40,006 nucleotides of DNA, taken from IMG/VR virus record IMGVR_UViG_3300007346_000006; one strand, given 5' to 3'. Shown here piece after piece: positions 1 to 40,006 of this stretch. The DNA is from a virus. The translations under genes and the position numbers were made by a program. The first letter of the stretch is position 1. The number at the start of each line of letters is the position of its first letter. The notes under the pieces are model-generated. The model did no database searches. It was not told where the DNA came from and saw only the letters and a program-made list of their open reading frames with translations.

Positions 1-123
1 CAAATTATAGATGTTGAATTTGTTCTACGAGCGGATGAAGCAGCGCTTCCATCTCCCGTAAGAATAGTTGCACTATAGTTAGAACCGCTATCAGAATTAA
101 AACGCATAAGAACATCTGAGTTA
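1..123. repeat. Terminal overlap, left copy: bases 1-123 are identical to 39884-40006
   Basis: Read directly. Both copies run caaattatagatgttgaatt...aacatctgagtta with no mismatch seen. Implies a unit genome of 39,883 bp. Confidence 0.95.
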
Positions 124-254
124 CCAATTAAGTTTGTCGCATTGGCTATTACTATAACTAAATCAGTATAAGCACCGCTAATGGAAGTAAATGAAACTGT
201 CGCTGTGCTAGTAGAAAGCGTAGTCGTTGCTATTGCCTCATAGGTCGCTGGCAT
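1..254 (-). CDS. LYGIK-family tail-fibre-like paralog P1, N-terminal part; the gene wraps across the window ends and continues 39883->39637
   Basis: My translation from the ATG at 254 (TGATG overlap with the HNH stop) gives MPATYEAIATTTLSTSTATVSFTSISGAYTDLVIVIANATNLIGNSDVLMRFNSDSGSNYS... It joins the 39637..39990 ORF in frame. The full protein is 166 aa, matching paralog 39125..39637 (MATTYKAIATVEVGSGGAATINFTSIPATYTDL...). Confidence 0.8.
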   Translation of the reverse strand, partial: MPATYEAIATTTLSTSTATVSFTSISGAYTDLVIVIANATNLIGNSDVLMRFNSDSGSNYSATILTGDGSAASSARRTNSTSII

Positions 255-697
255 CAGATGACCACCTTTCGGTTCATACAAGTAGCACAACCAAAACGTC
301 TACTGTTTTTAGAGTTGTAGGTATAGATATTATTTTCCAACTCGTGTCCTCTCTTGCAGTGTGTTTTATGTTCTAAGACTCTTACTGAGCGATAACTATT
401 TTCTGCGCTAGTAACAAGTTGTAAATGTTCTGGATTTACACAACGGCGATGTAGGCAAGTGTTACCACCTTTGCATTCTTTTGGATCGTGGCATATATGG
501 TCTATAACCATTCCTTCTGGAATATCGCCTTTGTAATACATCCAAGATAGACGGTGAATTAGCGTTGACTTAGAGACGGGCCAGCCATATTTGGTTTGTG
601 CAAAACCTTTTGCAGTAGGTGTGGTTGGGTGCCACCAGCAACCATTTGGCTGCACTTCAAAGCGATTAACAATTCTTTCAAGTTGTGTAATTGCCAT
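254..697 (-). CDS. HNH homing-type endonuclease
   Basis: 147 aa. Shows VIDHICHDPKECKGGNTCLHRRCVNPEHLQLVTSAENS (His-Asn-His core with Cys-rich zinc ligands). Sits between two fibre paralogs. Confidence 0.8.
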   Translation of the reverse strand: MAITQLERIVNRFEVQPNGCWWHPTTPTAKGFAQTKYGWPVSKSTLIHRLSWMYYKGDIPEGMVIDHICHDPKECKGGNTCLHRRCVNPEHLQLVTSAENSYRSVRVLEHKTHCKRGHELENNIYTYNSKNSRRFGCATCMNRKVVI

Positions 698-700
698 TGG

Positions 701-1318
701 CTATGCCCCCTTTATTCCGTAAAGCGCTGCGTGGGAATACTGCACAAAATCACCAAGTGTTGATGACTGGACTCTAATTGATGTAATTGCTGAAGTGCTT
801 TGCCATAACCCACTATTAAGAATAACTTGTCCTGATCCATTCAAATCGTATCCTGCTAAATTTCTAGCAGTTTTATATTTTGAGGTATTGGCATAATCTA
901 AAATATCAATAATTCCAGCGGCAAACATACTCGCTCCTGCTGCTGCGCCCGTTGCCGCTCTAAATACCATTCCTGTATTTCCTGCTGAAGAATCTTCTGC
1001 GTAAGCCGCAGCAGATGAACCATCTCCAAGAATATAATGTCGTGGGTAAGAAGCGGTGTCGCTATTAAATATAAGCGACACTCCATCGGCAGTTGCACCA
1101 GAACGAGAAGAACGCAGTAACCATCGTAATTGTAAATGTTTGTAAGTGCTAGGAATTGAAGTAAAATCAATATAATCAACTGCTGTTGCGCCAACAGTTA
1201 CAGTAGCGATGGATTCAAAGTCGCCAGGTAATTCATAAGCAGTATTACCTGCCAGCATACTCCCATAGGTAGTCCTGCCAGTAATACTACTGGCAGATAA
1301 TTTATATACAGGTGTCAC
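701..1318 (-). CDS. LYGIK-family tail-fibre-like paralog P3 (205 aa)
   Basis: Shares FTSIPSTY...L, FNSD..sY, LGDGSSA, ITSI and a C-terminal ALYGIKGA with P1, P2 and the C-terminus of 38073..38876. Confidence 0.8.
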   Translation of the reverse strand: MTPVYKLSASSITGRTTYGSMLAGNTAYELPGDFESIATVTVGATAVDYIDFTSIPSTYKHLQLRWLLRSSRSGATADGVSLIFNSDTASYPRHYILGDGSSAAAYAEDSSAGNTGMVFRAATGAAAGASMFAAGIIDILDYANTSKYKTARNLAGYDLNGSGQVILNSGLWQSTSAITSIRVQSSTLGDFVQYSHAALYGIKGA

Positions 1319-1623
1319 TATGCAATCTCCACTCCAGAGATGTGGAAGTTAATTGTTGTCGCGCTTGCTCCACCCGTGATTGTCTGCGTTGCGGTGAGGA
1401 CCTGCTTGAGGTCAATAACTGTCGAATCGTATGAACCTACTGTAACAGTAGTTGCAATATTTGTACCGCCAAGACCTATTGTAAATGTTCCAGCTGAACC
1501 AGCAGTATTTGTAACTACTATGCTTGTAACTACTGTGGTAGTAGCTGCAGGAACTGTATATAGGGTTGTTCCTACTGTTGTTGTTGCTGCTCCTCGGAAC
1601 AGCGCTTTAGTTGTTGTGGCCAT
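1318..1623 (-). CDS. Small Thr/Gly-rich structural (fibre-associated) protein
   Basis: 101-aa ORF, start/stop-coupled to its neighbours in the tail-fibre block. Beta-rich low-complexity composition. Confidence 0.7.
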   Translation of the reverse strand: MATTTKALFRGAATTTVGTTLYTVPAATTTVVTSIVVTNTAGSAGTFTIGLGGTNIATTVTVGSYDSTVIDLKQVLTATQTITGGASATTINFHISGVEIA

Positions 1624-1635
1624 TATCTCCCTTTC

Positions 1636-3762
1636 TTAGAGTGCGCCCATTAATAAAAGTGTTAATTCGTCTGCAACGCTTCCAGGACCAGTTAATACTA
1701 CATCTGTTAGACCGCTAATTGTTGTTACTGTTGCTCCAGAATTTATTACTGTAGAACCAAGTGTTGGTGCTGAGTAACCAGAAACGTTTGACCAAGTAAG
1801 TCCAGTAGCAGTGCTTGAGTCAGCCTGTAGGTACTGTCCGTTAGTTCCAACTGTTAATTTACCTACAGTATCTGCTGCAGTTCCTACGATAAGGTCGCCC
1901 TTAGCGTCTATAACTGTGTTAGGAATTGCTGTGGCAAGATCAAATGCTGTGAAGGTGATTACCTCGAGCACATCGTTGACAGCAAGTGCTGCTAAGGATG
2001 TAATACTTGTTCCATTGGTTGCCGTGTAGTCAGAACCACGAACTAGGAGTACACCGTTTAGGTATACCTGTTCTTTGCCTGCTAAGTAAGATAGAGTTAA
2101 TCCGCCAGCATCAGTTCCTGATACAGAGGTTTCTCCACCTGTTGCTACGAACTTGTAGCGATAGATAGCAGCAGTTGAAGAGATAGATCCCCATGCAGAA
2201 AGTCCTGTATCCCATGCATACATGGCATTATCTACTGAGTTCCAGTAAATAGCTCCTTCAAGAATCGCATTTCCATCGTTATCTAATGTTGGAGGAGTTG
2301 ACTTTGCACCTAGGTATCTATCATCAAAGTTATCATAGGCTGTCTCAGCAGCAGCAGCGCTTGCTGCAGCAGCAGTAGCGCTACCAGCAACAGCATCAAC
2401 ATATTGCTTTGTAGCAGCCTGTAGATTTGCTGAAGGGTCTGCGTGAAGAGTCAGAGCACCAGTCATTGTGGAGCCTGACTTAAAGACTACGGCATCGTAG
2501 AATGTACCACCAGCCTGAATTTCATCAGCAATCTCTTTAAGAGTATCAAGAGTTCCAGGAGCACCATTGATTAGATTGGTAATCTCTGTATCAATGTAAC
2601 CCTTAGTTGCTGCGTCACCTGAATCTGTTGGAGTGCCAAGGCTTGTAATCTTCTGGCTGTTCATTGAGAACGAAGAAGTTGGCGCAGCCAAGTCTGTTAC
2701 TTTAGATGTGCGTACCTGTGTATCAAAGTCAGAGATAGTGCTGGCTGTCTGAGTGCCAGTATGGTTAGCACGGGCTAGTGGGTCAGTTGCTAACTTGCTA
2801 AGAGCAATAGCAGCCGAAGCGTTAATGTCATCATTTACGATAGTTCCATCTACAATGTCAGAGGATGTAATAGAACTGTTAAGGCTTAGTTTGCTGTAAG
2901 CAATACCTGCTGATGCGTTGATATCTGCGTTTACAATCGCACCAGTACCGATGCTGGTTGTTAGGCTTACGTTGCCTGTGCCATCAAAGGATACGGCGCT
3001 AGCCTCTACATCTCCTGTAAGTTGGAAGTCTCTAGCAGTTTGTAGGGCTGTGGCTGTAGCAGCATTACCTGTGGTAGAACCAGAGGATCCAGTCACGTTA
3101 CCAGTCACGTTACCTGTGACATTACCAGTTAGATTTGCCGTAACCGTATTTGCTGAGAAGTTACCTGAAGCATCTCTAGCTACGATCGCAGAGTTTGTGT
3201 TGGTTGATGTTGCTGTTGTGGCAGAGTTAGCTACCTTGCCAACTGTTGAGATAGTAGCAAGCTTGGTATCTGTAATAGCAGCTGAGGCGTTTATATCCGC
3301 ATTAGTGATAGCTCCATCAGCGATCTTAGCTGAGGTAACAGCGCTATCTGCAATCATTGCGGTAGATACTGTTCCAGTATCGGTAGTCTTTACTACGTTA
3401 GCAATAGTCAACCCGTGAGCCGATGTTGTGTTTTCGATATGAGTATTAGCTTCACGGAAGTCACGGCCGATAGCCATGTGACGAACCTTTGCACCAGCAG
3501 AGTGAGCAATTGCTGCAGTTCCATCGATGTTACGATTAACTGTTAATGTGTTGCTACCTGGGTTAGAGGGAGCAATTACATCGACAATTTCTTCGAGCGA
3601 GGTGTCTGGGTCGATGACAATGGTGAAAGTTTCACCTGCTGCTGGGGTGATGCTACCAAGCAAACCCGCTGCAGAGTTGACAACCATCGTTGTCTGAGAG
3701 GAGTTCATCGCTGATGTAAGCGTGGTCTCCTGAGATGTAGAGAGATATTTACGTATTGTCAT
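1636..3762 (-). CDS. Tail fibre / tail spike-like protein (708 aa)
   Basis: Repeated NADINASA(A/G)I segments, (NVTG)x3-4, Ala-rich coiled stretches, and a position inside the tail module. Confidence 0.75.
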   Translation of the reverse strand: MTIRKYLSTSQETTLTSAMNSSQTTMVVNSAAGLLGSITPAAGETFTIVIDPDTSLEEIVDVIAPSNPGSNTLTVNRNIDGTAAIAHSAGAKVRHMAIGRDFREANTHIENTTSAHGLTIANVVKTTDTGTVSTAMIADSAVTSAKIADGAITNADINASAAITDTKLATISTVGKVANSATTATSTNTNSAIVARDASGNFSANTVTANLTGNVTGNVTGNVTGSSGSTTGNAATATALQTARDFQLTGDVEASAVSFDGTGNVSLTTSIGTGAIVNADINASAGIAYSKLSLNSSITSSDIVDGTIVNDDINASAAIALSKLATDPLARANHTGTQTASTISDFDTQVRTSKVTDLAAPTSSFSMNSQKITSLGTPTDSGDAATKGYIDTEITNLINGAPGTLDTLKEIADEIQAGGTFYDAVVFKSGSTMTGALTLHADPSANLQAATKQYVDAVAGSATAAAASAAAAETAYDNFDDRYLGAKSTPPTLDNDGNAILEGAIYWNSVDNAMYAWDTGLSAWGSISSTAAIYRYKFVATGGETSVSGTDAGGLTLSYLAGKEQVYLNGVLLVRGSDYTATNGTSITSLAALAVNDVLEVITFTAFDLATAIPNTVIDAKGDLIVGTAADTVGKLTVGTNGQYLQADSSTATGLTWSNVSGYSAPTLGSTVINSGATVTTISGLTDVVLTGPGSVADELTLLLMGAL
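3091..3138. repeat. 12-bp tandem repeat (agtcacgttacc x2, then degenerate copies) encoding NVTGNVTGNVTG
   Basis: Read directly in the fibre gene. Confidence 0.85.
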
Positions 3763-4661
3763 TAGTACCTCGTGTAGTGGATTCGGACTGGGTATTGGCC
3801 ACGCAACTTGCCTGCTTCCTCGGCAAGGCGTTGCTGGTAAAGTGCGAGCATAAATCGAGCAGCATTAGAGCCAGAGCCAAATTGAATTTTAGTATCAGCT
3901 TGGTCTGCCTCGGCAGAAGTAAATGTAAGACGGCCTGGATCGATAAAGGAGGCTAGACGATAAGAAGCCCCATAAACAATAACATCTTTAGCAGATGAAG
4001 GTAATCCAGTTACTGTTTCAAAGACATCATTATTATTAACAAGAATGCTAGGTTCTTTACTGTACGTTACCTGCACAGTCCGACCTGGGGTAATACGGTC
4101 ATAAACCGAAATAGTTTGACCAGTAGCGTACGTAGCTGAATTAGCCATTTTATCGTGACGCCATTGTTTGACAGGCATCCATTCCCCGGTAGGGCCAGGA
4201 GTGTCCCAGGATACCCCTAAAACGTCGTCTATGGCCGATGGGAGGCTGTATGTCGACTGGGTGGCAGTAAGACTAAAGGTTGTTTTATCTACTCCAAAAA
4301 GCTGGGGAAAGACCGCTTTGATGCTGTCATTGATAGCCCTCTTGACAGAGAGTCTAGGGAAGGTAGGGGAGATAGTTACCTTTGTGTTAGTGGTGTGGCT
4401 GGCAGCAGTTGTGCCTTGATAGCCACGACCGTATGGAGCTGCAGTTGCTGTGCTCGACACGCGGTCATAACTATCCAGCCAGATCATTTCATCGTCGATT
4501 TCGACAACACCCTTGCCAATATTGGACACGCTACCTAGGTTTAAGATTAGAGCTGAGGAGTTGATGTCGGCAGTAAGGTGAGTGGTGCGATCTTGTCGCA
4601 TCGTATAGCCATTAAGATTTAGGAGAACTTCATCTACCAAATTGGCAAGAGTTGATGTCAT
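3762..4661 (-). CDS. Virion structural protein, function unknown (299 aa)
   Basis: Long ORF, start/stop-coupled, between the basic-protein block and the fibre gene. Confidence 0.75.
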   Translation of the reverse strand: MTSTLANLVDEVLLNLNGYTMRQDRTTHLTADINSSALILNLGSVSNIGKGVVEIDDEMIWLDSYDRVSSTATAAPYGRGYQGTTAASHTTNTKVTISPTFPRLSVKRAINDSIKAVFPQLFGVDKTTFSLTATQSTYSLPSAIDDVLGVSWDTPGPTGEWMPVKQWRHDKMANSATYATGQTISVYDRITPGRTVQVTYSKEPSILVNNNDVFETVTGLPSSAKDVIVYGASYRLASFIDPGRLTFTSAEADQADTKIQFGSGSNAARFMLALYQQRLAEEAGKLRGQYPVRIHYTRY

Positions 4662-4933
4662 TAGGACGATATCCTTCTCAGAGCTTCGGGTGCAGCAAGA
4701 CCATCGGTTCCTGCTAGCACATTACAAATACCTTGGATGTCAAGGAAGGTTTTGGGATCCGTGCGTCCATCTTTACGATTAAGCGCACCTTGGATGCTTT
4801 GGCCAGTTGTACCAGCCCATTCATTAGCCGCAAGGTTATCTCCCACAACGTTTAGTGGAGTTCTGTAAGTACCACCATTAGCAAGTCGATTTAGTTCAGC
4901 ACTAAACGGGGAACCTGTATTTCCGACTGCCAT
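4661..4933 (-). CDS. Hypothetical protein (90 aa)
   Basis: ORF coupled on both sides (shared nucleotide at 4661 and at 4933). Confidence 0.65.
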   Translation of the reverse strand: MAVGNTGSPFSAELNRLANGGTYRTPLNVVGDNLAANEWAGTTGQSIQGALNRKDGRTDPKTFLDIQGICNVLAGTDGLAAPEALRRISS

Positions 4934-5328
4934 TATCTATACCTCGCTGTCTTTCGAGCAATTGATTTAGGTTGCTTGGAGAACTGTTTACCAGACTTGG
5001 TATCACGACGCTTCTTAGCAGAAGTAGCCGCGTACTCTTTCTTGCTTAGAGACTGACGTGCCTTCTTAGGCAAGTAACGCTCTCCAGTTGCTTTAGAACC
5101 TTGAGTGCTAGGTTTACCAGATCTGGTTCCCCACTCTTCTTTAGTCCATTTAGATAAAGATTTTTGTTTGCTGGATTTGCTACCTGTGTAGCCACCACCA
5201 GCCTTCTTGTATTGTTGTGCTACAAGTTGCGCTTTACGCGCTGACCATTGTCCAGGTCTACCGCCTTTGGAACCAGCAAGAACTCGTCTTTTAATAGAGT
5301 CGCGTAGACCTGGTTTGGTGTATGACAT
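4933..5328 (-). CDS. Very basic Lys/Ser/Gly-rich protein (131 aa)
   Basis: Composition read from the translation (KKAGGGYTGSKSSKQKSLSKWTKEEW..., SAKKRRDTKSGKQFSKQPKS). Confidence 0.7.
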   Translation of the reverse strand: MSYTKPGLRDSIKRRVLAGSKGGRPGQWSARKAQLVAQQYKKAGGGYTGSKSSKQKSLSKWTKEEWGTRSGKPSTQGSKATGERYLPKKARQSLSKKEYAATSAKKRRDTKSGKQFSKQPKSIARKTARYR

Positions 5329-5330
5329 TG

Positions 5331-5771
5331 TTACTTCTTGCCACCTAGTAGTCCAGGGAATAGACCCTTTGGATTCATTGGCTTAGGTGACTTAGATGTG
5401 TACTTCTTAGGAGCAGCTTTCTTAACAGCAGCCTTTTTTACAGCAGGCTTGTTAGCATAAGCGGCACGAGCAGCATCTGGAGACTTAGCTGCAGGAGCAG
5501 CCTTAGCACGAGCAGCGGCTACGCGCTTAGCACCGTACATACGATTTACACCTTGGATAAACTCAGCACGAGCACCCTTTGGGGTCTTACCTGCAACAGC
5601 AAGTGCCTTAGTCATACCCATCTTTTTAATTTTATCGATTGTTGCTTGGCTTACAGGAGTGTAAAGTCTTTCTCCCTTAGCGCCTTTGCCTCCACCTTTT
5701 GGAAGTCCTCTTTTTGGCTTGTATGCAGCACGTGCTGCGTCAGCCGTCTTATATGTTTTTGCCATTACCAT
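5331..5771 (-). CDS. Very basic Ala/Lys-rich protein with a histone-H1/Hlp-like tail (146 aa)
   Basis: AAARAKAAPAAKSPDAARAAYANKPAVKKAAVKKAAPKK; PAKKA-type repeats. Confidence 0.7.
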   Translation of the reverse strand: MVMAKTYKTADAARAAYKPKRGLPKGGGKGAKGERLYTPVSQATIDKIKKMGMTKALAVAGKTPKGARAEFIQGVNRMYGAKRVAAARAKAAPAAKSPDAARAAYANKPAVKKAAVKKAAPKKYTSKSPKPMNPKGLFPGLLGGKK

Positions 5772-6055
5772 TTTACCTTATCTGCCCAATATGCGGCACT
5801 CATTTTTCCCTTGGATATATTTCTACGATGACGCGCCTTGAAACTTTTGCGTTTCATCTTCATACGTTGTGACTCTCCAGCTTTAGGTTTGCCAGCTGTG
5901 CTAGCACCCTGTTCTCCAAAGCGGATTGTTCTTACTTGTTCACCCTGCTTAGCCACAACTACATGAGACTTTTTGGGGTGAGTAGGGGTACGTTTAGGTT
6001 TGTTAAAGCCTGAAACTCCTGCTCTTGCGAGCCTAGGATCTCTTTTGCTTGCCAT
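5765..6055 (-). CDS. Very basic small protein (96 aa)
   Basis: KPKRTPTHPKKSH...MKMKRKSFKARHRRNISKGK. Overlaps the next gene by 7 nt. Confidence 0.7.
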   Translation of the reverse strand: MASKRDPRLARAGVSGFNKPKRTPTHPKKSHVVVAKQGEQVRTIRFGEQGASTAGKPKAGESQRMKMKRKSFKARHRRNISKGKMSAAYWADKVKW

Positions 6056-6176
6056 ACTCTCCGTACTTTCCTAATACTGCTCTTACGGTTCCGTTCTTAT
6101 TTAGACGAACCACTTTCCCGTCCTTAATCTGGACAGAGTTAAAACCGTGATGGGTCTTATGTTGTCCAGATGACAT
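6033..6176 (-). CDS. Possible 47-aa basic miniprotein (below the ORF-track cutoff)
   Basis: My translation gives MSSGQHKTHHGFNSVQIKDGKVVRLNKNGTVRAVLGKYGEYGKQKRS. The ATG overlaps the upstream stop (TAATG at 6174-6178). No clear SD. Confidence 0.4.
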   Translation of the reverse strand: MSSGQHKTHHGFNSVQIKDGKVVRLNKNGTVRAVLGKYGEYGKQKRS

Positions 6177-6469
6177 TATTTGATTCTGCCTTTTTTGTCG
6201 TAGCGACGTCCTTGTAGGATTGCTCCGGCAAGTTGACCAAGGTCTTTCTTATTAGAAGCTGCGGCAGCATTAGCTCTAGCTTTAGCAGCAGGGCGCATTG
6301 AAGGTGGTACAGTACGTGCTTCATTCTGTGCTCCAATTGTTTTACGATAACTGCCAGCATATTGACCAACTTCTTTTTTAATATTTCCAACGTATTTGCC
6401 TACAGTGCTAGCAGCTTTTTGAATTGGATTATACCCACTGGTATCGTAAAAAGATTTACGCATTGCCAT
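6176..6469 (-). CDS. Basic small protein (97 aa)
   Basis: ORF with a TAATG junction at both ends. Lys/Arg/Ala-rich. Confidence 0.7.
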   Translation of the reverse strand: MAMRKSFYDTSGYNPIQKAASTVGKYVGNIKKEVGQYAGSYRKTIGAQNEARTVPPSMRPAAKARANAAAASNKKDLGQLAGAILQGRRYDKKGRIK

Positions 6470-6618
6470 TATTTCTTTTTCGCTTTCTTCTTAACGGCTT
6501 TCTTCTTGGCCTTCATCATCATGGCCTTTTCTTCCATCTTCTCAGCCTTTGCATACATCTTGGCTGCCTTCTTACCCTTAGCTGTGTAAGGGAACTTTTT
6601 TCCGCTAACCATTGGCAT
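6469..6618 (-). CDS. 49-aa Lys-rich miniprotein (below the ORF-track cutoff)
   Basis: My translation gives MPMVSGKKFPYTAKGKKAAKMYAKAEKMEEKAMMMKAKKKAVKKKAKKK. AGGAGG lies 9 nt upstream. TAATG overlaps at both ends. Confidence 0.6.
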   Translation of the reverse strand: MPMVSGKKFPYTAKGKKAAKMYAKAEKMEEKAMMMKAKKKAVKKKAKKK

Positions 6619-6887
6619 TAAATTAACCCTCCTGTTGAGTCGTCCGCTTTGAACGCCTTTCCTGCTCTGTTACTTACCTCAACTGCCACTTGTATATCTT
6701 TCATACGAGTTGATGACGGTTGAATCCCTTGTGCTCTAGCATCTCTATAAGCCTGCAACTCAGCATCCCACTTCTTGGTAGACATACTGGTTCTAGTTGA
6801 TGCTTCTCCTGCGTTAAGGCTTATGCCTAGGATTTTGCATCCAAAGCAACCTTCTACATCTGTAGGATGTGTACTTCTGTGTAACAT
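6618..6887 (-). CDS. Hypothetical protein (89 aa)
   Basis: ORF in the operon context downstream of the capsid gene. Confidence 0.65.
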   Translation of the reverse strand: MLHRSTHPTDVEGCFGCKILGISLNAGEASTRTSMSTKKWDAELQAYRDARAQGIQPSSTRMKDIQVAVEVSNRAGKAFKADDSTGGLI

Positions 6888-6894
6888 ATTCCCC

Positions 6895-7146
6895 CTATAC
6901 AGTTTCTACTGTGTACCCCGCTGCTTCTAGCGATGCTTTTTCTGCAGATGAAATTTCATAACGGTGACCACCCAAGTAATACAAGTCAGCATTAGCCAAA
7001 TCTTCAGCATACGGAAAACGTTCTTGACGATAGACATCATTCTCCTTGATTACAGTGATACCACGTTCCAGTTTATATCTGTAGTGCAGTACGTTGTCTC
7101 CTGCAGGTCCTTCAGATACTGTTGGTGGTGTGAAGTAGAAAGCCAT
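6895..7146 (-). CDS. Hypothetical protein (83 aa)
   Basis: ORF preceded by AAGGAG 5 nt upstream of the ATG. Confidence 0.7.
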   Translation of the reverse strand: MAFYFTPPTVSEGPAGDNVLHYRYKLERGITVIKENDVYRQERFPYAEDLANADLYYLGGHRYEISSAEKASLEAAGYTVETV

Positions 7147-7170
7147 AGTTCTCCTTTAATGAACTCACCA

Positions 7171-7194
7171 CTAGGCAGGGTTTCCCCTGCCCAG
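7171..7194 (-). terminator. Stem-loop immediately downstream of the capsid gene (possible attenuator/terminator or mRNA-stabilising hairpin)
   Basis: ggcaggg-tttc-ccctgcc gives a perfect 7-bp GC-rich stem, extendable to 10 bp with one mismatch. No clear U-tract on the minus strand. Confidence 0.35.
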
Positions 7195-7209
7195 CAGTCA
7201 GTTAATTAA

Positions 7210-8196
7210 CTAAACGGTTGGACGAACAGACGATGCTGTTTCGATACGCCATAGAGATTCTGAACGGTAACGGTTCCATCCAAGTACGCCGTACCAGCCG
7301 ATTGGGCGGAGACGCATTAACTTGTCTGTAACTGGACCGATAACTGTGTGTGGTTCTTCTGCAACTGCTTCTGCAAGAGCCTGTTGACCCATTACGAATG
7401 TTGAGAACACACGAACCTGGCTTGCGCCAGCTCCTGAACCAGCCTGTGAGTTTGGTAGGCGTGGTGACTCTACGAAAGCAACGCCTTCGTATGTTCCAAG
7501 CTCACCTGCGTAGATGTTTGAGGTATCTACGTACTCGTGTGGCTGACGCCATCCTGCAGTTCCTGTTTCAGCACGAAGATCGTGTGAAACCTCTGGGTGA
7601 ATGTAGGAAGCGTATAGAGAACCACGGCGTGGCACAACGTTTGCTGCGCGAAGCTTTGCTACTGCGTAGCGGATATCGCGTGACTTGATTGTGTCAGAAC
7701 CAGTGATGGTTGTGATTGCTGCAGAGGTAGAAAGTGATCCAGCGGATTCGCGGATTACCTGTGATCCACCATTTAGAACATCACGGACAACTGTGTCGAG
7801 TGAGTCATTCATGTTGAATGCAACAATGTTTGCAAGAGCTGGCTCTACATCAGCGAGTGAGAAGAGGTCGAGCTTGCGAGTTGAAATGATTGAGTTACCA
7901 TACTCATTGAGGGTGACTGCGACTGTGCTTGTTGCAGGAATTGCAACAGCATCTGGATCAACAGTTTCTGTCAATGGTGAGGTAGCTACTGCGAGGTCAT
8001 TGTAAAGTTGGAACAATACAGATGAACCTGCGTGGGATTGCTGTGCAGGCTTCTTGTCAGCTGCAGCACGGAATGACGGAACGGAACGAAGAGCGAACTC
8101 TACGAGCTTGTCATACGCCTGAGTAACAAGGTTAGCACCGACAACTGTACCCGCTTGACCTGCTGGCAAAGCAGCAGAGGTATACAAGTTAGGCAT
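7210..8196 (-). CDS. Major capsid protein (328 aa)
   Basis: Size, position directly after an acidic scaffold-like gene, and a strong hairpin downstream. Assignment rests on synteny and composition only. Confidence 0.7.
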   Translation of the reverse strand: MPNLYTSAALPAGQAGTVVGANLVTQAYDKLVEFALRSVPSFRAAADKKPAQQSHAGSSVLFQLYNDLAVATSPLTETVDPDAVAIPATSTVAVTLNEYGNSIISTRKLDLFSLADVEPALANIVAFNMNDSLDTVVRDVLNGGSQVIRESAGSLSTSAAITTITGSDTIKSRDIRYAVAKLRAANVVPRRGSLYASYIHPEVSHDLRAETGTAGWRQPHEYVDTSNIYAGELGTYEGVAFVESPRLPNSQAGSGAGASQVRVFSTFVMGQQALAEAVAEEPHTVIGPVTDKLMRLRPIGWYGVLGWNRYRSESLWRIETASSVRPTV

Positions 8197-8222
8197 TTAC
8201 CTATCCTTTTTGGTCGAAGTGG

Positions 8223-8705
8223 CTACGATTGTGAACCGTAGATAAGTTTTAGGATTTCATCTTCAGAGTTAGCATTGTTAATACGAAATGCTATATCTTC
8301 AGACTTGTCGGGGGATAAAGCACCACTTGTTACAGCATCTATTTGTCGCAAAGCTGCGACGTCATGCTGACTTACTTCCTGCTCTGGTTTAACTTCAAAG
8401 CCAAATACATCGGCATTGTTGTCTAACCAAGCTGCGATAGCTTCTTCCGAAGCATCCAAGTCAGATGGTACAAATGCGGCAACCTTTGGGTTTACGCCAC
8501 GGGACGAAAATACGTCCTTTAAAATCCGCTCTCTTTGGGACTTGCTGAGTTCACCTAGTGAACTTTCGAGTTCCTTGTTTCTCTTTTGCTCAGACTTCAA
8601 AGCCTTACGCAGTTTCTTTACAAGGTCAGTTTCCGATTCGTATGATGGCGTAAAGTCATCATCTTCATCTTCGTCATCCCAGTAGTTATCGCGGTTGTTG
8701 CTCAT
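8223..8705 (-). CDS. Scaffolding protein (160 aa, acidic, helical)
   Basis: DDEDEDDDF N-terminus, a charged coiled-coil-like middle, and a position immediately upstream of the capsid gene. Confidence 0.6.
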   Translation of the reverse strand: MSNNRDNYWDDEDEDDDFTPSYESETDLVKKLRKALKSEQKRNKELESSLGELSKSQRERILKDVFSSRGVNPKVAAFVPSDLDASEEAIAAWLDNNADVFGFEVKPEQEVSQHDVAALRQIDAVTSGALSPDKSEDIAFRINNANSEDEILKLIYGSQS

Positions 8706-8740
8706 AGCAACTCTCCCTTTCTAGTAGTTGGCGCACGCCT

Positions 8741-8806
8741 CAATATCTACAGGGGAATAGATATTGGCTCGTACTATCGGTCTAATACACCGCATGGGGC
8801 CGATAG
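8741..8806 (-). promoter_or_regulatory. Two stem-loops in the 119-bp gap upstream of the scaffold/capsid genes
   Basis: caatatcta-N8-tagatattg (9-bp perfect, 8741-8766) and ctatcgg-N19-ccgatag (8774-8806). Confidence 0.35.
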
Positions 8807-8824
8807 ATCCATGTCGGGATTCTG

Positions 8825-10672
8825 TTAGAGTAGGCCTATCGCTGTAGAGCGAAGGGCTGTTGTTCCTATTCCAGACTGTCCTCTAAACGCCTGGATTTCC
8901 TGTTCTTTAAGTCTCTTACGACGTTCCGATGCTGTTCCAAGGAACTGCTCGGACTGAAGTTCTTGTTGTACTTTAGCAGCATCAACTGCACCGCCTGTTA
9001 GATTACGCTCATAGATACCAGATAACTTCTCAGTAGGTCTGAGTTGTTCTGATATATTCTCGTATCCTTCGCCTGCTAGCTGAGTAATCTGTGCCTCACT
9101 ATAACCAAGTTGTGTGAGACGAGCAGCTTGCTGTCTAGCAAATTCTGTATCTAGTTTGATACCTGTAGCTTCAGATGCTCTACGGACTGCTTCAGTAGCG
9201 AATGCACCAGCAGTACGACGATCTTCAAGAGCTTTAGTACCTACATTTGGGTCTAGGTAAAATGCTGTTAGGTCCGAAGAAGCATCTATGTATTTAAGTT
9301 CCATAAGAGCTTTAACATAGAAAGGATCAGCATTGATAGAACGTAGACGAGCAGCATTAGCACGCTCATCAAGTTCGGCAACAGACACATCATTCTGCAT
9401 GTATTTTGTTATTGAGTCGTCATTTTTGAATGCAGTTTTAGCTGTATCGCTAGTGACATACTTATCAATAACTCTTCTGTAACCTAGAACAAGACCTACA
9501 AGTTCACCTGGTTTTTTACGAGTAGTAAGCTTCTCATTGAACTTACCAAAGTCTTTGTAGAATGGTGAATCAACTATTTCTCCAGCCTTAGACTGATATG
9601 TAGGTAAATATAAATACTGATCTACTACATTTTCAAGTTCGTTAGGAGTTCCAGCAAATTTACCATCTTTAAGAATAGTTCTAAAATAATTAACGCTATT
9701 ATCTACAGTAGATTCAGGTAAACCTGCAGCCAGAAGTTTAGCTTTTAAGATTAACCATTGAGTTGCAAATTTATCTACTTCTGGTTCAGGCTCAGGTTCA
9801 GGTTCTGGTTCTGGTTCTGAAGCAGGAGGAGGAGTTGATCCACCATCGTCAAAGTTTGGACCACTATCCCCATAAATAGTACCACCATCATCTTTACCGT
9901 CACTGTCTTTACCATCACTATCGCCATCTTTACCTTTACCGTCATCGTCTTTACCGTCACCGTCTTTATCATCGACTTTAGGTAGCTCTATTTTTGGTAG
10001 CTCTATTTTTGGAGGATTTTTTGTGGGATCGTCGGCATCGTCAGGAATTTCTTGAGGAGTTCCTTTGTCAAGGCCTGAACCAGCAGCAATACCACCAAGA
10101 GCAGGAAAGACTCCGTATGGTGGTCTAAGATTAGGTGGAAGATCATCTATCTTTCCAACAATTTTACTTGGTGTCTTAGGTCCATCGCCATCAGCCGCCT
10201 TAGCTGTTTTAGTAGGCGTCTTAGACGTCTTAGGAGCTGCAGGCTTAGGTTTTTCAGCAACTTTAGTTGGAGCTTTGGTTGTAGTAGACTTAGGTAGATT
10301 GCTAGGACCAGGAGCTTCTTCTGCTTTAGGAGCAGCTTTAGGAGCAGTTTTAGGCGTAGTTGTGATAGGTTTAGGAGCTTCTGCTTTTGCCTCAGTTACT
10401 TTAGTTTTTACAGCTTTTTCAACTTGAGCAACAGGACTGTTTTTGGCTGTTGAAGCGCCAAGATCTACAGCTTTGTCAAGATTCTTTTCTACTGTCTTAG
10501 CAAGGGTTTCTATCTTCTTGATATCAGAAACAGTAATATTTGGCTTAGCAAGAATCGCATCAATTTTCTTTTCAGCTTCTTTAGCAGCTGTTACTGCTTT
10601 GTTAGCTTCTAACGCTTTTGGTAGGTCTTTGACAACTTTAACTACTGTCTCAACAACTTTCTTTTTAGCCAT
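8825..10672 (-). CDS. Virion-associated protein with a long low-complexity N-terminal half (615 aa)
   Basis: PKxAPK/AKxA repeats, KIELPKIELPK, a DGK-rich run and (EP)x6, followed by a globular C-terminal half. Confidence 0.75.
   Translation of the reverse strand: MAKKKVVETVVKVVKDLPKALEANKAVTAAKEAEKKIDAILAKPNITVSDIKKIETLAKTVEKNLDKAVDLGASTAKNSPVAQVEKAVKTKVTEAKAEAPKPITTTPKTAPKAAPKAEEAPGPSNLPKSTTTKAPTKVAEKPKPAAPKTSKTPTKTAKAADGDGPKTPSKIVGKIDDLPPNLRPPYGVFPALGGIAAGSGLDKGTPQEIPDDADDPTKNPPKIELPKIELPKVDDKDGDGKDDDGKGKDGDSDGKDSDGKDDGGTIYGDSGPNFDDGGSTPPPASEPEPEPEPEPEPEVDKFATQWLILKAKLLAAGLPESTVDNSVNYFRTILKDGKFAGTPNELENVVDQYLYLPTYQSKAGEIVDSPFYKDFGKFNEKLTTRKKPGELVGLVLGYRRVIDKYVTSDTAKTAFKNDDSITKYMQNDVSVAELDERANAARLRSINADPFYVKALMELKYIDASSDLTAFYLDPNVGTKALEDRRTAGAFATEAVRRASEATGIKLDTEFARQQAARLTQLGYSEAQITQLAGEGYENISEQLRPTEKLSGIYERNLTGGAVDAAKVQQELQSEQFLGTASERRKRLKEQEIQAFRGQSGIGTTALRSTAIGLL
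9783..10010. repeat. Cluster of short in-frame tandem repeats
   Basis: Hexamer ggttc(a/t) x6 at 9783-9818 encodes PEPEPE. Imperfect gtctttaccgtcac-type repeats at about 9880-9975 encode the D/G/K run. The 15-mer ggtagctctattttt x2 at 9981-10010 encodes KIELPKIELP. Confidence 0.85.
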
Positions 10673-10675
10673 TAA

Positions 10676-11893
10676 TTAGCCTAACTTTCGTTCGATAATA
10701 TCGCCAATACCACTGAAAGAGTTAAATGCATCAGGACTGGAATCCCAGTCACTGCTTCCACGCATAATCTCGTAGGCTTCTATATCTGAAGCTGCACGAT
10801 AGTTACCTTTTTCATCTTTGTAATTCATCATCTTTTTAATGAGAGGATTGTTCATATCGTATGTCTTGTGCGTGATAGCAGAAGCAATTTTCATATATTG
10901 ATCTGCATAATCTTTCAAGTCCTCGCCTCTAGCAAGAATGTCCGCCATGCCAGGATTTAACTTAGCAGCTTGGTTACGAATCCTTTGTTTTTCTTCTGCT
11001 AGTTTTTGTTTAAGTATCTCAGGATCTCCTGTGCCAATTAAAGCAAGTGCTTTGTTGGCTAGTATGTTGAACTCAGGTTCAACTAAATTATTGTCCTTGT
11101 AGGTATTACGCATTTCATCTATAAATGTCTTGACAGCACCACCAGTTTCTGGGGTTACTTTTACGCCACGTTTCATGAGATAGTTAGCAAGGAAGTTAGT
11201 TTGTTCTTCTGCTGTAAAGCCAAGTCCAGAACGAGTGGTTGTAGACTTACCTGTGGTTCCGCCTGTGCTTGTAGTAGAAGTTCCTTGTGCTGTAGTAGTT
11301 ACGGCTTCTTTCTTAGCACGAGCATTAAATTTGGCCATAAAGCGATCAATTTCAGACTGTGGCGCACCTTCACCATAAGCGGCATAGTATGCTTTAGAAA
11401 GCATAGTCTTAGCATCAGACTTATCAATTAGATTAATAGCAGTGGATGCTTCTTTGCTAAACTTAGTCTTAGTTCCGCCTGCTCCACCTTTATCTAGGTT
11501 ATCTTGAAGTAAGGTTAAATACTCTACACCATTAAGACGTGACTCTACTACAGCCTCACGGAAAGCCTTAGTATCTTCATAACTAAATGTTCCTAGTGGA
11601 GTATCTCCCTTGGACATACCAGTAGCACGAAGTAAAGCTTGTAGATAGTTTGCATTATTACCAAACCCGTCATTTCTTAACTGAGAACGAAGTGCATCTA
11701 GTTCTCTAGCAGCAAGATTGCTGAATGCTACAGGATCTGCTGTAGCAAGTGTACGAGTGTAGAAACTACCCTCTGCTCTAATACGAGCAGCTAAAGCTGC
11801 GGCAGCATTGCTGTTAGCCATAGCACCCATGGAAGAATAGGTTGAAGAGGATATCTGCCTCTCTCGCATCTGGTTGTATGTTTCGTCTGCCAC
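10676..11893 (-). CDS. Hypothetical virion/morphogenesis protein (405 aa)
   Basis: Long ORF tightly packed between the 1936-aa and 615-aa genes. Confidence 0.75.
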   Translation of the reverse strand: MADETYNQMRERQISSSTYSSMGAMANSNAAAALAARIRAEGSFYTRTLATADPVAFSNLAARELDALRSQLRNDGFGNNANYLQALLRATGMSKGDTPLGTFSYEDTKAFREAVVESRLNGVEYLTLLQDNLDKGGAGGTKTKFSKEASTAINLIDKSDAKTMLSKAYYAAYGEGAPQSEIDRFMAKFNARAKKEAVTTTAQGTSTTSTGGTTGKSTTTRSGLGFTAEEQTNFLANYLMKRGVKVTPETGGAVKTFIDEMRNTYKDNNLVEPEFNILANKALALIGTGDPEILKQKLAEEKQRIRNQAAKLNPGMADILARGEDLKDYADQYMKIASAITHKTYDMNNPLIKKMMNYKDEKGNYRAASDIEAYEIMRGSSDWDSSPDAFNSFSGIGDIIERKLG

Positions 11894-11894
11894 G

Positions 11895-14800
11895 TTAGTC
11901 CTTTGCTTTCATAGTTCCTGCAAATACACGATAAAACATTGGAGCGAATGCTGGATTCTCTAACATTAAACTGTCAGCAAGTTCTTGTAGTTGTGAACGT
12001 AACTCGCTTGCATACCAGTGTGAACTGCCTAAATCAGGGTTTGCGGTTACGCGAGTTTCTTTTAGTAGTTCTATTGCTCTAGAATATTGTTCATAGAATT
12101 GTGCTGTTTCTTTGTATACAGGAGACATCTGAAATGCTTTATCCTGTAAAGCTTTAGCAACGTTAGCAATACGCTCATTGTCAGTACCAACATTAATAAT
12201 AGATGCTGGAGCAGCATCACCGAAACGCTTGTTAAGTTTGTTTATTTCACCTGCATACCAGACATCTGAGTATCCCATGGCAGCTTGCATCTCAGAAATC
12301 TGAGACTTAACCATCTTGTAAACAAGTTCTTCCGCAGCAGAAGATAGCTCTTCTGTGTTTAAAGGTTCACGACGTCCTGTTTTCTTTTGCCAAGCGTAGT
12401 ATGCTGTAGCACCTTCTCCACCAGGGAAAAAGAATGGAACGATATCACCGTTCTTAGTAGCATACTTTTCTGCTACATCAGGATGCATATTCAAAAATGT
12501 CCAAGCATCTTTAGTACCAGTAACAGTACGTGTAGAACCACCGAGAATAGCTAGCAGATTGCGCTCGCCAAACTCTGTTGAGAACTCATGAACTGCTGCA
12601 AAGTAATCACCAGGATGCTTACGGCTAATCTGATCCCATGCATTGTAAAGCATAGTCATGCTAGCAAAGTCAACCTTTTTGTTATTAGGAATCTTTGCAA
12701 ATATTTCTTGAGAAGGTGTAGCTGGTGATATGCTCTGGAATAAGGCTGTTAGTAATCCAATACCACGAGACATACCCTCGGCATCCTTAAACAACTGATT
12801 TCTTGCGGTGTCGTCCATTAAAGGATTTTCGCCATATTGACCAGTAGAAGCTAGGTATGATGCCCAGTCTTTTACTCCACGCTCAACTGTTTTTTGATCG
12901 TTAAGAAGATAATAAAATGTTTTACGCAACCAAGCTGGAGCAAGAGACCCTACAGGATCTGTTATTTCTCCGAATGGCATTACTACATCACGTATAGTAT
13001 TCCATACAGGTCCGAATGCTGATGACTTACCACTTGCCTGAAAGGCAAACTGTCCTACAGGACCAATACCGGGAACTCCTGGATTAACAGCACCAAAAAC
13101 TAAGTTAAGTGACTGTACAGGAGCTGTAAGTTGTAGTGCCTGAGCAGAATCTATATTTCTACCTACTAAGCCTCCGATAAAACTTCCAGCAATTGGGTAA
13201 CGGAAACGTTTTTCACCAAACTCATCTTCATAGATGAAGCCTTGTCCCTCGTCATACTTAACACCAGTTATGTCGTAAATAGCGCTTGAGCCTTCCTTTG
13301 TTAAGGAATTGTAAGCACGACCTAGTTTGTAAAAGTTTACTGGGTTAGAAACAAATAGTTGTCCCCATTTTTTAACGGTATTAAGGTGCGCCTGAATGAA
13401 TGGGAATATAAGACGCATAGCCTGAGCAGACTGTAACTGCTTAGATGCATCATAAAATAATTCTTTGGTGTACTTAGCGCCTTGCTTAGAAGCCATTGAG
13501 TTAAGGTTAGCTAGGGTTATTCCACCCTCATGGACGTAATCATCTCCACGTCTCTTTAGTTCCTTCTCAATAATCTTGATAGTTTGGTGCTTCTTGCCCC
13601 AAGCCTTGCCATTCTTACGAAGTGGTGCTAAAGTTTTTATGGCAGAATCTTGAAGTTTCAATAAGTCATCAGTATCTAGCATTGTAGCATAACGGCCTAC
13701 GTGGTCCCAATAAGCCATACGGAACTCAGGTCCAAAAGTAGATAAGTTTTCAAGTCTAGCATTTAGATCAAAGAACCAATCTACTGCTTTAGTAAGCATT
13801 TTAGGCTCACCATCCGCAAAACGCTTAGTGCGAGATAATAATACTGTGGATTCTGGCATGTCTTCTCGCTTGAAGAATGATGCTAACTGAGATTTGAAAC
13901 CAATCTCAAGATCATCCATCTCTACAACATTCTTGAGTTTAGCGTAATCTGGGATAGAAATCTCTGTTGTTTTGTTACCTTGAGTAACAGTTATTTTACC
14001 TTTAGCAAGGATCTCACGAATATACTCAGCCTTAGGTCCTTTACCACCAATAGACTGGATAGCGTATTCATAAGAACCAGTAGAGTTAATATCAAATAGA
14101 TATGTTCTTAAGTTATCTACGTTTATATTATCTTTTGAAAAAGGCTTGGTGATATCTTTTAATATGATTCTGTCAAAGTCAGATACTTTTACACCAGTTA
14201 CTTCTTTAGAAGTACGAGCACCACGATGTATCTTTTCTAATATCTCAAGACCTTGTTTTCTGGTGGTAAGATAACTAATCAAATCATCTTGTAGTTCAGG
14301 TGTACGAGCGCGTGCTACAAGTGGCATTAGATCATCTTTGTTGAAACGCATAAGTGTTAATGCAAGGCCCTTGTAATAGGACTCGTGATTATTATTAACT
14401 ACTTCGTATATCTTACCTACGAAAGCAGTGCGAGGATCACCAGCACTGATACCGCGTTTCATGAATTGCAGATATTCATCTAAAGCATCTGTTACAAGCT
14501 TCTCGGTTATATCATCTTTGAAGTTATTGCCAAATATGTCATTTTGAGCTTTGCCGATACGAGCGGCAAGTGCCTGCATCTTTGTACCCTTAGGGTTGGC
14601 CATGGCCATAGCTAAAAACTGAATTGGATGATTAAATATACTATCGTGTCCTGAGAAGAACATACGAAGTTGCATTTCACCAATATTGCGCATTGTGTAA
14701 GATACACGGAATGCTAGCTGAGCTGTACGCCAGTAGTCACCTAATTGGTTTGCTGTTGTGGTTACAGCTTTAGCCTTACCATACAACGGTACATTTTTGT

Positions 14801-17705
14801 TATAGGTATTGATAGCGTCAATAATAGGACGTGTATCTGGCAGACGAATAACATCATCTAGGAACTGGTGAGCGTAGTTAGCACCAGTCATAGCTAGTTC
14901 TTCACCATTGGTAAAAAGAAGTTTAGGGTCTGTTCCCTGAGCTAAGTTAGCAACATTATACTGACGTACAATAGCTTGCTCTTTACCAGCAAGTTTTAGA
15001 GCATCATCTAGGACTTTAGCTAATTCAGTATCACCTTTACCAACTGTAGTAACAAGGTGTTTTTGCATCTTACGCATGCCGTCCATAATGACTTTAGCAC
15101 GTGCTGTGTAATCTTTTTCACTGATAACTTTATTTATTACATCATCAATTAAATCTTGTGGTACTTTAGCTGTGGTAAACCAGTCATTTAGGCCACGTGA
15201 TAATCTATCCAAATCGTTCAAAGGCAGAATAGATGAACGTATGTATTGATTAGTTAGAACCTTTTCTGCTCTTTCAATAAACGATACAGCCTTCAAACCT
15301 ACAGGTTCAGCAAGCTTAATTAGTGGATTACTACTGTTTAGGGCTAGCTCAGTGCGTAGCAATAGGCTACGAGCAATCTGTGGATCACTCTCAGGAGAAG
15401 CTAAATGCCTCAGCATTACAGCAATAACGCCTTCTGCGGTGTTAGCCTTAGCTAGTTCATCAACAATTTCGACATCTAACTTGCGTCCGAATAGACGATC
15501 TAGACGCATTGTATTGGTCTCTTTAGCTACAATCTCTGCAACTGCAAGGAATCTTTTACCGAATAGATACCGCATGGCTTTGGTTGTATTTGCAGATAAT
15601 CCACCGAATAGTGAATCTGTCAGACCTACTTCACTAGAAAAGAACTCTCTAGCATAGCGAGTATCAGCAATTTTCATGTCTAAATCCATGACTTTAGCTA
15701 TCCCAATATTATCAGGATCATTCAACATCATTTTAAGCAAATCAGGATCTTTGGCTGCATAATCGCGTAAAGTTTCAATATCCTTTAAGCGTTGTGCCAT
15801 TCCTTCAGATTCTAACCTAGCATTATCAAGGGCTTGCTTACTACTTGATAGAGTATCTTCTGCTCTTTCGATAACACTATCTAACTTCAACATAGCGTTT
15901 GCAGCCATAGTTGGCTCTGCAGATTCAGCTAATACTTCGCTAATTTTAACCTTACGAGCAGCTACATTGTCTATATTAGTTAGAACTATGCCACCAGTAT
16001 CACCAAAGATTGAACGAATATTAGCAAATCCATCTACTTTGTAGATATCTGAAATCATATCCACGATAGTAGCCATCATTCGTTGGTCTACGCCACCTTC
16101 TTTAGCAGCAATAACTGAAATATCTTGTAACCATGTACCTAAAGGTTTAGCTACAGTATCTTCAAGCATAGAAATTGCGACAGAACTTACAGCTGTATTC
16201 TCAGTTCTTAGAGTATTAAAAGCTTCACGTGTAGGTGCTGGTAATGTACCGTCATCTGCTGCTTGTTTAATTCTTTTTAATAGTTCTGTACGACGCTTTA
16301 GTTCCTGTGACCAAGCTTTTTGTGATAAACTAGTCGTGTCATCAGATAAATCAAGTAACTTAGGAGCTTTGCCATAGTAAGAGGCAACAAATTCGTCATT
16401 ACCACGTGTCGCAAGTGCTATCGAGCCAGGTGCTTGTGGTAGTTCATCAAAAAATACTCCACCAGGAAAAGCTCCTGATGTATTATAGTAATCCGAAGAT
16501 AACTTAGATAGTGCATCAACAGTTTCTTTTTGCTTACCTGTGTTGATTCGTTCAAAAATGAACTCGCCAATGTTACGGTTATTGAGGGGCAAACCTCCTG
16601 GACCTGCAAGGTTGGCAGCATTCTTAGTATCAGCAGCATATACTTTAGCCGCAGCAATATAATCTGCTTCAATGCGTGCTTGTTGTGCCTTCTGATATAC
16701 CTGCTCAGCCTTGAGGTACTTGTTTTCCGCTTGACGAGTAACTTCCTTAGCAAGTCCGGAACGCTCTTTAATGAGCCTTCTTTCTTCCTTGGTAAGGCCA
16801 GCTGCCTCAGCTAAACGATTAGATTCTTTTTTCAGTTCTTCAGCAGCAGCAAGTTTAGCTTTCTTAAGTTCTTTTCCACCTTTACCAATTTTGGTAATAG
16901 CACCAGGGCCTAACCAAATTGTAGGGTCTAAAGCTACGTTAAGTGTGGCATCAATAATGCCTGACATAACTTTATACTGCGTACTATTAGGATCTGAGCC
17001 TACAGTTTTAAGTGCAGCACGTCCAAGAGTAAAAGATTTACCATTGATAAGTCCATAAGCACCCATAGCCTTGACTTGAGCCTTCTGTACTTTAGATTTC
17101 TCGTTAATAAAGAAACCAGAACCTGTATCTACTTTAGTAGGATTAGCTAAAAATGCCCGTCCCAGCTGACCAAGTTGTGTAGTTTCACCAACTAGTCCTA
17201 AAGGACTAAGGTTTTGTACAAATTGACTTAAATCTGGCTTGTCTTTTTGAGTTGCAAGTGCATAAGCATCACGTCCGACTGTGGTTACATACTCATAAGG
17301 CGAGCGAAGTGCAGCAAAAAGCGTACGACTTGTACCTTTGAATCCACCATATAACACATCTTTGATATCTGCTGCTAGTGATTTATCTTCATCTAGTGCA
17401 GACTTGATATTTTTAGTGTTAATTAAATCTTGTTTTAATTGTGCTAGTCCGTCAACTGAAGCAATCTTACCAATACCAGGTGTATCTGGCTTCAAACCAA
17501 GCTTTACTGCAGACATAATGAAGTCTTTACTCTGGTTTGGATAAGAATTTACCCATGCATCAAAGTTCTGAAATTGATTAGGCGAAAGCATAGCCATCTC
17601 AGTTGAAATAACGCGATCAAGTTGAGACTGGACATTATCGAATATTCCAGTAACTTTTATACGTTTATTCTTCTCAGGATTCCATGCATCTAAAGGATTA
17701 GCCAC
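11895..17705 (-). CDS. Giant protein of unknown function (1936 aa); presumed internal/ejected virion protein
   Basis: A single uninterrupted 5.8-kb ORF between the portal and scaffold genes. I recognised no catalytic motif confidently. Confidence 0.85.
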   Translation of the reverse strand: MANPLDAWNPEKNKRIKVTGIFDNVQSQLDRVISTEMAMLSPNQFQNFDAWVNSYPNQSKDFIMSAVKLGLKPDTPGIGKIASVDGLAQLKQDLINTKNIKSALDEDKSLAADIKDVLYGGFKGTSRTLFAALRSPYEYVTTVGRDAYALATQKDKPDLSQFVQNLSPLGLVGETTQLGQLGRAFLANPTKVDTGSGFFINEKSKVQKAQVKAMGAYGLINGKSFTLGRAALKTVGSDPNSTQYKVMSGIIDATLNVALDPTIWLGPGAITKIGKGGKELKKAKLAAAEELKKESNRLAEAAGLTKEERRLIKERSGLAKEVTRQAENKYLKAEQVYQKAQQARIEADYIAAAKVYAADTKNAANLAGPGGLPLNNRNIGEFIFERINTGKQKETVDALSKLSSDYYNTSGAFPGGVFFDELPQAPGSIALATRGNDEFVASYYGKAPKLLDLSDDTTSLSQKAWSQELKRRTELLKRIKQAADDGTLPAPTREAFNTLRTENTAVSSVAISMLEDTVAKPLGTWLQDISVIAAKEGGVDQRMMATIVDMISDIYKVDGFANIRSIFGDTGGIVLTNIDNVAARKVKISEVLAESAEPTMAANAMLKLDSVIERAEDTLSSSKQALDNARLESEGMAQRLKDIETLRDYAAKDPDLLKMMLNDPDNIGIAKVMDLDMKIADTRYAREFFSSEVGLTDSLFGGLSANTTKAMRYLFGKRFLAVAEIVAKETNTMRLDRLFGRKLDVEIVDELAKANTAEGVIAVMLRHLASPESDPQIARSLLLRTELALNSSNPLIKLAEPVGLKAVSFIERAEKVLTNQYIRSSILPLNDLDRLSRGLNDWFTTAKVPQDLIDDVINKVISEKDYTARAKVIMDGMRKMQKHLVTTVGKGDTELAKVLDDALKLAGKEQAIVRQYNVANLAQGTDPKLLFTNGEELAMTGANYAHQFLDDVIRLPDTRPIIDAINTYNKNVPLYGKAKAVTTTANQLGDYWRTAQLAFRVSYTMRNIGEMQLRMFFSGHDSIFNHPIQFLAMAMANPKGTKMQALAARIGKAQNDIFGNNFKDDITEKLVTDALDEYLQFMKRGISAGDPRTAFVGKIYEVVNNNHESYYKGLALTLMRFNKDDLMPLVARARTPELQDDLISYLTTRKQGLEILEKIHRGARTSKEVTGVKVSDFDRIILKDITKPFSKDNINVDNLRTYLFDINSTGSYEYAIQSIGGKGPKAEYIREILAKGKITVTQGNKTTEISIPDYAKLKNVVEMDDLEIGFKSQLASFFKREDMPESTVLLSRTKRFADGEPKMLTKAVDWFFDLNARLENLSTFGPEFRMAYWDHVGRYATMLDTDDLLKLQDSAIKTLAPLRKNGKAWGKKHQTIKIIEKELKRRGDDYVHEGGITLANLNSMASKQGAKYTKELFYDASKQLQSAQAMRLIFPFIQAHLNTVKKWGQLFVSNPVNFYKLGRAYNSLTKEGSSAIYDITGVKYDEGQGFIYEDEFGEKRFRYPIAGSFIGGLVGRNIDSAQALQLTAPVQSLNLVFGAVNPGVPGIGPVGQFAFQASGKSSAFGPVWNTIRDVVMPFGEITDPVGSLAPAWLRKTFYYLLNDQKTVERGVKDWASYLASTGQYGENPLMDDTARNQLFKDAEGMSRGIGLLTALFQSISPATPSQEIFAKIPNNKKVDFASMTMLYNAWDQISRKHPGDYFAAVHEFSTEFGERNLLAILGGSTRTVTGTKDAWTFLNMHPDVAEKYATKNGDIVPFFFPGGEGATAYYAWQKKTGRREPLNTEELSSAAEELVYKMVKSQISEMQAAMGYSDVWYAGEINKLNKRFGDAAPASIINVGTDNERIANVAKALQDKAFQMSPVYKETAQFYEQYSRAIELLKETRVTANPDLGSSHWYASELRSQLQELADSLMLENPAFAPMFYRVFAGTMKAKD

Positions 17706-18121
17706 TAACGACCTTCTTCTTCAAATGCCTCTACGATACGACGTAATTGTGGTGTTGGATTTGCCATGTACATAGCGCGAGCAAAAGTAGCTAATTGATC
17801 TGGTTCATCTACTGGTGTCATAAGTACTTCAGAACCAGGTCCTTCGCCAGCATCTACGCCAGCAGTTATTGGTTCATTAGGACGTGTTGTTCTATCAAAA
17901 ATACCTACAGTTGGAATACTAGCTGCAGCTGGAGCCGTACTTGTCATAGGACCACCTGACATAGAAGCGCCTTGCGCTAACTGTGTTAGTTCTGCGCGTT
18001 CCCCGTATTGTCCACCAACAGCATTTTGCACCTTAGCTTGGCGTTGAACTTTAGCAGCGCGATCTAAATCGGTACGGCGAGCACCCTTGCCTACGCCTGA
18101 TACTCTCATACCTTCAGCCAT
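17705..18121 (-). CDS. Hypothetical protein (138 aa)
   Basis: ORF coupled to the giant gene (shared nucleotide at 17705). Confidence 0.65.
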   Translation of the reverse strand: MAEGMRVSGVGKGARRTDLDRAAKVQRQAKVQNAVGGQYGERAELTQLAQGASMSGGPMTSTAPAAASIPTVGIFDRTTRPNEPITAGVDAGEGPGSEVLMTPVDEPDQLATFARAMYMANPTPQLRRIVEAFEEEGR

Positions 18122-18129
18122 TTTAGATC

Positions 18130-18366
18130 CTATCCTTCGTACTTATCGAAATATAATTTTTCTTCTAGAGCATGTTCTAACATGCCACGATATTTTAATG
18201 GTGAACCAACACCATCACTCCAACCAAAGATAGCGAAACCTTCATCTGGATTCATCCACTCGGTAACTATGAACCACCCAGTCGGTATGTATCCATCAAG
18301 TTCTTTTCTTTGGGATAATTGACTTAAGAAATCATTAATTGGTTCTGCAAATTCATCCCCTGCCAT
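18130..18366 (-). CDS. Hypothetical acidic protein (78 aa)
   Basis: ORF directly downstream of the portal gene. Confidence 0.65.
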   Translation of the reverse strand: MAGDEFAEPINDFLSQLSQRKELDGYIPTGWFIVTEWMNPDEGFAIFGWSDGVGSPLKYRGMLEHALEEKLYFDKYEG

Positions 18367-18369
18367 TTA

Positions 18370-20145
18370 TTAGCCCCCAAGTCCTGCTAAAATTGATGCT
18401 AAATCTGGTGCTTGTTGAGGGACTCCACCAGAAGGTAATCCAGGAGTGGCTGGGGACGGGGGAGCCTGTTCAACTGGGCCTTGTGTGCCTGGTGGAGTCA
18501 TCTCTGGCTGCATTGGTTGTTCAGGGGCCTCAGGAGGTGTAAACACGGCCAACGCAGCAGCCTCTATGCTGTCACCCTTTTGTCTGCGTTCAATAACATC
18601 AGCAATCTTTTGGATTAAGCTAGAAGGATCTTGACCTTGGCTAGCCATAGCAGGAATTGCTTGCGCAGTTGCTGTAATAGCAGCGCTTAGGTTATCACGC
18701 ATTTTTTCAACTTCAATACGTTGTTCTTCTTGTGATACGTTCAAACTCCAGTTAAGTTCTCTACGAACAAAGTCTTTAGATACAAGATCTGCACCTAAGG
18801 CTTGAAGAGAGAATATCAAGGCACGCGATGGGTCAAGACCAGCCATCAAGCCGTAGCGAACTTCAATTGTGTGATCGCCTTTAATGTCCTTGCTTGGCAT
18901 GTACTTTAACTCGTACGGAGTACCCTGCGATACGCCTCTGACACTTTTCTCTTCATTAAAGAGTTTTTCATCCATATCATAGCACATCCCAATAACTTCT
19001 TCGAATGTCTCAGCAAGGATGATTTGACCAGCCTTGATTTGAGAATCGAAAGCACCGAGAAGTGCCTGGACACCTTGACCAGTAATAATACTTGCGTCAA
19101 TGTTTCCAGTTCTACCTTCAGGATAGCGAGCACCAAGACGTAGTTCTGCTTGTAGTGCTGCTTGTTCCTGAAAAGCTCCTTGTGGTATATCTAATCTTAC
19201 TCTGCCAATACCTTGTGGGTTAGCGGTTCGGATTACTGCATCAGGACCCATTGGCATATCTAGAACATCGTTTGGCACAACTAATGGAGCTTGTACTGAT
19301 TTTTCAGCAGCTTCCATAGCTAAGTTTGCAAAACGAGCACGTGCTAGTTGAACATACAACACATCATCAAATTGTCCACGAGCTTCATCATCAATACCTG
19401 GACGGCGTGCAACCTTTACAGTCATGCTACCTGTAATATTATTCGCAGCATTTAATATAAGATTATTACGACTTGGTACGAAAAGAACAGTTATATCTTT
19501 ATCAGTGTAACGAATCATCTCTACAAGTGCGCTTGTATCTTGATTGAAACCAAGTCTACCCAGAAGATCCCCCGCATATTCTGGGTATTCATTGGCAAGT
19601 TCACCAATTGTTTTCATGTATCGTTTGGCATACGCCACACATCGGCCGAACCTGTCAAATTCTGGGTAAGCCCCCATTGGATCTTCGACGCGAATGCGTG
19701 GCAAATTTGTTTCAAAATCTGGCTCTACGTGGATTGGTAGGAAGCCATAAGAAAAATACCAGTCAGCACCCCAGTACATCTGAGATTGTAGGCGTGAGGT
19801 GTAAATGTAATTGTTAGCAATCATACTACGCTTATCAGCAAAAGCCTTAGCTCTGTCAGATGTAGTGTTGCTTGTACTGCAGTTAAATGATGGTAATGGT
19901 GCTAGAACCTCAGCTAAGTCACGAGCAGCAACATCAACAAAGTTTGCAACCATTGCACTTTGCATACCTTCAGGGAACATGTCTGGGAATACCTCAGTCA
20001 TTCTTCCCTTACGAACAGCAAGCAAGTCAGACATGCGCGCATCGCGGTTGCGATTACGCTCTTTCATGTTTTGCACTCGCCGTGCAATTGTTTCGATATC
20101 GAACGCCATCATTATCCTATTCGTACTGTGAGAATTCGTAATCAT
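18370..20145 (-). CDS. Portal protein (591 aa as drawn; the ATG pair at 20112/20109 is an alternative start that avoids overlap with TerL)
   Basis: Size and position immediately downstream of TerL. Pro/Gln-rich C-terminal tail. Confidence 0.7.
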   Translation of the reverse strand: MITNSHSTNRIMMAFDIETIARRVQNMKERNRNRDARMSDLLAVRKGRMTEVFPDMFPEGMQSAMVANFVDVAARDLAEVLAPLPSFNCSTSNTTSDRAKAFADKRSMIANNYIYTSRLQSQMYWGADWYFSYGFLPIHVEPDFETNLPRIRVEDPMGAYPEFDRFGRCVAYAKRYMKTIGELANEYPEYAGDLLGRLGFNQDTSALVEMIRYTDKDITVLFVPSRNNLILNAANNITGSMTVKVARRPGIDDEARGQFDDVLYVQLARARFANLAMEAAEKSVQAPLVVPNDVLDMPMGPDAVIRTANPQGIGRVRLDIPQGAFQEQAALQAELRLGARYPEGRTGNIDASIITGQGVQALLGAFDSQIKAGQIILAETFEEVIGMCYDMDEKLFNEEKSVRGVSQGTPYELKYMPSKDIKGDHTIEVRYGLMAGLDPSRALIFSLQALGADLVSKDFVRRELNWSLNVSQEEQRIEVEKMRDNLSAAITATAQAIPAMASQGQDPSSLIQKIADVIERRQKGDSIEAAALAVFTPPEAPEQPMQPEMTPPGTQGPVEQAPPSPATPGLPSGGVPQQAPDLASILAGLGG

Positions 20146-21988
20146 TAACGTTCATAACGTAACGATTTTCGAGCTGTCTTCGGGTAGCCCATCTATTATT
20201 GAGATGGCTCTGATTGATACGTGCATTAGAGATAATTTCTTTAGCGCGTAGTTCACAGAACCAGAGAGCCATAACGCAGTCTGTTGGACCACGTGTATCA
20301 GGTCTCCATGTGATGAGTTGCTGTATAAGGGCTTTGATACCCTCAGATCCATCTTGGCTAGGAAGCTCTATTAGGTTATCGTCTTGGTGTGTACCATTAC
20401 GTACGCTACCAAACAAGCCTGACATAGCAGCCACACCGAATGATGTGTCCCACTTATTCTTGCCTGTGAACTGGGATGAAAACTTCACACCATGTGAGGC
20501 AAGGTATTGCTGTAAATCTAAATCCAGAGAGTAAGCCTTCTGGTGGGCATTGATCTCAATACGTAATTCTTGAGGTTGATACTTCTCGACCCAGTTCTCT
20601 ATAAGTTCTTGTACCTTCTGAGGAGTAGGGTCTTTCATGTTCTCTACATCCAAGATGTAGCGATTACGTGTATTACGATCTACAGTAACTATTACTGCTG
20701 CAGTATTACCACTCATAGCAGGGTCTAAGCCCATGATGGTATACCAAGCGCCCATCTCCCGAGGGTGTCCTGCCGTTCCTGCTTTTAGCGGTCCGCGCTT
20801 TCGCATCCTATTGATAGAACCTTGGACGGCAGCAGGTGGGAAAATTGAATCCTCTTGTACGTCTTGCTGTTGGTAGACAAGAGCCCAAGCACTCGGGCTA
20901 ACTTCAGAGCGTCTCCTGAACAGAGCGGGGCCATCCCATTTGGGGTAGAGACCGTCCTCATCAGGTAGTACGCCTTCATCAGAACCCTCCCAGGGTATAT
21001 GGCTTTTAGGCCACAAGGTGACCCACTGTTTTGGATCTTCATAAAACTCTAGAACTGCAGGCATCGAGAAATACGTAAAAGGTGTCTTGCCGCCAACCCA
21101 ATGCTCAGGGCTACGAATCTCTCGATAAAGATCATTTGCCGCTATGCGGGTTCCTACAATAAGGAGTTTACCATTATCACCAAGACGGGTAACTACATCT
21201 CGTTGGAGCCAGAGGAGTTGTTTCTCCCACTCATGCGCGTTTGAAGTCGTAACAACGTCGTCCAAGATGATGAGGTTGGAACGGGCTCCAGTAATCTGGC
21301 CACCAATACCGAGCGCTTGTACCGTCGGATCCTTTTCGGTAGAATCACGAGAGAGGTAAATGCGATCAGCCTTCCAAGTATCCGCATCCTCTTTCCACCC
21401 CCCAGTAGAACCATATACGGCTTGAAGCTTAGACCAGCGCTCATGACTTAGGCGCTGCTTGATGGAGTAGAGATACTCCTTAGCGCGCTCTTGAGTCTTA
21501 GAGACGATAGTAATCTTGATATTCGGATCCATAGCAATCCGATAGACACAGTAGTTGACCGTGATGACGGTAGACTTGGCATGCTCAGGAGGTACGTTAA
21601 TCAGCAGGCGTTTAGAACTTGCTGGTTCATAAGTCATGGCTGGGTGTGTCCAGGAAGGGGTACGTCCCTCAAGGACGTCAATCCAGGATCTATGATGCTC
21701 GAAGATGGGGGAGTCTAAGAACTCTTTCGAGAACTCCTCAAAGCCAATCTTAAACTTAGCATCACCTGAGACGATACTCAGGGTTTTCTCACCTTCAGAC
21801 TTGGCAGCCTCAAGGTTTTTCATAAAGGTGGCATCCTTACGCCAGTCTTTCATGACGTCAGGTTTGCGGTCAGCCTTGGCTATAGCGTCCTGTAAGGACA
21901 GTCCTTGGCGAACAAAATCTAATACTTTGGCCTTAGCCTCTTTCAGCTTAGCCACATTGTGGTGTTCACTACCACCCTTGGCAGCCAT
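20117..21988 (-). CDS. terL: Terminase large subunit with an N-terminal TerS-like HTH extension (623 aa)
   Basis: ATPase region: INVPPEHAKSTV (P-loop-like), LIILDDV (Walker B). Nuclease-like C-terminal half. The N-terminal ~100 aa (VLDFVRQGLSLQDAIAKADRKPDVMKDWRKDATFMKNLEAAK) resembles small-terminase HTH domains. GGAGG lies 6 nt upstream of the ATG. Confidence 0.85.
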   Translation of the reverse strand: MAAKGGSEHHNVAKLKEAKAKVLDFVRQGLSLQDAIAKADRKPDVMKDWRKDATFMKNLEAAKSEGEKTLSIVSGDAKFKIGFEEFSKEFLDSPIFEHHRSWIDVLEGRTPSWTHPAMTYEPASSKRLLINVPPEHAKSTVITVNYCVYRIAMDPNIKITIVSKTQERAKEYLYSIKQRLSHERWSKLQAVYGSTGGWKEDADTWKADRIYLSRDSTEKDPTVQALGIGGQITGARSNLIILDDVVTTSNAHEWEKQLLWLQRDVVTRLGDNGKLLIVGTRIAANDLYREIRSPEHWVGGKTPFTYFSMPAVLEFYEDPKQWVTLWPKSHIPWEGSDEGVLPDEDGLYPKWDGPALFRRRSEVSPSAWALVYQQQDVQEDSIFPPAAVQGSINRMRKRGPLKAGTAGHPREMGAWYTIMGLDPAMSGNTAAVIVTVDRNTRNRYILDVENMKDPTPQKVQELIENWVEKYQPQELRIEINAHQKAYSLDLDLQQYLASHGVKFSSQFTGKNKWDTSFGVAAMSGLFGSVRNGTHQDDNLIELPSQDGSEGIKALIQQLITWRPDTRGPTDCVMALWFCELRAKEIISNARINQSHLNNRWATRRQLENRYVMNVNDYEFSQYE

Positions 21989-22019
21989 ATAAAACCTCCA
22001 ATATATCCCCCCTTCGTTC

Positions 22020-22109
22020 GGCGCTCCCTAAGAGCGCCTCACTACCCCCCTGCGAGGCGGCAATAAAGCCGCCGAGCTGGTAACTCGCTAGGGACTTCCG
22101 CTCGTTACC
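22020..22109 (-). promoter_or_regulatory. Three consecutive stem-loops in the terL leader
   Basis: ggcgctc-cctaa-gagcgcc (22020-22038); ggcggc-aataaa-gccgcc (22056-22073); ggtaac...gttacc (22079-22109). Confidence 0.4.
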
Positions 22110-22286
22110 CCTATATATATACTAACCCGTTCAAATAGCAAAACCGAACGATACGACTTTTCATAGTATATCAAATACCGCTCTGACCAGCACTTTTGTA
22201 ATACTGGGAAAATATTTAGAGGCGATAGTATAATACTTAGCGCGCAGCGCTATAAGAACTGGGGTCGCGCTAGCGACCACCATTTG

Positions 22287-22333
22287 GGGGTCTGGGGGCG
22301 TGCCCCCAGCGGGGTCTGGGGCGGAGCCCCAGC
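22287..22333. repeat. Tandem 24/23-bp G/C-rich units, each containing its own hairpin
   Basis: ggggtctgggggcgtgcccccagc then ggggtctggggcggagccccagc. Flanked by hairpin ggtcgc-gcta-gcgacc (22263-22278) and palindrome gcacgcgtgc (22339-22348). Confidence 0.8.
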
Positions 22334-22356
22334 GCGTGGCACGCGTGCGAGCGCAT

Positions 22357-22391
22357 AAAAAAACCCCCACGCGGGGTTTACCGCGTAGGGG
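22357..22391 (-). terminator. Rho-independent terminator for the 22411..22833 gene
   Basis: The minus strand reads cccctacgcgg-taaacc-ccgcgtggggg followed by TTTTTTT. Confidence 0.8.
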
Positions 22392-22410
22392 TTCGGTTTG
22401 TGTTGGGGGA

Positions 22411-22833
22411 CTATCCGCGTGAAAGGATTTCGGAGAGCAGTTTCGCCACGCTGTCAAGGTCGAGCGTTTGTGGCTTGGCTTTTGCTTCCGCCTTCTTTGG
22501 CTTCGCTGGGGTCTGCGCGTTCTTTATCGCTTGCGCTTCCTCTTGGCTATCTGCCCACACTTCGCGTGTTTTCTTGGGCTTGTCCGTTCCCTTCTTGGCG
22601 ATAGCGGTTGAGAACGCGAACGCGCTCACAAGTGCCTTGAGCGCGCCATAATCGCTTGAGTCTTCGTCTGCGCGCTCAGATAGCGCGTTTAGGCTTTGCC
22701 CTACGCTCGCGAGAAGTTGCGCTGGCGTTCCGTTTTTTTCTAGTGCGCTTGCAATTCGGTTTGTCGCGCTCTTTGCGCTTTCCGCGCTAAGTGCGAACGG
22801 GGCGAGCATTTCGGAGATTTGGTTCTTTTCCAT
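22411..22833 (-). CDS. Hypothetical Ala/Lys-rich protein (140 aa) with GC-rich codon usage
   Basis: ORF with cacacgaaagg 7 nt upstream of the ATG and its own terminator. Confidence 0.7.
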   Translation of the reverse strand: MEKNQISEMLAPFALSAESAKSATNRIASALEKNGTPAQLLASVGQSLNALSERADEDSSDYGALKALVSAFAFSTAIAKKGTDKPKKTREVWADSQEEAQAIKNAQTPAKPKKAEAKAKPQTLDLDSVAKLLSEILSRG

Positions 22834-22884
22834 TTTCGTGCCTTTCGTGTGGTTTGTGTTGGTTCGGTTGAGCCAACAGGGAGA

Positions 22885-22912
22885 ACTTTACTCTCTTTTG
22901 AGAATAAAGCAA
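22885..22912 (-). promoter_or_regulatory. Candidate sigma-70-like promoter for 22411..22833
   Basis: The minus strand reads TTGCTT-16 nt-TAAAGT. Confidence 0.3.
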
Positions 22913-23114
22913 CAACCCTAGAAATTAGCCTTCTGACCTGCGGTTTTCTCTCTCTCTTGATCCATTTTTTAACTTCTTTTCTTTGCTCTCTTTTAGGTGT
23001 TTTGGGTTTTTCGTTTTGTAGGTGGGTGAGTGGGTGCGTATGTGGGTGCGTGCGTATTGATCATTGAAAGTCGCCACGCGGATCCACGAGCGCACCAGCG
23101 CACGGGCAATTCAT

Positions 23115-23200
23115 ACACACACGCGGTATATTGCTTGCCGTCATACGAACGCACTTGTTTACACACACGCGGTACATACATTGTCGTCATACGCACGTGC
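23115..23200. repeat. Two imperfect direct repeats with 46-bp periodicity in the divergent intergenic region
   Basis: acacacacgcggta...gtcatacg(a/c)acg starts at 23115 and again at 23161. Confidence 0.75.
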
Positions 23201-23250
23201 GCACAGTTTTTCTTCACGGGCGCAAGGTAATCGGAACTCAGAGAGGGTTC

Positions 23251-23278
23251 TTGACTTCTGAAACCAAAGTGCTAGGCT
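23251..23278 (+). promoter_or_regulatory. Candidate sigma-70/SigA-type promoter of the plus-strand operon
   Basis: TTGACT-16 nt-TAGGCT (TANNNT), about 90 nt upstream of the first plus-strand ATG. Confidence 0.45.
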
Positions 23279-23285
23279 GTTCTCA

Positions 23286-23350
23286 GAAGGAAAATCCTTC
23301 ACCCGACAGGTTCGTAGGGTTTAATTCCATTTCCCTTCAAGCCTGTCGGG
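23286..23350 (+). promoter_or_regulatory. Structured 5' leader (two hairpins) abutting the first RBS of the operon
   Basis: gaagg-aaaat-ccttc (23286-23300). cccgacagg...cctgtcggg is a 9-bp perfect stem (23302-23310 / 23342-23350) with an inner aggg/ccct helix. Confidence 0.4.
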
Positions 23351-23369
23351 ATCACACGAAAGGAACATC

Positions 23370-23558
23370 ATGTATCTATCCGACCTCGACATTGTTGCTA
23401 TTTCCATAGCACTCGTGTCGTTAATGGCTCTCGTAATCACGAGTGCCGTTGCTAACGCAAGACTCACACGCCAGCGTGACGAGTGGCGTCGTGAAGCATT
23501 GAACCTTCAGCGAGTAATGGACTCGTTGTCGCCCATCACACGAAAGGAAAACGCATGA
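23370..23558 (+). CDS. Small single-pass membrane protein (62 aa)
   Basis: Hydrophobic IVAISIALVSLMALVITSAVA followed by a basic tail. ATGA overlap with the next gene. Confidence 0.7.
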   Translation: MYLSDLDIVAISIALVSLMALVITSAVANARLTRQRDEWRREALNLQRVMDSLSPITRKENA

Positions 23559-25129
23559 CCAACTCATATCCACCCGACCTACCCCCCGAAATACACTTCT
23601 CGTGGGGTGTCACAGGTGTCGGCGCATGTGCCAGATGCCGAGATATTCGCACGCTCATAGTTCACTCTGCTCTTCACACGGCAGATGAGTGTGAGCCATT
23701 ATGCTTAGAGTGCCTTCACTCGGCACTTACAACTTTCTGTTCAGACGCTCGCTCAAAGATGTGGGAGTTTGAACAAAACGGAGCGCGCATTGAAGATACT
23801 CCTGAGTATCAAGTGGCAAAGGCTACTTACGACACCTATTACGAGGTAATAGATGTGTTGATGAATAATCGCGCTCGTATCCAGCACACACGAGAGGAAG
23901 TCCTAGCACACGAACAAGGTTGTAAAGCCTGTGCGTGCTTCGGCTCTAACCTTGTTTTCGCTATATCGTATTATGACCACAGCATTACAGGTAGGGTTCA
24001 CGAGAACTGTGCTAGTCGTTGCTCTTGTTGTGATAAGAACTACTATCGTCCATTTTCGCGTGGAGTTGGCGGTTATTTCGAACTAAATCGCGTAATGAGG
24101 GAACGAGGCGCTCTTTCACGAATATGCCAAGAGTGTTTTGATGAACTTCGCATAGAGGACTCACACATGCTGTGTGACTGTGGCAATTGGGATACAGAGG
24201 AACGCATGTTTGAAGCGTGGGATAATCTCTACTGCCGAGGGTGTTCTTCCAATATAGATGACTGCGACTATTGCGGTGAACTACGCTGGACAGATGGCGA
24301 CCATACATGCGACGAAGAAAGTCGAGTTATCAAGAGTTATGACTTCGTGCCTAGCGGTGGCTTCGTGTTTCATGGTGATAGCCCACTTAATCACTATCTA
24401 GGGTTCGAACTCGAGGTCGAACTACCGAGCGGTGATAGCCTCAAGCCTATCGCTTCACAGACAAATGACTTAATCGGTGAGCGTGGTTTTCTCAAGTATG
24501 ACGGCTCGCTTGATAACGGCTTCGAGTTAGTCACCATGCCACACACACTTGAGGAATACATGAGCAAGTTCCCGTTCACGGCACTTGACGAACTCCGCGA
24601 GAGCGGTTTTCGCTCATGGGATACCGATACATGTGGCTTCCATATCCATGTATCACGAGCCACATTCGGTATGCGCTTGAAGGATACAAAACCTACACAG
24701 GGTCGCAAAGACGCACACATGCTCCGCTTTACGAAACTCATCTACGATAATCGTAGGCAAGTTAAGCGTATCGCAGGTAGAAGTTCCGATAGGTGGGCTT
24801 CGTTTGATGATGTAGGTCGTTTGACCGATAAAATCAAGACAGGTCATCAGGTAAATGGCAGATACTCCGCAGTAAATATCTCATCTAAGCGCACACTCGA
24901 GATCCGTGTGTTCAAGGGTTCTCTCAATGTGAGCCGAGTGAAGGCATACCTTCAGTTCGTTCACAGCACAGTCGAGTATACACGGGAGCTTCATGTAAGC
25001 CCTAATGATAACAACCTGATGTGGCGTAGATACACGGGTTGGCTTCACAAGAACGAACAGCAGTATCCCGAGTTGGTATCCCTACTCGGCAACCTACCCG
25101 AAAGACGCTCTGATGAAGGGGGCAACTAG
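23555..25129 (+). CDS. Amidoligase (carboxylate-amine ligase, phage 'Amidoligase_2'-type) with a ~260-aa Cys-rich N-terminal extension
   Basis: C-terminal half: SYDFVPSGGFVFHG...HYLGFELEVE...LKYDGSLDNGFELVTMPH...DTCGFHIHVSR. N-terminal half carries many CxxC/CxC pairs (CARCRD, CLECLH, CKACAC, CSCCD, CQECF, CDCG, CRGC, CDYCG). Confidence 0.75.
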   Translation: MTNSYPPDLPPEIHFSWGVTGVGACARCRDIRTLIVHSALHTADECEPLCLECLHSALTTFCSDARSKMWEFEQNGARIEDTPEYQVAKATYDTYYEVIDVLMNNRARIQHTREEVLAHEQGCKACACFGSNLVFAISYYDHSITGRVHENCASRCSCCDKNYYRPFSRGVGGYFELNRVMRERGALSRICQECFDELRIEDSHMLCDCGNWDTEERMFEAWDNLYCRGCSSNIDDCDYCGELRWTDGDHTCDEESRVIKSYDFVPSGGFVFHGDSPLNHYLGFELEVELPSGDSLKPIASQTNDLIGERGFLKYDGSLDNGFELVTMPHTLEEYMSKFPFTALDELRESGFRSWDTDTCGFHIHVSRATFGMRLKDTKPTQGRKDAHMLRFTKLIYDNRRQVKRIAGRSSDRWASFDDVGRLTDKIKTGHQVNGRYSAVNISSKRTLEIRVFKGSLNVSRVKAYLQFVHSTVEYTRELHVSPNDNNLMWRRYTGWLHKNEQQYPELVSLLGNLPERRSDEGGN

Positions 25130-25131
25130 TT

Positions 25132-26007
25132 ATGTGTATGTTATGTGTAATACCACCGAACACTATCCCATCACGGGATAAGTTAGAAAACTCTGCGCTC
25201 AACAACCCACATGGGTTCGGTTTCGCTATCGTTGTGCCTGAGGAAAATCGTATCATCTGCGAGCGTAGTATGAGCGCAGACGAAAGCATTAACCGCTTCC
25301 TTGAGTTGCGTGGTAAGTATCAGACGGGCTATGCCATGTGGCACGCTCGTATTGCTACGAGTGGCAAGATAGATATATCTAACTGCCACCCGTTCCTGCT
25401 ACCTGATAGCGAGCACCCAAACACTACCTATGTAGGACACAATGGTATGCTTGATGTCTACGAAGCCAAAGACGAAGTGCGTAGTGACACACGCATATTC
25501 GTAGAGGACTTAATTCCTGCTCTTGGTGGCGTGACCGCGCTCGATAACATTCAAATATTCACCATGCTTGACGAGTTCACACGCGGATCAAAGGTGTGTA
25601 TTCTTACAGTTCACCCAAAGGCTGAGTATCAGATGTATCTATTCCACGAGGAAGCAGGTCACACAGACGAGGACAAAGTGTGGTGGTCGAATAAGTCGTG
25701 CGAACTAGATACCAAAAGTCTTTACAACGGCTACTACGACTATGGCTACGCAGGAGCTTTCGTTAAAGACGGCAAGGAAGGCGTGGAAGCGTATTACAAC
25801 TGGTATGTATGCCAAACATGTAAGCACGAGTTCGACTGGGAAACCGAGTGTCCTGATGACTACTGCCCCAAGTGCCGAACCTGCCTTATGTGTGAGTCAA
25901 GCGAGGCGGTGTGCTTCTGCTATCGCCCTGAGAGCAAAAAGAAAACAGACTATGACCGACCTCATAGGTCATACTACGCACCTGAAGGGGGGTGGGCTAT
26001 ATCATGA
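25132..26007 (+). CDS. Class-II (Ntn, N-terminal Cys) glutamine amidotransferase-like protein with a C-terminal zinc ribbon
   Basis: MC at the N-terminus, HARIATSGKIDISNCHPF, VGHNGML (YafJ-type pattern). C-terminus: CQTCKHEF...CPDDYCPKCRTCLMCESSEAVCFC. Confidence 0.75.
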   Translation: MCMLCVIPPNTIPSRDKLENSALNNPHGFGFAIVVPEENRIICERSMSADESINRFLELRGKYQTGYAMWHARIATSGKIDISNCHPFLLPDSEHPNTTYVGHNGMLDVYEAKDEVRSDTRIFVEDLIPALGGVTALDNIQIFTMLDEFTRGSKVCILTVHPKAEYQMYLFHEEAGHTDEDKVWWSNKSCELDTKSLYNGYYDYGYAGAFVKDGKEGVEAYYNWYVCQTCKHEFDWETECPDDYCPKCRTCLMCESSEAVCFCYRPESKKKTDYDRPHRSYYAPEGGWAIS

Positions 26008-26207
26008 TAACCGAGAGCAAACTCATAACCGCGCTTATCAACGCTGGTTTAACTTATTCACCTGAAGCGGGTGACCCGTATCCAATGCGCCGAGTTCCGT
26101 GTGCTGATGTGGTGAAAGTTGTTTCACACTTTCTCATGGAAGCAGGTGTAGAGGTCAAGCAAGACCTTGAGCCAAAACACAGCGAGAAAGCGAAGTGGTC
26201 ACTATGA
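26004..26207 (+). CDS. Hypothetical protein (67 aa from the ATGA-coupled start; the track's longest ORF starts at 25992)
   Basis: The ATG at 26004 overlaps the upstream TGA. Confidence 0.6.
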   Translation: MITESKLITALINAGLTYSPEAGDPYPMRRVPCADVVKVVSHFLMEAGVEVKQDLEPKHSEKAKWSL

Positions 26208-26401
26208 CACGCACTTGGAAACCTGTTCCGCCCACGCCGTTCTACCTGAGCAAACGCGCAGAGTGGTTTCGGCGTGAGGCGGAGAAAGCACTTCTGCGTG
26301 GAGAAAAGACAAACGCACATCATCTCACTATGCGAGCGCAGGAATACTCTGCGCTTGCTGGTGAACTAGAACTAGGAGATACACATGCCCAAACAAGTTG
26401 A
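26204..26401 (+). CDS. Hypothetical protein (65 aa from the ATGA-coupled start; the track ORF starts at 26195)
   Basis: The ATG at 26204 overlaps the upstream TGA. Confidence 0.6.
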   Translation: MTRTWKPVPPTPFYLSKRAEWFRREAEKALLRGEKTNAHHLTMRAQEYSALAGELELGDTHAQTS

Positions 26402-26504
26402 GTGCTACAAGTGTGGCACACAGATACATGTGAGTAGTAATGATATCGCGGAGCGATACTATTGCTACCCGTGTGCTATGAGTAAGTTAGGAGCAACACC
26501 ATGA
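26385..26504 (+). CDS. 39-aa zinc-ribbon miniprotein (below the ORF-track cutoff)
   Basis: My translation gives MPKQVECYKCGTQIHVSSNDIAERYYCYPCAMSKLGATP. GGAG lies 7 nt upstream. The stop overlaps the next ATG (ATGA). Confidence 0.55.
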   Translation: MPKQVECYKCGTQIHVSSNDIAERYYCYPCAMSKLGATP

Positions 26505-26833
26505 GAACGAAAAAATACACATGGGAAAATCTCGTGTGGGAAGAAGTGGGTGATGGACTACTTGAGTGTAGTGTGTCGCTCTATCCTGCCGAATACTTAC
26601 GCATAGAGGAAGGGTGGTCTATTGATGGTCCGGCACGCGTGACTCTCAAGTGGACACCTAGTAAGAAACACACACGCGTAGTGGTCAAACCGCTACCTGC
26701 GAGTGAGTTCAACATAGACGACCCACAAGAGTATCCATGCGCTTCGTGTGGTGCTGCTAGAAAGTCGCCATGTGTAGGTGATGACACACGCTGTATGTAT
26801 CGTGTGTTCTCATTCTCGGGTGGTGAGTTATGA
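26501..26833 (+). CDS. Hypothetical protein (110 aa) with a C-terminal Cys cluster
   Basis: ORF coupled on both sides. Contains CASCGAARKSPCVGDDTRC. Confidence 0.7.
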   Translation: MRTKKYTWENLVWEEVGDGLLECSVSLYPAEYLRIEEGWSIDGPARVTLKWTPSKKHTRVVVKPLPASEFNIDDPQEYPCASCGAARKSPCVGDDTRCMYRVFSFSGGEL

Positions 26834-27156
26834 AACTCGACCTACCTGTGTTCTCGAAACACCCTTCGTGTGCTGATGCTCTCGAACCCGACATGTGGTT
26901 TCCTGAGGAAAAGAGCGGTAAGTCTGGGCGTGGTTGGTCACACACGCCTAGCGCCGAGCTTGCGCGTGACATTTGTAGAGGTTGCGAAGCCTTTACTGAG
27001 TGTAAGGAATACGCGCTACAATTCCAAGACCTTGCTGGCATTTGGGCAGACCAAGATCGCCACGAGCGTTATGAGGAACAGATAAAGCGTGGCATTACGC
27101 CACGCCCCGTATGGAATACGATAGTCACGCAGAGTAGGAGGTTGCTAGATGAGTAA
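26830..27156 (+). CDS. whiB: WhiB-family Fe-S transcription factor
   Basis: Four Cys in WhiB spacing (C...CRGCEAFTEC = C-X2-C-X5-C), followed by GIWADQ in place of the G(V/I)WGG turn and a basic C-terminus. Confidence 0.8.
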   Translation: MKLDLPVFSKHPSCADALEPDMWFPEEKSGKSGRGWSHTPSAELARDICRGCEAFTECKEYALQFQDLAGIWADQDRHERYEEQIKRGITPRPVWNTIVTQSRRLLDE

Positions 27157-27256
27157 TCACGAATACGAAAGTGTTAGTGAACAGGTAAGGTTTATCGTGT
27201 GGTTAAGCCTTGCTACACTCATAAGTGTAGGCGCGATTATCGGTCTAGCACTTTAA
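27149..27256 (+). CDS. 35-aa membrane miniprotein (below the ORF-track cutoff)
   Basis: My translation gives MSNHEYESVSEQVRFIVWLSLATLISVGAIIGLAL. GGAGG lies 8 nt upstream. It is the last ORF before the terminator. Confidence 0.5.
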   Translation: MSNHEYESVSEQVRFIVWLSLATLISVGAIIGLAL

Positions 27257-27268
27257 CTTCTACTCGGA

Positions 27269-27305
27269 AGCCCTACGCGTGTGTGGCGCGTGGGGCTTTT
27301 TTTTT
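27269..27305 (+). terminator. Rho-independent terminator closing the plus-strand operon
   Basis: agccctacgcg-tgtgtgg-cgcgtggggct followed by nine T. Confidence 0.85.
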
Positions 27306-27426
27306 ATCCAACCTTGACCTGTCTTATGCTGACACGCGCAACCCGTGCAAGTCGCGTGTAATTGTTTCGCTGTATTTATATCTGACACGCGGTTGCGCTC
27401 ACCCGCCCACCTACAAGATTTACAAA

Positions 27427-27753
27427 TCATTTACGCTTAGCCCTACGCGTAGCACGATTACCTGATACGCGTGGATCACGCGTAGCGTTAGTTTGTGTCG
27501 GGCTCGCTAATTGACTGTCGTCAAGCGTGTCCTCAAGCCCAGCAAAGAGCGGTAAATCACGCACAGCCTTCGTGTATTGTTCCATATAATCGGACATGAC
27601 ATAAATTGTTGTTGATAATTCTCCAATGATATCCTGCGTGTTACGCAAAGCTTCTATAAAATCCGCATCTTGCGAATCAATCCAAGTCTGCTCCGTCAGT
27701 TTCTTCGATATCGTCTCGAACGATACTTTCACCTTCATCACGTTGTTGCTCAT
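27427..27753 (-). CDS. Hypothetical protein (108 aa from the ATG at 27753; the track ORF extends to 27801)
   Basis: GAGGAG lies 8 nt upstream of the ATG at 27753. Overlaps the acidic tail of the sigma factor gene. Confidence 0.6.
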   Translation of the reverse strand: MSNNVMKVKVSFETISKKLTEQTWIDSQDADFIEALRNTQDIIGELSTTIYVMSDYMEQYTKAVRDLPLFAGLEDTLDDSQLASPTQTNATRDPRVSGNRATRRAKRK

Positions 27754-28399
27754 TGACTTGCTCCTCTGTGTAATCTCTTTCCCTGCGTGGTCGTTTACCA
27801 CCCAAGAAGTTTATCAGGTTATTCATAGCGCGGTTCACGCGCATACGCGCAGCGTCCTGACTGATAGATAATTCCTTTGCTACTACCGCTATGTCAAAGT
27901 TGTCTGCGAAACGTAAGTAAATCAGGTTGTATTGTTCTTCAGGTAATTTCTCTAGTGCGTGCTGGATATCTGCCATCATAGCAAACCAATTACCACCCTC
28001 AGCAGCAACCTTCTTCGTGCTACTGAAGCCTAAATCTACGAGTGATGGTGCTACTAAATCTCCGCGCATTACCGCTGGAAGTAGTAGTTCTACCACCTCT
28101 CGATCGTAGTAGTATACGTCATCAACCTTGTACCCGACCGCGTTAGCCTTCTCTTTCTGACAGTAATCCTTAGCAGCATTACGCAACGAGCGCGCTATGA
28201 GCTTCGTTGATTGCTTGCCGTCAAGTGCTTCCCACACCTTCACCTTGTTAGGGTGTTCCAAGAACCATACCCAAAGTTCCTGCCTTATATCTTCGACAGG
28301 AACCATGTAGAACTTACGAGAAAACTCATACGCAATAGAAGCAACAAGATTCTCATAATGTTCTGTTATTACCACGCGTACACTTCTCCCTCTACGCAA
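27677..28399 (-). CDS. Sigma-70-family (ECF-like, regions 2 and 4) RNA polymerase sigma factor
   Basis: DIRQELWVWFLEH (region 2-like); LPEEQYNLIYLRFADNFDIAVVAKELSISQDAARMRVNRAMNNL (region 4 HTH). A GTG at 28375 with GGGAGAAG upstream is a plausible real start. Confidence 0.8.
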   Translation of the reverse strand: MRRGRSVRVVITEHYENLVASIAYEFSRKFYMVPVEDIRQELWVWFLEHPNKVKVWEALDGKQSTKLIARSLRNAAKDYCQKEKANAVGYKVDDVYYYDREVVELLLPAVMRGDLVAPSLVDLGFSSTKKVAAEGGNWFAMMADIQHALEKLPEEQYNLIYLRFADNFDIAVVAKELSISQDAARMRVNRAMNNLINFLGGKRPRRERDYTEEQVNEQQRDEGESIVRDDIEETDGADLD

Positions 28400-29133
28400 A
28401 AGGAACGACCAATAATTGGAACATTCACGGGTGTTACGTTCGATCGACGAACATACAATACCGTGAATCCTTGTTGCCAGTTAGCAGCACCTGTTGATAG
28501 GTAATCTGCTTTATTTAGATCCATTAAGTGACCTACTTCGACTCCGAAAAGTCTATTGGAGATTCGACCATTGTAACCGACGTGATAATGTTGGATTCCT
28601 TGGCGATGAGTGTGTCCACATACGACAGATAGTCCGATACGTCTTGCAAGGTTAAGCGCAGTTCCTCCCGCAGTTTGTAAAAGACTTCCCTCATCTCCGT
28701 GGGCAAGAGCCCATCCGGGCGCAAATTGCCAGATTTTATTGTGATAGGTAATATCAAGTTCATCGTATCGGAGCAACGCTTCATACTCCAATTCGCGCAA
28801 TCCTGCAAGTGCTGGAGCGTACTTGTCGATGTAGTTTCCGATTCTATCTCCATGATTACTCCTCATCACATGAAAAGGTTTATCACCTAATGCATTCTTG
28901 AAACCTTCCATAATATTAGATGTCTTATCAAGACCTGCCTGTAAAGTCTTTGAGTATTCTGCTGCTCGTCCCTTGTTCCATCGTGATGGTTCAGGGCTAT
29001 CAGCCTCATCACCTACGCAGTATACTTCATCAGGCTCGAAGTCCTCAATGAATTCTTGAAGCGTAGTGATGGCCCTGCCATCGTGACTAGGTGCTTGAAT
29101 ATCAGAAAGAACTACTATTTTCTTCAGTTTCAT
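28369..29133 (-). CDS. Calcineurin-like metallophosphoesterase
   Basis: VLSDIQAPSHD, VGDEADS, SNHGDR and VCGHTHRQ motifs in canonical order. Confidence 0.8.
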   Translation of the reverse strand: MKLKKIVVLSDIQAPSHDGRAITTLQEFIEDFEPDEVYCVGDEADSPEPSRWNKGRAAEYSKTLQAGLDKTSNIMEGFKNALGDKPFHVMRSNHGDRIGNYIDKYAPALAGLRELEYEALLRYDELDITYHNKIWQFAPGWALAHGDEGSLLQTAGGTALNLARRIGLSVVCGHTHRQGIQHYHVGYNGRISNRLFGVEVGHLMDLNKADYLSTGAANWQQGFTVLYVRRSNVTPVNVPIIGRSFCVEGEVYAW

Positions 29134-29450
29134 CGCTTACCTTTTTTCTTTGTAGGGGGTTTTTTCTTTGCTCTACGCTTGTTTTCTTTAGCGACATTAT
29201 CACTCTTACGTACTGCCCGAAGATTCGACGGGCGATCATCTCCACTACGTCCACCATTGTTTTTATGATCCACTTCTATATTTCGTGGTAGTGTTTTTCC
29301 TGTTCGCTTTTCGTATTCAACTCTTGCTTTGTTACTTGAAGTAGTAACAACAGTTCCATCTTTTTTCTTACGCTTGAACACATAGATCTTCCTACCACCG
29401 TTTTGTTTACTACCTTTGTATGGTCCGAATATCTTCATTCTTGGGGCCAC
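29130..29450 (-). CDS. HNH endonuclease with a basic tail (106 aa)
   Basis: EVDHKNNGGRSGDDRPSNLRAV, plus a Lys-rich C-terminus. Confidence 0.7.
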   Translation of the reverse strand: MAPRMKIFGPYKGSKQNGGRKIYVFKRKKKDGTVVTTSSNKARVEYEKRTGKTLPRNIEVDHKNNGGRSGDDRPSNLRAVRKSDNVAKENKRRAKKKPPTKKKGKR

Positions 29451-29776
29451 TTTCCTCTCAGTACCATCATCGATATGATGGAATAGTTTGCTAAGTCCTT
29501 GAAAGAATCCTCAAGAGATTCATTCTCAGGACTACTGCCCGAATCTATTAGATGGTTGATACGAGCAATCTTGTCGTGCATACGAACGCGGAGCCCATTA
29601 AGAGCTCCGCCCGGTGAGTGAGAAATATTCTTTGGTCCGTAGTCCTTGTGCTTCTTGAGTAGAAGGGAAGCCAACTCATCAGCAATATCTAGAACATCAA
29701 ATTCAAAGTTATCTGTGTCATCTAATAACTTGTACGCTTTCTCAGTAAGAGTCCACACTTCAGCACTACTTGTCAT
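29435..29776 (-). CDS. MazG-like / DUF1599-like all-alpha NTP-pyrophosphohydrolase-fold protein
   Basis: KKHKDYGPKNI...GLRVRMHDKIARINHL...DSFKDLANYSII pattern recalled from that family; not verified by search. Confidence 0.5.
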   Translation of the reverse strand: MTSSAEVWTLTEKAYKLLDDTDNFEFDVLDIADELASLLLKKHKDYGPKNISHSPGGALNGLRVRMHDKIARINHLIDSGSSPENESLEDSFKDLANYSIISMMVLRGKWPQE

Positions 29777-30128
29777 GCTTTTTACCTTCCTCTATAAGCA
29801 TCTTCTCTAAACCATTGTAAACTTCGTGCATCTCTGTGTGTACAAGTACTTCCTCCATGAAATCAGCAAGTAATCCCTCTCCTGCGTTCATAAAGACTAG
29901 AGCAGTGCTCTGCACGCATTCGTATGCATCTTGGTACTTGTTTTCCATAATCAAGTTATTGAGTGTTGATAGAAACTGAAACACATCAAATGTGTAGTTA
30001 CGAGTCAGACGTACGCCCCACTCGTATTGAACGTCGTTATGCCCAAGGAAGTCAAAGATATCTCTAAACTGGTCACCACAGTTACATTCATATCGACCAT
30101 CATGGTCAGGAATTAATGGCTTATCCAC
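29766..30128 (-). CDS. Hypothetical protein (120 aa)
   Basis: ORF overlapping both neighbours by a few nt. Confidence 0.7.
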   Translation of the reverse strand: MDKPLIPDHDGRYECNCGDQFRDIFDFLGHNDVQYEWGVRLTRNYTFDVFQFLSTLNNLIMENKYQDAYECVQSTALVFMNAGEGLLADFMEEVLVHTEMHEVYNGLEKMLIEEGKKHDK

Positions 30129-30747
30129 GTACGCTCGCTATCTTATTCTTAAAGAAATCAGGACCTTCCTGACGATACATTGAATTTACATCTTCTCCTT
30201 CAGGCATCTGAATCACAGTCAAACCTGAGAGTTCTCTTGCGAGAGACTTTGCGAACTCGTGTCCTGCGTTGTCTCCATCGGCAAATAAGAACACATTGTC
30301 AAAGTCAGCCAAGAGCCTAGTGTAATGCTTCTTCCAATTGTTAACACCTGGAACACCCACGGCAGGTAGGTTGCAGACAACATCGAGCGTGATGGTGTCA
30401 ATCTCACCTTCAGCAATACAAATGTATGAGCCCGCTCTGAAAAAAGCTCCGACATTATAGAGGCGAGTTGTTGCCCCACTAAGCCCCATGTACCTTGGCT
30501 CTTCATCTCCGAGCGCTCTAAAACGCAAGTCGACCACACCCGACCTAGTGAGGTACGGAATAGAGAGACGTCCTGAGTAAGCTTCATGACCCGTTAACGG
30601 ATCTAACACGACGCCCAAGCGAGCCTGACGTGCTTGCTCTAGAGAGATTCCCCGTTCTGCGAGGTATTCCTCCGCTTCGTGTATTGCGCTGTGGTAATAC
30701 TTTGCCGCTCGCGTTAAGGATTCTCTCTGCGATGCTGAGTGCTTCAC
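30121..30747 (-). CDS. dnaG: DNA primase, TOPRIM/catalytic part (second reading frame)
   Basis: ICIAEGEIDTITL and FLFADGDNAGHEFA (TOPRIM Glu and DxD). The upstream AAKYYHSAIHEAEEYLAERGISLEQARQARLGVV is typical primase linker sequence. The drawn start is a GTG. Confidence 0.8.
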   Translation of the reverse strand: MKHSASQRESLTRAAKYYHSAIHEAEEYLAERGISLEQARQARLGVVLDPLTGHEAYSGRLSIPYLTRSGVVDLRFRALGDEEPRYMGLSGATTRLYNVGAFFRAGSYICIAEGEIDTITLDVVCNLPAVGVPGVNNWKKHYTRLLADFDNVFLFADGDNAGHEFAKSLARELSGLTVIQMPEGEDVNSMYRQEGPDFFKNKIASVRG

Positions 30748-30958
30748 GAAACTGTACCCCTTCCTTGTTCATGATGAGTGAAAACCCATCTCCTTTTACT
30801 TGGCATGCGAAGCAACAGAATACACCTTCATCTGTATTCGCGCTAGCCGAATTATGTGTGTCATCGTGGAACGGACACTTCATAGAAAACCAACCACGAC
30901 GTGTTGGTACACGAGCACCATAGTGCTCTAAAATCGCTGATATATCAGGCTTTTCCAC
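30584..30958 (-). CDS. dnaG: DNA primase, CHC2 zinc-finger part (first reading frame)
   Basis: CPFHDDTHNSASANTDEGVFCCFACQVKGDGFSLI. The last ~40 aa are Arg/Ser-rich and look like out-of-frame read-through. Confidence 0.8.
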   Translation of the reverse strand: MEKPDISAILEHYGARVPTRRGWFSMKCPFHDDTHNSASANTDEGVFCCFACQVKGDGFSLIMNKEGVQFREALSIAERILNASGKVLPQRNTRSGGIPRRTGNLSRASTSGSLGRRVRSVNGS

Positions 30959-31292
30959 TATCTATTGCCTTTCGTAAGAGTTCTATCCATACTGATACAG
31001 GCATTGTAGCATACCAGTCAGCAGGGTTGCCTTTGCCCTTACGTTTGTGAATCACAGCACCAGTCCAAGCTTTAGCATTAACTGTTTCAACTTCTAGTTC
31101 TGCTAACCATCCAGCAAGATCTAATTTGGCATGGTTCTTAACTTCGATGCAGACACCATTGATGCCTGAGATATCTCCCTTATCAAGAGTAGCCCCCGCA
31201 AGCCTTCTTTCAGCATACGGGAACCACTCTTGCAGGTATTTAACTAAGTCACGTTCTGCTTGAGAACCCTTAATCTTTGACCTGCTTGACAT
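30945..31292 (-). CDS. PD-(D/E)xK nuclease, Holliday-junction-resolvase-like (115 aa)
   Basis: GSQAERDLVKYL...DKGDISGINGVCIEVKNH (D...E-x-K). Confidence 0.6.
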   Translation of the reverse strand: MSSRSKIKGSQAERDLVKYLQEWFPYAERRLAGATLDKGDISGINGVCIEVKNHAKLDLAGWLAELEVETVNAKAWTGAVIHKRKGKGNPADWYATMPVSVWIELLRKAIDSGKA

Positions 31293-31718
31293 TTAGTACC
31301 AACCATTCCTTTGCCAAAAAGCCCAGGCACGCTCAGGCGTACCATAGCGGTGAACGATGTACTTCAGTCCTTTATTCACTTGATATTCAATTGTAGAGTT
31401 ACGTGGTGTATTAAGTACCTGCGCTATTCCATACGCAGATGAGCGAGGATTCTTAGCCTTGTAGTTCCAGGCAGATTCCTTGCCCCATAGTTTTGCGAGT
31501 GCAGACCATTGACGATCTCCATTTTTGAACATTTCATTCACCCGATAACGAGCGAATATCTTTGCTTTAGTCTTGTGATCGATCGGTTGGATTGCGAACA
31601 GTTGCTTGCACCCAACCTCTTGGTGTGTCGATTTCACTAACCAAGCACCCACAGCGTGGGGCAAGGTAGCCACAAAAAGTGCAATCGCGGATAGCATTGA
31701 TACTGTTGTTAGTTTCAT
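31293..31718 (-). CDS. Secreted lysozyme-like transglycosylase (SLT/Apf-C-terminal type)
   Basis: Signal-peptide-like N-terminus (MKLTTVSMLSAIALFVATLPHAVGA). KESAWNYKAKNPRSSAYGIAQ...YIVHRYGTPERAWAFWQRNGWY. Confidence 0.7.
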   Translation of the reverse strand: MKLTTVSMLSAIALFVATLPHAVGAWLVKSTHQEVGCKQLFAIQPIDHKTKAKIFARYRVNEMFKNGDRQWSALAKLWGKESAWNYKAKNPRSSAYGIAQVLNTPRNSTIEYQVNKGLKYIVHRYGTPERAWAFWQRNGWY

Positions 31719-31951
31719 CTTTCCTCCGTTGGAGCGGTTGCTTGTGTTCCACAGTCAGCACACTCCATATCTAAGAAATACATCCCTATCGTACCATCCT
31801 CATCGAATGTTACTTTAAGGTTCCATAAGAAACTACCACACACACATACCGTGGTTGGTTTACCACGTATATCCATCGCCCGAGTGTAGTCAGGACGTAA
31901 CTCGGTTATGTCTTTCACTTGCTCTGCGTAACTATTTGTATAGGTAGGCAA
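31715..31951 (-). CDS. Zinc-ribbon protein (78 aa from the TTG; 67 aa if it starts at the GTG at 31918, which overlaps the upstream TGA)
   Basis: CVCG...CADCG pairs. GTGA coupling with the HslV-like gene. Confidence 0.6.
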   Translation of the reverse strand: MPTYTNSYAEQVKDITELRPDYTRAMDIRGKPTTVCVCGSFLWNLKVTFDEDGTIGMYFLDMECADCGTQATAPTEER

Positions 31952-32475
31952 GTGTTGATGTCAAGCCTACAGGAGATAGCAAGGGCTTTCTTCGCTATCA
32001 AAGTAGCAGCTTGAACTGACTTGATCTTCTTTGTATCCACCGAGTGGAGATACCCAAGAGCGAACGAGCCACCAGAGCCAGCAGCATAATAACCTGACTC
32101 TGTACATAAGAAGGACATATCATCACCTATAGAAAACAATTTACCATTGAATCCTAATAAATATTGGAATGAAATTTCCTTCTTATCTTCCCCTTCTAAG
32201 TCAAAGCCATTAACCTTAAAGGCTTCAAGCATAGAGGGAATAATAGATTTACCCATGAATTGAATCTCATCACCTTGTTTGTAGACAGGTGGATTCCAGT
32301 TGTAAGTCAAGATATCTCCCGGACGAGCATCGCCTGAGATACCTAAAATATATTTACCAATGCGTATAATCTTGGGTGTCTTGGGAGAGATGATGCGCTG
32401 GTTATCTTCGGTTATTTGCGAATCGGCTGCCATGACTATAAAGTCTTTGCCTTGTATTCCGACTATTGTTGTCAC
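31915..32475 (-). CDS. HslV / proteasome beta-subunit-like Ntn (Thr1) peptidase
   Basis: GTG start, then TTIVGIQGKDFIVMAADSQIT...PKTPKIIRIGKYILGISGDARPGD...YAAGSGGSFALGYL...AKKALAISCRLDINT, colinear with E. coli HslV (MTTIVSVRR...GDGQAT...KKVRRL...GFAGGTADA...AIGSGG...AEKALDIAGDI). GGGAG lies 7 nt upstream. Confidence 0.8.
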   Translation of the reverse strand: MTTIVGIQGKDFIVMAADSQITEDNQRIISPKTPKIIRIGKYILGISGDARPGDILTYNWNPPVYKQGDEIQFMGKSIIPSMLEAFKVNGFDLEGEDKKEISFQYLLGFNGKLFSIGDDMSFLCTESGYYAAGSGGSFALGYLHSVDTKKIKSVQAATLIAKKALAISCRLDINTCLPIQIVTQSK

Positions 32476-32486
32476 CAGCGCACTCC

Positions 32487-33272
32487 CTATACTCTCTCTA
32501 CGTCCGATACGTTCATTACTTCAGGATTGAATTGGAGCCAAAACGCATCTTCCCCTGAAGCGTTTGCCTTACCGTAACGATTCTTTACAGAGGCGACTGC
32601 CAAAAATCCTGGAGCATTTGAACCCACAGTCAGAATTAATGCTGGTAACTGAGCAACCATTCCCTGCAGCGCAGAGCGTGGTTGGCACGGATTTCCAGGA
32701 TATGACTCTTTCGTGTGGTGTAGTACTAGCACCGCAGCATTGGTGTCACGGGCTAGATATTTGAGTTCCTTAATGGTAGAACGCATGCCAGCGAATTCTT
32801 CTCCTGAATCGTTAGCAACATCCATTAAGTTATCGACAACGATGAGTGTAGGAGAGCATCCCCATAACTCCTCGAATGCCAATACTTCATTATCTAAATC
32901 AGCCAAAGTCGGGGCTGACTCAAAGGACCAAAAGATATGTCCTGATTGTTCGTTAATAATCTTTCGTGAGTTATCTACATCTTCAATTAACATCTGCTCT
33001 GCTTCTGTTTGGTTACGTCCAGTAATCATAGACAACAGTCGCATAGCCATCGTGTGAGCATTAGTATCCGCGCTAACGTATAGCGTTGGGACTTTTGATC
33101 TCAACGCTATCGCTAGTGCAAGTGTTGATTTGCCAACACCAGGAGTGCCAGCAATCATGGAGACTTCTGCTCGGCGTATTACAACCTTGTTGGTATCAAA
33201 GGTACGGAAAACCGTAGGTAACGGCTCACCGCCAATGTCTTTGCTACCAACAGCACGAGCAAGAGTTCTCAT
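32487..33272 (-). CDS. DnaB C-terminal/RepA-like RecA-fold ATPase (probable replicative helicase)
   Basis: Walker A GTPGVGKST, Walker B LIVVDNLMD, VLVLHHTKE (RepA/AAA_25-like). Confidence 0.75.
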   Translation of the reverse strand: MRTLARAVGSKDIGGEPLPTVFRTFDTNKVVIRRAEVSMIAGTPGVGKSTLALAIALRSKVPTLYVSADTNAHTMAMRLLSMITGRNQTEAEQMLIEDVDNSRKIINEQSGHIFWSFESAPTLADLDNEVLAFEELWGCSPTLIVVDNLMDVANDSGEEFAGMRSTIKELKYLARDTNAAVLVLHHTKESYPGNPCQPRSALQGMVAQLPALILTVGSNAPGFLAVASVKNRYGKANASGEDAFWLQFNPEVMNVSDVERV

Positions 33273-33275
33273 AGT

Positions 33276-33689
33276 TTAGAACGAACTCCATTCAGGATCG
33301 TTACGGCGGATCCATTGTGGTTCGCATTGATCAGGTGTTCCCTTAGGTGAAGGACACATGTATGCCTTCCAAGGGCCTTTAGCTCCTGCACCTGTGCGAG
33401 TTTGCATTGGACCATGTTTACATGCTCTACCAACAGGTGCGGTAGATGGTGTAAAGGTTTGTGTTGGAGCAGGTGTTACGCCTAGTGGTGCTAGGTTTGC
33501 AACTGCTTGTGCGATATTGGTAGGCGCACCAACGAGTGAACTAGCCATAGTGGTGAGCAGTCCATCTGCATCCACGCTGCCTAGCGCTGAGTCAAGGTTA
33601 GCCTTGAATTCAGCAAAATTATCTCCGCCAATAACGAAGATACGACCATCAGGAAGTTTGCTACTTACCTGATATTTCGATACGGTCAT
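33276..33689 (-). CDS. Hypothetical protein (137 aa) with a Cys-containing C-terminal domain
   Basis: ORF between the exonuclease and helicase genes; a recombination/ssDNA-binding role is only a positional guess. Confidence 0.7.
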   Translation of the reverse strand: MTVSKYQVSSKLPDGRIFVIGGDNFAEFKANLDSALGSVDADGLLTTMASSLVGAPTNIAQAVANLAPLGVTPAPTQTFTPSTAPVGRACKHGPMQTRTGAGAKGPWKAYMCPSPKGTPDQCEPQWIRRNDPEWSSF

Positions 33690-34471
33690 TTGCTTTCCTT
33701 TCTTGTTAGGTTACCGTTAAGCCATTTACAGTGAGAGATTAATCCACATCTGCCACAACTATTCAGGTTGGGCAAGAATATGTCAGCCTTACGTGCTTTG
33801 TCAAAACCATTAAACATATCCTCAATACGTTCAGGAGATAGGTGGTCGATATTCCACAAGGATATGTGACCGGTACGTGCATCCCAAAAACCAGCCTTAT
33901 CGACTGATATACCTTGCTTATCTAATGCCCAAGCATAGACAGCAAGTTGAAGGGGGTGTCTTTGGGATGACGCACCAGTTTTGATATCGACGAGCACACG
34001 ATTCCCGTCGAAATCAGTCAGTACGCGATCGATGGCTAACTTGACCAGAGTATCGCCAACAGGTATCTCGTACTGTTTCTCGATAAAATCTTCGTATACA
34101 GACCAGCCTTTATCAGGGTACATAAAGTCTGTCCAACGCTCCAACATCCATCTACCTTCGCCATACCACCAAGAGATATCTTCTCTACTGCGGTATTCCC
34201 AAGTATTCATGTCACCATGAAGCGCTTCATCTTCTTTAATCTGTTGGAACCATACTTCATTCCACAGTTCATCTAAGTTATTAGTTGTGCCTACTTCGAA
34301 TTTGTCCCACAGTTCTGTGGCTTTATGTACAGCAGAACCACCTGTGAACCATACTGCATGTTTCTCAGGAACTTGCTCTACTTTAGTTAGATAGTATTTC
34401 CAACCACATTCCTGCCAAGTATTGAAGGAGGAATAGGATATATGTTTAGGTAATTGTTTGCTCATTCCCAA
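33686..34471 (-). CDS. Cas4/RecB-family PD-(D/E)xK exonuclease with Fe-S cysteines
   Basis: VLVDIKTG (D-x-K), QLAVYAWAL (QxxxY), N-terminal Cys plus C-terminal CGRCGLISHC. The likely real start is the ATG at 34465 (MSKQLPK). Confidence 0.75.
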   Translation of the reverse strand: MGMSKQLPKHISYSSFNTWQECGWKYYLTKVEQVPEKHAVWFTGGSAVHKATELWDKFEVGTTNNLDELWNEVWFQQIKEDEALHGDMNTWEYRSREDISWWYGEGRWMLERWTDFMYPDKGWSVYEDFIEKQYEIPVGDTLVKLAIDRVLTDFDGNRVLVDIKTGASSQRHPLQLAVYAWALDKQGISVDKAGFWDARTGHISLWNIDHLSPERIEDMFNGFDKARKADIFLPNLNSCGRCGLISHCKWLNGNLTRKESK

Positions 34472-34526
34472 AGACTATCCCAGTAAGGACAGTCTTCGCA
34501 AGTTGAATCACAGTAATCGCATTCGT

Positions 34527-34697
34527 CTAGCTCTTCCCAGCCCAGCCAGTCCCCTTGAAGTGGATCGGATTGGCCGAAAATACTTTGAATAAAACGTTGC
34601 CACAATGAACGCATTTTATCTCCTGAACATTCTCAAACGGAAGGGTTAATTCTTGGACGGTATCACAAGTCCTACATTCGTAATCGTACGTTGGCAA
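34527..34697 (-). CDS. FmdB-family zinc-ribbon protein (56 aa, TTG start; below the ORF-track cutoff)
   Basis: My translation gives MPTYDYECRTCDTVQELTLPFENVQEIKCVHCGNVLFKVFSANPIHFKGTGWAGKS, which fits the MPxYxYxCxxC...CPxCG...FKGxGWY pattern. GGAGA lies 5 nt upstream. Confidence 0.7.
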   Translation of the reverse strand: MPTYDYECRTCDTVQELTLPFENVQEIKCVHCGNVLFKVFSANPIHFKGTGWAGKS

Positions 34698-34842
34698 TTT
34701 CTCTCCTATATGCCTGAACCCCAGATTCTAAGAAATGCCCCCCCTACCCCCCATAAAAATTATGGTGAGTCAGGGAGGCTAGGTTAGGCTATGCCGTCAC
34801 CCCGTCATCTGAAGTTTCTGCCCCACGGTTTCCCGCAGGGGA

Positions 34843-34870
34843 AATATATCACAAGATTATGGTTATGCAA
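34843..34870 (-). promoter_or_regulatory. Candidate early promoter
   Basis: The minus strand reads TTGCAT-16 nt-TATATT, immediately after the lysis-cassette terminator and about 140 nt upstream of the first early ORF. Confidence 0.45.
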
Positions 34871-34874
34871 ATGC

Positions 34875-34918
34875 AAAAAGACCCCCCTTCCTAAGGTGAT
34901 TACCTCAGGTTGGGGGGT
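34875..34918 (-). terminator. Rho-independent terminator ending the late/lysis transcript
   Basis: The minus strand reads ccccccaacctgagg-taatca-ccttaggaagggggg followed by tcttttt (imperfect GC-capped stem). Confidence 0.65.
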
Positions 34919-34968
34919 TTAGTGTCTTAAAACAGCCTTAGAAGGCGTTTAAGGAGTGTTATAGGGCT

Positions 34969-35154
34969 TTAGTTAGAGCTACGACCGAACTCTGTGGCGG
35001 ATGGATCAAGCCACTTTAGCACTGGGCCTAGGAAACCTGCTAGGGCTGCTGTTGCTAGCACCTTCAGGTTAGTTTCTCCAGCAAGGTATAGTGCGACTGC
35101 AGCGGATGCTGCGGCGCGGAACCAAGTAAGAGATACTTGTTTGAATTGCTCCAT
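34969..35154 (-). CDS. Holin-like two-TM membrane protein (r1t/LL-H-like pattern)
   Basis: WFRAAASAAVALYLAG and LATAALAGFLGPVL hydrophobic segments. TAATG-coupled to the endolysin gene. Confidence 0.6.
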   Translation of the reverse strand: MEQFKQVSLTWFRAAASAAVALYLAGETNLKVLATAALAGFLGPVLKWLDPSATEFGRSSN

Positions 35155-35672
35155 TAGATTGCCTTTCGTTTGATATGTACAGGGCAGCAGTTACACACTG
35201 CTACTGGTACAGAGAGTACCACTTTTTTCTTAGGTTGGGGGGCGAAACTAGCCAAGACTTGATTCAGGACTTTAGGCTGGTTTACCCACCAGAACCAAGG
35301 ACTAGTGTCATTAGCCTTATCAGCGTTGATAGAAATATGGAGATGCTTAGTGTGAGGGTTACTGCCACTATAAGGGCGATTGCCAGACTTAGCCTTATCA
35401 CGGGACCAGATTTTTTTATTAAATATAAGATAAGAGACTCGTTCGTCCTCTTTAAGTTTTTCAAAAATAACGGCACAGTCAACCCCTCTATCAGGGTTAT
35501 GGGTTAAATCAACCGCGAGACCAGTATTGTGGTCCGAATTCGGGTTCAAGCGTTGATGGGCTAACGACGGCAATAACCCGTCTGACAGTTTCTTTCGTTT
35601 CGGCCACAATGCTGTCGCTTGCCTCAGAACAGCAATAGCAGCAGGACTTGCTGATTTCACAACAGGTTTCAT
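35154..35672 (-). CDS. Endolysin, LAS/M15-like zinc peptidase
   Basis: SDHNTGLAVDL (H-x6-D) and HTKHLHISI. Flanked by membrane-protein genes. Confidence 0.6.
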   Translation of the reverse strand: MKPVVKSASPAAIAVLRQATALWPKRKKLSDGLLPSLAHQRLNPNSDHNTGLAVDLTHNPDRGVDCAVIFEKLKEDERVSYLIFNKKIWSRDKAKSGNRPYSGSNPHTKHLHISINADKANDTSPWFWWVNQPKVLNQVLASFAPQPKKKVVLSVPVAVCNCCPVHIKRKAI

Positions 35673-35678
35673 TGTCCC

Positions 35679-35882
35679 TCATTTCTTTAATACTTCCTTG
35701 ACTAAATCAGTTAATAGGTCAACTTTATCTTCTAATAAATTAACTTTATCTTTAAGACTAGAACCTCCATTAGGACGCAGTTCATAGAGATAATGTTTAA
35801 CAAGCCAGCGAACGATTCCTGCAAAAGATGCTGATATAGAGATTATGGCTACAATTAACGCAGCCCAATCCACGGCGCTCAC
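35679..35882 (-). CDS. Membrane-anchored coiled-coil protein (holin/lysis accessory)
   Basis: N-terminal TM WAALIVAIISISASFAGIV, then a heptad-like LEDKVDLLTDLVKEVL. Confidence 0.55.
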   Translation of the reverse strand: MSAVDWAALIVAIISISASFAGIVRWLVKHYLYELRPNGGSSLKDKVNLLEDKVDLLTDLVKEVLKK

Positions 35883-37816
35883 TATAAGACCGTTCTAACT
35901 GTGATGGATAGCAACCCTCCAAAACCGTCAAAACGTTTTGAAGGAGGGGTTACACGGGTGAAATTGATACGTTCAATCAAGGCTTGTACTCGCTCTCCTG
36001 TAGTGAAGTCCTGGACATTGATTATGTCGCCAGCTGCTTCGATATCTTCTAGTGTTTGAATACGCTCCCACGCACGGCCTTCATAACCAGTCAGCACATT
36101 GTAACGATCGGTTTCCACGTCGTAGCACCACACAGGGAATTGAATCAAGCGTTGGCGCTTAGTTGCTGGAAGAGCTTTAGATTGGTAGCCCTTAAATATA
36201 GGACCCAAACTGGTATTGCTTGCGCTACGTGAGAGCGTAAACTTATAGGAGATAAACTCTTGTGGACCTACAGGGCTGCCTGTAGCAGCCTCAGGAGTGC
36301 CTACAGAGGAGTTGTAAGTGATGACTGTAAATAGATTATTAGATGAATCTATAGTCTGGATATCAATAGCACCATTAGTTACATCAGCACGCCCACGAAG
36401 GAACTTGTAATTCTTAGGTTCAAGAGTTCCATACCGGATAGCACCTGTTTGTAGGTATCCAGTAGAGCGGAGAGTAGATGCTGACTCAAAATAGATTGCT
36501 CCATCAGTGCTATTGTATGCTGTACAGAAAGCCAGACGATTAGTTGTACCGATAAAGCTAACAGCAGTAGTTCTGTGAACCGCAGCTTGAGTAGTTTGCA
36601 AATCGTTTGCATAAGCAAAACGCAAAGTCTCACCCTCGATAGTTTGGCCAAGGTCGATACGGATTAGACCAGCGTCAGTAGCTCCAATACCTGTTGTAGC
36701 CCATACGAATCTGTCACGAGCAGTAATGTCATAAACTGGCTGTGATGTTTCTACAATCAAAGGTCCATAGCTCACAGAACCATCTTGATCGTTTACAGCA
36801 GCCACGCGAACACCACGGTTGGTTCCAATAACCATGTAGCCTAGGTAATAGAAAATCTTATGTACAATCTCTCCAGGAGGTAACTCAGCAGCTACAGAAG
36901 CCTGCGTAAGGGTAGGCATAGCACCGCTAGTATTTAGGGTGTACTTCTGGATAGTTGAGTAGATACCTGAGTGGCCAGCTGTGTAGATAGCAGGACCAGA
37001 CGCAGTAATACTTGTATACACATAGTTAGTGTTAGGATTGGTGTATACAGGGCTTGGCAAGGTTGTAGCTACAGGTGAAATCTCATATACAGCATTGTTA
37101 ATACAAGCTACAATACGGTCCTTTACGAACTCCATCTCAGCAGCTGTGACTGTAACGCTTGGGTTTGTAAGCATTGGAGTTGATGGCAATCCAGCCCCAT
37201 CAGATAATAACTTTTTGTTAAGTTCTAGCTTGCCAGAAGCAATATCGTTTGTGACCCAGTAGGCATACTTACCATCATCACATACAGCATATACAGGATC
37301 ATCTAGACCAGCATTGTAGTCAACCCAGTGAACTACGTTTCCACTAGAGTCAATACGGTCAATGTCAAAGCCATCATGGAATAACACGCCATCATAGGTA
37401 GTACCACCGCTAGTCCATTGAACTGAGCGGATATGTTGTTCTGCTTTTACTCCAATAACTGTAGTAGATTCGTGAATATTAGTTGTCTCTTTTAGAAGAG
37501 TTACCTGACCTTTGGTCCAGACATTTACACCTTGGCTATCAAAGAATCTGTAGCCTGTAGACTCACCTGAAGATGGGTCAAAGAACTTAATTCCGGAGCC
37601 ACCATGGAAAGAAGACTGGCTACGGATCCACCAACCTGTAAGAGACTGCTCGCCAGGTTCACGAGAGTTATCAAACTGATCCTTACGATAAGGAGCAGTC
37701 TCTCTTTGGTATGGGTTAGAATCAGTAGGAGCCATGATGAATGGCACACCACCAATGGCTACATCGTAGTCCTCAGCGTTATTGGTCCATAGACCAGAAG
37801 ATGCTGGATTACCCAT
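35882..37816 (-). CDS. Tail/baseplate-like structural protein (644 aa), function unknown
   Basis: Long beta-rich ORF at the end of the fibre block. Confidence 0.75.
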   Translation of the reverse strand: MGNPASSGLWTNNAEDYDVAIGGVPFIMAPTDSNPYQRETAPYRKDQFDNSREPGEQSLTGWWIRSQSSFHGGSGIKFFDPSSGESTGYRFFDSQGVNVWTKGQVTLLKETTNIHESTTVIGVKAEQHIRSVQWTSGGTTYDGVLFHDGFDIDRIDSSGNVVHWVDYNAGLDDPVYAVCDDGKYAYWVTNDIASGKLELNKKLLSDGAGLPSTPMLTNPSVTVTAAEMEFVKDRIVACINNAVYEISPVATTLPSPVYTNPNTNYVYTSITASGPAIYTAGHSGIYSTIQKYTLNTSGAMPTLTQASVAAELPPGEIVHKIFYYLGYMVIGTNRGVRVAAVNDQDGSVSYGPLIVETSQPVYDITARDRFVWATTGIGATDAGLIRIDLGQTIEGETLRFAYANDLQTTQAAVHRTTAVSFIGTTNRLAFCTAYNSTDGAIYFESASTLRSTGYLQTGAIRYGTLEPKNYKFLRGRADVTNGAIDIQTIDSSNNLFTVITYNSSVGTPEAATGSPVGPQEFISYKFTLSRSASNTSLGPIFKGYQSKALPATKRQRLIQFPVWCYDVETDRYNVLTGYEGRAWERIQTLEDIEAAGDIINVQDFTTGERVQALIERINFTRVTPPSKRFDGFGGLLSITVRTVL

Positions 37817-37871
37817 TAAGGGGAATATTCTCGGTAATATCAGGGGTAAACGTCACCTTAGCTCCTTAAAG

Positions 37872-38072
37872 TTAAGAAAGTAGTAGCTTTGCTTCTTCTT
37901 CAGTAATGCCTAATTTGTCAAGAAGTGCAATTCTTTGATTCTTTTTTTCTTCAATAGATTCTTTTAATTCATTGTAAAAGGCTTCATCTGCAAGAACTTG
38001 TTCAAATTCTTCATCTGTCATTTCCCTTGTTACAATGCTTCCATTGTTATTAATCGTTATTAAAGGTTTCAT
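37872..38072 (-). CDS. Small acidic protein, fibre-chaperone-like (66 aa)
   Basis: Ends LLDKLGITEEEAKLLLS, the same motif type as 38890..39111. Directly downstream of a fibre gene. Confidence 0.65.
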   Translation of the reverse strand: MKPLITINNNGSIVTREMTDEEFEQVLADEAFYNELKESIEEKKNQRIALLDKLGITEEEAKLLLS

Positions 38073-38876
38073 TTATTTCACCCCATAAACATAAAGTGTT
38101 CCTGCGTTGTAAGACTTACCACCTGAATCATTTGCAAATGAAACTGTTGTCAATGCGCTTCCTGTATAAGCAACAACATATCCTGAAATCATGTTGGCTG
38201 GTGTGCCCAGTCCTTCCGTTCCTGTCTGAACTACATGGATTAGTTTGTGCCCTGTAGTAGTGTAAGGATTATGTATTTCCATCCATGCACTACCAAAAGA
38301 ACCTTGATTCATATTGCTGACATATGGAAATGCAATTTTTGTTGCAGCAGCATCACCATAAACAGTATCAGAAGCATGTGTGTAAGCACCTGAACCTGTG
38401 ATTCTGTAGTTAGTCCCTGAATCATTATTAAATCTGCATGTGTGATAACCATTTCCACCACCCATTGACCAATTGTCAAGATGTAAAATTAATTTTTTAT
38501 ATCCAAGTGCAGATGAAGGAAGCGTTACTGTGACAGTATTTCCTGAAAATGCTGTTGTGCTTTCTAATGTTATTGAACCACCACCACCTGCAGGGGCAGC
38601 CCAACTTGGAATTCCACCTGAAACAGTAAGAACATTTCCTGTGCTACCAATACCTAGTCTTGCAGGTGTGTTAGCACTAGACGCATAAATGATGTCGCCT
38701 GTAGTGGTTGTAAGTGTCTTGGCTATGTAATCAGAGTTATGGTTATGGCTTGTTCCAGACTTACCGTCTATCTGAGTTTGGATAGCTGAACTTACCCCGT
38801 CCAAATAACCAATTTCGGTAGCACTCACCGTGGACGGGGCTGGTGCGGCGCTTGCTAGATCTCTTGCTTTTGTCAT
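38073..38876 (-). CDS. Tail fibre protein with a C-terminal LYG(I/V)K-family domain (paralog P4, 267 aa)
   Basis: The N-terminal ATEIGYLDGVSSAIQTQIDGK motif is common in phage fibres. C-terminus: FNNDSGTNY...LTTVSF...LYVYGVK. Confidence 0.8.
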   Translation of the reverse strand: MTKARDLASAAPAPSTVSATEIGYLDGVSSAIQTQIDGKSGTSHNHNSDYIAKTLTTTTGDIIYASSANTPARLGIGSTGNVLTVSGGIPSWAAPAGGGGSITLESTTAFSGNTVTVTLPSSALGYKKLILHLDNWSMGGGNGYHTCRFNNDSGTNYRITGSGAYTHASDTVYGDAAATKIAFPYVSNMNQGSFGSAWMEIHNPYTTTGHKLIHVVQTGTEGLGTPANMISGYVVAYTGSALTTVSFANDSGGKSYNAGTLYVYGVK

Positions 38877-38889
38877 TGGTTTCCTTTAC

Positions 38890-39111
38890 TTAGTTAAGTG
38901 CTGCGATTTCGTCTGCGGTCAAACCAAGTGCTGCTAGTTTGGCCTGAGCACTTGCCTTAGCATCTGCCTTAGCCTGTGCTGCTGCTTCCTCTGCTGCCTT
39001 GATTTCTGCAAAGGCTGCTGCATCTGCCTCACGCTGAGCAATCTCTTCGGCTGTTAGTTCTACCTCAGTAGTTACTCCAGTTGAGCAGTCTACGATTAGT
39101 TTATGGGTCAT
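38890..39111 (-). CDS. Small Ala-rich protein, fibre-chaperone-like (73 aa from the ATG at 39111; the track ORF extends to 39264 inside the upstream gene)
   Basis: AAGGA lies 6 nt upstream of the ATG at 39111. Ends KLAALGLTADEIAALN. Confidence 0.65.
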   Translation of the reverse strand: MTHKLIVDCSTGVTTEVELTAEEIAQREADAAAFAEIKAAEEAAAQAKADAKASAQAKLAALGLTADEIAALN

Positions 39112-39124
39112 TATTTTCCTTTCG

Positions 39125-39637
39125 TTATGAGTTCTTGATTCCGTATAGTGTGGCGGTTGAGTATTGAACAAGGCTGAATCCATCAGCCGATATAGTAATA
39201 GAAGTAATTGCGGCAGAGTTAGACCATAATCCTGCGTGTAATCCATTTGTTGCTGCGGTTGCATTATTTTCTAGCACAAAATCCGCTGAGGTACTTTTAT
39301 AGTTAGAGCCAGCATAATTAGGAATATACAATTCAAAATTGTTAAAAGTATTGGATGTGGAATTGGCGGCATTTGTGTATAAATAACCCAAATCGCTAGA
39401 GGCTCGGTTAATTGATGATGCGGAAGAACCATTCCCATAAAGCAAGCGCTCAGAGTAACCTGTGCTTGATGAGTTAAATGTAATTGGCATATTGCGGTCA
39501 AGGGCAGAAACCGAATTTCTTACCGAAACTTTTAACAAAAGGTCTGTATAAGTTGCAGGGATTGAAGTAAAGTTTATTGTTGCAGCCCCGCCGCTTCCCA
39601 CCTCAACGGTGGCTATTGCTTTATAAGTGGTTGCCAT
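39125..39637 (-). CDS. LYGIK-family tail-fibre-like paralog P2 (170 aa)
   Basis: MATTYKAIATV...FTSIPATYTDL...FNSSSTGY...ITSI...ATLYGIKNS. Confidence 0.8.
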   Translation of the reverse strand: MATTYKAIATVEVGSGGAATINFTSIPATYTDLLLKVSVRNSVSALDRNMPITFNSSSTGYSERLLYGNGSSASSINRASSDLGYLYTNAANSTSNTFNNFELYIPNYAGSNYKSTSADFVLENNATAATNGLHAGLWSNSAAITSITISADGFSLVQYSTATLYGIKNS

Positions 39638-40006
39638 TATGCCGCCTTTATTCCGTAGAGGGTGAAGGTTGTTCCAGTTGCATAAGATGATGAACTAAGA
39701 GAAAAATCTATTGAAGTTATAGCAGCAGGTGTTGCTCTCCATATACCAACAATCGCTTCCGTTGCTTGCGCTGCACGGTTAGCGCGAATTAAAGCAGTCT
39801 TGTAAGTTGTCGTGTTAGAATAGTTTTGAATGCTTATGTTAAACTGAGTTGCAGGAGAACTATTAAGAAAGTTAAAATAGTTGCAAATTATAGATGTTGA
39901 ATTTGTTCTACGAGCGGATGAAGCAGCGCTTCCATCTCCCGTAAGAATAGTTGCACTATAGTTAGAACCGCTATCAGAATTAAAACGCATAAGAACATCT
40001 GAGTTA
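39637..40006 (-). CDS. LYGIK-family paralog P1, C-terminal part (5' end continues at 123->254 of the circular map)
   Basis: The Met at 39990 in the ORF track is internal. The frame stays open to the window end and is continuous with 1..254. Confidence 0.8.
   Translation of the reverse strand, partial: NSDVLMRFNSDSGSNYSATILTGDGSAASSARRTNSTSIICNYFNFLNSSPATQFNISIQNYSNTTTYKTALIRANRAAQATEAIVGIWRATPAAITSIDFSLSSSSYATGTTFTLYGIKAA
39884..40006. repeat. Terminal overlap, right copy of 1-123
   Basis: Same 123-nt string as the window start. It lies inside a coding region. Confidence 0.95.

Follow-up and report, generated by a model that had tools for sequence, protein, structure and literature searches.

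A paired amidoligase-type ligase and class-II amidotransferase-type enzyme in a phage operon

The locus and its operon

The window, i.e., the whole 40,006-nucleotide stretch analysed here (IMG/VR record IMGVR_UViG_3300007346_000006), belongs to a freshwater phage of ~40 kb that is related to cultured 'Ca. Planktophila' phages, and its host is probably actinobacterial. Two adjacent open reading frames (ORF1 and ORF2) named in a preliminary description of this DNA were recovered at 23555..25129 and 25132..26007, both on the + strand, and the phage setting proposed there was borne out. The phage has a single + strand operon, with strong terminators at its bounds, and both ORFs belong to it together with a WhiB gene. 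The features of the locus are as follows:

23370..23558, + strand: 62-aa single-pass membrane protein, first gene of the operon, lineage-specific
23555..25129, + strand: ORF1, 524 aa, Zn-rich N-terminal module plus Amidoligase_2 / GS-fold carboxylate-amine ligase (ORF call, Pfam, PHROGs, AF2, Foldseek)
23555..24340, + strand: acidic Zn-binding module of ORF1, residues 1–262, with ~five predicted Cys4/Cys3His sites (ligand conservation)
Within this module: predicted Zn sites 1–3, C25/C28/C50/C53, C123/C126/H149/C152 and C156/C159/C191/C194
Within this module: predicted Zn sites 4–5, C207/C209/C227/C230 and C237/C240/H250/C252
24341..25126, + strand: ligase catalytic domain of ORF1, residues 263–524 (invariant columns, Foldseek GS-fold matches)
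25132..26007, + strand: ORF2, 291 aa, class-II (Ntn, Cys1) glutamine-amidotransferase fold, C-terminal Zn ribbon and GGW tail (ORF call, Pfam, PHROGs, AF2, Foldseek)
25132..25701, + strand: Ntn glutaminase-type core of ORF2, residues 1–190 (alignments, cross-lineage invariance)
25798..25920, + strand: Cys cluster of ORF2, residues 223–263 (invariant in 30 close homologues)
25921..26004, + strand: disordered tail of ORF2, residues 264–291, ending ...EGGWAIS (tail statistics, pLDDT)
25992..27256, + strand: downstream genes of 71, 68, 39 (CxxC...CxxC ribbon), 110, 108 (WhiB) and 35 (membrane) aa, lineage-specific neighbours
27266..27300, + strand: intrinsic terminator ending the operon, a 15-bp stem followed by a T-run

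The two genes are separated by 2 nt (junction TAG-tt-ATG), and a Shine-Dalgarno-like run within the 3' end of ORF1, GAAGGGGG, forms an internal ribosome-binding site for ORF2. Obligate pairing of two such genes would, by analogy, be typical of heteromeric amidotransferases. Two further genes of the phage code for a proteasome-beta homologue with MTT... at its start and, at 29435–29776, for a DUF1599 ('nucleotide modification associated domain 1') protein.

The two predicted enzymes

The family assignments first made from sequence motifs were upheld for both proteins by Pfam, PHROGs and the predicted structures searched with Foldseek. ORF1 matched Amidoligase_2 (PF12224) over residues 322–470 with 27.1 bits (curated cut-off 22), phrog_16683 (E 3e-32) and phrog_2443 'amidoligase enzyme' (E 2.6e-10), while Amidoligase_2 was matched by all 33 aligned family members (best E 1.7e-10). 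The Pfam match of ORF2 was to GATase_4 (26.7 bits, cut-off 23), alongside phrog_25883 (E 4e-30); the Pfam scores of the two proteins themselves barely exceed the curated cut-offs. The AF2 model of ORF1 (mean pLDDT 85.6) recovered YbdK/GCS2 (1tt4, E 2e-5), GmaS (9qur), PafA (4bjr), Dop and GS with Foldseek, as well as phage amidoligases in BFVD with E-values down to 1e-25, and no GS-family chain was recovered by sequence search. Amidoligase homologues are also present in giant viruses.

All motifs quoted in the preliminary description were located, in ORF1 at residues 283–289 (GFELEVE), 315–329 (YDGSLDNGFELVTMP) and 360–366 (CGFHIHV), and in ORF2 at the MC start and residues 71–78 (HARIATSG), 84–88 (NCHPF) and 103–105 (HNG). 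In an alignment of 33 ORF1 homologues at 34–74% identity the invariant positions of the catalytic domain were E285/E287/E289 (GFELEVE), K314, D316-G-S318, G322-F-E324, C360-G-x-H363-x-H365, R368 and E449-x-R451, so that the acidic, His and Arg residues of the ligase are conserved among homologues. By analogy, the Glu, His and Arg residues may be the ligands of metal, ATP and acyl-phosphate, the mapping to the GS fold being one of fold similarity, not of residue-level alignment. On its predicted structure, ORF1 is an ATP-dependent amide-bond ligase with a GS fold, the activity itself being a prediction. Its C-terminus is an acidic disordered tail (pLDDT < 50 at residues 519–524) that ends in Asn in 96 of 120 homologues and in 'EN' in 68 of them.

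The N-terminal module of ORF1 (residues 1–262) had been credited with at least eight CxxC pairs; it has seven strict ones (starting at residues 25, 50, 123, 156, 191, 227 and 237), and the Cys-richness itself stands, with 22 Cys and additional CxC (207/209), HxxC (149/152) and HxC (250/252) pairs. About 20 Zn ligands are each invariant or ≥ 90% conserved among the 33 homologues, which at 34–74% identity is, judged from the alignment, far beyond chance, and their assignment to the five sites listed above follows sequence order and is thus putative. The module is strongly acidic (pI 4.9, charge −17.8; family medians pI 4.55 and charge −23), which argues against binding of nucleic acids and suggests protein or cations as its probable ligands. 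Among 1.8e9 representatives searched, it was confined to the ORF1-type ligase family, with no other architecture. No described Zn-finger family matched it significantly in profile searches (LIM in 1 of 33 members, E 0.039), and weak resemblances were to the CRP2 LIM domain (E 0.006, with the family profile), to PHD-like (E 0.07) and to CW-like fingers. Although the Cys-rich decoration had been presented as a special feature, it is a family-wide trait, since Marvin gp105, the ctgrD200 protein and the Clostridial mobile-element versions have 12–17 Cys in their first 120 aa; only an extra ~190 aa of the ORF1 N-terminus are specific to its clade.

For ORF2, AF2 gave pLDDT > 90 over residues 1–190, and the Foldseek matches (the GlmS glutaminase domain 1xff/3ooj at E 4e-7, PA1307, EgtC and PurF, all with probability 1.00) support the four-layer alpha-beta-beta-alpha Ntn fold. 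The core motifs C2, H71-x-R73-x-x-T76-x-G78, N84-x-H86-P87, H103-N104-G105 and S118-D119-T120 do not vary even among the most distant versions. The N-terminal Cys (C2) is conserved throughout: it is invariant in 30 close homologues and in the cross-lineage alignment, and was present in 66 of 67 distant partners. With hhalign, the core residues fell onto GlmS H71/R73/T76/G78/N84/H86/P87/H97-N98-G99, so that R73, T76 and N104-G105 of ORF2 correspond to R73, T76 and N98-G99 of GlmS (glutamine-binding/oxyanion residues), and the same stretch was aligned by HMMER to the PDB sequences of PurF and GFAT. D119 in the invariant SDT is probably the counterpart of GlmS D123, a match made only at the level of the motif and the predicted-helix position because the alignment is ambiguous there. 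On the model and the alignments, ORF2 is a class-II amidotransferase-fold enzyme with glutamine-binding motifs and a predicted activity. These glutamine-binding residues fit a gamma-glutamyl-amide hydrolase such as EgtC equally well, a point against a split amidotransferase.

The multi-Cys ribbon ascribed to ORF2 was also found (C227/C230/C245/C248/C251/C254/(C261)/C263, pLDDT about 75), with enough ligands for two Zn sites and seven Cys (C227, C230, C245, C248, C251, C254 and C263) invariant in 30 close homologues. A cluster of this type occurs in Marvin gp106 and is missing from MEP402 gp07 and the ctgrD200 partner. The tail that follows (pLDDT < 50) carries GGW within the final eight residues in 105 of 120 homologues.

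Linkage, distribution and accessory status

The linkage of ligase and GATase is near absolute. The pair was intact in all 75 IMG/VR loci surveyed, in 5 of 5 metagenome contigs and in about 65 of 80 cellular-genome loci, in agreement with the earlier view that the two genes belong together, and the homologues listed include no fusion of ligase and GATase. The ORF1/ORF2 clade alone has 314 relatives in IMG/VR. The two genes are adjacent in Marvin-like mycobacteriophages, OM43 phages and the ctgrD200 phage, and the pair also occurs in Pseudomonas phages, in a virus assigned to Poseidoniales archaea and in Clostridia, where the copies have mobile-element surroundings (DUF3846, DUF960, D5 primase-helicase, resolvase, IS110), which places it among the more widespread phage enzyme modules. 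Such a pairing of amidoligase and class-II GATase in phages was reportedly described by Iyer, Abhiman, Burroughs and Aravind in 2009; it has thus been known since then, and ORF1/ORF2 is a further instance of it. No experimental characterisation of the pair was found in the literature searched.

The preliminary description had further suggested a multi-component system including the membrane and zinc-ribbon miniproteins encoded nearby. This larger system is unsupported because these genes are lineage-specific: the miniproteins are kept only within one phage lineage, and the Clostridial copies of the pair have no consistent third partner gene. The 62-aa membrane protein, for which the only matches were weak and SLATT-like, is kept in 60 of 80 clade loci and occurs outside the clade in only two likely phage contigs. 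The downstream genes are conserved in 11–57 of the 80 clade loci and are unlinked to the pair outside the clade, save WhiB (the 108-aa gene, Pfam E 9.7e-10) in two likely phage contigs. The neighbouring operon genes are therefore lineage-specific neighbours and not partners. In the cultured relative F5 the pair is missing from the equivalent operon, which makes it accessory.

Candidate functions and relation to known systems

The explanation that we consider best, although we hold it tentatively and at less than even chances, is a split glutamine-dependent amidoligase that takes part in pre-replicative takeover by acting on a target in the host. The two genes would make up an enzyme module that is self-contained and obligately paired, travels as accessory cargo of phages and mobile elements, and is expressed ahead of the structural genes. 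ORF2, with Cys2 as the nucleophile, would bind glutamine or a gamma-glutamyl group and hydrolyse its amide, while ORF1 would use ATP to turn a carboxylate into an acyl-phosphate and then join it to an amine. The nucleophile of GS is free ammonia; in a putative complex of ORF1 and ORF2, ammonia released from glutamine by ORF2 may be transferred to ORF1, where a carboxylate on the host target, probably of the Glu type, would be amidated (overall, X-COOH + Gln + ATP -> X-CONH2 + Glu + ADP + Pi). Recognition of the target, or assembly, would fall to the acidic Zn-finger module of ORF1, which would probably bind a basic protein or ligand and not nucleic acid, and the biological role may be pre-replicative host takeover, counter-defence or exclusion.

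Several other readings compete with this one. The two enzymes could act sequentially, the ligase gamma-glutamylating an amine (a polyamine, a metabolite or a protein lysine) and the Ntn enzyme later hydrolysing the gamma-glutamyl amide, as known for PuuA/PuuD, IpuC/IpuF and the EgtA/EgtC steps of ergothioneine synthesis. This is possible but doubtful: the characterised GS-fold ligases among the structural matches (GS, GmaS, YbdK/GCS2 and PafA) all activate the gamma-carboxylate of glutamate (in part established knowledge), the stand-alone gamma-glutamyl hydrolase EgtC is a strong structural match to ORF2, among Pfam models ORF2 fits the stand-alone YafJ-type GATase_4 best, and R73 with D119 would hold any gamma-glutamyl donor by its free alpha-carboxylate and its alpha-amino group; however, such pathway pairs are usually less strictly adjacent and translationally coupled across phyla, no enzyme for the step in between is linked, and a cycle of the two enzymes by themselves would be futile. 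It is rather unlikely, though worth consideration, that invading DNA uses the pair as a general 'establishment' weapon, in Clostridial mobile elements as well as in actinobacterial, proteobacterial and archaeal phages; its DNA-mimic-like acidic module would capture a basic host protein (nucleoid, restriction, defence or ribosomal), which the ligase would covalently inactivate by amidating or peptide-tagging a carboxylate while the Ntn partner supplied nitrogen or processed the tag. An improbable reading is a system resembling pupylation, for tagging or de-tagging proteins, with a PafA/Dop-fold ligase that puts a peptide or protein carboxylate on host lysines and the Ntn enzyme as deamidase or processing enzyme, possibly linked to the proteasome-beta-like gene. 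The top structural matches of ORF1 include PafA and Dop, the host is probably actinobacterial, the proteasome-beta homologue is in the same phage, and both the acidic LIM-like Zn module, which suggests protein-protein recognition, and the conserved disordered tails on both enzymes would suit it. Yet the likeness to the PafA/Dop family is at fold level, with no sequence match; there is no Pup-like ORF with a conserved GGQ/GGE end (the 110-aa ORF ends GG-x-L, x being variable); the pair is common where pupylation is absent (Pseudomonas, OM43, Clostridia and the archaeal virus); and related contigs, e.g., L004, have the pair but not the proteasome-like gene.

The remaining readings are less probable again. 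Amidation of peptidoglycan precursors in the manner of MurT/GatD or LtsA, which would change the wall and keep superinfecting phages out, has been suggested for phiEco32-type systems in passages of later papers that attribute the idea to Iyer et al. 2009; the chemistry, in which D-iso-Glu or mDAP is amidated at the expense of glutamine and ATP, is established, and small membrane proteins flank the pair in the operon. We nevertheless regard it as quite improbable, with the pair found in a virus assigned to Poseidoniales archaea, whose hosts have no peptidoglycan, and amidoligase homologues in giant viruses; in addition, the membrane miniproteins are lineage-specific, ORF1 and ORF2 are unlike Mur ligases and class-I GatD, and the acidic Zn module would have no obvious role. 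A step of phage DNA or nucleotide hypermodification, e.g., the amidation or glutamylation of a modified base, has a lower probability still. The metagenomic thymidine-hypermodification clusters of Lee et al. 2021 contain amidoligase and amidotransferase Pfam matches, and the DUF1599 gene lies in the same genome, but no 5-HMUDK, aGPT-Pplase, dUMP hydroxymethylase or TET/JBP was detected among the window genes scanned (part of the small ORFs), DNA binding by the strongly acidic Zn module is unlikely, F5 has DUF1599 without the pair, and the Clostridial mobile-element copies are without DNA-modification neighbours. Least probable of all, and very unlikely in our view, is an auxiliary metabolic gene (AMG) pair that boosts the nitrogen, glutamine or glutathione-type metabolism of the host. 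While glutamine is part of the chemistry and several genome papers label the pair as AMGs, these published claims are annotations or indirect growth effects and not enzymology; neither protein is a close copy of a metabolic enzyme from the host, NCBIfam has no equivalog for them, their cellular relatives are located on mobile elements, and a five-site Zn recognition module with conserved tails would be unexpected in a housekeeping-type enzyme.

The problem is sharpened by a strictly two-gene module that is dispensable within a phage family with cultured members, and by pre-structural operon expression, an acidic recognition module and an Ntn partner with an apparently full glutamine/gamma-glutamyl site. 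Marvin gp105-gp106 in M. smegmatis and LUZ24/PaP3 in Pseudomonas are tractable systems, and the 'Ca. Planktophila' phages allow natural presence and absence of the pair to be compared. If the target were a host protein or defence component, this would be a new enzymatic takeover mechanism, while a metabolite as the target would correct the loose 'AMG' labels in circulation; the 'establishment' reading, if true, would add a new enzymatic class to the protein modifications used in anti-defence or host takeover.

The pairs of phiEco32, LUZ24/PaP3/tf/UFV-P2, Marvin (gp105-gp106) and OM43 phages (MEP401/402) consist of the same two families in the same ligase-then-GATase order, and they and ORF1/ORF2 are alike non-structural and in an early or middle position, the region of PaP3 with the homologous genes belonging to the middle transcription class. 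Marvin gp105, the ctgrD200 protein and ORF1 have in common a Cys-rich segment right before the ligase domain. The ORF1 clade differs from the other phage pairs in the extra ~190 N-terminal aa (~five Zn sites in all) and in a GATase partner with a two-site Cys ribbon and a GGW tail. In LUZ24-like phages the pair is accompanied by ATP-grasp and COOH-NH2_lig (PF14395) genes, whereas the ORF1/ORF2 clade lacks both and thus represents a minimal two-gene version.

Among cellular enzymes, the same proposed logic, in which a glutaminase feeds ammonia to an ATP-dependent carboxylate activator, is found in MurT/GatD, asparagine synthetase B (AsnB), LtsA and NAD synthetase, and AsnB and LtsA share the class-II Ntn glutaminase fold of ORF2; in contrast to these amidotransferases, the activating partner ORF1 has a GS fold and would form an acyl-phosphate, in place of a Mur ligase or an adenylating PP-loop enzyme. 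PafA/Dop, YbdK/GCS2, GS and GmaS have the predicted catalytic fold of ORF1 and work by ATP-dependent chemistry through gamma-glutamyl-phosphate, but ORF1 is without detectable sequence similarity to them, differs in N-terminal module and partner, and is accompanied by no Pup-like substrate gene. ORF2 shares the fold, the N-terminal Cys and the R73/T76/N-G motifs with EgtC, YafJ, PA1307 and the glutaminase domains of GlmS/PurF, and differs from them in a ~100-aa C-terminal extension (Zn ribbon and GGW tail) and in always being encoded beside a GS-fold ligase.

Genome context of the enzyme pair

The window is an almost complete phage genome of ~40 kb, with genes for a terminase, a portal, a primase, a DnaB-like helicase, a Cas4-like nuclease, RusA, a metallophosphoesterase and a sigma-like factor, together with a giant 1936-aa ORF. 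The terminase shares 57% identity with that of LanE43-AprF5 (OX376641, hereafter F5), which is among the first cultured 'Ca. Planktophila' (acI/Nanopelagicales) phages, and 45% with Streptomyces podophage terminases. These terminase relatives and the presence of a WhiB gene make a freshwater acI actinobacterium the most likely host. A near-identity DNA search of deposited phages with the window gave no match, and neither Rfam families nor tRNAs were detected in it. The two enzymes lie in the only operon of the plus strand:

23370-27256, +, sole plus-strand operon (the remaining genes of the window are on the minus strand)
23555..25129, +, ORF1, 524 aa, ligase
25082-25126, +, C-terminal tail of ORF1, disordered, acidic, Asn-ending (homologues P0001-P0240)
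25132..26007, +, ORF2, 291 aa, GATase-like partner
25921-26004, +, C-terminal tail of ORF2, disordered, GGW-bearing (homologues P0001-P0240)
27266-27300, +, terminator with a 15-bp stem, closing the operon

The ORF1/ORF2 junction reads TAG-tt-ATG and a purine-rich GAAGGGGG run lies within the end of ORF1, therefore the two genes are translationally adjacent. The equivalent plus-strand early operon of F5 (2800-7200) has a WhiB-like gene and carries other small genes in the place of both enzymes; the pair is thus accessory, and F5 and the window provide a natural presence/absence contrast for it.

Several further elements were observed in the window. A sigma-70 promoter scan found nothing above the shuffled control and did not flag two tandem 38-nt direct repeats (23114-23197; 84% identical, 46 nt apart), intergenic and upstream of the operon, which may represent a duplicated promoter or operator. 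A 15-nt stretch, ATCACACGAAAGGAA, occurs in two identical copies, one ahead of the start codon of a 62-aa membrane protein ORF (23351-23365) and one ahead of that of ORF1 (23535-23549), and just upstream of its first copy an inverted repeat with 18-nt arms (23302-23350) is likely within the 5' UTR. The 62-aa protein itself (23370-23558, plus strand) has SLATT-like matches that fall below any threshold (Pfam SLATT_5, E 0.065; PADLOC RTasSLATT, E 0.0023). On the minus strand, the replication module includes a DUF1599 'nucleotide modification associated domain 1' gene (29435-29776), which F5 keeps without the pair and which is hence independent of it. A 186-aa proteasome-beta/HslV-like Ntn hydrolase (31915-32475, minus strand; Pfam Proteasome, E 1.9e-11) aligns over its full length to the proteasome beta subunit 6z46_H (E 6.6e-5) and starts with MTT..., so a Thr1 nucleophile would result; its gene is present in one related locus (L006) and missing from another (L004). 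A 110-aa ORF ending in 'GGEL' was considered as Pup-like and rejected, the residue after GG being variable. The 1936-aa ORF (11895-17705, minus strand), beside the structural genes, has no Pfam match, and its length is conserved (~1930-1941 aa) across all related contigs.

The ligase and its GATase-like partner

ORF1 matched the Pfam family Amidoligase_2 (27.1 bits, cut-off 22) and PHROGs 16683, 22302 and 2443, the last annotated as 'amidoligase enzyme', and all 33 aligned homologues matched Amidoligase_2 as well (best E 1.7e-10). The AlphaFold2 model built from this 33-sequence alignment (mean pLDDT 85.6) was compared with the PDB by Foldseek, which retrieved YbdK/GCS2 (1tt4, E 2e-5), gamma-glutamylmethylamide synthetase, PafA, Dop and glutamine synthetase; the predicted fold is that of a glutamine synthetase (GS)-like carboxylate-amine ligase. 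Among viral models the matches were dozens of phage 'amidoligase enzyme' entries, one of which shares the architecture and bears the name 'LIM domain containing protein'. The residues invariant in the 33 homologues (34-74% identity) are E285/E287/E289 (GFELEVE), K314, D316-G-S, G322-F-E324, C360-G-x-H363-x-H365, R368 and E449-x-R451.

Residues 1-262 of ORF1 contain 22 Cys, arranged in seven strict CxxC pairs and additional CxC, HxxC and HxC elements. Between residues 25 and 252, 20 Cys/His ligands are invariant or at least 90% conserved in the 33 homologues, which is enough for five tetrahedral Zn sites, their putative grouping following sequence order. This putative Zn module has a pI of 4.9 (family median 4.55, net charge about -23), and being so strongly acidic it is unlikely to bind nucleic acids; its composition argues rather for a basic protein or a cationic ligand. 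When these 262 residues alone were searched against 1.8e9 representatives, only the same ligase family was recovered and no other architecture, thus a portable targeting domain found no support. Resemblances to LIM, PHD or CW domains were too weak for membership.

ORF2 matched GATase_4 (26.7 bits, cut-off 23) and phrog_25883, and its model, with pLDDT >90 across residues 1-190, retrieved the GlmS glutaminase domain (E 4e-7), PA1307, EgtC and PurF. Invariant residues are C2, R73, T76, N84, H86-P87, H103-N104-G105 and D119-T120. In hhalign and HMMER alignments, H71-x-R73...T76...G78, N84...H86-P87 and H-N-G fall on their GlmS/PurF/GFAT counterparts, and these positions are still invariant in the versions from the mycobacteriophage Marvin, the OM43 phage, the podovirus ctgrD200, Bacteroidetes and Clostridia. 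In GlmS the amino group of glutamine is bound by D123, an Asp whose counterpart in ORF2 is probably D119; the alignment is ambiguous there, MAFFT giving the SDT motif of ORF2 no clear position relative to D123. A Cys cluster (C227...C263) is strictly conserved within the close clade, occurs in Marvin gp106 too, and is absent from the MEP402 and ctgrD200 partners. The family ends in a tail with GGW within the last eight residues in 105 of 120 homologues, while the ligases end in an acidic disordered tail (last residue Asn in 96/120, 'EN' in 68/120); both could be docking or self-substrate motifs. A search of NCBIfam returned no equivalog for either protein.

The preliminary description had placed both ORFs at exactly these coordinates, and every motif it quoted was recovered in them. 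The two families it anticipated were matched above their Pfam cut-offs, and the residues it singled out, i.e., the ligase acidic residues (E285/E287/E289, E324, E449) and the N-terminal Cys of the partner, proved invariant. Its view of the ligase N-terminus as packed with Cys also holds; its count of at least eight CxxC pairs does not.

Distribution and neighbours of the pair

The ligase gene is directly followed by the GATase-like gene in 5/5 metagenome contigs and in 75/75 IMG/VR loci, a count that takes in loci with sufficient downstream sequence and in which four apparent exceptions under strict counting were longer start calls by the ORF finder. The same adjacency occurs in Marvin-like cluster S mycobacteriophages (gp105-gp106), the Methylophilales phage MEP402 (gp06-gp07), ctgrD200, and ~65 of 80 loci from cellular genomes. 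Marvin gp105 (5893-7254) and its homologues in cluster S carry the annotation 'glutamine amidotransferase domain protein', although they are actually amidoligases and only gp106 is the GATase-like protein.

Cellular copies occur mainly in Oscillospiraceae and other Clostridia, where one genome often has several of them, and reside on mobile elements, as seen from their neighbours: DUF3846, DUF960, a D5-type primase-helicase, a resolvase and an IS110 transposase. In gut Clostridia, integrative mobile elements thus carry the pair as cargo. Genomes of Agathobaculum, Butyricicoccus and Pseudoflavonifractor (L093-L100, L117 and others) hold several shorter Cys-rich amidoligases (360-420 aa) each, with an MC... 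partner. Cellular ligases have 12-17 Cys in their first 120 aa and an acidic C-terminal tail, with an MC... partner in 66 of 67, therefore a Zn-decorated ligase with an Ntn partner is the standard design of the family.

The consistent linkage bears out the preliminary description, two further elements of which found no support. The Cys-rich decoration is family-wide and no novelty of this genome. The larger multi-component system with miniproteins is not supported either: the 62-aa membrane protein, a 68-aa protein, a 39-aa Zn ribbon, WhiB and a 35-aa membrane protein are syntenic in 47-60 of the 80 loci of the window's own phage lineage, and iterative searches found none of them beside the pair in other lineages, bar two or three contigs, which probably come from phages of this kind that ended up in MAG bins. 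The miniproteins were thus ruled out as components. Clostridial pairs have no consistent third gene (DUF960 in 14 loci, DUF3846 in four, the remainder diverse). Two contigs of a MAG labelled Candidatus Saccharimonadales (L089, L090) carry the pair, a WhiB gene and a homologue of the 62-aa ORF, and are probably mis-binned actinophage contigs.

Candidate functions and relation to known systems

The two enzymes of amide-bond chemistry form an obligate pair, which diverse mobile DNA carries as accessory cargo of the pre-structural kind, and their sequences suggest that both are catalytically intact. We tentatively prefer to read them as a split glutamine-dependent amidoligase, in which the Ntn subunit (ORF2) would release ammonia from glutamine and the GS-fold subunit (ORF1) would spend ATP on amidating a carboxylate of a target that its acidic Zn module recognises. 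A sequential pair that makes and breaks gamma-glutamyl bonds, by analogy with PuuA/PuuD or EgtA/EgtC, is the main rival and a somewhat less probable one; EgtC-type hydrolases share every conserved residue, and for this reason sequence cannot separate it from the split amidoligase.

The resemblance of the ORF1 fold to PafA/Dop and the proteasome-beta-like gene in the phage would fit a pupylation-like tagging, which is nevertheless unlikely, as a Pup-like substrate is lacking and the pair commonly occurs where the host has no Pup. Even less probable is peptidoglycan amidation, contradicted by the occurrence of the pair in an archaeal virus. Genes of this kind were reported near thymidine-hypermodification clusters (Lee et al. 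2021); the window genes scanned include no such partners, and DNA hypermodification ranks lower still. A metabolic AMG role appears the most improbable of these readings. No PADLOC defence-system model was matched.

No experimental determination of the substrate or role of the pair was found in the literature searched, outside of which lie Iyer et al. 2009 and Mageeney et al. 2012. The middle transcription class of PaP3 comprises ORFs 22-56, a range spanning the region where the UFV-P2 table puts homologues. The feature is real, well-defined and was correctly recognised, and its kind is already known: later papers, in paraphrase, attribute the pairing to Iyer et al. 2009, and the pair was noted descriptively in LUZ24-like phages, phage tf, OM43 phages, Marvin, a Planctomycetes phage and a Poseidoniales virus. 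To a specialist this instance would come as no surprise; the genuine question on the pair is now better framed.

Follow-up and report, generated by a model that had tools for sequence, protein, structure and literature searches.

The window, a stretch of 40,006 nucleotides from the IMG/VR virus record IMGVR_UViG_3300007346_000006, encodes a predicted Ntn threonine peptidase, whose membership in the proteasome-beta/HslV superfamily (Pfam PF00227, MEROPS T1) was confirmed by profile searches and by a structural model. The virus itself, judging from its WhiB and terminase proteins, is probably an actinophage of the Nanopelagicales type. The peptidase gene is accessory among related phages, and its position in the genome differs among phage lineages.

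Organization of the peptidase gene

The coordinates of the gene, its neighbors, and the residues discussed below are collected in Table 1. The gene lies within the replication operon of the window, between the helicase and primase genes. The stop-to-stop frame reaches position 32520, and no ATG, GTG, or TTG was present 5' of the GTG start; a propeptide is thus impossible. The initial annotation had described a 186-aa ORF with a GTG start and an M-TTIVG N-terminus, and all its statements on the sequence were borne out. The motifs that it quoted were found at residues 16–22 (AADSQIT), 45–54 (GISGDARPGD), and 131–143 (AAGSGGSFALGYL), along with PKTPKIIRI, which contains K35. The neighbors were also as claimed, a RecA-fold DnaB-like helicase upstream and a GTGA-coupled four-Cys protein downstream. 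At this junction, the GTG of the zinc-ribbon gene (31918..31916) overlaps the TGA stop codon of the peptidase gene (31917..31915).

Index entries for the identical peptidase protein were found in 45 blocks of the contig collection, and 24 carrier contigs were read. The dN/dS ratio of the peptidase gene was 0.07–0.10, comparable to that of the adjacent replication genes, and the gene is under strong purifying selection.

Family assignment, fold, and active site

The initial assignment to the HslV/proteasome-beta group, made from motifs, was upheld by profile and structure searches, with scores far above those expected by chance. Pfam PF00227 was matched with 44.4 bits against a cutoff of 22.4, in an alignment covering residues 2–49 only, and PHROG 1040 ('peptidase HslV family') was matched across residues 1–184 (E=3.9e-25). 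For a profile of the peptidase family, the best PDB sequence was B. anthracis HslV (E=2.6e-7), and hhalign against E. coli HslV gave a probability of 88.5% (E=2.7e-6). The AF2 monomer model (pLDDT 89.3, pTM 0.86) showed the Ntn alpha-beta-beta-alpha sandwich with helices H1–H4. In Foldseek searches against PDB, the top match of the model was BPH (5ovs; TM 0.76, E=2e-11), followed by HslV and 20S beta, all with a probability of 1.00 and with TM values of 0.69–0.76.

Eight residues (T2, D18, K35, G48, G133, G135, G136, and D172) were invariant in 121/121 homologues, and the proposed equivalents of Thr1, Lys33, and the oxyanion Gly are among them, colinear with HslV. D172 corresponds to Asp166, the C-terminal Asp, so that, according to the alignments, the protein carries the predicted Thr1/Asp17/Lys33/Gly47/Ser129/Asp166 set. 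When some 90 more distant cluster representatives were inspected, nearly every one began with M-T-T.

Two invariant motifs near the active site are the family's own. One is RPGD at residues 51–54. The other, W-x-PP-x-Y, is missing from HslV, where profile alignments show a gap of 6–7 residues; the homologue of Planktophila phage E7 has it as well. The insertion would be located on the apical face, the side which in HslV faces HslU.

Table 1. Coordinates of the peptidase gene, its neighbors, and selected elements in the window
Feature	Coordinates	Strand	Remarks
HslV/proteasome-beta-like Ntn peptidase gene	31915..32475	-	186 aa, GTG start, stop included
Codon 2, Thr, predicted nucleophile (Thr1), N-terminal once the initiator Met is cleaved off	32470..32472	-	121/121 homologues
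Codon 18, Asp, Asp17 equivalent	32422..32424	-	121/121; aligns with HslV D17
Codon 35, Lys, Lys33 equivalent, in TPKI motif	32371..32373	-	121/121; aligns with the catalytic Lys of B. anthracis HslV
Codon 48, Gly, oxyanion-hole Gly47 equivalent	32332..32334	-	121/121
Family-specific insertion W60-x-P-P-x-Y65 between H1 and H2	32281..32298	-	W60, P63, Y65 invariant
GSGG, codons 133–136, Ser129/Gly-Ser-Gly equivalent	32068..32079	-	S134 in 119/121; aligns with HslV GSGG
Shine-Dalgarno motif GGGAG	32483..32487	-	7 nt 5' of GTG; overlaps helicase TAG; from sequence
DnaB-like replicative helicase, RecA fold, upstream of the peptidase gene	32487..33272	-	AAA_25 E=2.7e-18, DnaB_C, phrog_243 E=4e-73
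67-aa four-Cys zinc-ribbon-like protein, downstream	31715..31918	-	dN/dS <=0.13; adjoins the peptidase gene in 87/87 informative loci
Candidate host-type promoter of the replication operon with the peptidase gene	34843..34871	-	TTTGCA-17-TATATT with TG; consensus match only

Comparison with known proteasome-type proteins

The peptidase resembles HslV (ClpQ) in the M-T-T-I-V type of N-terminus with no propeptide, in the colinear order of GD/ADSQ.T, the catalytic Lys, G..G, GSGG, and the C-terminal D/N-T motif, and in a similarly short pore loop after H2. It differs in an acidic rather than basic pore loop, in the W-x-PP-x-Y insertion, and in a further RPG insertion after the oxyanion Gly. Its scores with the NCBIfam HslV models were 29.9 bits vs. 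157.75 (TIGR03692) and 30.8 vs. 137 (NF003964). An identity as HslV proper was rejected, because the scores are below the equivalog cutoffs and no cognate hslU is present in the complete genome. A 20S beta subunit (TIGR03634 and relatives) was rejected as well, at 46 bits vs. a cutoff of 224 and with no partner alpha subunit.

HslV, BPH, AAH, CPH, and PPH form the compact group I set (Fuchs et al., 2021, PMC8665760). BPH (5ovs, 5ovt, 5ovu) was the closest structural match, both proteins being compact group I subunits, and BPH likewise has no known unfoldase partner (PMC8665760). However, sequence similarity to BPH was weak (E=2e-4 to 3e-3), and its long acidic pore loop (PMC8665760) showed no sign in the alignments of the window peptidase. 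BPH is also cellular, whereas the close family of the window peptidase was met on phage-like contigs only.

The phage proteasome homologues PPH, AAH, and CPH were described by Fuchs, Alva & Lupas (2021, PMC8665760). The window peptidase shares with them and with PHROG 1040 the phage origin and the lack of a propeptide and of an ATPase partner. PPH, of about 140 aa and without helix H2 (PMC8665760), was excluded, since the window peptidase has 186 aa and H2 at residues 70–88. The references for AAH and CPH are WP_035979212 and WP_008185288, respectively (Fuchs et al., 2021, PMC8665760). A homologue from a Streptomyces plasmid was nearer to the family profile (hhalign E=1.2e-11) than E. coli HslV was. 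This match, an indirect hint, is compatible with the Actinobacteria-rich AAH cluster. Fuchs et al. (2021, PMC8665760) did not succeed in finding an Actinobacteria-specific phage with an AAH gene, whereas the family of the window peptidase, which may or may not belong to AAH, resides in actinophages.

Cluster look-up returned only metagenome entries, which bear the JGI name 'HslVU peptidase subunit'. Homologues were found in phage E7 (32% identity, E=5e-30) and in the Actinomycetia phage DSL-LC01 (WJZ48484; hhalign E=4.3e-29). E7/F5 and DSL-LC01 have freshwater actinobacterial hosts and WhiB in their genomes. In gene context they differ from the window: the HslV-like gene of E7 directly follows the portal gene, that of DSL-LC01 adjoins whiB among hypothetical genes of a 129-kb genome, and the zinc-ribbon neighbor is absent from both. 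The DSL-LC01 protein also has a C-terminal extension (229 aa).

Genome and probable host

A 123-nt terminal direct repeat indicates that the window is a circularly assembled, complete genome of 39,883 bp (39.9 kb); a search with the family HMM found a single proteasome-like ORF in it. The genome encodes WhiB, and whiB serves as an actinophage marker (PMC6802176). Closest to the window TerL, at 57% identity, was the TerL of the 'Ca. Planktophila' phages E7/F5 (OX376640/1). The GC content is 44.4%, against 44.8% for phage E7. Megablast with 6 kb of the window against 50,697 phage records gave zero matches.

Search for an unfoldase

The absence of an AAA+ unfoldase, noted initially, held in a Pfam/PHROG scan of ORFs of >=75 aa: the sole NTPases were the DnaB-like helicase and TerL, and the helicase alone had a credible Walker A motif outside TerL. 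No AAA+ unfoldase was seen in the neighborhoods of the relatives either.

The docking partners suggested in the initial annotation fared less well. Docking on the DnaB-like helicase has no specific support, as the sister-clade gene is not beside the helicase; nothing favors the helicase as a surrogate unfoldase, and the adjacency is not conserved. Specific support is equally absent for docking on the zinc-ribbon protein, whose gene stands without a peptidase gene in 73/80 sibling loci. Table 1 of PMC8665760 has no record of HslV for Actinobacteria, so that HslU is presumably absent from the host; for a host that WhiB and TerL place in Actinobacteria, docking on a host HslU is unlikely. We found no paper connecting Nanopelagicales with the proteasome. 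Pup-like tagging through an amidoligase/GATase pair (23555–26007) was also considered and rejected, as no locus of the clade with 54–60% identity has this pair within 10 kb. In PADLOC, neither the peptidase nor the zinc-ribbon protein nor the amidoligase pair had a match.

Distribution and genomic context

The close peptidase family was found on at least 584 IMG/VR contigs, and 41 BFVD viral structures matched at E<1e-3. Scans of IMG/VR that started from two distant representatives, P0131 and P0144, returned nothing. HslV without HslU in a phage was already remarked on in a 2020 jumbo-phage paper (PMC7823757). Together with PHROG 1040 and the homologues of PMC8665760, these records show that the initial description of such peptidases as uncommon in phages was overstated. 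An orphan HslV-like peptidase of a phage is therefore known in kind, and its discovery here is incremental. What is new is that the close family was met on phage-like contigs only, along with the accessory status of the gene, its variable position, and its apparent place as a leaderless first gene in the sister clade.

The accessory status follows from the sibling phages: in 73 of the 80 sibling loci, the DnaB gene is directly followed by the zinc-ribbon gene, and no HslV-like gene is present at the locus. In the sister clade, the peptidase gene heads the replication operon, and the helicase gene is not adjacent. In the P0143 type, the homologue is encoded immediately behind the major head protein, with head genes on one side and tail genes on the other.

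Zinc-ribbon neighbor

The 67-aa protein encoded downstream had no Pfam, PHROG, or fold match; Pfam returned only DUF7160, below threshold. Its model had a pLDDT of 70.9, and Foldseek found nothing better than E ~2.

We consider it improbable that the peptidase and the zinc-ribbon protein form a two-component module, in which the latter would be an activator, adaptor, inhibitor, or transcriptional regulator. The constant adjacency argues for such a module, as it occurs in two different arrangements: in the window clade, 19 loci have the zinc-ribbon gene downstream and on the same strand (the GTGA overlap being read in the window), and in the sister clade, 68 loci have the two genes in divergent orientation on either side of a conserved intergenic region. 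The zinc-ribbon gene is also single-copy per genome, and both genes are under purifying selection. The two arrangements may, however, represent only one or two rearrangement events. Moreover, in DSL-LC01, E7, and the P0143 type, the HslV-like gene has no zinc-ribbon gene nearby, the model of the zinc-ribbon protein is mediocre and has no structural match, and a conserved C-terminal docking motif is not visible. The reading of a dedicated partner was downgraded by the reverse search: of the 80 loci fetched via the zinc-ribbon gene, 73 had this gene directly downstream of DnaB and lacked an HslV-like gene. The zinc-ribbon gene belongs to the core genes and is not a dedicated partner of the peptidase.

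Expression

In the sister clade, a TGnTANNNT motif was found 5–9 nt before the ATG in 56 of the 64 distinct upstream regions, and 53 of these 56 regions had no SD-like motif. The replication operon of the sister clade thus apparently begins with the peptidase gene, which would be leaderless; such a position behind a host-type extended -10 promoter would imply early production. GTGATAT, the extended -10 motif of the sister clade, also occurs in the candidate promoter of the window. A promoter scan in the operon gave counts no higher than in shuffled sequence. The initial annotation had regarded the peptidase as early-expressed, and the gene does lie in the replication (early/middle) operon; for the window phage, this position and a consensus promoter match suggest that the timing may be early.

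Proposed role of the peptidase and alternatives

In our opinion, the protein is probably a catalytically competent group I Ntn peptidase without a propeptide, which would form a ring chamber degrading polypeptides in the infected cell. It would be produced together with the replication genes, and removal of the initiator Met by the host methionine aminopeptidase would expose Thr1. The protein may then form a ring or double ring of identical subunits, as HslV and BPH do, and act on peptides and on unfolded or loosely folded polypeptides. Its action could be ATP-free, as in isolated HslV, BPH, and the 20S core, or could proceed via a borrowed host AAA+ ring other than HslU. The gain in fitness would be dispensable and might come from host takeover, removal of host factors or defense proteins, or amino-acid recycling in a streamlined host.

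Isolated HslV has very weak activity on folded proteins. The same is described for isolated BPH (PMC8665760), so that an unassisted chamber may achieve little. Assistance could come from a host AAA+ ring (Mpa/ARC, Cpa, ClpX, or ClpC1), on which the peptidase ring would dock to give a hybrid ATP-dependent protease and to redirect host proteolysis. We regard this as doubtful. The phage encodes no unfoldase of its own, the pore loop is short as in the ATPase-gated HslV and unlike the long acidic loop of BPH (PMC8665760), and the invariant W-x-PP-x-Y motif would be placed on the face where HslU or the alpha ring binds in known complexes; nevertheless, nothing points to a particular partner, and the natural one, HslU, is presumably missing in Actinobacteria, where HslV is unrecorded (PMC8665760).

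A morphogenetic or virion-associated protease, serving head maturation or the processing of internal proteins, seems very unlikely for the window phage. The neighborhoods of the E7 homologue, directly after the portal gene, and of the P0143-type homologue, just after the major head protein, would suit a virion-related role over host takeover, and no classical prohead protease was recognized in the window. On the other hand, the window gene is located inside the replication operon, and that of the sister clade heads it. Sibling phages with the same structural genes lack the peptidase gene, which is consequently dispensable for morphogenesis here, and to our knowledge no prohead protease has an Ntn fold. 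Hardly more credible is a function other than proteolysis, either as an Ntn amidohydrolase or ligase like connectase or as an inactive decoy interfering with the host proteasome. The superfamily does hold the ligase connectase and many uncharacterized divergent homologues (PMC8665760), and the invariant RPGD and W-x-PP-x-Y motifs near the active site are peculiar to the family. Against this, Thr1, Asp17, Lys33, Gly47, the GSGG serine, and the C-terminal Asp are all conserved, and conservation of the complete proteolytic constellation speaks against a decoy that is inactive. The model lacks the two-helix S3/S4 insertion that typifies connectase (PMC8665760), and the identity of 14–22% to 20S beta in Foldseek alignments makes co-assembly unlikely.

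Implications

The preferred reading, a proteolytic chamber, has a more specific form that we consider improbable: an accessory chamber expressed immediately, which would work via a non-HslU host AAA+ ring or be activated by the zinc-ribbon protein, and which would destroy a host or defense protein or recycle amino acids. If true, viruses would have a further, new way of taking over the host, with a proteasome-type Thr peptidase as its basis. The literature holds no demonstrated function for any phage-encoded proteasome/HslV homologue, despite their wide spread. The present data add actinophage members to the phage proteasome homologues, in a subfamily that is abundant and strongly conserved and that occurs in relatives of phages of 'Ca. 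Nanopelagicales', a group that ranks among the most abundant bacteria of fresh water. Since cultures exist of phages E7/F5 and of their host, and E7 has a homologue, the role and the partner of an orphan viral peptidase are open to experiment.

Sequence, fold, and predicted active site of the peptidase

The gene of the HslV-like peptidase has a GTG start and encodes 186 aa with the N-terminus M-T-T-I-V-G, as read in the initial annotation, and all sequence motifs quoted there were found in the protein. Upstream of the GTG, the frame runs for 15 more codons to a stop and contains no other ATG, GTG, or TTG; therefore, no N-terminal propeptide can be encoded. A Shine-Dalgarno sequence, GGGAG, lies 7 nt ahead of the start and shares bases with the TAG that ends the upstream gene. 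At the other end, the TGA stop shares a GTGA junction with the GTG start of the gene for a four-Cys zinc-ribbon protein, which bears out the coupling described previously.

Profile searches agreed with the proposed placement in the proteasome/HslV family. PF00227 (Proteasome) matched with 44.4 bits (cutoff 22.4), aligning to residues 2–49 only (initiator Met as 1), and phrog_1040 'peptidase HslV family' matched the whole protein (E=3.9e-25). The NCBIfam equivalogs for the archaeal 20S beta subunit and HslV matched weakly, far under their cutoffs, and so the peptidase belongs to neither HslV nor the 20S beta subunits in the strict sense. The AlphaFold2 model built with 72 homologues was confident (pLDDT 89.3, pTM 0.86) and had the expected order of strands and helices, with H1–H4. 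In a Foldseek search against PDB, the top match was the BPH (a group I proteasome-like homologue) of Thiobacillus (TM 0.76), followed by HslV and 20S beta, all with probability 1.00; 41 viral models of BFVD matched the fold at E<1e-3. The best PDB sequence for the family profile was HslV of Bacillus anthracis (E=2.6e-7), and hhalign against E. coli HslV gave 88.5% probability. Nearer to the profile than E. coli HslV was an actinobacterial plasmid homologue, WP_274036447 (180 aa), encoded on a 399-kb linear plasmid of Streptomyces sp. MMBL 11-1 (hhalign E=1.2e-11). This protein starts with M-T-V-I-V-G and has GCGD where the phage family has GSGG; its gene adjoins a 3'-5' exonuclease gene.

The equivalents of Thr1, Lys33, and the active-site Gly could all be located by alignment: Thr2 (mature Thr1), Asp18 (Asp17), Lys35 (Lys33 equivalent), and Gly48 (oxyanion hole) were invariant in 121 aligned homologues, as were Asp172 and G133, G135, and G136 of the GSGG motif, with Ser134 present in 119 of the 121. 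Invariant elements specific to the family were RPGD (51–54) and a W60-x-PP-x-Y65 insertion between H1 and H2, which HslV does not have. An M-T-T start is also shared by nearly all of the roughly 90 cluster representatives at greater distance. Some database entries have longer predicted N-termini, but with an M/V/L-T-T inside them, which suggests that their starts were miscalled. Pairwise dN/dS against relatives of 78–95% identity was 0.07–0.10, in the same range as that of the neighbouring replication genes.

Genome organization and probable host

The window carries a 123-nt exact direct repeat at its ends (1–123 and 39884–40006) and matches a 40,026-bp ENA contig, which marks it as a complete genome, assembled as a circle of 39,883 bp with 44.4% GC. 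Among its genes are those for TerL, portal, capsid, and an SU10-type adaptor, as well as a lysis cassette, which precedes a minus-strand replication operon in the order Cas4-like nuclease, L5-gp49-like protein, DnaB-like helicase, HslV-like peptidase, zinc-ribbon protein, SLT-like protein, RusA-like protein, split primase, DUF1599, HNH, phosphoesterase, and sigma factor. WhiB, the gene of which serves as an actinophage marker (PMC6802176), is also encoded, and TerL is closest (57% identity) to those of the 'Ca. Planktophila' (Nanopelagicales) phages E7 and F5 (OX376640/OX376641; 39.1 and 38.9 kb, 44.8% GC). Based on WhiB and TerL, the host is very probably a low-GC freshwater actinobacterium.

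Several other features of the genome were observed (see the table). Two overlapping ORFs in different frames together encode the DnaG-type primase, in relatives as well; they may represent two genes or a frameshift. The class-II glutamine-amidotransferase-like protein starts with M-C and would thus be a Cys-Ntn hydrolase, the second Ntn enzyme of this genome; it is retained together with the amidoligase in the window clade (78–100% peptidase identity) and in siblings lacking the HslV-like gene, and the pair is absent within 10 kb of the loci of the 54–60% identity (sister) clade. A strong 15-bp GC-rich hairpin with a T tract, probably a bidirectional terminator, is located where the plus-strand block from amidoligase to WhiB and the replication operon converge.

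Coordinates of the features in the window and in related loci
Feature	Locus	Position	Strand	Remarks
SU10-type adaptor	window	3762-4661		podovirus-like genome
1,936-aa ORF	window	11895-17705	-	structural module; no Pfam match; possible internal, ejection, or tail protein in the podovirus-like genome
Amidoligase_2-like protein	window	23555-25129	+	524 aa; PF12224, 27.1 bits
Class-II glutamine-amidotransferase-like protein	window	25132-26007	+	directly after the amidoligase gene; PF13230, 26.7 bits
Hairpin	window	27266-27300	+	
DnaG-type primase, split	window	30121-30958	-	
Primase Toprim ORF	window	30121-30747	-	
Primase CHC2 zinc-ribbon ORF	window	30584-30958	-	
SLT-like transglycosylase	window	31293-31718	-	hydrophobic N-terminal segment
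Zinc-ribbon protein	window	31715-31918	-	67 aa
GTGA junction	window	31915-31918		
HslV-like peptidase	window	31915-32475	-	
Shine-Dalgarno GGGAG	window	32483-32487		
DnaB-like helicase	window	32487-33272	-	
Candidate promoter	window	34843-34871		
HslV-like gene, phage E7	L091 (OX376640)	4001-4537		morphogenesis module
HslV-like gene, P0143 type	L105	6001-6564		morphogenesis module
WP_274036447 gene	L195	3001-3543		
Acidic micro-ORF	L193	9934-10023		29 aa
Sister-clade intergenic region	L003	9926-10045		
Sister-clade intergenic region	L001	about 9780-10000		

Distribution and position of the peptidase gene

A word-indexed search yielded 438 clusters at 90% identity. At E<=1e-3, an exhaustive profile search gave 5,351 representatives. 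Of these, just 31 reached E<=1e-30, which makes the close family a compact group within a large and diverse superfamily. A close relative is encoded on at least 584 IMG/VR viral contigs. Scanning of 185,579 species-representative genomes with degenerate patterns specific to close relatives produced one match, on a 2.7-kb MAG contig bearing phage genes; thus, the close family was seen only on phage-like contigs.

Relatives of about 40 kb had three configurations. In the window clade, DnaB is followed by the HslV-like gene and the zinc-ribbon gene. The sister clade has the lysis cassette, the zinc-ribbon gene on the opposite strand, and then the HslV-like gene, Cas4, gp49, WhiB, and DnaB. In siblings without the HslV-like gene, DnaB is joined directly to the zinc-ribbon gene; this was the case in 73 of 80 loci fetched via the zinc-ribbon protein, where no HslV-like ORF was present within 3 kb (10 kb in the case of L193 and L194). 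In Actinomycetia phage DSL-LC01 (129 kb), the more distant homologue adjoins whiB and is already annotated as 'ATP-dependent protease subunit HslV'. Given the gene-less siblings and the differing positions among lineages, the peptidase gene is an accessory, mobile element and not a constant component of the machinery for replication or morphogenesis.

In L193, an acidic micro-ORF (MSIFDPIIPEPNWG...DPDEWEDDD) spans the junction from DnaB to the zinc-ribbon gene; it also occurs in other HslV-less siblings, exactly where the window has the HslV-like gene.

Expression

In the window, the peptidase gene is translationally close-packed in the long operon and has its own Shine-Dalgarno sequence. The sole candidate promoter, a consensus match only, lies upstream of the operon, and promoter counts in this region did not exceed chance. 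In the sister clade, an extended -10 element (TGnTANNNT) ends 5–9 nt before the ATG in 56 of 64 distinct upstream regions, and 53 of these 56 lack an SD-like motif. Leaderless mRNAs are common in Actinobacteria, and the sister-clade transcript is probably leaderless, judging from these upstream regions. In that clade, the peptidase would then precede all other products of the replication operon, with expression driven by a host-type promoter.

The divergent intergenic region between the zinc-ribbon and HslV-like genes of this clade is highly conserved, with a GC-rich hairpin GGCCCT..AGGGCC and a TTCGCC..CATATTGTA block. Its extended -10, GTGATAnnnT (e.g., in L003 and L001), is located 6–7 nt ahead of the ATG, a spacing which suggests a leaderless transcript.

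Possible mode of action

The best-supported reading of the protein is that of a propeptide-less threonine peptidase of the Ntn type. Removal of Met and assembly of a homo-oligomeric ring would give the active peptidase, which would degrade peptides or unfolded polypeptides and thereby confer a dispensable fitness benefit during infection, acting by itself or together with some host AAA+ ring that is not HslU. A non-proteolytic role of this peptidase-family protein is a rival explanation, to be set beside the invariant catalytic residues. Another is a hybrid of the peptidase with a host unfoldase. The absence of an AAA+ unfoldase gene, reported earlier, held in all scans: among the scanned window ORFs, Pfam and PHROGs detected as NTPases only TerL and the RecA-fold DnaB-like helicase, the latter indeed the neighbour of the peptidase gene, and a Walker-A scan added nothing credible. 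No AAA+ gene was present in the examined neighbourhoods of relatives. The family HMM found a single proteasome-like ORF in the window, so there is no alpha-like partner. Table 1 of Fuchs et al. (PMC8665760) has no record of HslV for Actinobacteria, which makes docking on a host HslU unlikely.

A zinc-ribbon-assisted peptidase module would fit the finding that the two genes are neighbours in all 87 informative loci, in one or the other of two arrangements. The zinc-ribbon gene is single-copy and under purifying selection; it is a core gene, usually found without the peptidase gene, which rules out a dedicated partner, and it was not found near the more distant HslV-like genes examined. The model of its product was mediocre and matched no known fold. 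At most, the peptidase depends on the zinc-ribbon protein. The SLT-like transglycosylase gene directly follows the zinc-ribbon gene in the window; the sister clade has it farther downstream, on the other strand. A virion or morphogenetic protease is brought to mind by the homologue of phage E7 (32% identity, E=5e-30), directly after the portal gene, and by the P0143 type, a lineage with a more distant homologue, where the gene follows the major head protein gene ahead of the tail genes; in the window, the gene belongs to the replication operon.

Discussion

Group I proteasome-like homologues comprise HslV, BPH, AAH, CPH, and PPH; PPH was termed the first true viral member, AAH was found in many phages, and no AAH-encoding Actinobacteria-specific phage could be found (Fuchs, Alva & Lupas 2021, PMC8665760). 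With 186 aa and H2 present, the peptidase is not a PPH. PHROG 1040 gathers phage proteins of its kind, and we found no experimental study of any phage-encoded member in the literature. The initial observation is confirmed and its interpretation was largely right: the protein is an abundant new actinophage member of an already known class, the orphan phage proteasome/HslV-like peptidases. What is new here is the accessory status and lineage-dependent position of the gene, its probable leaderless early expression in the sister clade, the putatively apical insertion specific to the family, and a culturable relative system where the function of the peptidase could be tested.
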